Shown: positions 1 to 64,000 of the stretch, in pieces
Layout: every line of letters starts with the position of its first letter
Position numbering within the stretch: the stretch's first letter is position 1
From: Callorhinchus milii
Taxonomy: Eukaryota
DNA length: 64,000 nucleotides
Reading direction: 5' to 3'
Assembly (NCBI RefSeq): GCF_018977255.1
Contig: NW_024704742.1
Span: 105,092,001 to 105,156,000, forward strand
Position numbers and translations under genes: made by a program
Notes under the pieces: generated by a model
Seen by the model: only the letters and a program-made list of their open reading frames with translations
What the model was told of the DNA's origin: nothing
Database searches by the model: none

Positions 1-280
1 CAAAATATTTAAATTATAATGTCCTCCTTCTTTAATGGCATATAGGGCAATGCATGACAATTTGTTTTTAAAATAAATAGCCAATAATATTACACAAACC
101 GTGCTGCAATATTATAAATATTCTGGATTCAATACTGAAGGAGGCCATTCAGCCCATTTTCTTTCGTCATCGTTTTCTCTTCCAAGAAGCCTTCCATTCT
201 CATCCCAATTCCCTGCTCTTTCGCCTTAATCTCGAACACCCTTCCCTGCATTTGTTTCAGTTTTGAGTCTTTCACATATT

Positions 281-700
281 ATAATATTAATCCTTGAATT
301 TGATATTGCGCCTTATCACATCATTGAGACGTTTCAAAGAGCTTTAGAGGATTTTACTGTAGTGTCTTGACTGTGTATTTGCAGACAAACGCAGTAAACA
401 ATGTCTGCACATTAATGCCCCATAAACGGCCATGAAGTGACTGATCAATTTTATTTGGGGGATTGCTCGGCAGCGACCGGGAGATGCTCCCTTCTCTTTT
501 CGACAGGACCATAGGATCTTTAACCTGAACCGGTAGACGGGACCTTAATTTAACATCTCATTCAAAGGACTGCAACTCCCAACATCCCCAGCACTTCACC
601 GAAGTGTCAGTTTAGACTCTGAGCTCAAAATCGCAACGTGGGGCTTGACCCACAACCTTCTAACTCAGAGGTGAGAGTCCTACCGGCTGAGCCAGGTTGG
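281..700 (-). mobile_element. Deu-domain tRNA-derived SINE (SacSINE1/AmnSINE-like), near full length, diverged
   Basis: Minus strand has a tRNA-like head (TGGCTCAG...GAAGGTTGTGGGTCAAGCCC), a central GAGATGTTAAA...CAGGTTAAAGATCC block and an (ATT)-type tail. Confidence 0.75.
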
Positions 701-2551
701 CAATAATAATTGTATAATTTTTTGTGGTGGCCACAAATAGAAATTGATGCTGGAGAAAGACAGTAGATATGCTGTTGTGAATGTCTGATATCACATGAAA
801 GCAGAATTTCTAATCTGTTCTGACAGTGTTGCTGTTTCACTTTGAGGCTTTCAGATGGAATAAACTTCAAATGTTGCAGTTCTGCTGCAAACTCGTAGAA
901 CACTGGAAGGTTTGCCATGTGGTGCTTTTTGTCTGCAAAGAAAGCCAACTATAGGCTGTCGTGCCTTCTTTTAAAGAATGACTGTGGGTTATAAAATGTT
1001 GGGAGGACTCACCGTGAAAGGTCATTTGTACAGTACAATTGTATTCTCCAATTACACAGACAGTGTTTTGTGATAGATCTGGTTGTAAAAAAAGTGAGTA
1101 TTTATTTCTGATCTGTATCTTAGTAACTGCCTTTTGAAAAGCTTGGTGGTGTGCGAACAGTACGTGTAGAGCACAGTAAAGCATAGGGTCATTGTCCGTT
1201 TCTGAAGTCACATCACAGATGCACAAGAATGGTCGAGATCGTAAGAAACATGAACATCTACTTCCAGCTGCAGTTGATAGACTGCAGAGGAGAAACTACT
1301 CACAAAAAGATAATTGTATCCAAATTCGAGTAAGATTTCAAACTGATTCTATCACATTAGGTGCAAAAGTACTTCCATTTTCCAGTTTAGCAACATGAAG
1401 GCAGCCATAGCATGAAATGAAACAATGTACAGAAAATGAAATGCTTAGGTAAGTACAACACCCTCTTAAAGAAGAGCCAAACCACACCAATTTAGGCCTA
1501 CAATCCATGGTAACTATTTCAAAGGATGACCTTTGACATTTATTTGCTGGATGAACATGGTCAATCAATCCCCATTCTAAAGCAACTTGCAACAGAGAAT
1601 AGAAATTGTTAGACAAGAACTCCTGCTTCCAGATTGCAAAGGAGAAACTAAACTCAAAAAAGAGAAAAACAAAAATAAAATCCTGAACATACAACAACAA
1701 CAAGATTCCATTTATAAAGCGCCTTTCACGTCAGGAGGACGTCCCAAGGCGCTGCACAGTTGGGTCATGACCCGAGCAGGGGGGAAATGGTCAGTGCACC
1801 TAATTACTCCAGCCTTTCCTGGGTAAATACCAGACATAAATTTCTTTTTCCCCCCACTTTTGTAATCCTGATCATTTAACTATAAGACCATTAAACATCA
1901 AATCTCTTTATACAAGAAGGCCTATCTGGTTTGGGTACTCCAAAGCGTAGCAATGGGTTTGTGCATGTGTCAAGACACAAGCTGATCAAAATAAAAACAA
2001 ATTTAATTAGACAAACATTTCCATCCAAGGGGTAGCGGACTCTGAAGGGTAGGACTCCGGGATGGAAATCTGGAGAGTGGGGGCAGTTCATGAAACTGAC
2101 CGATCCTTTTGCTACAACAACATTAATTCTAAGTTGCACTAGAGACACTTTATTCATGTGTCACAGTATTCATATAAGATGCCAACGATAAAACAATTTG
2201 ACTGATTTAATTAGGTTGCTTGATAAGAAAAACATTTAGCATGAAATGTGTCATTAAGACTTCTAAACAATAATCGTGGATCATCTCAGTATAGAAGCAG
2301 TGATGTTCAGAGCAACGCAAACCATCCACTGTGATTATCTGGACAAGAGAAAGAGACTATGCTGCTTATTAGACAGTATAGCTCCACTATAATGAAGTGG
2401 TTAGGATCCATAAAATCCCAAATAGTGCTACAATGGGGCAGGATGTCAGTTGCGCTCCTGTATCCCCTGGGCAAATTCATAAATCTTCTCCTGTGCTAAC
2501 TTGCTCCCTGCTTCAAAAATAACCAACATCTGGATCGTCAAGTCATAATAA
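613..2551 (-). repeat. Inverted duplication, copy 1 (probable donor)
   Basis: Reverse complement aligns to 43649..45479 at ~99% apart from a 102-bp L2 insertion, an 8-bp and a 2-bp indel. Lengths reconcile exactly (615..2551 = 1937; 1937-102-8+2=1829). Confidence 0.97.
1692..1793 (-). mobile_element. 102-bp 3' end of a young L2-type LINE
   Basis: One mismatch to the 3' end of the L2 ending at 31917; (TTG)n tail; absent from the paralogous site at about 44399/44400. Confidence 0.92.
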
Positions 2552-2664
2552 TTTCGCCCACAAATATACAGTCAATTCACTTTATAGTCAATTCTGTGAA
2601 GCGCTTTGAGACGTCGAGAAGACGTGAAAAGCGCTATATCAAATGCAAGGATTATTATTATTAT
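2552..2664 (+). mobile_element. SINE 3' tail fragment
   Basis: GCCCACAAATATACAGTCAATTCACTTT...CAAATGCAAGG(ATT)n shared with full-length SINEs in the window. Confidence 0.85.
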
Positions 2665-3639
2665 AACAGCCCCAATTCTGCGGAGACCTGTTAACCTGGA
2701 AGGCGTATTTTTATTCTAATGCGGCTATTTACTCTAATCACATTCTATAGCTCTTTGGCATTCCCTTCAATATTATTGTTCTTCGAGGATTTATCCAGTT
2801 TTCTTTTAAATGTTGCCACGGACTGAGCTTCAAAATGCATTTGTAGCAGGCCATTCCACAACCTTCTGTGTTTAAATAAAGTATGTAGCTGACAGCAATG
2901 AAGGTCAAGATCTGAAGGTTAAGGTCAATGCTTTATTCTGACTTTTTCCATGATTTCAACTGTGGGAATCAGGCAACTCAATTGCAACATCCAGGTTCTC
3001 AGAAAAACAAGAGTATGGTACTGCAAATAGCTGCACTCAGTAAAGGAATTGTCAATCCATAGAAATTAGGGAACAGTATTCGCATGCCTCTATTCCACTC
3101 GCTTTAGAAAATTAGGCATGAAAGGGAGATTTCTGTTACACTATAGTAAAGAAAGCAGAAAAACATTTCTAGCTAGACATCACTTTCAATTTCATTCAAC
3201 GTTTTCTGATATTAATGGGCTAAAATCAGAGGTTACTGTTATCCCTGTTTTCCCCTTTGCAAACATTTGCTTTTCATCTCCTCCTCCCTTTCTTCTTCCA
3301 TTGTAAAATAGTAAAATATGCAAAAGAGCTACATTCAAAAATCACTTCCATTTCTCCCAAAGATTTGTACATAAAATTCCTCTTTCAATAGGAAATGCCA
3401 CAGGCAATGTAAAATCACAACATAAGGTTACAATTTTGTCAATAGGTTTCTGAGTACAGAGACAATTTTGAGGTCTATAAACCCCTGTGTGCATTTTTGT
3501 GCTCATCAGATGAAGGTGGTTTGCACTGGTTAATGGAATTAAATTTGTTTCTACTTCCTACACCAAGCCCTCTCAGATATGGTTTAGAATGGGTTAAATC
3601 CAGGGTAAAGCTCATTTCTCTCTACTTTAACCTTGAAAT

Positions 3640-3878
3640 CTGTAGTTCCACAACACCAATCCCCATGGATCTCTCAGAAGAAGAATGAATGGCAATTTAG
3701 TGTCAATTAGTGTTGAACTGAGGGCAGTTTGTGTTGTAAACTTGAACCTATTGAAAATCTGTTTGACTAAAAACCCTCACAGCCAGCAGGAAAAGGAGAC
3801 TTTTGTGTTCTCTCTCTCAGCTGGATTCAACCCGAGGTCCAAGGGTTGAGAAGGCAGTTCTCTAACTCAAGGCACCTG
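3640..3878 (-). mobile_element. Old tRNA-headed SINE-like remnant
   Basis: Minus strand has GAGTTAGAG and a GGGTTGAATCC B-box-like motif; otherwise degraded. Confidence 0.35.
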
Positions 3879-4596
3879 ATTTCCTCTTTCCTTTCATTAA
3901 AAGTGCTGATTTTATATTCAGAAGACAAGTGTTAGTTGTAAATGAAATATTAATAGGGCTAATAAGTTACCGATTTTAATGTTACTCAACAGAAATCATT
4001 GAATGATTAATGGTTAACACAATTTACACGATTCTATTTCACCATTTAAAATTGTAGCATCCTTAATGATGCATTTCTACTTTGCTGTATTACATACAGC
4101 ACAATGTAAGTAATAAGCCTCAAACAAACTGAGAATTGCTGAACAACTGGAACTTGACAGTAATCCTGAACAATGGAGATGGTGAGGAAAAATGCTGATA
4201 CAAACTAAACATGAACAACATAGTATTTTACTTGCAAGACATGATTGTAGGTTAAATTTAGGATAGAGTGAGTGACACAGTCATTAAATACATTGTGCTG
4301 ACACCTGTGGGACCCATTTGCCTAGTCTTGACAGAATGAATGTCTCCTCTTCACAGCTGAAAATCTCTGGTATCAAAGAAACAGGAGGATTTCCAACGGG
4401 CACAGCATAAAACTGTCAACAATTTAGTGCGAGCCTGTGCCTTCTTAAGTAGCTGACCATGCCCCCACCACTTTCGTGTGTGCACTGTACCAGGGCTAGA
4501 GTGTGCAGGCCCTGGCCTGGTCATGGGGGGAGGGAAGCAGTGGATGGGAGGGGCAAATTGCAAGTGGACAGGTTTGTAAGAGGACTGACAGTCTAT

Positions 4597-4926
4597 GGAG
4601 TCCTGTAGCTCAGTGGTTAGAGCACTCGCTTTGCAAGTGAGAGACCTGAGTTCAATTCCAGGCAGAGGGCGAAACCTTTGGGCAAGTTTCCTTACTCCAC
4701 ACAGAGCCTAATAATAATCCCTCCAAAACCCAAAACAATAATAAATTGGTCATTTTCAATCTACGACTGTTTGTGGGACATTGCTGTGCACAATTGGCTG
4801 CCGCGTTCGCCCACAAATATACAGTCAATTCACTTTACAGTGTGTTCTGTGAAGCGCTTTGGGACGTCCTCCTGACGTGAAAAGCGCTATATCAAATGCA
4901 AGGATTATTATTATTATTATTATTAT
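4597..4926 (+). mobile_element. Full-length tRNA-derived SINE with L2-like 3' end
   Basis: A-box TAGCTCAGTGG, B-box GAGTTCAATTCC, tRNA-Ala(TGC)-like head, 3' stem-loop and (ATT)n tail. Confidence 0.92.
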
Positions 4927-5740
4927 GACTGAGCACAGGTGCTTGCACCCTTCTGTAGTTATTGTGTTACTGTTGTGGTTTCTCCCTCCCCCAAGAGATT
5001 ATACCCTTACAATTCTAATGCGAGGCTCTGTCAGTTGGTATCTGCCTGGCTCAGGGGGTCCGCCATACAATATATTGGGGCGTGGATCCTTGAATTAAAA
5101 GTGAACAATTGCAAATTCTAAATAATGTAAAATTGAATCACTCCAAAAATGTCCTTTCAGGCTGTGAGCTGATTGCTGAGTTCAGAAAAGTTAAAAGTGC
5201 TTGGGAGTTACTCACCGTGGTATATACCCTAAAATCATAGTTCATTCCCTGATCAAGGAGAATGTTGTCCATGGTCTGACCTCTTACTAACCCTTGCTTC
5301 CTTCATGTTGTGTCTATTTAGAACCAAGCGCTCTGGGACTCTATCCTGTGTGAGGGGCGTTTTATAAATGCAAGTTGCTGTTGTTGCAGAATCCTCGACA
5401 AACACTCTGTCCTGCTTCACCACAGTGAAATAATTCAATGGGGTCTTTGGGACATGACATATCACTGCTATCTGACATCATGGTTTACAAACATCACTCC
5501 ATGCCACCAGAATTGATTGTATAAGAAACTTACCACATTCAGATGCTTAAAACCTAATTCTTCAGAAAGTTGTACACAACTGTATTAAGCTATATTTTAA
5601 ATATGCCCCCATTATTTTCATGGAATTTATTTGATTTATCCGCCTAAAATGAAGTAGCGGTCTCAACATAATACACTGCATAGATATTAATATTAATGAC
5701 TGCAAAATCTCTAAATGTTATATTTTCAACACTTAATTCA

Positions 5741-5974
<234 letters not shown>

Positions 5975-6727
5975 TCAACTTGTTAAAGAGGACTTGCACA
6001 TTTTACAGCACTTCAATTTAAACTGACTGAAATGCAGATCAGAATTATTTTGTAGGAGTCAAGAAAGATTGATCATCATAATGCCCAAAAGATGAACTTT
6101 AGAACAAATTGACACTGAAATTGCCAAGCAGAAGAGTCATAAAAGAAGATGTTCCTCACTTGCAGCAGTGACACACAAAGCTTTTATCTACCTTTTCAAC
6201 TGAGTTATTGTATCAAAATAAAAGCAATGCATCTGTGACTTACTTATGTGAAAATTCTCTTGTTCCCTTCAGGGAACATTCCATTAAATGGTTAATCTTT
6301 TAAAGGTTATCATGCTACCAGTACAGAGCAGTAACATGATTACTAATACGTCATCATAGGCTCAATTCATTTTGAAAGTGAGCCAAAAACTGACACCAAA
6401 TCTACTTTGATCAATGGAAATGAAATAACATTGCGTCAAAACCAATTCACTCAACCTTCTCTGCTACAGAACTATGGTGCAGGGTGAACATCGCACAAAA
6501 AAGGGAGAGGGGAAGGAAGAATCGTATTAAAAAGATCAATATTACCAAAAAGTTTTTTTCCTATTATTCAAACATTGGTGAATAATTTTTAAAATTAAAA
6601 TGACCTTGCTCCACAGGACTTTTGATAAATTAGTTCACTCACTGTCAGCATGAATGAAAGGAGGAAATAGCTTTCATAGATATAAATGTGTTTTTCCTCA
6701 CTGCATATAGTCAGAACATAAAACCTA

Positions 6728-6844
<117 letters not shown>

Positions 6845-7560
6845 CTATAAAAAAACGTTCATTTAATCATAAAATACAGATATCTGAGATGGATGAAAGT
6901 ATCATACAATAAACACAGAGTTGAAAACGAGAGAAAAAAAAACATTAATCTGATGTTGAATTGACTTTAACAACTACTTTGGGGATTATGTCAGAGAAAA
7001 GAATGTCTACAGTACAAAGCAGATTAATAGTATGACTATTCCTAGCAAAAAAAAATTAACAAATGCATGGTTTATGATTAAACAGGCCATGATAATTTGG
7101 AACTGTAAGCCAACATTGAATTGCACATCCGTAACAAACACACAATTACTATATGGATAGTCAAACAGCAGCATTCAGTATTTTTCTCGGTCTATGAGTC
7201 ATGCACAATTTCCTAACTGAGAAGGTAGATAATGAAATTCTTCTCAGGATTCAGTCTGTTCTGCTCCCAAACTAGCTGGTATGCAAGTGCACAGGAGGGG
7301 CCCTCTGCTCATTCCTCTCATTTCACTGCAAGCATCCCAGTGGTGCTCATATGCAGCTCCAGGTGAGAGTGACAGTGTAAGAGCACACTGCTTGCCTGCT
7401 TCTCTATCCTGGAGGTCAGAGGAATGTTGTCTGGTTACCGAAAAAAGTTAAAGAACAAGATTACATATAATTTTTTTTACATTGGAATAATTCTAAGGTT
7501 GCAACAAACTGACATTTAATTCATACCTATGGGTCAATTGATAATTATTTTGTCACTTAC

Positions 7561-7617
7561 TTTGCCCAGTAATTCTGCAAGGGTTACATCTTCATGATTG
7601 AGAACCCATTTCTTGTC
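7561..7617 (-). CDS. FER: FER internal coding exon (57 nt, start of kinase domain)
   Basis: ctttggcatag|GAC AAG...GGC AAA|gtaagt. DKKWVLNHEDVTLAELLGK. Confidence 0.95.
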
Positions 7618-7904
7618 CTATGCCAAAGATAAAAGAAAAACATTTAATAACATAAAACATATACTATACCCAACAACATTTTTAATACAAATAGAATGAT
7701 GACCTTGGTGTGGAGGAAATATATTGGATGTCATTCAAAAAGGTTAAAACATTGCAAAAAATTTTAGGGAGAGGATTCATACAGGGAATACAATACCATA
7801 TATAGTGATATCATCTTCAAGAAACATTTTATTTTATAAATCACTTAAAACTATACTCTAAAGAGAAGCATGTTTCTCCAGGTTCACTGGCCAACAATCC
7901 TCCA

Positions 7905-8081
7905 TCTAAAAATGAGATTATCCACTTCATGGCAGTGTGTGGAACATTGCTGTGCACAAACTGGCTGCTGCATTTATCGACAAATTCACACTTACTACAT
8001 TTTACAGTAAATCCTGTCAACGCTTTGAGATATCTCAACAATCAGATAAGGCATAACATCAAATGCAAGACTATTATTATT
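7905..8081 (+). mobile_element. Diverged SINE 3' half
   Basis: TGTGGAACATTGCTGTGCACAAACTGGCTGC...AAATGCAAGACTATTATT. Confidence 0.7.
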
Positions 8082-8371
8082 GCAAGGTGACGGAGCTCTT
8101 TATCTCACTAACTAGGCAGTCAGAAGTCCCTTACTTTCCAGGCTTCACCTGGCTGTGCCACTTCCCATTCACTGGCACTAGTTAAGATCTATGCTTCTCC
8201 AGGAATATTTGAGCACAATTGAACTGGTGTAAAAGTAAATTGGCATCAATTCTTTCAATGTTTAGCTCCTGGAATTTCAAGTCAATAGTGTAAAATCCAT
8301 CCTTTTCCTACATTATCTCATACATATTTCTAATGCATAGTCTGAAGAGTACATCAAGAAGAGTACATTAG

Positions 8372-8675
8372 GAACTCTGCAGCTCGTGTCCTCTTCCACA
8401 CCAAACTCCGTGAACCCATCTCCCCCATTCGCGCCCGACTCCATTGGCTCCCTATCCTTTAGAGGATCGAGTTTAAACACAAGGTCCTCACCTACAAAGC
8501 CCTCCATGGCCTCACCCCACCCTACCTCTGCGACCTCCTAACCCCCTACCAACCCTCCGCTCAGCCGGCTCTGGCCTGCTCCACGTTCCCCGACCCACCC
8601 TCCCCACCATTGGTGGGAGAGCCTTCAGCCACTCTGCCCCCAATCTCTGGAACTCCATCCCCCAATCACTCCGCG
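8372..8675 (+). mobile_element. L2-type LINE ORF2 C-terminal fragment
   Basis: C-rich; encodes degenerate NSAARVL...LHWLP...LTYKALHGL motifs; similar to the copies at 31274 and 59970. Confidence 0.8.
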
Positions 8676-9167
8676 TCAAAGGATATATTGTATTCGATTT
8701 ACAGAACTAATACGGAAATTAGTAACATATTTTCACCTCCAGAGCTTTAGCAGGTTATTCAACAACTTGAAAGTTTCAGTTATGTGTATTTCACAAGTGT
8801 TAAGCTGAAGTTTATTTTAAATGCAAACAACCTTTTAAACCAATTTCTGAACACTATTTCCATGCCTTCGTGCTGCTAATAGGCAATCTTGGGTTCACTG
8901 CCTGCTGTTGCCACCTACTGAATGTAGAATGACTGGCTGCTGACAATCAGTAGGAAACAGTTAAGCTATTTTCTCACATATAATGGCTCTTCATCCAACC
9001 TGTGGTTTATTACTTCACTCCAAGGGTCTCAAAATTGACAATACAGCATGTATGTATATAACTCACTCTTTCATTTAAAATAAACTACCACAATTCTGCT
9101 TTGAATGCTTGAAAGACACTTGGTACGTTCAAAACAAAGCTGCATATTCACGCTTTCAACTGAACCT

Positions 9168-9622
9168 AACAACAACAACAAGATTGCATTTATAGAGCGC
9201 CTTTCACGTCAGGAGGACGTCCCAAGGCGCTGGACAGTTGGGTCATGACCCGAGCAGGGGGGAAATGGTCAGCGTGAGGGGAGGGAAGGGAGGGAGCGAG
9301 GAGGGGGTAGAGAGTCGAGAGGAGAGCTGAAGGCACGGTCAAAGAGAAAGGTCTTGAGACCGGCCTTGAAGGAGGAAAGGGAGGAGGCGGCGAAGGCACT
9401 GGGGGATAGAGTTCCAGAGCCTCGGGGCTGAGAGGCTGAAGGCCCGGCCACCGATGGTAGGGCGGTTGGGGCGGGGGATGTGGAGCAGACCGGAGCCAGA
9501 GGAACGGAGGGTACGGACAGGTAAGTAGGAGAATAGTAGGTCGGAGAGGTAGGAGGGAGCGAGGCCGTGAATGGTGAGGATGAGGATCGATCCTCTGGGG
9601 GATGGGGAGCCAGTGGAGTCGA
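9168..9622 (-). mobile_element. Young L2-type LINE 3' fragment
   Basis: LHWLPIPQRID / HGLAPSYLSDLL...GGRAFS..APRLWNS motifs, 3' stem-loop, (TTG)n tail. Confidence 0.92.
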
Positions 9623-12600
9623 TCATTATTGCAATTAAACAATTAAACTAAGTAATTAAGACAGAAAAAGAGTATAATATAATGGCAATTATCTACACTA
9701 ACTGAGACCGGTCCAATTATTGATCAGCAAACAGTGCGGATAATCAGACATCATACAACAAAATATTAAACTTCAATTTATTTTTTAAATAAGTTTACAA
9801 TTTTGAAAAGCATCACACAAAAAATAAGTTAGCTACAACAGTTCAATCAGGAGTTATGTTGCCACTGTATTACCACACTGTTTTCTCTCTCTCTGCCTCA
9901 CAACTTCACTCTCACTGATTGACTTTCTTTTTCTCTCCATCTCGGTTTTTCTCTATCTCTATAGATAGGAATAGTAAGTTTAAAACAACAGCCAGTTCAC
10001 AATGAATGTTTTGCCAGTGATATGGAAAATAACAGTAAGTACTGATTACTTTAAATGCTCTATTATAAAGGTGGTTGATGAATCGGGAGATATTTTACTA
10101 TTCTCCACCCAATAAAGTTTGAAAGTATGGGTCATTGCCTTTTTCTCTAGAATCAATGGTATCTCCAATTTATTCACTGCACGACTTCCAGCAGGCTATG
10201 GCATTTGTAAAAATGCAGTCTAGTTTGAAGGCAGAAACAGCAAGAGCAAGTTAATAGGTAGCAAAGCTTTTTACCAAACACTGGAAGATCCAGCTACTCT
10301 CCGCCTTCACCTTATGGTTTCCTAATTAAGTATAAATTCACACCTCGTAACTCCACTTCTTCCTGTGAATATGTTGCCACAATATAAATTAGTCCAGTAG
10401 CTTAGTGGTTAGAGCAGTCACCTTGCAAGCTGCTGGCACTCTGAATCTCCAAATAAAATATTCGGTTTTGAGACGTTTTATTCATGTGTAAGTTACTGTA
10501 TATAAATGTAAGCTGCGGTTGATTCATCTAATTAGAATTGTAATGCAGAATCCACAGCCTTGATGGCAGCACCGAAAAGCACAGCCATAATTTTTCAAAA
10601 TTGAAAAATGTGATTATGTTTTTGATGCTGGACCTTGAGTAATCTCAAGTAAGCTCCATACAGACTAGTTGATTGAAAAACACCTAAGAGGAGAGGCCTA
10701 CATAGGTGAGCTGAAGAAAAAAAGTCCACCAAATGTATCACCGAAGGATGGGAGAAAATCCATGCCTCAATGTAGTGACAGTGCCTTTGCAGGCATTGTT
10801 GCCACCAATTTATCATTTAGTTCTATGCTGTTAGCAGTAATGTGATATGTAAATACAGCAAAAGTTAACAAAGAGATACTTACTATTGTAAGCATTCAAA
10901 AANTTATCAAAGGAAACTCGCAGAGACTCATGGACTAATTTGCTTCAGGAAAGCTGCAGGTGCATGAAGGCCAAGGGCAGTGGAAGCAAGTTTTCGAACA
11001 AGTTTTCTTCAACATCATCGTTGGCAGACAAAGACTTGCTGGAATTTTGTTAAAGTTTGTCCTTGGTTTGCAGTTGGTGTTACCAACAATATATTGAACA
11101 GACTGGCGTATGTGGCCAATCAGATATAAAGAACCATAGATTTTTTGGTTATATCGGAGAAGAGAGAATGGACGAGCTACCCGTCATAATAATTAATTTG
11201 ATTACTAACCCATCGTAAGCATTAATTTGATTCGATGAAATGTATAATTTGGATTATGTGTAACCTTGCTAACCTTCTATTAAATTTTACCACTTAAAAG
11301 GAAATTTGTGTCAGTTCATACTTCACTGCAGGGTCATGAATTGAAACAACCATTACAACATGACTAAGACCCGACTGGCCGTTCTGCATAATAAATATAA
11401 TAAAAGGCTTATCTTAGGGAAATTTTCTCTTAATTAAGTTTGAATCCAGAGAAAATTCATATTGCAGAATTCTTCTACCTTACATTTGTTCACGATTCTG
11501 ATAGTATCTAAACACTCTTAAACCCATTATTTTGTAAAAAAAATAGAATAACATTTCACATAGATCATTGCACAATGTTATTTGGGATGTGTCTATTGTC
11601 TAAACAGAGGTGCTTGTGATCAGACTTGAACTTTATATTCAACTCCCGCAAAAGCTTTCCACAAAAATGTTGTAGATTTACCATACCAAACCATATTAAG
11701 TCACACAATGATGCTTATTAATTTAAAATACTTTTGTGGAAAATTACACATGATATGGGTGTATGAATAGAGTTCATTTTCAGATTGCACATATCTAATT
11801 GGAATGAAGTTCACACAGCAATCAAATTCACCTTGATTTTTGCGTCCATATCATTCTCTTTTGTTCTAGGAATTGGGTATTCTACACTTCCCCATCCATC
11901 GCTTTGTTTGAAAGCCATCCCTCAATCAGTCTCATTCAGCCAAAACACTGTTCACTAGCTTTTGCTACAATATAATCAACTGTGCACAAAAATGGACATT
12001 GCCCAATATTATGAAATGGCACAATATTTCTGTAAACTGGGAAACCCAATTCCCAACAGGATAAATTGGGCAAGTATTGAATTGGAAGGAGTTCAATGTA
12101 GTCAGGTAATGCACCTCTAATTGGCAAAGCAGCAGGATTTCCAACACCTTACTTAAATTGAATTTTGCAATCCTACTTTCGTTAGCAGATACAACCTACT
12201 AAAAACTTCCTGCAGAAAATTTTGCTTTGCATTAAAATGAGCCCATCACCTACCAAACCCCTAAACTTCTGAGACGATAAAATACATTCCTCAACAGAGC
12301 AGGAGGAGCTCAGTGGCTAAAACTAAATTAAATTAACACTGACAAAACAGCACAGCACTAATGTCTTAGTTCAACAAACATGACATTTTAATCAATATTT
12401 CATCTCAAAGATGTTAAACACTCTTTTATTGCAGTTTAATGTGTTGACCAGGAACCTCTGTTTTGACTAATGAAATGCTGACTAGATTGCTCCATTCACA
12501 GCAACACTGGGTAAACATTACTTGCAGTAGCATCACAAGGAATTGATGCCAATCACAATCTGGCAGACTGACCAGGTAGCATAATCCCCACTGGCCCTTT

Positions 12601-13818
12601 ACCTGTAAGGTAATATTTCACTGTTCCCCTTCCACACCAAGCACCATTTCTTGACTGAGCAATCACACTGGCAAATCTCAGCATTGTTGTACCTTGTAAC
12701 TATTCTATGTGTGAGCAACAATGATAAAAGCTGAGTTGCTCATCAATTTTATTTCATTTCGACACAATGCCTTTTCCAAGAGATCAGGAACTTAAGCCCC
12801 AGTTACGATCACTTAATGCATACTACAGAGAAAACCTGATACAGTTAGTGTTTACATAATGCAGATATATCCTACACAGTACATTTACCCACCATACCAG
12901 CAGCAAGTTTCTTAATTCTTTTATTATCCATTTTAATGCGATTTTTCTCGTCTATTGGACACTCTCATACCACTACCATCCTCGTAGATGACACGTTACT
13001 GGATTTCTGCCAATGAGCCTCCTATATCAGCTCCAAAGTGCGCGAGTAGAGTGTGTTGTTGTGCCTGCTAATTTAATTGTGCCCTAGCAAATGACGAAGC
13101 TGATTAAGATCAAAAACTTATCGTTTATCAATATTTAATGTGGTGCAAACAATACATTTTTTGGTTGAACAAGTCAAAAATTAGAAAATTCTGCATTACA
13201 TGCGTGCTGCTATATTATCATTATGAAGTATTAAGGACAGTATATTTTTACTGAAGCATCACAAATGATCATTAACTACAAAGAAAATGGCACAGTCTAA
13301 TTTCAGCTCAGAATTTTGGGACCTCAAGGGAGTATACAAGAAAAATGAAAATGGATGTATAATGAAATTACAGAACGTTAATCTAACTGGCATGCTTACA
13401 ATAATACCAGCTCATGACAGAAAATCACCATACAATATTATTCATACAAATGAGAAAAATCATAAGCTCGTCAAATTAGATGAAGAAATTACAGCTGTAA
13501 AATCCAGGCACTTTCTCCTGCTCTTTTGTTGTTGAGAAATGAGCAGCAACCTCATTACTTACATGGTACTACTCCCTCAAGCCACACAAAATTCCAAGTA
13601 GAGTGTGCACATATATCACCCTAATAATGTTACCAGAAGTTCATTATCCATAGTTTATATAATGAAGTATTCATGTCAGAAGATTTTTTAAAAATGCATA
13701 TCAGAAAATATTCATGTCAGAAAAACACTAGGGTTTTACAAAGAACCTGCAGCACTCCTACATTACAGTTTCCCGACATACATCTACTGAAGGTTGTGTT
13801 CATTTGGTTATTTGGTTA

Positions 13819-14194
13819 TAATAATAATACTTGCATTTGATATAGTGACTTATCATGTTATTGAAATGATTTAAAGCACTTCACAGAATATAGTGTACAG
13901 TGAATTAGCTGTATATTCTGTCTTTTGTGGGTGAACTGTGGCAGCCAATTGCACAATGTCCCACAAATAGTGGATTGAGTTATCAAATTATTGTAATGTG
14001 AAAACCTATTTTTGAAGGGATTATTATCCCCTGAAAGTTATCTGCCAATTGACTAACAACCGGGTTCCTACTTAATGCTAGGTAAACAGGTGTGTGGAAT
14101 AAGGAAACTTGCCCAAGGTTTCGCCTTGCTGGGGAATCGAACCTGGGTCTCTTGCTTGCGAGCAAGTGCTCTTACCAATACCCTACAGGACTCC
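13819..14194 (-). mobile_element. Full-length tRNA-derived SINE
   Basis: Minus strand GGAGTCCTGTAG...GGTTCGATTCCC head and (ATT)n tail; same family as the copy at 4597. Confidence 0.88.
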
Positions 14195-15840
14195 AGTTTT
14201 ACTTTTGATGACAATGATGTAACTAAATTCTTTGTCCATTAATGGTTTGCAATTGCCCCCTTTCCCAAAACATAAAATGTGATGCTGCTCATAAAAAGCT
14301 TATTTATGGTCAACAGTGTAGCACAAAAGCCTAAACCATACTGAGGATATTTTAGCATAAATTTAGGGATGTAAATCCCAATGACAAAGAAATGCGCATC
14401 AAGGTTCATCTTGGCATACGTAATGCATTATACTGTTTTATAGTACCATAGATATTATACTTTGTCGTTTTTTTCCTCTGCAAACGTGGAAAATTTATGT
14501 ATGATATGCATCTTCTGTCCTTCTACAAAACACGATTAGGAAAGACAGCCACAGGCAGCAACTTAACTACAGCTCTCCTTGTGTCCGCCCTGTATCTAGT
14601 GAAACAAAAAGAACAAAAAGGAGGGGGAAGAGGTGGGGTGGGGGTGGGGGGGTTGGGGGTGAGTATCTGAGCAGGATGGGAACTGTGATTGAGAGCGAGG
14701 TTGATTCTTGGCTGAGAAAGAGACATAGAGGTGATCCTCCACTTTGGCTTCCACTCTAGCTCAGGTGCCCAGCCAGGGTGTTAATTAAGGGCTTTGAGAC
14801 GTACTCCCAAAGTGAATGGCGCTATGTAAATGTAAATTGTATTTCAATACAATATTCTTCAGTATTTAAACATTTTTTACTCGATCAATGGATTGTAAAA
14901 ATTGATTATACATCACCACATTGAGAGATGAGTATACAGTTGAAGAGTTTACTTTGCCCATCAAGCAGAATTGCAATTTCCATCAACCAAAGTATTACTT
15001 TACTTTTTTGTAATAATTACAGCCCGAATGAGTTTTGAGCTAGGCGTTAAAGAATCTCTGAGGCAAATTATTAAGATACAATCATTTTAAAGCTATGATC
15101 CAAAGTTGTGGAAATTGAAGATGTGTCTAGGAGTAAAGTAGACCCATTCTCTGAAATATTAATGAAAAATAAAGAAGCGTGGAAGATATTCATTTCATGC
15201 CTTAAATAACTGAATTTAAGAAATAAATCTTTCCGGATTTGTAGTCTATCTGCGATTATTACATTTAAAAGCTATACTCCAGCAGTCTCTGTAGATTGCA
15301 CAATTGGAACTAAATATATAGCTGAATATAATTTGGAAAGCAACAAAACTATTCTAGTCAGTTGGGCATTAAATCTTCACAATCTACTGAAAACAGAAAA
15401 AATGTATTGGTGGTAATTTGACTCACTGACTGTGTCTTGTCCCACATTCTCATTTATCCCTGACTGTTATATACAAACAGTTATGACATTTTATGTGCGA
15501 TAGGATCAGTGCCTTGGGGCATCCTCCTGACGTAAAAGGTGCTATACAAATGTAATTTGTTGTTGTTTATTCTTATTCTGTGTTCTGCAATAACTGTTGG
15601 GTAAGACCATCACCCAGGACAAGATCATTGATTGGCAGCCAAATGGTCAACTATCTAAACATGCCAAATAATCTGTTTTTGTGATTTGGTTTGAGAACTT
15701 CCATCAATTAAGCAATAATGTATTTCAGAATTCCATTAACATCATACTGTACTAACAAAATAATCAATAGAACAGTGAATTATTTAACTTTTACCTGACA
15801 TTCAGGTTTTATGGATTTTTTATGCTCATACAATTTCTGC

Positions 15841-17502
15841 CAGTCCAAATGGATTATACAGTAGTTGTTGCAATAAGACCAGCAGATCTTAAAACATCAG
15901 GACCTAAAATAAATAGAAGTTTATCCTGACAGAGGTGGATGGGTGAAAGTCTGTATTTTGTTTTTTGTATTTTGTTTTGGTATATAAGATGGAAAGCCAA
16001 CAGGTGCCAAGAGGAACATTTCTCTCACAAAATGTACACTGTGTGCTGGGAGTGCTGAAAGACTTGGGAGAAGTTGTACTGGGTATCATTACATAACAGA
16101 TCTCCAATAATCAAATATATGGTACAACAACTCTGGCTTGTCATAATCCCATATGGCAAATCCCATTTGCCATATGAGATTATGGCAAATTCCCATAAAC
16201 TTGATCTTCCAAGATTATGGGAATTTGCACTTTAAAATGACAAGTTTTTAAAAAATTATACAGTACATTCTTGTCACCACTGTTATTTTCTCAAACATTG
16301 AGGGATTATCAAATTAACTATTGGTTTGAGGCTCCAAAGTAAATTGGGCATATAAAGGACCAATGAGTTCCAAAGTTCTTTTTTAGCAACACAGCAATTA
16401 TACGAACAATATATAAGCAATACAGCAATTATATTCCGACATAATAATTATAGAATGAAATGCAAACATTCATCCCATCCCTCTCTGTCAGGATAAACTT
16501 TTAATTGTTTTTAGGTCCTAATATTTTAAGACCTGCTGATCTTTTAAGACCTGCTAAACTAGGTGGGAGAGTAAGCTCTGAGGATGATGCAAAAAGATTG
16601 CTATGGGATATAGATAGGCTCGGGGAGTGGGTGAGTAGGTGGCAGATGGAATTTAATGTGGGGAAGTGTGAAGTTATTCACCTTGGTAGAAAAAATAGAA
16701 AAACAGATTATTTTCCAGAGGGGGAGAGATTAGATAGTGTTAGTGTTCAGAGGGATTTGGGTGTCCTTGTACACCAGTCTCAAAAAGTTAGTTCGCAGGT
16801 GCAGCAAGCAACTAAGAAGGCGAACGGCATGTTAGCGTTCATTGCAAAAGGTTTAGAGTACAAGAGTAGGGAAGTCTTGGTGCAACTGTATAGGGCCTTG
16901 GTGAGACCTCACCTAGAGTATTGTGTGCAGTTTTGGTCTCCTTATTTAAAAAAGGACATACTTGCCCTAGAGGGGGTGCAGCGTAGATTCACTCGGTTAG
17001 TTCCTGGGATGAGGGGACTGACCTATGATGATAGGTTGAATAAACTAGGGCTGTATTCTCTAGAGTACAGAAGAATTAGGGGAGATCTTATTGAAACATA
17101 TAAGATTCTTAAAGGGCCGGATAAAGTAGACACTGAGGGTCTGTTTTCCCTGGTAGGAGAATCTATAACCAGGGGTCACAGTCTTAAAATTAAGGGTCAG
17201 CCTTTTAGAACAGAGTTGAGGAAACATTTCTTCACTCAGAGGGTAGTGAATTTATGGAATTCACTACCCCAGAAGGCTGTAGATGCTCAGTCCTTGAACA
17301 TCTTCAAGGCTGAGACTGATAGATTTTTAAAAAACAGAGCGATTAGGAGGTATGGGGATTAGGGCAGGTAATTAGAGAGGTCTGAAGATCAGCCATGATC
17401 TTATCGAATGGCGGGGCAGGCTCGAGGGGCCAAATGGCCTACTCCTGCTCCTAATTCTTATGTTCTTATTGCAACAACTACTCTATAATCGGATTTGAAC
17501 AG
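15841..17502. mobile_element. Non-autonomous element with ~120-bp terminal inverted repeats, interrupted by a CR1
   Basis: 15841..15960 is the reverse complement (~80%) of 16458..16543 joined to 17468..17502. Confidence 0.7.
16554..17469 (+). mobile_element. CR1-type LINE, 5'-truncated ORF2 C-terminus plus 3' UTR
   Basis: Uninterrupted ORF with W..RWQMEFNVGKC, RDLGV, LYRALVRPHLEYCVQFWSP and FFTQRVVNLWNSLP; (TTCTTATG)-type tail. Confidence 0.96.
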
Positions 17503-19409
17503 TTCTTACAGATGCGTAGTAGACCTAATTTTAGTAGTGAAAGTGAAGGAAACTGATTTTCCATCAACTAGCTAATTGATCACTCAAGGGCCCATGTCTC
17601 ATTCTGTAGCTCTTAATTTCAACCTCTTGCATCCCTATGGAGGTAGACAAGTCTCATCTTTGCACTGTCAAATCTTTACCATAACTGTAGGGACCCCACG
17701 ACCAACAAATTGATTTTTCATATAATTGCTCTGTGTGTGTGTGGGGTGGGGGGGGGGGAGAAAACTTAATTACCAAATGTAAAATGGAGCAATAAATCCA
17801 ATCTAACATAAACTTGAGCTGCAGTTTGTTACTTCCTCTTGTGGCTGACAGAAGCATTATTCTAATTCTTTTTTAATGTCATGAGTTGTCTTCGCATACT
17901 CTCCTGCAGACCAGCTGCATTTGTAACTGCAATTTGAGTCTCCTGAAATAAGCGGAAAACTCACACTTTTTGACAGCTTTCAACAATAAGTTTGGAAACC
18001 AGTGGTATCAAAAATGAGCAAAATGTGCCAAATTGGGTAGGATGAGGGCTGAAAACCAATTGAATGCTTCATAATAGTCTATAAGGTAAGATCAGCACGA
18101 GGTCCCTCCTGTTTGACCACTCTTCCCTTTCCCACCAAAAATGGGCTGGCTGTTGCCTACAAATGAGTCTACAAATTACTCTACAGCAATTCCTGTGAAA
18201 TGCTATGAAACATTTTGATGACATGGTAAGGGTGCTAGATCAAATCCAAGGATTATTATAAAGTTATCACACATTTCAACAGTCAATTCTTGCGACCCTT
18301 TTAAGAACCAATTAACAAGAATGTTCAGAAATTCCACTGACATTTTGTGCACTCTTTGGTCTTAAAATTTAAGATGACTCAGAACTGCAGAAAATTCTAT
18401 ACCGTAGCCTTAGCCTTAACTTGAGCACTTTTTGAAACCAACTTCCAAATTAAGTCTGAATTCATGAATTTTTCAGTTAGGTGTGATCTTGAATTTTAAG
18501 ACGAAATGCACTTTCAGGCTATGCCTGTAATAGAATTTTTGGCGCTGAAAGTGAGAAATCGCTCTTGGAGCTAACTGTAGGTACATCAATAAGGCGGGTT
18601 TATGATACAACTTGTATTTATAGAATGTCCTTCACCCAATGAGTATCTCTGAGCACTGAACAGTGACGTAGTTCTCAATAATCCCATTAAAATTAGTCAG
18701 TCACAATACGTAATGGCACAAGAAATTTCACTCTTGTAGAGATCAATTCATAACATGAAAGTTTCGAACAACTTGTTCATCTTGCTTTTTGTGCATCAAT
18801 GATTTTAAAAATAAACTTGGTTTACCGCACTGTATACTCCACGTTGTAATCTACTTATGAGACTTGAACACATTTTAAAATGTAAAATATTCAAAATTCC
18901 GTGATTCCACCCCCTCTCCCTTCAGATTTGAATTATTTCAATTTTGGTGAGCCAGTGAATAGGTTTTATTGAAGATTTGAAGCAGACAAGAACCTTCAGT
19001 GGATTTCAGACACTTTTTTTGAAAACCACTGCAGTGTGTGGAAAGCACAAATAAAATGAATAGAGCAGCACTCCAATTCTATACGCTGATAGTTAAATCT
19101 CAGAATAGAGCAGCCCATCCCAAAGAGAAGAATCACTAAAAACACACAAATTTGATGTCAATAAATTTATTTTTAAATTCTCTTTCAATTATGCCATCAG
19201 TAAATTCCAATAATGCAGGTCTCAGTAAGACTTTAAAAAGGTCGATGAAGACAGTTTCCACGTGACAACTGTAAGTAAGGAATCGACTCCTGCTAGTTAA
19301 TTAAAGAGGAACAATACTCTGGAGAGAAGTACTTTCAATCTAATGTACACTTTCTAAGAAGACTTATAAATTAAAAACATTTCCTATCAGAGAGGGGACA
19401 TTCTCAGTC

Positions 19410-20118
19410 TTGTTGCCCCATCAATGTCTTCTCACCTGCAATTTTGAACTCCTCAACTTTCCCTGCCTGTCCCTCAGACTCACCAAACCTGTATACAACC
19501 TTGGTATCATGTTTGATCCCCAGTCATCTCTTCTGCCTCACATTCGGTCACTGACCTGGACTGCATTCCTCAACCTCTGCCACATTGCCTGCCTTCGCCT
19601 CTATCTTACTTCAAATATTGCTGAAATTCTCATTCATACGTTCGTCACCTCCCACCTTGCCAGTCTCCCCAGCTGCACTATTAAGAAGATTCAAATGATT
19701 CAAAACTCTACTGCGCTGAACCAGGCTCCCCAATCCAATCAGTTATTGACAAGCTCCTTGTTGCAGAATAGATCGATTTCAAGATCTTCACTCTCAATTT
19801 AAAAACTCATCCTGGCATTTCTCTATCTCTGATCTGTTAACACCCCATTCCTCTGCCCACCACCTTCACTCAGCTGGCATGGGTCCCTTATCCATTCTGC
19901 TCCACAGTTACAGTCTGTGCTTTCCCTGGAACTCCTTGCTTCAATCCCTCTGTTTTGCCCCTTCCTCTGTCTGTCTTCAAAACACACATGAAGAGTCTTG
20001 TCTTTGACTGTGCCTTTGCTTACCCCCACCTCCCCTTTTCCTAATGGGTGTCAAGCCACAATGCTGTTAAGGGCTGTGTGTGAAGAGTACTATATCAATA
20101 AGTGCAAGTTATTGTATT
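19410..20118 (+). mobile_element. Degraded L2-type LINE 3' portion
   Basis: NLGIMFDP..L...PHI, AEILIHTFVTS and IQNSTA motifs; degenerate tail. Confidence 0.75.
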
Positions 20119-21889
20119 AATATTCTTCCTTTTCTCTGTTTTAAATTAAACAAATGTGCATTGATTTTTTTTGTAATTGATGTATTTTTAAATTTTGTTT
20201 TAAATTTCTGATAATGTTTCTGCTCCTTGAGGAAAGGGATCTACATGCTGAGTGAGTTAAGTTTTTTCACTCAAGCATGCTAGATGCATTCCAAGGTCAT
20301 CTGAAGCACAACTTAGCTGAAGAGCAGTTTCTTCTGCAATGCCCAACAAGGACCTTAACCACCAGATAATCTTTAACTTTAAAACTGTGTCAGCTTATTT
20401 CAAATTCAGCCTTCCTGGAGGAAAATTGGCAAAATAGTAGTGAAATTACAGACTCTTTCTGTTGTGGTGTTATGTCACCTGAGTTAAGATTATCAAGCTC
20501 ATTTCATATAGATCTTTTTACCTGATATTACTGCACCCTGATAAGGTAGGATGGTTCTGGATACAGCTGAAGTGAAATCTATAGATCATCCATGAAAAAA
20601 ATCAAACAAAATCTATTTTGTAGGAGGGATTCACATGGTCATTTACAAATTGCAAAGGTTGAAAAATTCTGCCCTAGTTTCTAAATGGCAGTATACTGTT
20701 TGTCTCCCAAGTGCACTGAGACACTACCCTGCAAGTTGCTGTTGTCTAAACGGAAGCAACCATTGAATTGTCAACTCTTTTTATGACAACTATTGTCATC
20801 TCATCAGATTGAGGTGTATTTGATTCCAATTCCAAAATTGCCAGGACAGAGAATTCCTCAGATTTGTAATGTTGAAAGTATTATTTTGTTCTTACAATTG
20901 TTGTGCACAACACCTTAGGTGAATAAACTATCTCTTTTTTGTGAGGAGTGGGAGGAGAAAGAAGCTCACAAGTTCCTTTGAAACAAGCAACTTCTCAAAA
21001 GAACAAGATTAATAACATCAGCATTAACACTGACAGATTTGAATACAAAATATAATTGGTATTTTCTAAACAACTCTTCAGAGTTAAAGAAAGCTAATAC
21101 TGTTCAAACTTAAAATGAGATCCCTTAGTTTGTGGGAATTAAGGAAAAAAATCTATCCGTTTATTTATTGATTGATTGAGTACTGGAACATCTGTGTTGT
21201 GCACAGAGAGTAGAGCAACTCTACAGAGAAATACAAACCACCACTTTAGTTGAAGTATCTCTGCACACATTTGTAAATTCAAGGATACATTAGCTTTGAG
21301 ACACATAAATAGTCATACATTAAACAAACATCTAATTTACAAGTTCAAAGTAAGTTTAAAGTAGGTGGTCTGTAATATTTCACAAATTTTGGGAGGAAAG
21401 GAATGAATAGAAATGTATAGAATTAAGGACCAAGGTAACCCAGGTAAAATCTTAAATACTCGTGTTTTATTTCGAGCAATTTTCTTTGGATCTTACAATT
21501 TTCAAATATAACCCCCACTGTGGAGGGATCTACTTGATTATAACCAAATAAATTGATTCAAAAAACTTAAATCATATAATTCAAACAGTTTACACTTCAA
21601 TCTTTTATTCCCTCTCTGGTCAGTATAATTCCCTAGACCACAGTAAGCAGAAATCGAAACACTTTTGTTACTTTTTGAAATCAAGAGGACTGCATCTGTT
21701 TTGAGGAAGAGGATGATGTAATGTTGAAATTTATTGATTGCATTCTCTTTCCAAAATTGTTCCCAAACCTCATTAGAACGGACTCATTATACATCTATTT
21801 TCAACGCTGTTTCACCTGCATTGTATCACAGTTAAGATTCCAGTTTCAGATGCAACTGGGGGCAGATACGATCTCATAAACCAATCCAG

Positions 21890-22510
21890 GAGACATCTGC
21901 ATTGATTTAGTTGAGATGTTAATATGAGGTCCCGTCGACCTGTTCAGGAGTGGGTGGGGGCGTGGCTGCTATATTTGATGGGTTAGGGTTGGGGACAACT
22001 CAAAAAGAGAAGGGAGTTTCTTCCAATGTCAGTGGTCAACAATCCTCCAGATAAAAAATGGCTATTTACTTCATTGCACTGTTTGTGGGACATCACATTT
22101 TAATTTAATTCAATTTATTTTACAGTATATTCTGTGAAGCACTTTTGAGACATCTAGACGCCCTGAAAAGCACTATGTCAAATGCAAGGATTATTATTAT
22201 TATTGCGGTGCTCAAATTGGCTGCCACATTTGCCCACAAACAGCCATGAAACAATTGATTTATCTTTGGAATTGTTGGCCAGGACACCAGGAGAAACTTC
22301 CTTCTTTTTTCAAACAGTGCCACGGGAATCTTTAACATCCATCTGAACAGGTAATCAGGACCTTGATTTAATATCTCAAACTCCAAAAATGCAGCATGCC
22401 TTAGGACTGCACTGGAATGTCAACCTGGACTGTGAGTCCAAAATCCCAACATGGCGCTTGAACCCACAATCTTCTGACTCAGAGGCAAGAGTGCTATCAA
22501 ATAAGCCAGA
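21890..22510. mobile_element. Composite of two oppositely oriented Deu-domain SINEs plus a nested younger SINE tail
   Basis: Plus-strand Deu fragment 21890..22236 carrying an (ATT)n tail insert at about 22095..22204, fused to a minus-strand copy about 22231..22510 with a tRNA-like head. Confidence 0.7.
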
Positions 22511-24064
22511 ATAATACACAACACAATACCAAATACAAGGATTATTATTATGTGAGCATTATTATTTCTAAGTAGTCCGAGTGGCATTCATACAAGAAAT
22601 GCTGTACTTGTCCTAAATATCCAATGGGTTTCTGCTTGCAGAACCACCACTCATTTGTCACATCCAGATTAAGTAGAGCAAGTACCCAACCCATCAAATA
22701 TAGCAGCCCCGCCCCCACCCACTCCAACCAACCTCAACTGAAGCATCAATTCCAAGCCATCTCAAAATGCCAAGGCCCACAAAGCTTTGATAAAAGGCTT
22801 TATTTTTCAAGGAAAACTCTTAAACATAAATGACTTCCTAGTCTGCATTAACTTTCAACCCAAACAATCCACAGAAATGTATCTGACAAGCTCCTTCTGA
22901 CAGTCAACTGCAGCCATTTTTGATACAGATGCCAACTTGGCTGGCTTAGCCCATTGTTGTTTTGCCAGGTTAAAACAAATCTTAGTTTTGTTTCATTACA
23001 GAAAAGGAGGCCGACCGAGTTGCCGTTCTTAGACAGCAGCCTCTCGGGGGATGGATCAACCTAGAAAGTATCAAGAAAAAGCCATAATGCTGGAGCGCTA
23101 ACCTAAGGAAATCCATAAAGAGTTCAACAAGCACGTCCAATGATTTACATTACATAAATATGTCTGAAAGATAATTTTTATGCAGTTCCGATGTTTTGAA
23201 TGATAAAATAGTTCTCTCACTATAGTACTTAGCTTAAAATTATAGCAGACATAAGTTAGGTACAAGTTATGACGTATTAACATTTAGTCTGTTGAAAATT
23301 CTTCTGAGAGCAAAGATAAAATCAGGCAATGGGTAAATACAAGGTGAGTTAATATAACATAATACCCTTGGATTTCCGAAGACTATTAGAAATATGGTCA
23401 CAGTATTTATTTCCCACCAAAGATATGACAGTGCGACTTTTTAAATGACAGCACCTGGAATGAAACAAAAAGCTAGATTTGTTTTAATAGTTCAGTTTGT
23501 GAGAAAGAGATAAAATCAATTTATTCTGGTGATAATGTTATAGTGCAATCATAGTAATACTAAAACAACTTTGTAGCTGACCTCATCTATATTTTTGTGC
23601 AGGAGACCATTCTTCCAAAATCTATTGTTTTATTGATTTAATGCTACATGTATGGAGAAAAATGAAGGAAGCTCTACCAGACCAATCTTTTTGTGAAAGT
23701 GGAAATCTATTTCGCTTGTGAATTAAAATCATGATTTGAAAACTGCAATATCTGCTGGCACTGGTTTCATGCTGGTTCCGAACTCAAACTTTTTTTTGCA
23801 AGCAAGGTAATCTCTGTCTAAAATATGGAGTATTTTTCCAGTTAGGAAATAGATTTTCTTTTAAAACATCTACTTTTTTTGTGAAAAGGAGCAAGGGAGG
23901 GAAGGAGGGACAATCAAACCACAAAAATCAATTTGGATTGATCTCAAGTAAGTTGCAATAGATAGTAACAGAGGCAGACAAGACAGTTTGGCTGTTCTCT
24001 TGGCCAAAGAATATGGTATGGCAAAGATAACCAAAAGGTATGGAAAATATTTTCGTATAAGAAA

Positions 24065-24283
24065 ACTGGTTGTTAGTCGATTGGAGGATCACTTTTCCGG
24101 GGGTAATAATCCCTTCAAGAAAAAAAATTGGTCAGCTTTTGGGACACTGCTGTGTGCAATTGGCTACAGTGTTTCACCCACAAAATATATGATCAATTCA
24201 CTTTACAGTATATTCTGTGAAGCACTTTGAGATGTCTCAAAGACGTGATAAGGCGCTATACCAAATGCAAGTATTATTATTAT
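24065..24283 (+). mobile_element. SINE 3' two-thirds
   Basis: GTTAGTCGATTGG...AATAATCCC...CAAATGCAAGTATTATT. Confidence 0.85.
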
Positions 24284-25744
24284 TCTCCAATCCTTAACTT
24301 GTCCAAATGAAATAGCAGCTCAACACAAGATTGAACAGAAATATCCATTACAATTTAATTGGTCAGTTCCACATGAAATTAATTTCTCGGACAATTAAAG
24401 GTCATGTTTTCTTCAATCAATTTCATAGTGAACATAGTGAGTGACATTACACCACTTGCATCCAAAGGTGTTGGTTGCCCTCTGGTATCTAACCAAGTGG
24501 CCATTGTTCATGGGTGATCCTTGGCAGTGAGTGTTGGCAGGCTACTCGTGTTGAGGATGTTGCAAACAAGCCTGGACTCTCCCAACCCAGAAGCCACACA
24601 AGCACTGCTAGATAGAGAGACCAGGAGCACGTACTTCAGCTATCTTTCTGTGTCTGAACCCCGGAAAGGTCAGAGCCAATTTAGTCTCCAAATGCAACCT
24701 CAGACAAGCCCAACAAACTCAAGCACGGACAAATGAGCTTCTGATCCACAAACAGCAGCTCTACCGCCTACACTTTCATGCTTGTCCTTCATCACCATTT
24801 TTAGTGTTCTTGTCAATTTATCATTCGGGTTCTATGCTGGTTTATCTCTCTTCCCCCTGACACGGTTTCTTATTTTCTTTCAGTTTGCTGAAATAAAAAG
24901 CACTGTAATGTATCCAACTTAATTCACTTGCACTGAATCAGAGAATCAGTCAGCAGTTTTGAATGTCCCATTATTGAAGGGAGATCAGAGTCAAGGAGAA
25001 GATACGGTATAAGTACATATGGATGTCAGCAGGTATAAGGAGTTATAGTTATGAAGATAGGCCATTGGTCAATCCTAGTGCTCGCTCTTCCATTCGAGCT
25101 ATTCATTCTAATACCATTTCCCTGCGAGTACCTCAAACACTTTTAAGATTTTCTCTTTAATTAGCTGCCGCTTTTCGTCCACAATATACAGTCACTACAC
25201 TTTACAGTGTATATTCTGTGAACCGCTCTGAGAAGATTGGAGATGTAATAAGGCACTATATCAAATGCAAGGATTATTACTAAATATTTATTTATCCAAC
25301 TTTCCTTAAAATGTTATGCTCTTAACTTCAATAGGCACAAAACATTCCATCTTCTAATGTAACTTTTTCCATGACAATTCTAATCTCTCCCTGAACTGTT
25401 CCAGTGACACAAGTGCCGCTATATCGATTCACAACCAGTGAAAATAAATCTTTCACTAGTAAATACTATAGCATGTTTCACGATACAGCCAATTCGTTTG
25501 TAACTTGGCTGCACCGTGAACCCCTTTCAATGTGCATGCATGAAGCCAGCCCGCTGCTTTCCTGTGTTCTGGTCAGCTTTTTGCGTTAAAATGGCCAAAT
25601 TCAAGTTCATTAGGGTCACTGTCTAAGTCACGTCTCACTTTGCTGTGTATGCACAAAGGAAGAAGTGGAGTACCTGGTGACCGAATAAACCAAATTGTTA
25701 GAAAGAATTTTAAAAGTCTGTTTTTATATTCAGTTTTTAAAAAT

Positions 25745-26028
25745 GTTTGGCAAGTATCCTTACTCCACTCCTCTGTTTACCTAGCAATAAATAGGAACCC
25801 CGTTGTTATTCGATTGGCGGATCGCTTTTCTAGGTGTAATAATCCCTAAAAAATAATAATTTGGTCACTTCATCCACGACTGTTTGTGGGACACTGCTGT
25901 GCGCGATTGGCTACCACATTTCGGCCACAAATATACAGTCAATTCACTTTATAGTATATTCTGTGAAACGCTTTGAGACATCTAGAAGACATAATAAGGC
26001 GCTATATCAAATGCAAGGATTATTATTA
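25745..26028 (+). mobile_element. SINE lacking the tRNA head
   Basis: GGCAAGTATCCTTACTCCAC through to the (ATT)n tail; same family as the copy at 38025. Confidence 0.88.
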
Positions 26029-28127
26029 ATTTAATTTAGTATATTTTCTCCATCAACAGGTTTTATTGGGAAATTATAAGGCCCCAAACTGTAGCTTAGA
26101 GGACGCTGCATGGAAAAATGTGCACAATGAGTGGAGTCAGTCAGTTGATGCATAAGCAGCAGTCACGCATATATCGTGTCCAATTGACTCCAACATTTAT
26201 TTAAATGTCATCAATCCAGGAGATGTGTGATGGAAATTTTATTCAACACCTTAAAGGTTAAATTAAATAAGGCTCTCATTTGACATTTGTTTACCCAATG
26301 GAGCAGATGAAATTACTTGTGTCCTTGTGTTATTTTATTAAAGAAGCATTTATCTCTTATACAGAACTCATTGTATTTAAACAAAATTAATTAACGCTTT
26401 CACTACAATGTTAATCATATTAAAGGCATGCAAGTAACAAGGATGAGCCACATTATCAGGAGAGAAAGATTAACAGTGCATTAATATTTTAATCCAATTA
26501 ACGGTTTAAAAAAATAATTTTAAGATCCTCCTCTTAGCTTTCTACCCCCACTTTCTACTCCATCCTAAAGTCCCTCCACCTCACCCCTTCGCACCCCAAC
26601 TTTAAAGCCCATCGCAAGACCTATTTTTTCAAGAGGCTTTCAGTCATTCTTCTTCCCCCTCACCCCCCTCCACCAGCGTCCTCAAGAGTCAAGTGGCCTT
26701 CCAACATTCACTGTTAAGATTCACACATGAACAATGACTGCTTGGTTAAGGTAAGAGAGAGTAACAATTGTCTGGGAAAACCCACTCATGTATGAGGCGA
26801 CCAAACCAGAAGCAGAAAAGCATATACCAAAGTTAGAATATTAAAAATAAATTGGACAGTCATTGAAAAAAAATACTGCATTGTAACTAAGTAGAGAACA
26901 AAGTTCAGGGGCATCTTATAACAATGTTTACAAATCATCATACAAGTCAACAGCAATGGTTTAAAGAATAGGTCTCTCATCACTAGAAGCACACCTTCCA
27001 CCTGAATGTGCAAAATTGATAAATTTTGATAAAACCAGGTCATCTCAAATTCTTGGGTTGCAGGAATATGCTCCATTGCAATCTCCACCCATGGGAAATA
27101 AAGGATGTTGAAAACAAAGCTATAAAACATTGCAGCTGCAATTTTGGGCTATTTTTCATGATTTTATTATGTAAGTGCACAGTAAAATATGATCTGGGCT
27201 GACATCTACTGGTAGAAAAACACTAAATAAAAGCAATAGATTATTCTCGTGACATTCCCCCATCCACCTCCAAGTCATTTTATATATTTTTTTTACAGGC
27301 ATAAAAATAATGCATGAAATGCAGTCTTCTGTGGTTCATCTATTCAGTCATTATTACATATGTGCTTTTCAAAAATGTATTTTACGGGGAAGTGACTTAT
27401 CAGGTCCAACTGGCTTCTTGGGACAAGGTGGCTTATAGCGCCCAGTGGAATAGAAGGGTATGGGAGGGAATAAGAAATAGGTGGAGACCTGTATGGAGTA
27501 TAAACACCAGAATGTACTTGTTGCGCTGAGTGGCCTGTCTCCATGCTTAAATCAAATCAAATAGCACGTCATGTCTTCTGCCTCAATTTTGCAGACCAGC
27601 ACACAAATGCCATTTAAAGCTTCATCTCACTTGTGAGACTGCAATGTGGAATAGGGCAACGTTCTTATAATATGTACCACTTTATTTCCTCTGCCCTGTG
27701 ATCCATTTTTTTCCTACAATAAACCTCCAAGGTATTTTTTTAACCTTCTGATTTTGTTCAAGATTTTTAGCCACAAATTTATCATTCTATCATTCTTTCC
27801 AGGGACATTCACAATTCTGTTTGGAGGCATGCCTTTGGGACAGCCATAACCATCCTCATTGTTCTCTCTGTTCATAGTTCTCCCCTTAACTGTTGAAGAA
27901 AATTATGCAGGTAAAATTATATTTTACCTGCATGAAGAATCCTTGTTTTCGTCTAAATCCTGGGACCCCACTCCTTAATTGCTAAAACACTCTTGTAATA
28001 CGATAAATGAAGTATTCCTATTCCCATGAGTATTCCTACTCCTAACTATATTTCAGTGACAGGGGGAGGAGATGGGTAATTTGGACTGGCTAGGGAGCTG
28101 ATATAGAAAACACCATACCAGCAAGTA

Positions 28128-28330
28128 TAATAATAATGATAATCCTTGCATTTGATACAGCGCTTTTCACGTCTTCTCGACGTCTCAAAGCGCTTCACAG
28201 AATAGACTGTAAAGTGAATTGACCATATATTTGTGGTCGAAACGCAGCAGCCAATTGCGCACAACAGTGTCCCACAAACAGTCATGGACTGAAAATGACC
28301 AATTTATTATTGTTTTTTGGAGGGATTATT
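28128..28330 (-). mobile_element. SINE 3' half
   Basis: Reverse complement of the family tail with GAGAA-loop stem-loop. Confidence 0.88.
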
Positions 28331-28938
28331 ATAAAACAATGCACAGGTTGTTCTGAACAGTTAAACATAATTTATAATAATTTTTCTTCTGTAGTTGTAA
28401 GAGCACTTCAACTTTTGAAAAGTGTTGCCCCCTAAACTTCCCTCCCACTTTATTTCCCAATTTATCACGCTTTTGACAATTCTTTGACAACCCTCACTGC
28501 ATCATTCATACCTTAATTTGAAGCTTCATGTCTCCTGCTTTTCCTTCTCCAAATGCTCAATGATTACCATTCGTATTTCACTCGAGTTGTGAAAAAAATT
28601 GCAATATCCCAATCTTCATTCAAGATTGATTCGCTCAAATTATAAAACACATCTTCCTAAATTACTCAACACCAGCATTAAGATGAAGCAGGTTTAAAAA
28701 AATACAGCAGAACCCCTTTATATGACAGAGGTTGGGTGCAGTCAGCACTTTTGCACCATGGCGTCATTGATTATATGACTGGTGATTTCACCGTAGAAAC
28801 CCAGCGGGCTCCATTGTGCGTCCCTCGGGCCTCAAAATGCATCAGCATGCTCCAAAAAGTGTGATTTCACAATAACAATTTTAAACATTGCTATTTGTGA
28901 ATGTACTAGTGTGATGTACACTAGTACACTAGGCTAGT

Positions 28939-29297
28939 GGAGTTCTGTAGCTTCGTGGTTTGAACACTTGTTCCACAAACGAGAGGACCTGGGTTTGATT
29001 CCCGGGCAGGGTGAAACATTGGGCAAGTTTCCTTACTCCAAACGCCTCTGTTTACCTAGCAGTAAGTAGGAATCTAGTTATTAGTCGATTGGTGAATTGC
29101 TTTTCCAGGGATAATAATCCCTTCAATACAAAAATAAAATAACTCAATCCACAACAGTTTGTGGGACAATGCTGTGTGCAATTGGCTGCCGCGATACATC
29201 AATAAAATATGCAGACAATTCAATTTACAGTATATTCTACAGTGTGGTATCTCAAAGATGTGATAAGGCCCTATATCAAATACAAGGATTATTATTA
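28939..29297 (+). mobile_element. Full-length tRNA-derived SINE
   Basis: GGAGTTCTGTAGC head, GGGTTTGATTCCC B-box, (ATT)n tail. Confidence 0.87.
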
Positions 29298-30139
29298 CAT
29301 GTTTTAGACTTTTTTGATAAGTAGTGTAAATGTCAAGGTACAAATACAAATCGCTCTATAAATGAATCCACATACTGGGTTATAATATGGCTCTACTCTA
29401 GCTAGAATTTCAGTTGGTTCACTTAATACAAAATTGTGTAATATATATATAATAAATTAAAATATAAAATAAGGAGATTGGTATAGCCAAACCCAAATTG
29501 ATGGAACTACTGTATCTGCCCAATTCATTTAACCTTTCTTTGTTATATTCATTGAGCCAATGCTCTCAGCAAGTGTTCCACTTTTCCACATCCCATTTTT
29601 CAACACAATTTCTTGTCCACCCATTAGTAATATCCTAGTTTCTGATTCCTAAGGTCAGCTGCTAGAACACAGAGTGAATTCCTTGCTCAACTTCTCTGAA
29701 AGTCTGTCTTCAAACCTCTCCAGTGAATGAGTTATTTTTAAAAACATTTAAACTATTTTCTAATAATACACCTGATATTCCTCCTTTTCATAGGTTCTGA
29801 AACCTGTGAAGCTTTGTGAAAAGATACTACAGCCTTTGTTAATACTTTCATCCCAAATGCATACTTTTACCATTCGTGGTTTAGAAAGTCAAGCCTCAAA
29901 ACAAATAACCTGCTCCCTTAACTCACCTTCTGAGAATCAGCTCCCAGATGGTATTCAACACCCAATGGAACCTTATCTCAGGGCTTCTCTACTCTTCTGA
30001 TGAGTTTTCTGTGAGCATCCATTTCTGCAGCCAATTTGTGTCATATTTTGATGGTAAATATTCCAAATATAAAACACTATTTGATTAGCATTACATCAAT
30101 GAGCACCGCAAAAACCACTAGGTGAAAATTCTTCAGTGA

Positions 30140-30445
30140 GTGGCATTGTCAGAGGCGCTGTCCTTTGGTTTAGATGTTAAACCGAGATCTCACCTGCCTG
30201 TTCAGGGGGACATTAAAGATATCATGACATTATATGAAAAGGGAAGGGAGTCACTCTCTGTGGCTAACAATCTATCAAGTGAAACTGGCCACTCACTTCC
30301 TGGCTGTTTGTGGGAGATTACTGTGCACAAACTGGCTGCTTCATTTACCTACAAAAATAGTCATTACATTTTACAGTCTATTCTGTGAGATGCTTTGAAA
30401 CTTCTTCCCAATGTGAAAAGCAAAATATCAAATGCAATTGCTGTA
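30140..30445 (+). mobile_element. Deu-domain SINE fragment
   Basis: AGATGTTAAACCGAG...TGTTTGTGGGAGATTACTGTGCACAAACTGGCTGC...AAATGCAA. Confidence 0.75.
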
Positions 30446-31273
30446 ACCTAAAAACTGTATTTTGGTGTGAATACATTGTACCAATTTCATTTTGTGCTTC
30501 TCCTGTAACAATTTTGCCAACAAGTAAGAGATCTGGCCTTAACTTAATATAGCACTTGCCTTGCTCACACTTATCCACATTGATATGCAGTCCGCAGAAA
30601 AGTGTAATGGTACAGAACTATCAATATATTTTAAGAGGTTCCTGCAAGGAAAACAATTTCTTATGGTACCCAATTCTCACTGTGATTAAAAAGAACTGCT
30701 CAATGCAACTTTTCCTTTTCAAGATACAATGTCCACATTTTACAATCTCAAATTAAAAGTCAGTACACGGTGTCCATTGTGTTGTTTGAATAAATCACAG
30801 TTTACCGTCAACACACACCACTGAACTCATCAGCAAATTTTTAAACAAAAATGCTGCCACGGTGGACAAAACAAAGCCACCTCACAGGTGCTCTCCAAGC
30901 AAAATGCTATTCTACAATGAAGCCGTTCAGAGGGTAAACATCAAAGAGCCTGAAGGTAACCAAAGCTTGGATGGGACCTGCATCTGTTGACAGCTGCAGA
31001 TTCATTCAGCACCAGTGGTGTAGAAATCCCAACTCTGAAAAGCAAGACAATGTTTCTTTATGGGTTGGTACTAAGGAAAGGGAAAACACAAACTCCATCC
31101 ATCTGATGGGAGAAGGCTTCCAGTGAATGTTTTAAACTCATCGTGTAACTAATCTCTCTCTGGGACAATGGTTATCAAAACAATTCTCAGCAGCAATGGG
31201 AATATAAGGTCCACAAGAGATTTGTGGATTATTTTCACAACAAAGCAAAGTAACCTAACTAATTTAAATTTCC

Positions 31274-31917
31274 ACAACTGCATCCAGAACTCTGCAGCTC
31301 GTGTACTGTCCCGCACCAGGCTTCGGGACCACATCACTCCCACCCTCGCTCGCCTCCACTGGCTCCCCATCCCCCAGATGATTGATTTCAAGATCCTCAT
31401 CCTCACCTACAAGGCCATTCACGGCCTTGCTCCCTCCTACCTCTCCGACCTACTATCCCCCTACCTTCCTGCCCGTACCCTCCGTTCCTCTGGCTCCGGT
31501 CTGCTCCACATCCCCGCCCCAACCGCCCTACCATCGGTGGCCGGGCCTTCAGCCTCTCAGCCCCGAGGCTCTGGAACTCTATCCCCCAGTGCCTTCGCCG
31601 CCTCCTCCCTTTCCTCCTTCAAGGCCGGTCTCAAAACCTTTCTCTTTGACCGAGCCTTCAGCTCCCCTCTCGACTCTCTTCCCCCTCCTCGCTCGCTCCC
31701 TCCCTTCCCTCCCCTCACCCTGACCATTTCCCCCCTCCTCGCTCCCTCCCTTCCCTCCCCTCACCCTGACCATTTCCCCCCTCCTCGCTCCCTCCCTTCC
31801 CTCCCCTCACCCTGACCATTTCCCCCCTGCTCGGGTCCTGACCCAACTGTGCAGCGCCTTGGGACGTCCTCCTGACGTGAAAGGCGCTTTATAAATGGAA
31901 TCTTGTTGTTGTTGTTG
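31274..31917 (+). mobile_element. Young L2-type LINE 3' fragment with a 46-bp tandem triplication in the 3' UTR
   Basis: IQNSAARVLSRTRLRDHITPTLARLHWLPI...FKILILTYKAIHGLAPSYL; 3' stem-loop; (TTG)n tail. Confidence 0.95.
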
Positions 31918-32195
31918 CATCTCAAGGGCAAAATACTAGTTAATGTAACATGACAAACAAAACTGAGCAGGTGTAACAGAGTAAGTCCATCAAATCTTCA
32001 TGGCAATGCAACAAAAAATTGACAAAATTAAACCACAAGATGTTATTTGGAATTGTTAATATATCGGTAAGAATGTGTAACTCGCAATAAATAGATCAGG
32101 CGGTTATTTGATATTGTTTGGTTTGCTATGGCATTTGAAGCTACACACAACTCTGTTTTGAGAATGCCGATCAGGCTTCCTCTGCATTCACGTTG

Positions 32196-33180
32196 CAACA
32201 CAATTTATATAGCACTTGTCAGGTCATTAGGATATCCCAAGGTGCTGGGAATTCTATTTTGCAGTTGAGCTCGGGTGGGTGATGAGGCGAGGAGCAAAGG
32301 GAAAAATGTTCAGAAACATAGTCAAAGAGGAAGGTCTTGAGGTTGACGCTGAAAGGGGCAAGGGAGGAGCTGAGTTACAGGGACTCCGGGATGAGATTCC
32401 ATACTGTTTAGCTCCCAGCAATGTCTTCTGCCCCATGGTTCCGACCTCCTCAACCTACCTGACCTGTCCTTAAAACTCTCCGAACTCGTGCACAACTTTG
32501 GCGTCAGGTTCGATCCCAGTTATCCTTCCTTCCCCCTGACCTGCACCACTTTCCTCCACCTCCGCCACATTCCCGTCTCTGACCATACCTCATCCCAAAA
32601 GCTGCCGAACCCCTTGTCCATTCCTTTGTCACCTCTCGGCTGGACTACTCTCACGTCCTCCTCGCCGGTCTCTCCTATTCCACTATTCACAAAATCCAGC
32701 TCATTCAAAGCTCCGCCGCCTGCATTCTCACCCGCACCAAACTTCATACCCCGATTACTCCAGTCCTTGCCAAACTCCACTGGCTCCGTCAGAGTAGGTC
32801 AACTTCAAGGTCCTTACTCCAGTGTTTAAATCCCTCCATTCCTTGGCATCCCTCTATCTCTCTAACCTCCTCTCTCGCCACAACAGTACCCGCTGCCTCC
32901 GCTCTACTGGGTCCGGCCTCCCCCGCGTCCTCCGAATCCTCTGCTTCGGCAGCCGGGCGTTCAGCCACTACACCCCAAAACTTTGGAACTCCCTCCCTCA
33001 ACCCCTTCACCTCGCCCCCTCCTTCCCCATTTTCAGGTTGTGCCTGAAGACCTTCCTTTTTGACCGCACCTACGGTCACCTTCCCCCTCCCCCAGACTCG
33101 GCGTCGGGCTCCACCATTGTCAAGCGCTCTGAGATGCCACCCGGCGTGGAGAGCCCTGTATAAAAGCAAGTTGTTGCTGT
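32196..33180. mobile_element. Two L2-type fragments joined head to head (minus about 32196..32407, plus about 32408..33180)
   Basis: An L2 tail at each outer end. The plus copy encodes FKSLHSLASLYLSNLL...GSRAFSHYTPKLWNSLP. Confidence 0.8.
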
Positions 33181-34092
33181 TTTGAAAAAACGTAATGCCA
33201 AGGAATTCTATCATCTATGCCCTGACTGCTTAAGACAAACAACAGACCATAGTTCTTAATTGGATCAGCAGTCTCATCACAATTTATATATTTTGTTGAC
33301 ACTGTTTGCTCAATATAGTATGGTATATTCTTTGCAAGGTGCCTAAACACACTTTTGCTTTAGGTTCACTGTGCCTTCCATCATCAAATAAAATTTGCTC
33401 ATGATGATGTGAAGCTCCCTTCAGTTTGTTTAAAAAGAAAGTTATACAATCCAATCTCAACTGAGCAATCTGCAGTACCATCCCTGTACTGTTATAATGT
33501 GGGTTAAATTACAGGGTTAATTGACTTGACTTTTACAGTACTTTCCAAAATTCATTGACTGATGATCATTCATACCCAATTGCAAGACAGGAAGAAAACT
33601 TACGGACCCCAATTATGACCTTATAACAGTTCTATTGTAGGGTGTGCCCTCATTATAACATGGTGTTTTGGATCAATAAAACATATGCCAATCAGTTTCT
33701 ACACAGAAAGAAAAAACAGCCAACTTCTGTGGTCATGGGATCACCACCAGTGTCACTTCTGGTTTGCTACACATAGAAAAGTGATATAACTGACCACATA
33801 ATGCCTCAAAAATCCGCTTTCTTTTAAGTTGCAAAAGTTGACCAATGCACAGGAAACCAGTGGGCTGGAGCACGCATGCAGTCAATAGGGTCCAAAGTCA
33901 CTGAATTTGTACTATAATGACATGAGTTGCACTCTTCTGTATTAGAGAAGGTTGAATAATAAAAATAATAATTGCATTTATTCCTTTTTTTGCAACAGTC
34001 AATGGCCTCTCAATAAGTTGGTACAAATGTATGCCAGTTTTGGGCTGTGAATCCATTTCTACCAGAAGCTGAGTGAGGTTTTCCAAACTCAT

Positions 34093-34197
34093 CCCACAAA
34101 TATACGGTCAATTCACTTTACAGTCTATTCTGTGAAGCGCTTTGAGACGTCGAGAAGATGTGAAAAGTGCTATATCAAATGCAAGGATTATTATTAT
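34093..34197 (+). mobile_element. SINE 3' tail fragment
   Basis: CCCACAAATATACGGTCAATTCAC...GCAAGG(ATT)n. Confidence 0.85.
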
Positions 34198-34370
34198 ACT
34201 ATATATAAACAATAAACCTTACAGCCTGCCGAAGAAGAATGCTAGATATGAAAACGCCAATGAGTTAAGTCCATTGTTCAACGCCTCTGCAGAAACAACT
34301 GGCACCCGAGTTCCCAATGGTTCTTCATTTGTGAACTAGGTTACAAGCAACTGACTTAAGAGAAATGTCT

Positions 34371-34603
34371 GAAAACAAAAACAGAAGTCACTGGGAACAC
34401 TCAGCAGGTCAAGCAGCATCTATGGAGAAAGGAAAATGAGTCAACGTATCGGATCCACGACCCTTCATCAGGAGTTCTGACAAAGGTCGTGGACCCAAAA
34501 CGTTGACTCACTTTCCTTTCTCCACAGATGCTGCCTGATCTGCTGAGTGTTCCAGTGACTTCTGTTTTTGTTTTCAGATTTCCAGCATCTGTAGTATTTT
34601 GCG
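34371..34603. mobile_element. Palindromic insertion, probable Penelope-like (PLE) inverted-terminus remnant
   Basis: ~103-bp inverted arms (34368..34471 / 34477..34578), a 25-nt unpaired extension, and a 12-bp direct repeat AGAGAAATGTCT on both sides. The PLE assignment is inference. Confidence 0.75.
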
Positions 34604-35859
34604 AGAGAAATGTCTTTTCAGCTTGCATACTGATCGTAAGACTCACCTTGTAACGATTTCATGTTCATGTTTAACATGCTAGCCCATATCACTAATTTAT
34701 ACATGTGAACTTTTTTTCCCTTTTTTCTGTTAGAATAAACATCAGCTTTGATATTTAATACATGCGCAAACACATTTCCATGCAGTATATATGGAAAATG
34801 ACCAAGCAGATTGTCGTGGGAGATAAATTATTTTGCTAATAAAAACTTCGTGATATAGCAATTTGTAATACAAGATTCACTCAAAATGAAAATTGAAGTT
34901 AGAAAAACAATGTTCATTTTGTTTGGATTGTATAGTGGCAAGAAACAGCGTTTGATAAAAAAATACTTCAAATGAATTTCAAGTGGACTCTTAGGCTAAG
35001 AAAATGTCAGATGGAGTTACTATGCAATAAGACTATAGAACATGAACTACAAGGTAACAATGTATAGCTTATGACCTGAAAGTAAAAATATACTGCTGCT
35101 TACCAAAATTTATCTAAAATTGCAGAAACTGTTTTGTACCAGACCAAATGATCTGGACAGGAATACATAATAAACACAAAGCTATCTCTAAAAAATTAAA
35201 AATTGCTTACATTTAAGCCTCTGATTTTAATACCAACTCTTTTCTGGAATTTATTCTGCATCGAGCATTTAGTAGTTGAGTAACACAGGATTTACTGAAA
35301 CTGCAATAAGCTTAATGCTGCAGCATGAAAGCTTAGCAGGCTTAAAATTTGTTCTGAGAAAAAAACATGAAATCATTAAATGGCGAATCCTACAATATAT
35401 ATGCATGTTGGAATTCATGAAAAGACATTTCTCTTAAGTCAGTTGCTCAGAAAACCTAGTGCAGTTCACAAACGAAGAACCTTTCAAAGCCAATTGGGAA
35501 CTCAGATGCCAAATTTTACTGCAATACCATTGAACAATGGAATTAAACTAATTGTTTTTTCCTCCCATCTAGCAAATTACATCTGCAGGATGAATGAAAA
35601 CCTGCCGCATGACATTTGAAGGTGGAAAAAACTCAATCCATAGATAAAATGTTTTTTTCAGAAAGAAACAGTATTTGATTCTTGTCGTTAAAAAAGTCTG
35701 ACTGACTGAAAAAACTATGAAAGAAATTACTTATTTTTGGCAGTAATTGCCTTTGTAGAATAGGTGCAGACTGAAAAAGTTAATCTGAACAGAAAGTCTG
35801 TGGCGAAATAGTTGAGTGATTTTTATTCTCTAAAGTTATGGGTCAAGTATGATGGGACA

Positions 35860-36143
35860 CTCCCCCAGGAATCAGTGTAGACCCCCCCCTACCTAACCCC
35901 CCACCACCCTGTTCGCTCCCTCCACTCAGTTGGCTCTGGTCTACTTCACGTCCCTCACCTTGCACGCCCCACTATTGGCGGGTGGGACTTCCGCCACTCT
36001 GTCCCCACCCGCTGGAACTCCAACCCGCAGTCCCTCCGTCTCACCCCCACCCTCAAGACCCACCTCAAGACTGTCTGTTCAGCGCCTTGGGACGTCCTCC
36101 CAACGTGAAAGGTGCTATGCAAATGTAATTTTGTTATTGTTGT
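35860..36143 (+). mobile_element. L2-type LINE 3' fragment
   Basis: C-rich body, CAGCGCCTTGGGACGTCCTCCCAACGTGAAAGGTGCT stem-loop, TTG tail. Confidence 0.82.
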
Positions 36144-36622
36144 AGAACACCACATTCATCCCTTGACCTGATCAGCTTTCCCTTCACCTCTGCAACATTG
36201 GTAGAATACATAAAGTCTGAGTGTAAAAGTTTCTTTTTTTAAAAAAAAGATATGTTTGAAAACTGAACACTGATCACATGTCAAATTGACAGTTAATGCC
36301 AATGCAGGCATTCACTTCAAACATCATCCAAATAATTTATTATTTATGTAATAAGTAGCATCTCTGACAATACAGCGTTTCTCTAGTTGTGCACTCCAGT
36401 ACCAACATGGACAATGAGCTCAAAGTCCTGACATGTAGCTTGAACTCACAACCTTATGACCAGGGCAAATAGCAAATTGATGAAAGATGTGCCATAAATT
36501 GCAGGGAAATTTTTTCACTTCACTTGGGGTGGTGGTGGGGGGGGGGATTTCATCCTGGCTGAAGGTCTCCAGGTCATAACCTCCTGCCTCTCAGGCCTGC
36601 CACCCGTTTGTAGGAAGTGGGG

Positions 36623-36625
<3 letters not shown>

Positions 36626-36679
<54 letters not shown>

Positions 36680-36692
36680 GGGGGGGGGGGGG
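36626..36692. repeat. (TG)n microsatellite (~25 units) followed by a poly-G run
   Basis: Seen directly in the sequence. Confidence 0.97.
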
Positions 36693-38024
36693 AGAGTCGT
36701 TTTGGTGTGGAGCGTTGCAGCGGGTGGGTGTTTGTGGGGGAAGGAGTGTTTGTAGTGAAGGGGGTTGCTTGTCGTGGATTCCGTGTAAAAATTGCGGCCA
36801 CACTTTTCTATTGACCCAGCTTCTGACTCATAGACAGCTACCAACTAAGCTCAGATGACACTTATTTAGAAAACAAGATTGCAGAATAATGTGGTGAGTG
36901 GATGTTGCGACAATTTGAACAGTGGAAATCTAAGCTGGAGCAGCCTTTAATGTAGGAAATGAGCAGGCTGACTTGACCTTAATTAGACAAAACTGCAGAA
37001 AATGCCAAAATGTTTGATGCAGTTAAACTAAACTGCAAGATCTCACTTGAGGTGACACAGCAGCTAGCCAAAGCAAAAGCTATTGAACATGAGAAATTCT
37101 GGCACAGACTGCTAGGAGTATAAACTACTGGTAAGGAATAATAACTGAACCACAGTTTTCTTTCATACAAATTGAAAAGAAAAATGTAGCGACTGAAAAT
37201 CTGAAATGAAAACCATGGTAGATCAATCAGCACCATAGGGGGAACATAGCTTGTCAAACTGTGATGGAATAGGTCAACGCCAAAATGTCAACCAGTCTTC
37301 CTCTTTTGGACACTGACTGACATGCTGCAAATTCAGTTTTTTTATCCTTGATACATTTTTAAAAAATTACAGGCTATGGTGGGAAAAATTCAAGGTATAA
37401 AGTTCCTTCTAAGACCTGTCAAGGACACAAGGGAAATGTTGTCTGCAGCACATAGCCCAAACAAGAATTAGCATGCATTAGCATCAGCTTTGGGTCTGCA
37501 GATCCCACAGGCAGAACAAATATGCATGCTTTTTTCACAAGAGCAAGTTAACATACAACATGCCACAGTCTTAAAATTATAATACCTTCACAATCTTTTG
37601 ACACAGGTTTTGATCCTTGAATATACTTTAACCCAAAGGTAGGTGGCAGACACCTGAAATGAGGAATGGAACGTTTATATATTGTACTTCCTTTTAACAA
37701 TTATTTCCTTTCTTTTCTAAATTGTTCTTTTGTAAGGCTGTTAAGTTCAAGCTCCACGTCTGGACTGAGTTCACGTTCTAGGCTGATTCTCCAATGGCTC
37801 TCAATGCTGCGATGAAATGTAGCATCTATATCTGCTGCTCTGGTTGAAATCAGATAACTCAGTAGACCAGAGATGGTTTAGAAGCTTTTGGGGTTTTGCA
37901 TCATTTTTTAAAAAAAAGATATGGTTGTTTTTGTCCCACAATTTCTGTGTATTCATTGCTAATTTTCTTTTAGTCATGGTTTTCAATGATTAATTTGATT
38001 TGGGGAAATGAAGCAAGAAGAAGT

Positions 38025-38387
38025 GGAGTCCTGTAGCTCAGTGGTTAGAGCACTCGCCTCCCAAGCTCGAGGACCTTGGTTCGATTCTCGGGAAGGGCGA
38101 AACGTTGCGCAAGTTTCCTCACACCACACCCCTGTTTACATAGCAGTAAGTAGGAATCCGGTCGTTAGTCGATTGGCGGATGGGGTTTACGGTAATAAAC
38201 CCTTCAAATAAATAAAATTTTCGTCGCTCAATCTACAAATGTTTGTGGGGACAATGCTGATTGCAATTGGCTGCTGCGTTTCGCCCACAAAATATACAGT
38301 CAATTCACTTTACAGGATATTCTGTGAAGCACTTTGAGACGTCGCGAAGATATGATAAGGCGCTAAATCAATTGCAAGAATTATTAT
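38025..38387 (+). mobile_element. Full-length tRNA-derived SINE
   Basis: GGAGTCCTGTAGCTCAGTGGTTAGAGC head, GGTTCGATTC B-box, ATT tail. Confidence 0.92.
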
Positions 38388-38554
38388 AGGTTCTGCAGTC
38401 AAAATCCAAACTATAGCAATATAATAAAGCAAAATATACTAGTAATAAAATTGTACAGGTAGGATATAAAATGTAATGAATTAGATTATGCAAAGATGAC
38501 CGAATATTTTACAACCCAGCTGTATGTCAGCTCGGCCCAGGATGTGTCAGCCTG

Positions 38555-38770
38555 CTCAGTTGGTAGCACTCTCCAAGTCACATTGTGAGTTCAAGCCCAT
38601 ATCATTGTCTATTCTGACATTCCAATCAGTGCTAAGGATCTTCTGCACTGTTGGAGGTGACGTCCTTTGGATGACATGTTAAACCGAGGACAAGTCTGCC
38701 TGTTCAGTATCATGCAGTCGGATTTAAAGACTGCATGGTAGTATTCAAAAAATGAAAGGAGCTTCTCCCA
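38555..38770 (+). mobile_element. Deu-domain SINE 5' portion
   Basis: GCTCAGTTGGTAGCACTC...GTTCAAGCCC...CTGCACTGTTGGAGGTG...GTTAAACCGAGG. Confidence 0.75.
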
Positions 38771-39372
38771 ACAGGTTACAAGGAATATGCTTGAAGAATT
38801 TGTATCCAACTTAACTAAATTTAAAGAATCCAATTTCCAAATGAGTTCATCTACCACAACTACACGTGCTGTAAATCAAGAGAAAAACAAATGTGAATTA
38901 AAAAAAAGTAGTTTGTTGGAAAATAAATGAGAAATATATTTAGATTCACCAAGAGGTAGAATGTAAAATTTCAAAGACTTTGAGGTTGTCAAATGTAGAA
39001 TATAATCATATCAGAGCAGGTTATAATTTGAAACTCGAAAGTAGAAATAAGGAAATTAGGGTCCCATCAATTATAAATAAGATAATATATGGACTGGTTA
39101 AGATGCTATGATAGCATCATAAACTTTGACTTGAGTTTATTAAAGACATGAAGCTCTAAAATGAATTTGGTTCTTCACCTGATTTTGTTCAATCCAACAC
39201 ATAAAAATGGGAGATCATGGGAGTGCTTCATTCTCTTTATTCGTGGGCAATATCACCAGAGAAGCAGTCAGGCATTCAAGCAGTCAAGTCCGTTTTGGTG
39301 TATTAATGGATCATGGAGATATTTGAAAAACTTCCTTTTTTTACCCAATTCCTAAACAATATTACAATCAAC

Positions 39373-39550
39373 ATTAATAATCCTTGCATTTGATATAGCG
39401 CTTTTCACGTCGGGAGGACGTCCCAAAGCGCTTCACAGAACACACTGTAAAGTGAATTGACTGTATATTTGTGGGCGAACGCGGCAGCCAATTGCGCACA
39501 GCAATGTCCCACAAACAGTCGTAGATTGAAAATGACCGATTTATTATTGT
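39373..39550 (-). mobile_element. Young SINE 3' half
   Basis: Near-identical reverse complement of 4736..4912. Confidence 0.9.
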
Positions 39551-40414
39551 TGAATTAAATTAATCTAAGCAAGCTATTGGTCATTGTATCATGCAATTCA
39601 AACTAGAGTGATACTGGGTTTGATTTCATGATTCTTGTAGACAGGATTACAACCATGTACTTTGAAAGCAGCTGCTTATGTTTCCCAGTTGGAATTCTGT
39701 GTCAAAGGTACATCGTCCAGCCCTTTTCCATGTCTTTCAAACCCTATTTGCCTCTACAATTAGTGTCTCTCATGATCAGATTGTGTTTCAGAAGAATACC
39801 TAAAACTGCTCTTTGATAGAATTTAAACTCCATTAAGGAGCATCTGTACTAACAAGAAGTCAGGTTATATTTATGCAGTATGTTATTTGAGTCAAACAGT
39901 GACTTTTTAGCATAGCTGCTGAGTCTGAATAAAGCCATTTTCAGCTTTTACTATAAGACCACAGGTACAAACTACTGCAAACAAACTTTCCTGCTTCCTA
40001 CAGTCTTACAATGACTGGTTGGAATAATAGCAAAAATAACTGACAGATTAAATTATAGGAAAGAAAACAATGCTTGACAGAGGCAACAGATTACTATTGG
40101 TCTGCTTGTGGGCTTCTAAACAGGTTTTATTGTACATTAATCCATCATACTTTCTACAAAGGATTGTTATTACAAATCTAGTATATCTTTCTACTTTCAT
40201 TAATCTAGGTGTCATCGAACACTGGTCTTTAGTAAAATGTATAACCTAATGCTATTTGAAGGCAATTATTGAATAAATGTTGAACCCAATTGTTCTTCAT
40301 ACAATGCATAGTTGTCAGGTTTCTTGGTTGAACCTTACAGTGCTAAATGTGAGACTTCAAACAAGACCAAATATGTTTAGCTTTTGAATGCCTTTTCCAG
40401 TGGATGAAAACTAC

Positions 40415-40843
40415 AAAACAACAACACGATTGCATTTATCGAGCGCCTTTCACGTCGGGAGGACGTCCCAAGGCGCTGTACTGTTGGGTCAGGACCCGAG
40501 CATGGGGGAAATGGTCAGGGTGAGGGGAGGGAAGGGGCGAGGAGGGGGTAGAGAGTTGAGAGGAGAGCTGAAGGCACGGTCAAAGAGAAAGGACTTGAGA
40601 CCAGCCTTGAAGGAGGAAAGGGAAGAAGCGGCGAAGGCACTGGGGGATGGAGTTCCAGAGACTCGGGGCTGAGAGGCTGAAGGCCCGACCACCGATGGTA
40701 GGGCGGTTGGGGCGGGGATGTGGAGCAGACCGGAGCCAGAGGAACGGAGGATACGGGCAGGTAAGTAAGGGGATAGTAGGTCAGAGAGGTAGGAGGGAGC
40801 AAGGCCGTGAATGGCCTTGTAGGCGAGAATGAGGATCTTGAAC
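40415..40843 (-). mobile_element. Young L2-type LINE 3' fragment
   Basis: FKILILAYKAIHGLAPSYLSDLLSPYLPAR; closely similar to the copies at 9168 and 31274. Confidence 0.93.
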
Positions 40844-41254
40844 ACTGTCACTGCACGTTATGGCTTATCCTGTGAAGTGCTTTGGGAGTCATTCCACGTG
40901 AAAGATACTATACCAAATGTAAGGATTATTATTAATAATAATCTTGATGAACCTACAACAGTTAAAAATAATAATAGTAATCCTTGCATTTGATTATAGC
41001 ACCTTATCACATCTTCTAGATGTCTCAAAGTGCTTCACTGAATATACTGTAAAGTGAATTGACTGTATATTTTGTGGGTGAAACGTACAGAATAATGACC
41101 TTATGAAGCCAAAATGAGTCTTGAATAAAAACTGGACTAACATAACTGGAGCAATTCTCCCAAGTTAATTGAAATTTTTAATGAAACATTGTATTGTTCC
41201 TCCCAGTTACATATCACAAATATTTCCCTTAATTGTCATGTTAGGTCAGTTTCA

Positions 41255-42483
41255 GTCTCATCTCAAGATATGTCCCAAGGTGCTGAACAGTCAGGGATTA
41301 GGACACGGGCAGAGGTGGGGGGATGGGTGGGAGCAGGGAGGGTGGAGGGGGGCCAAAGGCACGGTCGAAGAGGAGGGTGTGCCCTGAAGGCAAGAGAGGG
41401 AGCAAGGCAAAGGGAATTGGGAAGGTCGAAAAGCAGGACGTTGGCATAGTCGAGCCTGGCTGTAATGAAGGCATGTATGAGGGTTCCGGTGGCGGAGTCA
41501 GAAAATGTTGTGGAGGTGGGGGAAAGCAGAGTGGGTCATGGCACGGATGTGGGGGAGAAAGGACAGTTGAGGGTCGAACAGGATGACTACGTTCCTGACT
41601 GGCTTGGTGAGGTGGAGTGTGCATCTGCGGATGCTGATGCTGTCAGTGCCTGAGGTGCTGAGGCACTGGCGCAAGCCGAGGAGAGCCTCGGTCTTGCTGA
41701 CGGTCAACTGTAGAAAGTTAGTTCTCATCCAGGACTTGATGTCTGACAGACATTCTGTCAGGACATCAGTGGTCCTAGCAGAGAGAGGCAGAGAGATAGA
41801 GTTGGGTGTCAGCTACATACCAAGAGGGAGCATGTACAGGTTGAAGAGGACCAAGCCCATACGAACACCACACAAGACGGTGCAGGGGCTGGAGGAGTGC
41901 ATACATAGGCTGGAGAATACTCTACTCACCACTACTTGGATAACTGAGACCCTAATTCATATGGTCATCTCGTCCAGGCTTGACTATACCAAAGTTCTAT
42001 TTGCAGGACTCTCCAGCTCTTCCCTGTACAAGCAGCAGACTACTCAGAATTCTGCAGCCCACGTCTTCTCCCATACCAGGCATCCCATATCTCCCAACCT
42101 CGATCAGCACTACTGGCTCGCCATTCCCCAATGGATTGAATGCAAGATCCTGATTCTCACATTCAAATCTCTCCAGTCTCGTCCCAACCTATCTCTACAA
42201 CCTTCTTCAATCACACCGATCTGATACTCCCTTCGCTCAGCAAACACTGGCCTGCTGCATGTGGCCTGCTCTTAAACCCCCAACAATGACACTATGTCCC
42301 CATTCACTGAACCTCCATCCCAGAGTACCTCTAACCCCCAGCCTCCATCTTTGACCACTTTTTCTGTCATCTTTCTCCCCCCCTACCTCCTTTGGCTCCC
42401 CCAGCTCACATACCCAGGCAGCATCATCAAGTGCTTTAAGATAACCTGATGGGAAAGGCACTATATAAATGCAACTTGTATTG
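41255..42483. mobile_element. Two L2-type fragments head to head (minus about 41255..41905, plus about 41925..42483)
   Basis: Minus strand MRTNFLQLTVSKTEALL; plus strand ETLIHMVISSRLDY...QNSAAHV...YWLAIPQWIECKILILTFK; tails at the outer ends. Confidence 0.8.
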
Positions 42484-43551
42484 ATATGCATTAATGACTG
42501 GTCTGTAAATGCATACAGCAATTTTATTAATGAACTTCACTTAAAAAAAGCTTAATGGTGTAAATGGGAACATTTCGATTGCCAATTCCATAGTATCACA
42601 TTTTCTGGATTGCATTAAAATGAAATATTTAAGATATACAGTATTCTCCTGGTAGAAGGAACCAAAGTAGTGTCCTTCAAACGTTGTTTTTGCCACAGGC
42701 AGTTATTACTTCAAAACCCCAGAAGAGTATTTCAGACAAGACATTATTTTACCCATAATAAAACAAATAACCTTAATAGCACTGAAACTGGCTTCTTTGT
42801 CAATGTAAGGTCAGTGTTGTTAAGACATTAAAATGAATTGAATACAATTGAAAGTACTCTTTCATTATTAAACACCTCTGGGCATGTGCTCTTCCAAGGT
42901 TAGTCTAGGAATCTCAGAGGTTCTCTTTTCTTGAATAAATATTATGCATCAGTGCATCAACATGTTTCTTGTGGCAAGGAAGAAGATAGGGTCAGAAAGG
43001 GCCTAGAAGATAATGTCCACAGTTCCACAGCTCATATATTCCAGAGAAAATAAAACCTTTGCTCAACGTAATGAGTTCCTGAAAACATTTTGTCCCTAAT
43101 TGTAAATCACCTGTTTAAGTAAATGGTGAACTTTGTAAATCTCATCACACTTGTGTTTCAACTTTCATTGCCACTCCAAGGTACTGGAATGAGTTGTTAC
43201 TTCCTTCCTGGCTTCACTCCTTCCTCTCCCTCTGTTCCCTCCAATCTAGATTCCGCTATTCTTAAAGTACAGAGACTGCCCTGATCAAAGTCACAAATGA
43301 TATTCTTTCCATCTGTGAAACATTATATTATTAGAATATTTTAGAAGACATAAAACTTAATAATTACTTATTTTTTTTACATAGATTCTGAACTGGTAAT
43401 ATACTTATTAATCATTTGTATACTGTATTTTGAAGTTCCTATTTTGCTATGAATTAAATTGAAAATCTGTAGTGTTCATGCATATTGGAATAAAGTTTCA
43501 ACATTTCATGATTAATAATTTTCATAATTAATAGTAATTTTAGTAACTGTT

Positions 43552-43648
43552 AATAATAATAGTTGCATTTGATATAGCACTTTTCAGGTCTCAAAGCACT
43601 TCACAGAATTGACTGTAAAGTGAATTGACTGTATATTTGTGGGCAAAA
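43552..43648 (-). mobile_element. SINE 3' tail fragment at the left junction of the duplication
   Basis: AATAATAAT...TGCATTTGATATAGCACTTTTCA...GTATATTTGTGGGCAAAA; homologous to 2552..2664. Confidence 0.85.
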
Positions 43649-45479
43649 TTATTATGACTTGACGATCCAGATGTTGGTTATTTTTGAAGCAGGGAGCAGG
43701 TTGGCACACTTATGAGTTTGCCCAGGGGATACAGGAGCGCAACTGACATCCTGCCCCATTGTAGCACTATTTGGGATTTTATGGATCCTAACCACTGCAT
43801 TATAGTGGAGCTATACTGTCTAATAAGCAGCATAGTCTCTTTCTCTTGTCCAGATAATCACAGTGGATGGTTTGCGTTGCTCTGAACATCACTGCTTCTA
43901 TACTGAGATGATCCACGATTATTGTTTAGAAGTCATAATGACACATTTCATGCTAAATGTTTTTCTTATCAAGCAACCTAATTAAATCAGTCAAATTGTT
44001 TTATCGTTGGCATCTTATATGAATACTGTGACACATGAATAAAGTGTCTCTAGTGCAACTTAGAATTAATGTTGTTGTAGCAAAAGGATCGGTCAGTTTC
44101 ATGAACTGCCCCCACTCTCCGGATTTCCATCCCGGAGTCCTACCCTTCAGAGTCCGCTACCCCTTGGATGGAAATGTTTGTCTAATTAAATTTGTTTTTA
44201 TTTTGATCAGCTTGTGTCTTGACACATGCCCAAACCCATTGCTACGCTTTGGAGTACCCAAAGCAGATAGGCCTTCTTGTATAAAGAGATTTGATGTTTA
44301 ATGGTCTTATAGTTAAATGACCAGGATTACAAAAGTGGGGGGAAAAATAAATTTATGTCTGGTATTTACCCAGGAAAGGCTGGAGTAATTAGGTGCACTA
44401 TGTTCAGGATTTTATTTTTGTTTTTCTCTTTTTTGAGTTTAGTTTCTCCTTTGCAATCTGGAAGCAGGAGTTCTTGTCTAACAATTTCTATTCTCTGTTG
44501 CAAGTTGCTTTAGAATGGGGATTGATTGACCATGTTCATCCAGCAAATAAATGTCAAAGGTCATCCTTTGAAATAGTTACCATGGATTGTAGGCCTAAAT
44601 TGGTGTGGTTTGGCTCTTCTTTAAGAGGGTGTTGTACTTACCTAAGCATTTCATTTTCTGTACATTGTTTCATTTCATGCTATGGCTGCCTTCATGTTGC
44701 TAAACTGGAAAATGGAAGTACTTTTGCACCTAATGTGGTAGAATCAGTTTGAAATCTTACTCGAATTTGGACACAATTATCTTTTTGTGAGTAGTTTCTC
44801 CTCTGCAGTCTATCAACTGCAGCTGGAAGTAGATGTTCATGTTTTTTACGATCTCGACCATTCTTGTGCATCTGTGATGTGACTTCAGAAACGGACAATG
44901 ACCCTATGCTTTACTGTGCTCTACACGTACTGTTCGCACACCACCAAGCTTTTCAAAAGGCAGTTACTAAGATACAGATCAGAAATAAATACTCACTTTA
45001 TTTACAACCAGATCTATCACAAAACACTGTGTCTGTGTAATTGGAGAATACAATTGTACTGTACAAATGACCTTTCACGGTGAGTCCTCCCAACATTTTA
45101 TAACCCACAGTCATTCTTTAAAAGAAGGCACGACAGCCTATAGTTGGCTTTCTTTGCAGACAAAAAGCACCACATGGCAAACCTTCCAGTGTTCTACGAG
45201 TTTGCAGCAGAACTGCAACATTTGAAGTTTATTCCATCTGAAAGCCTCAAAGTGAAACAGCAACACTGTCAGAACAGATTAGAAATTCTGCTTTCATGTG
45301 ATATCAGACATTCACAACAGCATATCTACTGTCTTTTTCCAGCATCAATTTCTATTTGTGGCCACCACAAAAAATTATACAATTATTATTGCCAACCTGG
45401 CTCAGCCGGTAGGACTCTCACCTCTGAGTTAGAAGGTTGTGGGTCAAGCCCCACGTTGCGATTTTGAGCTCAGAGTCTA
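43649..45479 (+). repeat. Inverted duplication, copy 2 (probable inserted copy)
   Basis: Matches the reverse complement of 613..2551. Flanked by direct repeat TATTTGTGGGCAAAA at 43634..43648 and 45478..45492. Confidence 0.97.
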
Positions 45480-46619
45480 TTTGTGGGCAAAACGATTAAT
45501 GATTAAAGCTGCAGGTAATATCCCAAACTTTGCCAGGAAAATTAAATCAGATAGAGTTTCTTTTATTTCTGCTGTAATGTTAAAAGGTGAGGGATCCTAT
45601 CTCAACTTGACAGTCTCAAGTGCAACAAAGGTCTGAGGAGGGCAATTTTTAAAAAGCTGTGTTCTGTCAAGGTGTGAAATGATCTTTGTAAAACTAGGAT
45701 TTGCTGTTCAATGACGTGACATCTGTAGGAATCTGGCACCAACTTCCTCTAATTTGTTGGACCCTCTTTTAAGGTTATTGCAAAGGCTGTTGTTCTTTTT
45801 GTGTTACCATTATTGCGCTTGTGTTAAACATCTTACTTAAATGTATTAACTAGTATTAACCTAATTGCTATGATGAAGCGCATTTCTAACAGGGTTGCAT
45901 TGTATAACAATTGGCGCCAGAGAGAGAGTGTTTTTTGGTGAGTATCCATACCAGAATAGAATTCCACATATGCATGTCACCTAGGCATGAACATTTCCTT
46001 GAGCGTTAAGTGATTTTTACATGAGCAGTTTATCAATTAGCAAAAATAAACAAAATGTCCTGTTTCAGAAATAAACATATTAGCCATTTTATGTGAGAGA
46101 GAAAAAGGAAGCAAAGCACATTTACAATGAATATGAAACGAGTAAACAACTGGAGCACTATGAAATGATTTACCACAAGTTTCAAAGCAAATTTCAGAAC
46201 AAACAGTCTAACTCATTTGAAAATGATTTTCTAATCGTGAAGGTTACGCACAAAGTAAATCCAGCCATGCAATTTATTCTTCAACACACCCGCTGCCATT
46301 CCTCCTTCATTATGTTCTGCCAGCTACTGAACACGTAATAATTAATTAAGATTAATGGTAACTTAATCAACTGAAACTTTAAATTCCAAATCAAAGGAAT
46401 TGCAACACTGTATCATCACTGAAACCACAGCTTTTATTTAAAGCTCACCTACATTAAAAAAATCTAACTAATGAGTGGCATTTATAGACAATTAGATGCT
46501 AATTCATTTAAATTCTAATTAAATTATCACATAAAAAGCTAAAATTAGCAACTTCAGTATGTGACTATTTCTTTCCAAGGACACAAAAAAGAACTCTTCA
46601 ACTCTAAGCATACAAGAAT

Positions 46620-48350
46620 CTGCTGACTTCTCCTCCCTTACCTCCTCCACTCTCGATTCCCTTGCTCCCATCTCTTCCCGGTAAGTCACCATGGTACACC
46701 AGCCACCTCCGCTCCCTTAAAGCACAGGTGCGTGCCACTGAACACAACCGACTTAAATCGAACTTAATGGTCCATCGGCAGATCTGGCTGGATCTTATCA
46801 AATCTTACCACTCTGCCCTCGCCTCCACTAAATCTTCATTCTACTCTAAGACAATCTTGGAGGCCAAGGACACCCCAGGTTCTTCTTCTCCATCACCAAC
46901 CGGCTCCTCCATCCAGCCTGTGAGGCAATGCTGAACTTTTCAAATCCAAAGTTGAGGGGATCCGATCAGCTGCCTCTGCCCTTCTGTCTAATACATCCAC
47001 ACCCCCATATCCCCCTCCCACCCCGGCCCCTACCCATCCCTTCCTCTACACCTTCGAACTTATCTTCTACTCCTCTCTCATCACCAGTATAACCTGCATG
47101 AAACCAACCACCTGCTCCCGTGACCCCATCCCTACCCCCTCTCACCTCCCATATCCACCTCTTTGCCCCTCTACTCACAGACATCATAAACCTCTCCCTG
47201 TCCACTGGTACTGTTCCCACCCCATTAAGAACGGTCATCATCACTCCTATCCTTAAAAAACCCTCCCTGGACCCATCTCTAATCCCAAACTACCGCCCTA
47301 TCTCCAACCTCCCTTTCCTCTCCAAGGTCCTGAAATGAGTTGTTGCTTCCCAGCTTTGCTCCTTCCTCTCCCACCACTCCCTTCTCGAACCCCTCCAATT
47401 GGGTTTCCGTGCCACCCACAGCATAGAAACAGTTCTGGTCAAAATGACAAATGACATTCTGGCCACCTGCGACCAGAGCTCCTTCTGCCTCCTCGTCCTT
47501 TCTGCTGCCTTCGACACCGTTGACCACTCTATCCTCATCCACCTCCTCTCACCTCAACCTCCATGGCGCTGTCCTTGACTGGTTCAGATCATACCTCTCA
47601 CACCGCTTCCACTTAATCTCCACAAACGATTTCTCCTCTAGCCCCCGCACCGTCTCATACGGTGTTCCTCAGCGCTCTGTCCTTGGTCCCCTCCTCTTCA
47701 ATATCTATATGCTCCCTCTTGGTGACATCATCCAGACATCATCCGTAATATCGACCGGCTCTGCCACTGTCTCACACTGCAGGCCGCCAAAACCTTCATA
47801 CATGCCTTCATTACATCGAGGCTTGACTATGCAAACTCCTTGCTTGTCAGCCTCCCCGACTCCTCCATCTATAGGCTGCCGATCATCTAGAACTATGCTG
47901 CTCGTTTCCTCTCCCGCACCAGGCTCCATGACCCTATAATCCCCATCATCGCCCGACTCCACTGGCTTCCCATCACACAGAGGGTAAAGTTCAAGATCCT
48001 GGTTCTCACCTTCAAAGCCCTCCATGGTCTTGCTCCCCCCTACCTCTGCGACCTCCTAACCCCCTACCATCTTACCCACTCCCTCCACTCAGGGGGTTCC
48101 GGTCTGCTTCATTTCCCCCCCCCCTTGCTTACCCCACCATCAGCGGGAAGGCCTCCTGCCACTCTGCCTCACCCTTTGGAACTGCATCCCACAGTCCCTC
48201 CACCTCGCCCTCTCCCTTGCCTGCTTGAAGACCCATCTCAACAACCTCCTCTTCAACCGTACTTTCGATCACCCTGCTTCCCCCCCTCCACCCTCCAACC
48301 CTCCCCAATCCCGAAGTGAAAGGCGCTATACAAATGTAATTTTGTTGTTG
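46620..48350 (+). mobile_element. L2-type LINE, degenerate RT region to 3' end
   Basis: PWYT, IITPILKKPSLDP...[36 protein letters not shown]; frameshifts and internal deletions. Confidence 0.93.
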
Positions 48351-51300
48351 TACTCTGATGCAAAGCAATCAATAGCCTGTTTTAGAGCTAGTTATTCTTT
48401 AGCGCTATTGTAATTAACAGACAACAAGAATTTATATTGTGCGCTTCATGCAGGGTGGAAGCTTGGAGTACTTAACAATAGCATAGTTTGAAACTGAATC
48501 AAGGAGATAGGGGAAGGCGACACTAGGTATAGTTGAAGAGGAAAGTCTTCGGGTGCAATCTGAAAACAGGCAAAGAGGGAATGGCAGAGGGATTGAGTTG
48601 AGTGGAAATTGAGCATTTAACAATTATAAAAAGTGAAAAATTTGATTGATTGTTTTGCTATTCTTCTTTATACTTGGGAGTGGCTCAACTCAAAACTGAG
48701 CTGATTATACTTCATCTCAAGGGGCAGATTTCTACTCATTTGGAATCTGGAATGAGTTCCAAAACAGTCCACAATATACTACTAAGATACAAATTATTAC
48801 TTATCAAATGCTTGCAACGTTAAACAGCCAACATTGCACTGTTTCAAGTTGTGCGTATAACGCACAGAAAGTGACATTAGTGGTGCTTGCTGTGCACACC
48901 ATGAAACCTGATGACCCATGCACCAGAAGGTGTTTTTTTTTTACTGAGAGCCTGCTTATCAGCCAAAGAGGTCACATACATAATGCTTTCTGTTTTGTGT
49001 GGATCCATAATAAACCTGTGTTAGAAGCAGATCTGTGATAATTCAAGGCATCTTTTTACAGGGTTGCATTATATTTCTAACATTACTGTGAAATTTAATG
49101 GACTTGGAGTGTATTATATTGAATTTGCTACAGCAAGAGACTGAATTTTGCTTGTATTCTATTATATTGTGCTTTTGAAGTTAAGAGTTAAATATTCATA
49201 ATTTCCATCCCCATAGTACTTGTTTTCTGAAATTACACATCAATTGTATAAATTGATCAAAAAACAAAGACTTGCAAGTGAGAAGCCGATCAATTCATTC
49301 TGTAGAAAGGAAGCTATGATACATGGTTAAATAAAAGTCTCTAATTGTAACATTAAAACTACACTTTTTTGTGGTCACCCAGGAGTCTGACACATGAGGA
49401 AACTCATCATCACGCTTAAGAGTATCCAAACTAAGCTGAGAATTTCATACCTCCCACATCTCCACATGGAAATCCCAGAGATAGATTGTTGGAATGGAAT
49501 ACACACTCTCCCCGGAGGGACGTATTTTGCTTACTTAATTTCGGAAAGTATTAGGCGCACGTTGGCAAAAGCCAAGGCTTGGAAACCTCGGAGTGTGTGT
49601 TGGGGTACTGCTGGAGTGTAAACTGCCAATACTATAGCTTGCCATTGATATTGCTGTCCAGCAAGCTTTCCTGCTGTTTGTCCAGCCAGGACCACCCTAC
49701 CCGATAAGGCTTAGGCTTGCAGGGTTCATAGTAGCTGAGTGAGATGCCTCCCTACCACCAATCACTGGTTTGCCCTTCCAGATCCTGCTGATGAGCCCAC
49801 CTGTGGTGGTGGGGGCATTTAAATAAGTGCATTTCATTTCATTTTAAACAAAATTCTCTCTCCACTGGATGCATATACAGAGCAGATGTACAATTAATTG
49901 CAGAATACACACTTTATAGTCCATTCACACAAAATGTCACCTGAGAGTTAAGTTCCTTCCTAAATGGAATAAGCTATAAACCCTCACATGCATACCTTTT
50001 ACCTCAAAAACAACCAAAAGATCCAAAAAAAATCAAAGATAAACAATTCTTGTTTTTTTTGCTGTAATCAACTGTAGATTAAACAATAATTTTTATGAAT
50101 TAATAAAATTAAAGATCTCAATTTCTGCATCTTTTGTCAACTATAGAATACTGTATTCCCATAATTGTTTTTAAAATTCAGCTGAAAAGAACAAAAAACA
50201 TTGGGCATTCAGAAGCAATACTGACAGGTTTTGTAAGATGCATCCAGTTGTTACAACAATCATACCTTTGAAAAATTAGATTTCAGGTTTTCAGTCTGCT
50301 GTGAATGGACTTGGAGAAGCAACACTAACCATGTGGAATACAAAGTGGTGGTGACAACCATGCTTTTTCACCACTGTAAACCACAAACAAAATTTTGAGA
50401 TAACAAAATATATTAATGGCTATGGCCATCCCTCTGCATCAAGAATTGTCACTTGTAATGTAAATATCAGTGAATTTTAAAAAAAAACAGATCTTACATA
50501 AAAGTTTATTCTTAAAATTTTTTTTAAAAACTCTTAGAATGTAAAATTGTATGGAGTGTGTGCCAGTGGAACATGCAGTTGGCTCAAAAAAGCTTTTCCC
50601 CCACATTATAAACAATAGTAAGTTGCATTTATGTGGCATACTTCACATAAGTTAATATCTTAGAGAGGTCTATAAACTGGAGCTTCATCCCAAAGCATTT
50701 CAAAAGCAGACCAAAAAGATTTAAATTCCACAACAGAGGTATTCAGGTTTTCTACAGTTTTGCATTTTGGACACAATGGCCATGTGCTTTCAAAACAGCT
50801 TTAAAGCATGATCAATGATACCAAATCCTTATTTACACAACCAAATCCCTATTAGCTTGAAACTGTTGTCACCTTCCAGCACAGAGTAATATTAAACTCG
50901 CTGACTACAGATTGAGGATGGAGGATGTATCATTAATATAAATGATCGTCTGGTACATTTTGGAACAGCAATCCTGATTGTTCCTTCCAAATTAGCAAAA
51001 ACTCAGATGATATAATATGCTGTTTACAAATATTCATTGAGCTATACACCTTCCATGTAATGTTTCCATCAACTATAGTTAACCTCCTTCTCATTGCCAG
51101 CTAATATGTGGTCTTGTTTTAATCAGATAAGATATCAAAGTGACATTTTTGCGATAGAATACCCAAAGTATTCCTCGAGGGAAATCTGACATCTTTTGTT
51201 CCTCCAAATGCAGGGATACTTAATGTAACAATACATCACGTCTGCATGATCGGAATTAAAATGTTTAGAGAAGAAACATAGCAAGGTTTTGAATAGTACC

Positions 51301-51361
51301 CAAAGTGAAGCCACTAATGCTACCCAGATAACAACAACTGCACGGTAATAAAATCTTTTTA

Positions 51362-51529
<168 letters not shown>

Positions 51530-51589
51530 TTAACCAGAAAAAGAAAACAATGAGCAAATCAAGCAGCACAACATGGACTCGTATTGCAC

Positions 51590-52597
51590 TTGTCACATAT
51601 AACATCTCACCACCAAGCGCAGATGGAATTTTGGGAAGGAGATCCAGAGAGTTGGGGTATAGTGGATGAAAGCTCAGGTTCTAATAGTAGAGGTGAAGGA
51701 TATGGAAAAGGGCCAAAGTTGGCAGAATTCAATATTTATTGAGATTCTAAGATCTGCCACAATCTAATGAACTGGTGGAACAGGCGGGCTGGGCTGATTG
51801 ATCTCCTCATTTTGCGGAGTTGCGGAGGTGGGGGAAGGCAGAGTAGGTCATGGCACGGATGTGGGGTAGAAAGGATGGTGGAAGTCAAACAAGACGCCAA
51901 GGTTCTGGACTGGCTGAGTAAGGTGGAGTGTGCATCCATGGATGGTGATGCTGTCAGCGCCTGAGGTGTGGAGGTGCTGATGGGAGCCAATCAGGAGGGC
52001 CTCGGTCTTGTTGCCATTCAATTGAAGAAAACTAGTTCTCATCCAGGACTTGATGTCTGACAGATATTCTGTCAGGACAGCAGTGGTTCTGGAGTCAAGG
52101 TTGGAGGCAGAGAGATAGAGTTGGGTGTCATCCCCATTAGTGTGGAAGTTGACCCCATGTCTGCGGATGATGTCACCAAGAGGGAGCATATAGATATTAA
52201 AGAGGAGGGGACCACGGACAGAGCCCTGAGGAACACCGCACAAGACGGTACGGGGGCTAGAGCAGAAACCGTTTGTGGAGATGAAGTGGGTGCGGTGTGA
52301 GAGGTACGATCTGAACCAGTCAAGGACAGAGCCGTGAAGGTTGAGGAGAGGTGGTGGATGAGGATAGAATGGTCATCGGTGTCGAAGGCAGCACAAAGGT
52401 CAAGGAGGCAGAGGAACAGAATATAATTTGTCACTTTGACCAGGGCTGTTTCTATGCTGTGGGTGGCACGGAAACCCGATTGGAGGGGTCCGTGAAGGGA
52501 GTGGCGGGAGAGGAAGGAGCAAAGCTGGGAAGCAACAACTCGTTCCAGGACCTTGGAGAGGAAAGGGAGGTTGGAGATGGCACGATAGTTTGAGAAT
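51590..52597 (-). mobile_element. L2-type LINE RT fragment
   Basis: [40 protein letters not shown] and [15 protein letters not shown] motifs. Confidence 0.92.
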
Positions 52598-52602
52598 CCT
52601 TT

Positions 52603-52957
52603 TAAAAATAAAGAGATTCAATAGGGTAGATACAGAGAAACTATTTCCTCTGGTAGTGGAATCCAGAACAAGGGGGCATAATCTTAAACTTAGATCTAGG
52701 TAATTTAGGAGTGAAATTAGGAGGCAGGTTTTCACCCAAAAGTACTTGGAAACCTGGAACTCTTTCCCGCATAAGGCTGTGGATGCTGGATCCATTCACA
52801 TGTTCAAAACGGAGATAGATAAATATTTGTTAGGTCAGAGTATTGAGGGATATGGGGCAAGAGCGGGTAACTGGACTTGGAAGTACAGATCAGCCATGAT
52901 CTTATAAAATGGCGGAACAGGCTCGTGAGGCAGAATAGCCTACTCCTGTTTCTATGT
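52603..52957 (+). mobile_element. CR1-type LINE 3' fragment
   Basis: Similar to 17110..17469 (TRGHNLKL, WNSFP; GATCAGCCATGATCTT...CCTACTCCTG 3' UTR). Confidence 0.88.
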
Positions 52958-54359
52958 TAACCTAACAGTAATTGGATTTTTAAAAAAAAAAAAAACTGTC
53001 CTTAATCCTTTCAAAAATAAAGATTTCCACAACATCTGCCATGCTGATCACAGTTTATCAAAGAACAAGCTCCCAGCTGAGCTACATTTTAGCTTTTTGT
53101 ACAACAAGGAGACAGAAGGAAGATGTAAATATTACTGTTACGAGTGCATAACCCAACATCTGTGATCCATATTTCCACATCATCTCGGAAGAATTGTCTG
53201 CTGAAGTGCAGGGATGCAGCTGTTACAAGGACCGGTGAGTGTCAATTTTAGCCTCTATGGTCAAATTGCAACCAATTGTAAAATCAGTTAGAAATATTAA
53301 ATTGTTATTGTGGATATTTGTAGACTCCATAACACACAGAGGACCAAGGAACATCTACCCGGATTAGATTTTCTGGTACAATATTTCTCAATTAGACCCG
53401 ACCTGTTATTAATCAGAATCATTGGAACAAGAAATAGATAAAATTTCTTGAGGCAAAATGCTTGAGCCTTATCACAATCTACAAACACTTTAAACAAGAA
53501 ACTGCATAATATATTGAGAACATGAATATAATTAATTTTCTTAGGTATAGTACGGAAGATTCTTGTCATTGCAGAAGTGAGCTATTGACTAATAATCTGA
53601 ATGGAGAGAAAAGAATCTAATAACCATAAAGGAATAATTGCAATAAAAAGATGTTTGAGGCACTATACCGAAGATTCTACAAAAAAACATCTGACATTAA
53701 ATAGCAATTGAACGTTTGACACATAAAACATGCACACTCTCCATTCCACGCAGAATATACACTTTTCCACACACAAGCTCGGGATTATAAAAATGCTAAT
53801 AAGGTGCATAAATTGCTGCCTTGGCAATTGGAAAGTAGAGACAATGAATACAATTCATGAGGTGGATAATGAGAAAGGATAAATAACGTAGTCCACATGC
53901 AATCAACAACTCCCTTAAAACAATCCATCCAAGGCTTTGTACTTGGGGTGGACCCAAGAGAATCAGAGCAACTTCCCCCATAAGCAATTTAAAAACAAAT
54001 CTATTTATCAAAATTGACAATGGTTCAAACAAAACACTTTTACAGCAATAAATCAATGCTTTGCATGGTGCTCCAAGACATAGTATCATAATGTAAAGGG
54101 ATGTATATTTAGAGTTAGCACCTGCTGAATTCCTGAACTTAGTCATGGTAGATGGGAGTATCAAGCAGAGTGCTAAGCACCTCTCCTTGGGAGGAGGAAT
54201 CACCAGATGTGTTGGTTTAAACATGCCTCCAGATAGTTAAACGGAACATTGATGAGTAGCCTCATAAGGAACGTGTGAGTGAAGAATGGGAGGGACGTTG
54301 GCTCAAAGAAATCTTATTCTAATGCGATGCAGACTTTAATATATTACTAACATTTCCCT

Positions 54360-55008
54360 ACAACAACTTGTATTTATATAGCACCCCTGACGCAGGGCAG
54401 TGTCCCAGAGCGCTTGACAGTGGTGGAGCATGGTGCCGAGGTGGGTGGAGGTGACTGCAGGCACAGTCGAATAAGAAGGTCTTCAGTCACAACCTGAAGA
54501 TGGGGAAAGGGACATGGCGGAGGGATAGAGGAAGAGTGTTCCAGAGTTTCGGGGCTGAAAGCGCAGCCACCAATGGTGGAACGGAGGGCACGAGGGACAT
54601 ACAGAAGCCAGTCAAACGGAAACAGCGGGTTGTGGGCTGAAGGATAAGAAGGTCAGAGAGGCAGTGCAGGTGAGTATGTGGGTGAAGTTTTGGATCAGCT
54701 GGATCTTGTTCATGGTGGAACTGGGTAGACCAGCAAAGAGTGCATTTGAGAAGTCGAGTCGGGAGGTAACGAACGCATGGATAACTGTTTCAGCTGCATT
54801 GGGGGATGAGGTACGGTCGGAGGTGGGCAATGTGGAGGAGGAAGGCGATATTGGTCAGGGACTGAATGTGGAGAACAGCTATGGATCAAACCTATCATCT
54901 CGGTTGCGTACTGCTTTGGTAAGTCTGAGGGATAGGCCAGGGAGGTTAGAGCCACAGGATAGACAATGTTGACGGGAGCCAATGAGTATGGCTTCTGTGT
55001 TGTCAACA
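54360..55008 (-). mobile_element. L2-type LINE 3' fragment
   Basis: AAETVIHAFVTSRLDFSNALFAGLP motif; TTG tail at 54360. Confidence 0.88.
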
Positions 55009-55960
55009 TTTTCGGTCTAGTAAATTACCAGTGTATCACAGCTCGCTAATGTTTACTACAACACTATTCAGATTCATAAACATTTAAGTTTACTTTTGAA
55101 AACATTCCTATCTGGACACTGTTGGTCCCTGGAATTAGTTGAGAAGGGTAGATAAAGGACATTAAAGTCATTTAACCATATAATAAAAACCTGGCAATTT
55201 GTTCCCCCCAAAGAGTTTGGAGCTCACACCACTTTTCTGTACTCAATCTTGTGACAATACTCCTGAAGGATAGTCTTCTAGAACTGTGACTAGTCTTAAC
55301 AATCATCAACAAATTCTGATTTTTCAAAAACCTGAACTATTTAAGGGTGTATAATTAAGTCGATCTTCAGGATCATTAAGACAAAGAAAACATTTTGCAG
55401 TGAAACATAAATCAATTGCCATCTTGAAGATTGACTGAACAGTGAATACTGAGGGCTGAGCTCAGTATGAAGGCCAATAATGATGACCAGATGATGTTTT
55501 GGAAAAATAAGGATATGCGAAGAGAAGTCTTTGCGGGGCATGGCACGGACAAATCAAAAGCCAACATGCCAATTTTTCCAATGTAATTATCTTAAAAGAG
55601 ACACTATATTTGTATTTTGTAGATTCTTAGCTCTCCAGCCTTAAACTGCTAGTACATGGGAAATGATCCTGCGCAGAATATGTTAAATAACTATCGAGGC
55701 AGCTGCCTTCATTTATAAGAATATATAGCACTGGTAAACTTAGAGAGCTACATAAGTATCAACTAATATCCCATGACACAAATGTCAATTCCTGTTGAGT
55801 AAAGTTTTATTATTTTGTAAATAACGTGGCTTTAGTCAGTGATTTAAACTGGTGGATAATCATATTCAACTCAAATATGCACAAAGGATGACAAAGGATG
55901 AAAGGAAATAAGTGCACAAATCATGTCATCTTCACGTTTCAAATGTTTTTCTTGTAATTA

Positions 55961-56176
<216 letters not shown>

Positions 56177-56657
56177 CTAAAAAAAAAAGGTATTTTATTT
56201 CTGAAGAACATGCATTCAACATTCAATGTATTATGTTCAAAACAAATTATTATTATTATGGGGTGGAATATTTTTATGGATTAATGTGGCAGATGCATTT
56301 CAAATGTAGGTAAATGGAAGATAATGCATGATGGTAAACAATTCAGCGTTTGATACATTTGTAAAATGCCTGAAGACGAGTGTGTGTTGATGAGGGAATG
56401 AAAAAGAAAGGCACCCTATAAACTCTGATATCTCAATCATTGAAAATATCTAATTCAGATGAATTTCTCATTTCTAACCTTGTATAAATATTTTAATAAC
56501 TGGCACTATCTATAATACCAGTGTATCAAAGTGTAAAATAAGACTATTTTAAGACTCAAAGTTTCCGCCCAATCGGTTTGAAAGCCACAAAGAAATGGGT
56601 TTGTAGAAGTCCTGCCAGCGACGGAAAACTCTTAAGTACTTAAGAAAAAATTATAAT

Positions 56658-56828
56658 TTGGTCACTCAATCCATGACTGTTTGTGGGACACTACTGTGTG
56701 CAATTGACTGCCCCGTTTCGGCCCCAAAGATTCCGTCAATTCACTTCAAAACGTATTCCATGAAGAGTTTTGGGACGTCTCGGAGACGTGATAAGGCACA
56801 ATATCAAATGCAAGAATTATTATTATTA
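56658..56828 (+). mobile_element. SINE 3' half
   Basis: TGTTTGTGGGACACTACTGTGTGCAATTG...AAATGCAAG(ATT)n. Confidence 0.85.
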
Positions 56829-57039
56829 TCTACTCAAGCCTTTATACATAGGCAGATTGTCCACCATCCCAGCCACAGCTGTCAGACTCCAGATTTTAAA
56901 AACAACAAACAATACCAATCACTAAAAGCTTCATATAAATGTAAAATGTCGCTGTTGTTGTTCAACTGATAATCTTGTGATCTGTGCAACTCTACTGCTC
57001 AATATCCATATGTACAAACACAATCACACCAGATTGCAC

Positions 57040-57363
57040 TATGAAGAAAAGAGAAAATTAATCTCTTTTCTAGACTGAAAAGTTTAAAAGGAGAATTTCA
57101 AAAGAATTCATAAAATAATTAATAGTATTGATAATGTCGTAAACGCTATTACTTCAAAGTAAGCAGCAAATGGAAATTAGTGAATAGTAAAACACATCAG
57201 AGAAAGGTGACTTCACTCAGAATGGTAGATGTGCTAAGAATCTACAAGTGAGATAATTAGAGACAAAGTACAATTAGATTTCAAAATGGAAGAGTTAATG
57301 GTCTGGATGGACGAGCTTCCACAGACTAAATGGCCTTTTCTCATTCTGAATTTTCTTATGTTA
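57040..57363 (+). mobile_element. Highly degraded CR1-type 3' fragment
   Basis: TTCACTCAGAATGG and AAATGGCCTTTTCTCATTCTGAATTTTCTTATGTT resemble the other CR1 ends. Confidence 0.55.
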
Positions 57364-57458
57364 TGCATATAATTTCAGTTAATGTTTCAAAAAAGTTTTT
57401 ACAAAGGAGGAAAAATGCTACAAAATAAAGTTGACAAAAAAGGGCCCTACGAACTTAC

Positions 57459-57551
57459 AGATGAAGTCAGGTAATTCTTTGGTGATCGAATCATTCCAGC
57501 TATGGAGTGTCGAATAGAATCAAATTTTGAAACCTTGTCTTTTCCTTTATC
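57459..57551 (-). CDS. FER: FER tyrosine kinase internal coding exon (93 nt, linker before SH2; approx. human exon 11)
   Basis: Minus strand ttttcag|GAT AAA...TCA TCT|gtaagt. Translates DKGKDKVSKFDSIRHSIAGMIRSPKNYLTSS, matching the FER motif SKFESIRHSIAGIIRSPK. Phase 0/0. Confidence 0.93.
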
Positions 57552-58262
57552 CTGAAAATCACAACACAATATTGATAAGAGATAAAACATGATGAAAATG
57601 TTACACTGTAAACCCATGTTGAAACATTATGCAATGCTTATTATGCACAAAATACAATAGCTTTTAGTCACTTCATATTCTAAAACATTAACAGTTTTAA
57701 ATATTTCCTTACGTGAACATACGTAGTTCCAGTCAAAATGAAGGCCTAGAATCTTTCTAATAAACCTTTTCCAGTGTTTCTCTGTAACAGGATCTTACTA
57801 AACATGTCACTAAAGTCCTGGTATTAACTCTTCCTCCTTTCCTGGAATAACTAGACTCTGTTCAATGTTTCCCCAAGAAGCTGTTCGGAAGACAGACAAA
57901 CTCGCTGTGAGAAATCGTTGTCACAAATGAGCAACGTACTTTATGTTGAGACTTTTGTTCTGCTTCATTATGCTCCTGTTTTAAATCATGTAATTTTTGT
58001 GAAGGTTTATGGGACCGAGGTTCATATCAGCCACAGGCTAATTAGACTTCTCTTCCCTCAGCCGGTGAGAAGCCAACGTCAGTTGAAATTGGGCAGTCCT
58101 GATCTAGTTACTAAACTACAAACAAATGATGGAAAATCACAGCATGTCAGTCAGCACTTGAAGAAGAAATCTTCTATCTATAGATCTTCTATATATATTA
58201 TACTAATAAAACAACAATGTCTATCTGCGCTTCAAAAAGCATCTCAATAACCAAACTGATAT

Positions 58263-59080
58263 CAATGGGGGTAAGTGTGAGGTGATACACTTAGGCAGGA
58301 AAAATGATAGGAGGCAAAAAAGACTTGGTAGCTCAATCTTAAGGGGGGTGAACGTACAGAGAGATCTGGGTGTTCAAGTAAGCGAATCATTAAAGGTAGC
58401 GGGGCAGGTAGATAAGGCAGTAAAAAAGGCATTTGGTGTACTGAGCTTTATTAGTAGGGGCATAGAGTATAAGAGCAGGGAGGTTATGGTTAATCTATAC
58501 AAAACACTGGTTAGGCCTCAGCTGGAGTACTGCATCCAGTTCTGGGCACCTTACTTCAGGAAAGACATTAAGGCACTGGAAAGAGTGCAGAGGAGATTCA
58601 CGAGAATGATACCAGGAATGGGGAACCTTAGCTATGAGGACAGGCTGGAGAAGTTATGACATTTCCCATTAGAGCAGAGAAGGTTACGCGGGGACCTGAT
58701 AGAGGTCTTCAAGATCAATTAAAGGTTTTGACAGGTGAGATAAGGAAAAGCTGTTTCCGCTGGTAGGTGTGTCTGTGACCCGTGGTCACAGTCTTAAGAT
58801 ATCTACCAAAAGAAGCAGAGGGGAGGTTAGAAGAAATTTTTTCACTCAGCGAGTTGTTTGAATTTGGAATGATCTGCCTGAAAGGGCAGTGAAGTGCAAT
58901 TCGATAACAGCTTTTAAGAGAGAACTGGAAAGGTAACTGGGGAAGATGGGTTTGGAGGGTTATGGGGAGAAAGCTGGTGATTGGGGTTAGTGGAAGTGAC
59001 TTGCTCTGTCAAAGAGCCGGCACAGACTCGACGGGCTGAATGGCCTCCTTCTGTGCCGTAACATTCTATGAATCTATGAA
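58263..59080 (+). mobile_element. CR1-type LINE 3' fragment
   Basis: QRDLGVQV, LYKTLVRPQLEYCIQFWAP, LERVQRRFTRMIPG; ATTCTATGAATCTATGA tail. Confidence 0.95.
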
Positions 59081-59264
59081 AATGCCAGTCTGTGTGTCAA
59101 TCTACATTACATATTGGATCCTTTGGTTGTAAGTGTAGCTGCAATGGGTACAGCTAGTAGGAATATAAATCACATAGCCGACAACTTTTTGTTTTCAGAT
59201 GACAAATAACCTGATCTTTAATTCCAGCCTTCAAATGTTTCAAACGATTACCTCATGAGTATTT

Positions 59265-59685
59265 TTGGATGAGAGCTAACTTTCTCCAGTCAAATGTCAT
59301 CAAGACAGAGGCTCCCTTGTTTGGTTCCCATCACTGCCTTCTCACCCTAGGCACTGACTGCAGCAATCTACATGGATGCACACTCCACCTCCTGGAACCA
59401 GTGCTGAACCTCAGTGTCTTGTTCGACTCTCAACTGTACTTTAAATCCCACATCTGTCCTTGACCCTTTCAGCTTTTCCCCCACCTCCACAACACTCCAC
59501 ATCTCCGCCACCACCTCTCCCTTCAGGCCGCCAAAGCCTATATCCACACTTCTATCAATTCCAGGCTAGACTCTGTTTGCTGGACTTCCCAATCCTCCAC
59601 AAACTGCAGGCCATTCAGAACTCTGCAACTGTCCAGCGCCTTGGGATGCTCCCCAACATGAAAGGCGGTATATATTGTTTTTGTT
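59265..59685 (+). mobile_element. L2-type fragment with internal deletion
   Basis: MRANFLQSNVIKTEA, LQAIQNSA, then a jump to the 3' stem-loop. Confidence 0.8.
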
Positions 59686-59969
59686 ACGTTCAACACAAAA
59701 CTGTCCATCACACTCAGAGATGCAACTGGATGGTTGGTTACAATTGGGAGTGGTTTTCTGAGGTTGGGGCACAATAACGTATTATCTTGCAATTAACCAT
59801 GGAAGGAGTCGCTAGGAATGTTTAATGCTTACAATGAGTGCCTAAAATGGAAATCCGTTCCATTTGCCAGAATGTTCAAGTTAATGAGCACAAAATCATT
59901 TAAAATAAGGTTTAAAAAAAAAAGCAAACAACTTACATTGGCATGGAGAATAACATAAAAAGAGCCAGA

Positions 59970-61885
59970 AACAACAAGATTACATTTGTATAGCGCCTTT
60001 CACGTCGGGAGGACGTCCCAAGGCGCTGGACAGAGTTCAGCATTTCAGACCCAAGCTGGGGTTGGGGGGGAAGCGAGGGGAGGGGAAGGGGGGTGGCTGA
60101 TGGCATAGTTGAAGAGGAGGGTCTTGAGGCGGGACTTGAAGAAGGATAAAGAGGGGGCGAGGTGGAGTGACTGGGGGATGGAATACCAGAGGTTGGGGGC
60201 AGTGTGGCTGAAGGCTCTCCCACCAATGGTGGGGCGGGTGGGTCGGGGGATGTGGAGCAGCCGGAGCCGGCTGAGCGGAGGGAACGGGCGGGTTGGTAGG
60301 GGTTTAGGAGGTCGCGGAGGTAGGGTGGGGCGAGGCCATGGAGGGCTTTGTAGGTGAGGACCAGGATCTTGAACTGGATCCTCTGAAGGAAAGGGACCCA
60401 GTGGAGTTGGGCGAGAGTGGGGGAGATGGGGTCATGGAGTTTGGTGCGGGAGAGGACACGAGCTGCAGAGGTCTGGATTATCTGCAGCCTGTGGAGGGAG
60501 GAGTTGGGAAGGCTGACAAGCAGGGATTTGCATAGTTGACCCTAGAGGTGATGAAGGCATGAACAAGAGTTTCAGTGGCCTGAGGGGTGAGGTAGTGGCA
60601 AAGTCGGGCGATGTTACGGAGGTGAGGGAAGGCAGAGCGGGTCATGGCTTGAATGTGGGGGAGGAAAGACAGTTGAGGGTTGAACAAGACACCCAGGCTC
60701 CTGACTGGCTGGTGAGTTGTCCTGTGCAACTATGGAGGTTGATGTTGCCAGAGCCTGAGGTGCTGAGGCGCTGGTGCGAGCCAATCAGGAGGGCCTCAGT
60801 CGTGTTCACATTTAACTGTAGGAAATTATAGTTGATGTCTGACAGCAGTCTGTCAGGAGAGCAGTGGTCCTGGAGTTGAGGGCGCAGACAGAAAGAGAGT
60901 TGGGTGTCAACCGCATACATGTGGAAGTTGACCCCATGTCTGCGGATGATGTCACCAAGGGGGAGAAGTAGATATTAGAGAGGAGAGGGCCAAGGACAGA
61001 GCCCTGGGGGACGCCAGATGTGAAAGTGCGGGGGCTGGAGGAGAAACCGTTAGAGGCAACAAAGTGGATACGGTGAGAGAGATAGGAATCAAACCAGGCA
61101 AGTGCAGATCTGTGAAGATTGAGTAAAGTGGAGAGGCGGTGTATGAGGATGGAGTGGTCGACACTGTTGAAGGCAACAGAGAAGACAAGGAGGACAAGGA
61201 GGCAGAGGGAGCCCTGATCACAGATGTTCAGAATGTCATTAGTGACTTTGACCAGCGCTGTTTGTATGCTGTGGGCAGTGCAGAAGCCGGATTGGAGGGG
61301 TTCCAAGAGGGAATGGCAAGAGGGAAAGGAGCGGAGCTGGGTCGCAACGACGCCTTCCAGGACCTTGGAGAGGAATGGAAGGTTCGAGATGGGGCGGTAG
61401 ATGGAGAGGAGGGATGGATCCAGGGAAGATTTTTTCAAGATGGGGGTGATGACAGCTGTTTTTAGGGGGATGAGAACTGAACCGGTGGACAGGGAGGGGT
61501 TGATGACATCGGACAGGAAGGGGGGGCCAGAAGGTGGAGCTGGGAGACGAGGAGAGAAGTGGGGATGGGATCGAGGGAGCAGGTGGTGGGTTTGAATTTG
61601 CAGACAGTCGTGGTGAGGGAGGAGGGAGAGATAGGGTCGAAGGAGTACAGGGGGAATGGGTGGGGGGTGGGTCATGAGGGAGAGGTGATGTGGGGGTGGC
61701 TGTGGACAGGGCTGAGTTGGCTGAACGTATCCCTTTGATTTTAGACTCGAGGAAGTCCAGCATATCCTCACAGTTGGAGTTTGAGGAGAGGATGGGCGAG
61801 GTATGGGAAGGTGGACGGAGGAGATGGTTAGTGGTGGAAAAGAGAAGCCGGGGCTCATCCTTTGCCACCAAGATAACCTTGAAGT
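59970..61885 (-). mobile_element. L2-type LINE, RT region to 3' end (~1.9 kb)
   Basis: YRPISNLPFLSKVLE, QSGF...HSIQTALVKVTNDIL, GVPQGSVLGPLL, YAVDTQL; tail at 59970. Confidence 0.95.
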
Positions 61886-62931
61886 AGAAAACACCAACTT
61901 TCAAATTAAAACTGAATTTAAGAATTTTCCAAATATTCTTTAGGATTATAAATTTCTAAGACAAACTTTGAAGCAATTAGCCATGAATCATACAGCACAA
62001 TAAGATGTGAATTAAGATTCAGCTGTTATATTAAAATAAACAAAATGCTGAAATGTTTGGGAGACAATTGGATCATCATCAAATATAAATTTTAAAGGGA
62101 AAACAAAAGAAATACTTTAGCTATTGTCGGAACATGATTCCCAGTACTCAAGAGCAGTATTAAATGATGGTTGTTCACTCACAAGACAGCATGACCAAAT
62201 AAGATTGGACAGGAAGAAGAAATAAAGTGCCAGCGGGGAAAGAAATTTGGAAGACAATAAACTTCACACAAAAAGGATTGTGCTATATTTATTTATTGGC
62301 TTTGGATCTATTGAGTTTGTGAAGAACAACTTGTTATTTTAAAACAAACCACCTGAATGCCATGTAGAAAATAAAGCTAGGCAAGTTATTTTCAAAATGT
62401 AGAATTTAAAACATATTGTAAATGCAAATGTTACGGAACATTTTAGACAAAGGAGTGCAAGATTGTAAATAACTCATAATTCAATTTATGTGTGCTCCTA
62501 GTAATTCCAGTTCATGAGTGATTCTCGCGTAGCTGTAGATAATCTGTGCATTTTATTTTGGAAATCATCACAATTAATCTTAAACTCACAAATTATAAGT
62601 CTAATGATATTTGCAGCATTTACTCAATTCCAGCTTGAGTTACAGTAAGTCCTACCATACGCTGGTAACAGCACTGCACTCTGCTGCATAGCAGCAGAAC
62701 CGAATGAAACCACAGGTGCGAGTTAACTTGCACAGAATAATTGTCACATCTCTGGTTCAAAGGGAAAATGGTTGCAGCTGACAATCCGTAAGGATGCGCC
62801 AAAACATTCTAACTACTGTGATGCAGCCTGATCATCACTTTGAACAACGTCAGAAGAAAGAGCAAGCCATCAACTGAGCCCTGTTAAGTATGTGAACACT
62901 GACAGGCTTTTTATACATAATATATATTATG

Positions 62932-62964
<33 letters not shown>
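62932..62964. repeat. (TA)n(CA)n compound microsatellite
   Basis: Seen directly in the sequence. Confidence 0.9.
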
Positions 62965-62966
<2 letters not shown>

Positions 62967-64000
62967 ATCAAAAGATTAAATAGCTATGTTAAACTGCCTA
63001 TGTTATTAAGGCTACCCAGTACCATTTTCACAAGCAGGCACGTTGGGACTAAAAATTATCAGCTCATAACATCCACCTCAGGTAATGATAGATAAAGGGT
63101 CATCTGAGGATAAATGAGGCAGGGGGATTAACAACAACTCAATGTCTGCTTCTTATGCCACTGAAGTTATTATCTCAACAATATGTGCATTCGTAAGAGC
63201 TGGTATATCAGTGCAACAGGGAAAGCAATAACCTTTTATTTGCCATGATTCTTTTTGGTGAAGTTTCATCACTGCAAAATATGTCAATATTGGAGAATAT
63301 ATTTTAGGCATCAGTTCTCTACAAATTAAGCTCTCCTTATGAAGCTGAAACTCACTGGATATTTCCTTTCTTAAAACAAATATGACTGTAAGGTGATATT
63401 CAAGTTCAAGTACCACCACAATCTATTCTGACCTGAAGAACAGGAGTACTTAATGGCAGTCTTGCTATATGAAGAACAAGGGATTCTGCAACAAGATATT
63501 CCAGTTTTGTCAACTTTGATTTATTGGTAATAATATTTGTTTGTTGAACAGATCTTCATTTAGTCTATTGCAGTTGGTTTTAGTAGAGAGACTGGATAAA
63601 AATCAATTACTAAAATGATCAGAGAATGTAGTTGACTTGGGACATCCTCCCGATGCGAAAGGCACTATACAATGTAATTTTGTATTGTAATACATTGGTA
63701 TTCTTGCAGAATCACTGTGCAAGCAGTATAAGAAACAAACTACTAGGAGTTCCTTATCTAATTTCCCAGGTGCAGAGATAAGGACGTACATTAACAATCC
63801 TAGTTGTTCAACCATAGCCAGTTGCATCACTATTCCATTACACCATCCTGATTCTAAAATAAAGAGTTGTATAAACACTCATGTCTGGTTATGTACCAGT
63901 TTGTCTATTTAGTCATCTACACAGCCATCAGTCTGGATTGGCGTTAGGAAAGTTGAAATCTGTAATTAGTCCCTTCTCACTTACGAAAACTAATCTTGCC

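What the first reader, a model, noticed from the sequence alone, without database searches (positions are those of the whole stretch)
43634..45492. 1.83 kb templated inverted insertion into a SINE tail, with a 15-bp direct repeat and readable direction
Seen: 43649..45477 (1829 bp) is the reverse complement of 615..2551 at ~99% by eye, 41 kb away in another intron of the same gene. It is bounded by TATTTGTGGGCAAAA at 43634..43648 and 45478..45492. Both repeats carry GGGCAAAA, whereas the other locus has GGGCGAAA. The left junction sits in ~100 bp of homology between two SINE tails (43552..43648 vs 2552..2664), and the right junction has only a 2-bp TA microhomology. The SINE at 281..700 is complete at the first locus but cut after its tRNA head here. 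Inference: 615..2551 is the donor, and a break in a resident SINE tail was repaired by copying from a homologous SINE tail and its flank. The mechanism could be SDSA/MMBIR-like DNA templating or target-primed reverse transcription of intronic RNA. I saw no TIRs, LTRs, poly-A or transposase/RT coding in the segment.
Basis: partly seen in the sequence, partly recalled or inferred. Interest (0 to 1): 0.78.

Follow-up and report, generated by a model that had tools for sequence, protein, structure and literature searches.

The report
SINE-guided backwards copy inside FER
A 1.8-kb piece of one intron of the FER kinase gene of a cartilaginous fish also sits backwards in another intron 41 kb away, likely pasted there when a break inside an old short repeat was repaired from a similar repeat; it is real but a known kind of repair scar with no shown function.

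Summary
Real. 43649-45477 is the reverse complement of 615-2551 (16 substitutions in ~1,835 columns) between two exact 15-bp repeats. Public contigs bridge the right junction in 2 of 6 runs and run through it in 2 more. No empty allele was listed, the left junction is unbridged, and no outgroup was available. Direction holds: the donor SINE is intact across the breakpoint, and the recipient tail is an older copy (0 CpG versus 6). The donor tail is the best match among 18 window copies. The host gene is FER on the minus strand, the wrong strand for tail-primed reverse transcription of pre-mRNA; colinear exons exclude an inversion. Best reading: DNA-templated, SINE-homology-primed copying closed by 2-nt microhomology, a repair-mediated duplication (PMC2671141), longer and more distant than most. 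The scan noted similar events on other DNA of this genome (e1-9016059, e1-9360949, e1-9070442, e1-9301245; unchecked). Interest 0.25.

The parts
43649..45477 (-). Inserted copy, reverse complement of donor 615-2551 without the 102-bp LINE end (to 45479 if the TA microhomology is counted)
   Evidence: interior contigs about twice flank depth in 4 of 4 runs; three haplotypes at 44447/44451 in X3
43634..43648 (+). Left copy of the 15-bp direct repeat: the 5' end of the resident SINE tail and inferred priming end
   Evidence: the listed differences of X2 record 1 and X5 record 17 account for all their other letters, none at 43645 (inferred from counts)
45478..45494 (+). Right copy of the 15-bp repeat (45478-45492) plus 2 more family-type bases (45493-45494) that the donor tail lacks; first 2 nt are the microhomology
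   Evidence: bridged by X3 record 20 and X4 record 30
43551..43648 (-). Resident, old, 5'-truncated SINE 3' tail (0 CpG, 11-bp deletion)
   Evidence: X2 record 10 runs from unique flank into it with no other letter
45392..45479 (+). Copied tRNA-like head of the donor's SINE, cut at the right junction
   Evidence: head identity as tRNA-like with A and B boxes is read by eye, no Rfam hit at gathering score
613..2551 (+). Donor segment, in the FER intron that follows exon 5848-5942
277..700 (-). Older full-length SINE, intact across the donor breakpoint at 613 (Deu-domain type by recall, not tested)
   Evidence: X5 record 22 continues into donor sequence behind 45479
1692..1793 (-). 102-bp young LINE 3' end, donor only, likely a presence/absence polymorphism
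   Evidence: 99% to 31813-31914, linked through 9160-9622 to the RT-bearing element at 59970-61773; loose ends in X2 and X6, unbroken contigs in X3 and X5
2552..2660 (+). Donor SINE 3' tail, near the family majority (6 CpG); inferred invasion site
5848..7617 (-). Three FER kinase-domain exons between the two copies: 7561-7617, 6729-6844, 5848-5942 (268 nt in all)
51377..56176 (-). Two FER SH2 exons upstream of the insertion: 55973-56176 and 51377-51499
   Evidence: (best PDB match human FER, E 2.8e-35)

Best explanation
A 1.83-kb stretch of one FER intron is present in inverted orientation inside an old SINE tail in another FER intron, likely copied there once from DNA when a broken or stalled end in that tail paired with a similar tail 41 kb away. 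Shown: two copies, junction anatomy, intact donor, older recipient tail, gene strand. The donor was left unchanged, and the 102-bp LINE end was absent from the template allele or came later. No function is needed or shown.
For: Donor SINE continuous across 613, copy cut there. Tail pair 7 substitutions in 93 columns vs 16 in 1835 in the segment, Fisher p 6e-5; CpG 0 vs 6 in the tails, 22 vs 21 in the segment: the recipient tail was in place and decaying long before the copy. Both repeats share the recipient's CpG-decay letter. Family-type bases continue 2 nt past the right repeat only at the recipient. Donor tail has 2 mismatches to the junction-side 50 nt, the other 17 window copies 5 or more, including copies 2.6-5.3 kb away. 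No poly(A), terminal repeats or coding. FER is on the minus strand. Right junction bridged in X3 and X4, interior depth about twice flanks; three haplotypes in X3. Microhomology plus target duplication without poly(A) is a listed class of repair-mediated duplication, 5 of 39 proximal cases (PMC2671141 Table 1).
Against: No empty allele and no outgroup were seen, so the pre-insertion state is inferred. No contig bridges the left junction to unique flank. The 2-nt extension has a 1-in-16 chance of arising at random. The best-match ranking covers 18 window copies of a family with some 300,000 copies (PMC5499810), and could partly reflect conversion after pairing. The two tails share a variant seen in 2 of 19 window copies and 6 bases after the microsatellite, which this model leaves to subfamily kinship or chance. 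In human data, duplications more than 5 kb from their donor were often retrocopies (17 of 29 interchromosomal cases had poly(A/T)).
Confidence: 0.8

Rival explanations
1. RNA-templated copy. A LINE reverse transcriptase copied intronic RNA into a staggered cut in the resident tail, either primed at the tail on an antisense RNA, or primed on FER pre-mRNA at the 2-nt match and closed by tail homology.
For: A 15-bp target duplication and a truncated far end with microhomology look like target-primed reverse transcription. RT-bearing LINE remnants and a very young LINE end are in the window. RNA patches at breaks are described (PMC5110952, parts 1-2 of 4 read).
Against: Tail priming needs plus-strand RNA; FER and the neighbouring SINE are on the minus strand. 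Priming on pre-mRNA would start from 2 nt and reach a homologous tail by luck, and the copy keeps no donor-type tail letter. No poly(A) and no TTTT/A-type site as in class 1 TSIPs.
Confidence: 0.08
2. Old duplication, later homogenised. Tail and flank were duplicated long ago, and gene conversion between the inverted copies recently reset 615-2551 to 99%, leaving the tail diverged.
For: The tails share a variant seen in 2 of 19 copies and 6 bases 3' of the microsatellite. 14 of 24 variant letters in the contigs are in neither assembly copy, some in 4-5 of 6 runs, which conversion could spread.
Against: Does not explain the 15-bp repeat, nor the family-type bases at 45493-45494 that the donor lacks. 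Derived changes sit almost only in the recipient tail. Identity stays exact up to the right junction, with no diverged edge there.
Confidence: 0.06
3. Co-insertion. A SINE retrotransposed to 43.6 kb and picked up 1.83 kb of templated DNA at its 5' end in the same event, as described for LINE 5' junctions.
For: The copy abuts the 5' end of a truncated SINE tail. Earlier scan notes report such events in this genome (unchecked).
Against: The tail is far older than the copy: 0 of 6 CpG left and an 11-bp deletion, against 0.87% divergence in the copy. The direct repeat lies inside the tail, not around tail plus copy.
Confidence: 0.03
4. Ordinary mobile element or misassembly.
For: The left junction is not bridged by any contig. 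No whole genome was held to count copies.
Against: Interior contigs are long and unbranched at about twice flank depth, not hundreds of times as over the SINEs. Right junction bridged in 2 runs whose contigs differ from the window by a few letters. Three haplotypes in one run. The copies differ at 16 sites plus indels.
Confidence: 0.02
5. SINE-guided inversion of the 41 kb between the copies, with the 1.83 kb duplicated at its edge.
For: Inverted homologous tails bound the middle segment. Earlier notes read similar structures that way (unchecked).
Against: The three FER exons inside the segment have the same strand and the right order relative to the two exons outside it.
Confidence: 0.01

Closest known systems
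Repair-mediated duplications (Pace, Sen, Batzer, Feschotte 2009, PMC2671141; parts 1-4 of 8 and passages read)
   Same: A transposon copy interrupted by DNA with one donor on the same chromosome; donor intact; microhomology plus target duplication (their range 4-21 nt); no poly(A); intronic; found also in zebrafish and chicken.
   Different: 1.83 kb and 41 kb away, against at most 619 bp and under 5 kb in their confident set (their distant set reached 3,424 bp but was not confidently classed). One junction lies in about 100 nt of SINE homology rather than 2-9 nt of microhomology. No orthologous empty site was available here.
One-sided invasion / SDSA and FoSTeS-MMBIR template switching (PMC4888836 and PMC9299229, passages; the original one-sided invasion papers seen only as reference entries)
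   Same: One end copies from a homologous or microhomologous template and then returns to the original molecule.
   Different: Described from induced breaks and disease rearrangements; here a single switch out and back, of unknown trigger.
Templated sequence insertion polymorphisms, classes 1 and 2 (Onozawa and Aplan 2016, PMC5110952; parts 1-2 of 4 read)
   Same: Non-mobile DNA copied into a new site with the donor intact; target duplication as in class 1; microhomology as in class 2.
   Different: Fits neither class: no poly(A), signal or TTTT/A site for class 1, yet a target duplication, which class 2 lacks. Donor is in cis and chosen by repeat homology. Not shown to be polymorphic.
CmiSINE / SacSINE1-CM and L2-2_CM of Callorhinchus milii (Luchetti et al. 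2017, PMC5499810; part 2 of 6 read)
   Same: tRNA-headed SINEs of two ages sharing a 3' tail; the paper gives 78.6% similarity of that tail to the L2 tail, and one search gives 78% between the SINE tail and the 102-bp LINE end.
   Different: Consensus sequences were not readable, so family names and species are an inference.

Membership tests
Repair-mediated duplication (Pace 2009) | Insertion of 50 bp or more that interrupts a transposon copy | tested here: met
   1829 bp between two parts of one SINE tail, overlap 15 bp
Repair-mediated duplication (Pace 2009) | Exactly one other copy in the genome | tested here: inconclusive
   Two in the window; contig depth about twice flanks in 4 of 4 runs, but no genome to count in
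Repair-mediated duplication (Pace 2009) | Break-repair junction marks (microhomology, filler, deletion, with or without target duplication) and no poly(A/T) | tested here: met
   2-nt microhomology, 15-bp duplication, no poly(A/T)
Repair-mediated duplication (Pace 2009), confident proximal class | Donor within 5 kb | tested here: not met
   41 kb; it falls in the paper's distant intrachromosomal group, so it works like this class but is not in the proximal set
Repair-mediated duplication (Pace 2009) | Empty orthologous site in a relative or another allele | tested here: inconclusive
   All 24 runs carry one organism label; no empty-site joint among those listed for 6 runs, lists cut
Class 1 TSIP / LINE-made retrocopy | Target-site duplication of 5 bp or more | tested here: met
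   15 bp
Class 1 TSIP / LINE-made retrocopy | Poly(A) tail, polyadenylation signal, TTTT/A insertion site | tested here: not met
   None at either junction
Class 1 TSIP / LINE-made retrocopy | Template strand is transcribed | tested here: inconclusive
   Host gene is on the opposite strand for tail priming; antisense RNA not testable with contigs
Class 2 TSIP | End-joining marks and no target-site duplication | tested here: not met
   Microhomology present but so is a 15-bp duplication
Transposable element | Terminal repeats, coding capacity or many copies with the same ends | tested here: not met
Repeat-mediated inversion with flanking duplication | Segment between the copies is inverted | tested here: not met
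   FER exons inside and to the right are colinear
CmiSINE / SacSINE1-CM | Match to published consensus sequences | not testable with these tools
   Supplement not readable; architecture fits the text

The most novel reading that the evidence does not exclude
SINE tails are both the break target and the donor selector: a LINE-type endonuclease makes a staggered cut in a cognate tail without inserting, and repair from the best-matching tail in the same gene copies kilobases of flank. In a genome with about half a million tail-sharing SINEs this would be a regular source of long, near-perfect inverted repeats around exons, here three FER kinase exons, open to RNA pairing, back-splicing or exon-flipping recombination.
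Probability: 0.15. Interest if true: 0.55.

Novelty: new member of a known kind. Interest (0 to 1): 0.25.

Why it matters
As one event it is a clean teaching example: donor, direction, priming end and closing end can all be read, and the gene strand argues against an RNA template. It extends the length and distance of repair-made duplications beyond the confident human set. It leaves 1.08-kb and 0.76-kb near-perfect inverted repeats around three FER kinase exons (268 nt, not a multiple of three), which could pair in pre-mRNA or allow an inversion that would break the gene; neither is shown. It would matter more if a genome-wide count showed SINE-tail-primed copies to be a common class in this lineage.

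Tried and rejected
Whole-genome copy count: no genome held. Outgroup: all 24 runs listed carry one organism label. No RNA holder listed on record; X5 and X6 are only guessed to be RNA. Empty allele: no joint skipping 43649-45492 among the 15 shown (101 not shown) or the 2 listed, and no loose end at 45478 among 23 shown (16 not shown). X2 has no contig over about 45537-45738 and X6's listed flank contig starts at 45554; holes prove nothing. Error-prone synthesis near the priming end: 4 substitutions and an 8-bp gap cluster at donor 2476-2501, but an X2 contig carries the donor's 8 bases with the copy's letters at 43699 and 43716, so two of the changes look like standing variants and the rest like one complex indel; the two halves of the segment do not differ significantly (p 0.06). 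A third template for that cluster: none in the window. RNA editing of the duplex: T>C places 4 of 12 in X5 and 2 of 8 in X6 against 3 of 10 and 3 of 13 in X2 and X3; contigs drop rare variants, so no verdict. Pfam on 39 of the 71 frames of 90 aa or more: RT hits only in LINE remnants outside the segment. Papers: listings showed no report of this locus or of tail-primed duplications in a chimaera; one search returned none; only listings were seen, and subscription papers are not searched. PMC11724358 (passages) concerns short polymerase-theta insertions and was not used further. The supplement of PMC5499810 could not be read and may bear on the SINE names.

Full report
Observation. The duplication is in the sequence as described. 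Self-BLAST gives two inverted blocks, 613-1691 against 45479-44399 and 1793-2660 against 44399-43551. The 15-mer at 43634-43648 and 45478-45492 is exact, occurs twice in the window, and differs from the donor at one CpG position. The right junction has 2 nt of microhomology, 4 of 5 with one mismatch. The segment has no terminal inverted repeat, no Pfam hit in its 4 long frames and no Rfam hit at gathering score.

Setting. Five exons on the minus strand, each with AG and GT ends, encode FER: 55973-56176, 51377-51499, 7561-7617, 6729-6844, 5848-5942 (best PDB match of the first is human FER, E 2.8e-35). The copy lies in the 43.7-kb intron between the second and third, the donor in the intron after the fifth. 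The repeats fit the description of CmiSINE, SacSINE1-CM and L2-2_CM in the elephant shark (PMC5499810, part 2 of 6 read; 78% between the SINE tail and the LINE end against 78.6% in the paper). The consensus sequences were not readable, so species and family names are inferred; 'Deu domain' is recalled, not tested.

Is it real? No genome was held. The run search listed 24 runs, all one organism; I laid 6 of them, all contigs, from 2 studies. The right junction is bridged by the 31-letter rule in X3 (45415-45818) and X4 (45415-46671); contigs of X1 and X5 run through it with 28 and 23 letters left of the repeat; X2 and X6 have no listed contig there. Interior contigs have depth 20.9-23.8, 13.1-14.5, 13.2-13.7 and 12.4-17 in X1-X4, against unique-flank contigs of 8.8-12.7, 6.3-7.6, 7.3-8.0 and 6.5-9.5. 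Depth is not a copy number, but it fits two loci and not a family. X3 shows three haplotypes at 44447/44451, which needs at least two loci. The left junction is not bridged to unique flank: contigs stop at 43580 and restart at 43622-43635 inside the high-copy tail. For X2 and X5 the listed differences account for all other letters of the contig, none at 43645, so the copy-type junction letters seem present (inferred from counts). X5 also shows the donor continuing into its intact SINE behind 45479. No empty allele was listed; the lists are cut. An empty allele should break the contig at the junction, so unbroken contigs in 4 of 6 runs suggest the copy is common or fixed (inference). One run could be the assembly's source; the X3 and X4 junction contigs differ from the window by 1 and 3 letters.

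Direction. Another copy of the older SINE (22328-22509) aligns through donor 613 at 71%, so the donor is intact and the copy is cut. At the recipient, family-type sequence continues 2 nt past the right repeat, which the donor tail lacks (1 in 16 by chance). The recipient tail is old: 7 substitutions in 93 columns against 16 in 1835 in the segment (Fisher p 6e-5), and 0 CpG against 6, while the segment keeps 22 against 21. Both repeats carry the decayed letter, so decay preceded the doubling. Of 18 tail copies in the window the donor is the closest to the 50 nt beside the junction, 2 mismatches against 5 or more, although several lie within 3-5 kb.

Age. 14 of 24 variant letters seen in the contigs are in neither assembly copy (the complex site 43709 left out), so allelic variation is of the same order as the donor-copy difference. 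The 102-bp LINE end is 99% identical to 31813-31914; X2 and X6 show it as loose ends, X1 and X4 break there, and X3 and X5 run through unbroken, so it is likely still polymorphic. With the two rates quoted in PMC5499810 the 0.87% gives about 4 or 27 million years as loose upper bounds. The cluster of changes at donor 2476-2501 first looked like error-prone synthesis, but an X2 contig has an intermediate haplotype, so I do not count it as such.

Mechanism. Shown: the anatomy above. Inferred: a plus-strand end at 43645-43648 paired with the donor tail, copied 1.83 kb of DNA, and rejoined the right flank at TA, 13-15 nt behind its start. A staggered break repaired by one-sided strand annealing and a fork switch that returned early both give this; I cannot separate them (PMC4888836, PMC9299229, passages). 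Confidence 0.8. Tail-primed reverse transcription needs plus-strand RNA, the opposite of FER and of the adjacent SINE; priming on pre-mRNA from 2 nt is possible but leaves the donor choice to luck (0.08). Co-insertion with the SINE fails on the tail's age (0.03). An inversion fails on exon colinearity (0.01). Against my reading: the two tails share a variant found in 2 of 19 copies and 6 bases after the microsatellite, which hints at an older link and keeps old duplication plus conversion alive (0.06); and no empty site was seen.

Known kinds. It works like the repair-mediated duplications of Pace et al. 2009 (PMC2671141, parts 1-4 of 8 read): an interrupted transposon, one intact donor, microhomology with a target duplication in 5 of 39 proximal cases, no poly(A). 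It fails their 5-kb proximity criterion and exceeds their largest confident case of 619 bp, and one junction uses about 100 nt of repeat homology. It fits neither TSIP class (PMC5110952, parts 1-2 of 4). The lead to the Pace paper came from an earlier scan note. Earlier notes describe at least four similar events elsewhere in this genome; I did not check them, and they are not support. My paper searches (listings only) showed no report of this locus.

Verdict. A real, well-readable, young repair scar in FER introns; a new member of a known kind; no function shown. Interest 0.25. The boldest reading not excluded is that SINE tails act as both cut site and donor selector and regularly make kilobase inverted repeats around exons in this genome (probability 0.15, interest 0.55 if true); only a genome-wide screen can test it.

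Noticed in passing
window 2552-2668 and 43545-43648: The donor and recipient tails share a variant present in 2 of 19 window copies and 6 identical bases just after the microsatellite; unexplained.
   Followed up: partly
window 1692-1793: Very young 102-bp LINE 3' end with a 1-nt ambiguous junction and no clear target duplication; likely a presence/absence polymorphism among 6 runs.
   Followed up: partly
window 47283-47739 and 52157-52595: Inverted LINE fragments, 86.7% over 459 bp, flank FER exon 51377-51499; another possible RNA duplex around an exon.
   Followed up: no
window 4734-4910 and 39375-39551: Young SINE pair, 98.3% over 177 bp, inverted; with the 4596-4917 copy carrying a tRNA-like head (Rfam RF00005 at 4603-4665).
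   Followed up: no
window 34368-34578: Palindrome of about 211 bp, 88% self-complementary; fold-back or miniature element.
   Followed up: no
window 31679-31833: Tandem repeat with a 48-nt shift inside the 3' region of a young LINE copy.
   Followed up: no
window 16505-17362: 285-aa open frame, no Pfam hit at E 0.01; looks like the C-terminal part of a CR1-type ORF2 by recall.
   Followed up: no
window 45443 (donor about 649): Family contigs have one more T here, in the apparent B box of the SINE head, so the copied Pol III promoter is probably decayed in both copies.
   Followed up: no
window 43630: X2 and X6 contigs show a different letter just before 43631 in the tail; probably a donor-side variant, unphased.
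   Followed up: no
window 43770-43801: A 32-nt piece of the segment also lies in contigs of another locus in at least 4 runs; a small dispersed repeat.
   Followed up: no
window 45537-45738: No contig of X2 covers this flank; may be a filter effect or another allele.
   Followed up: no
window 10903: Single N in the assembly, in the long intron, not near either copy.
   Followed up: no
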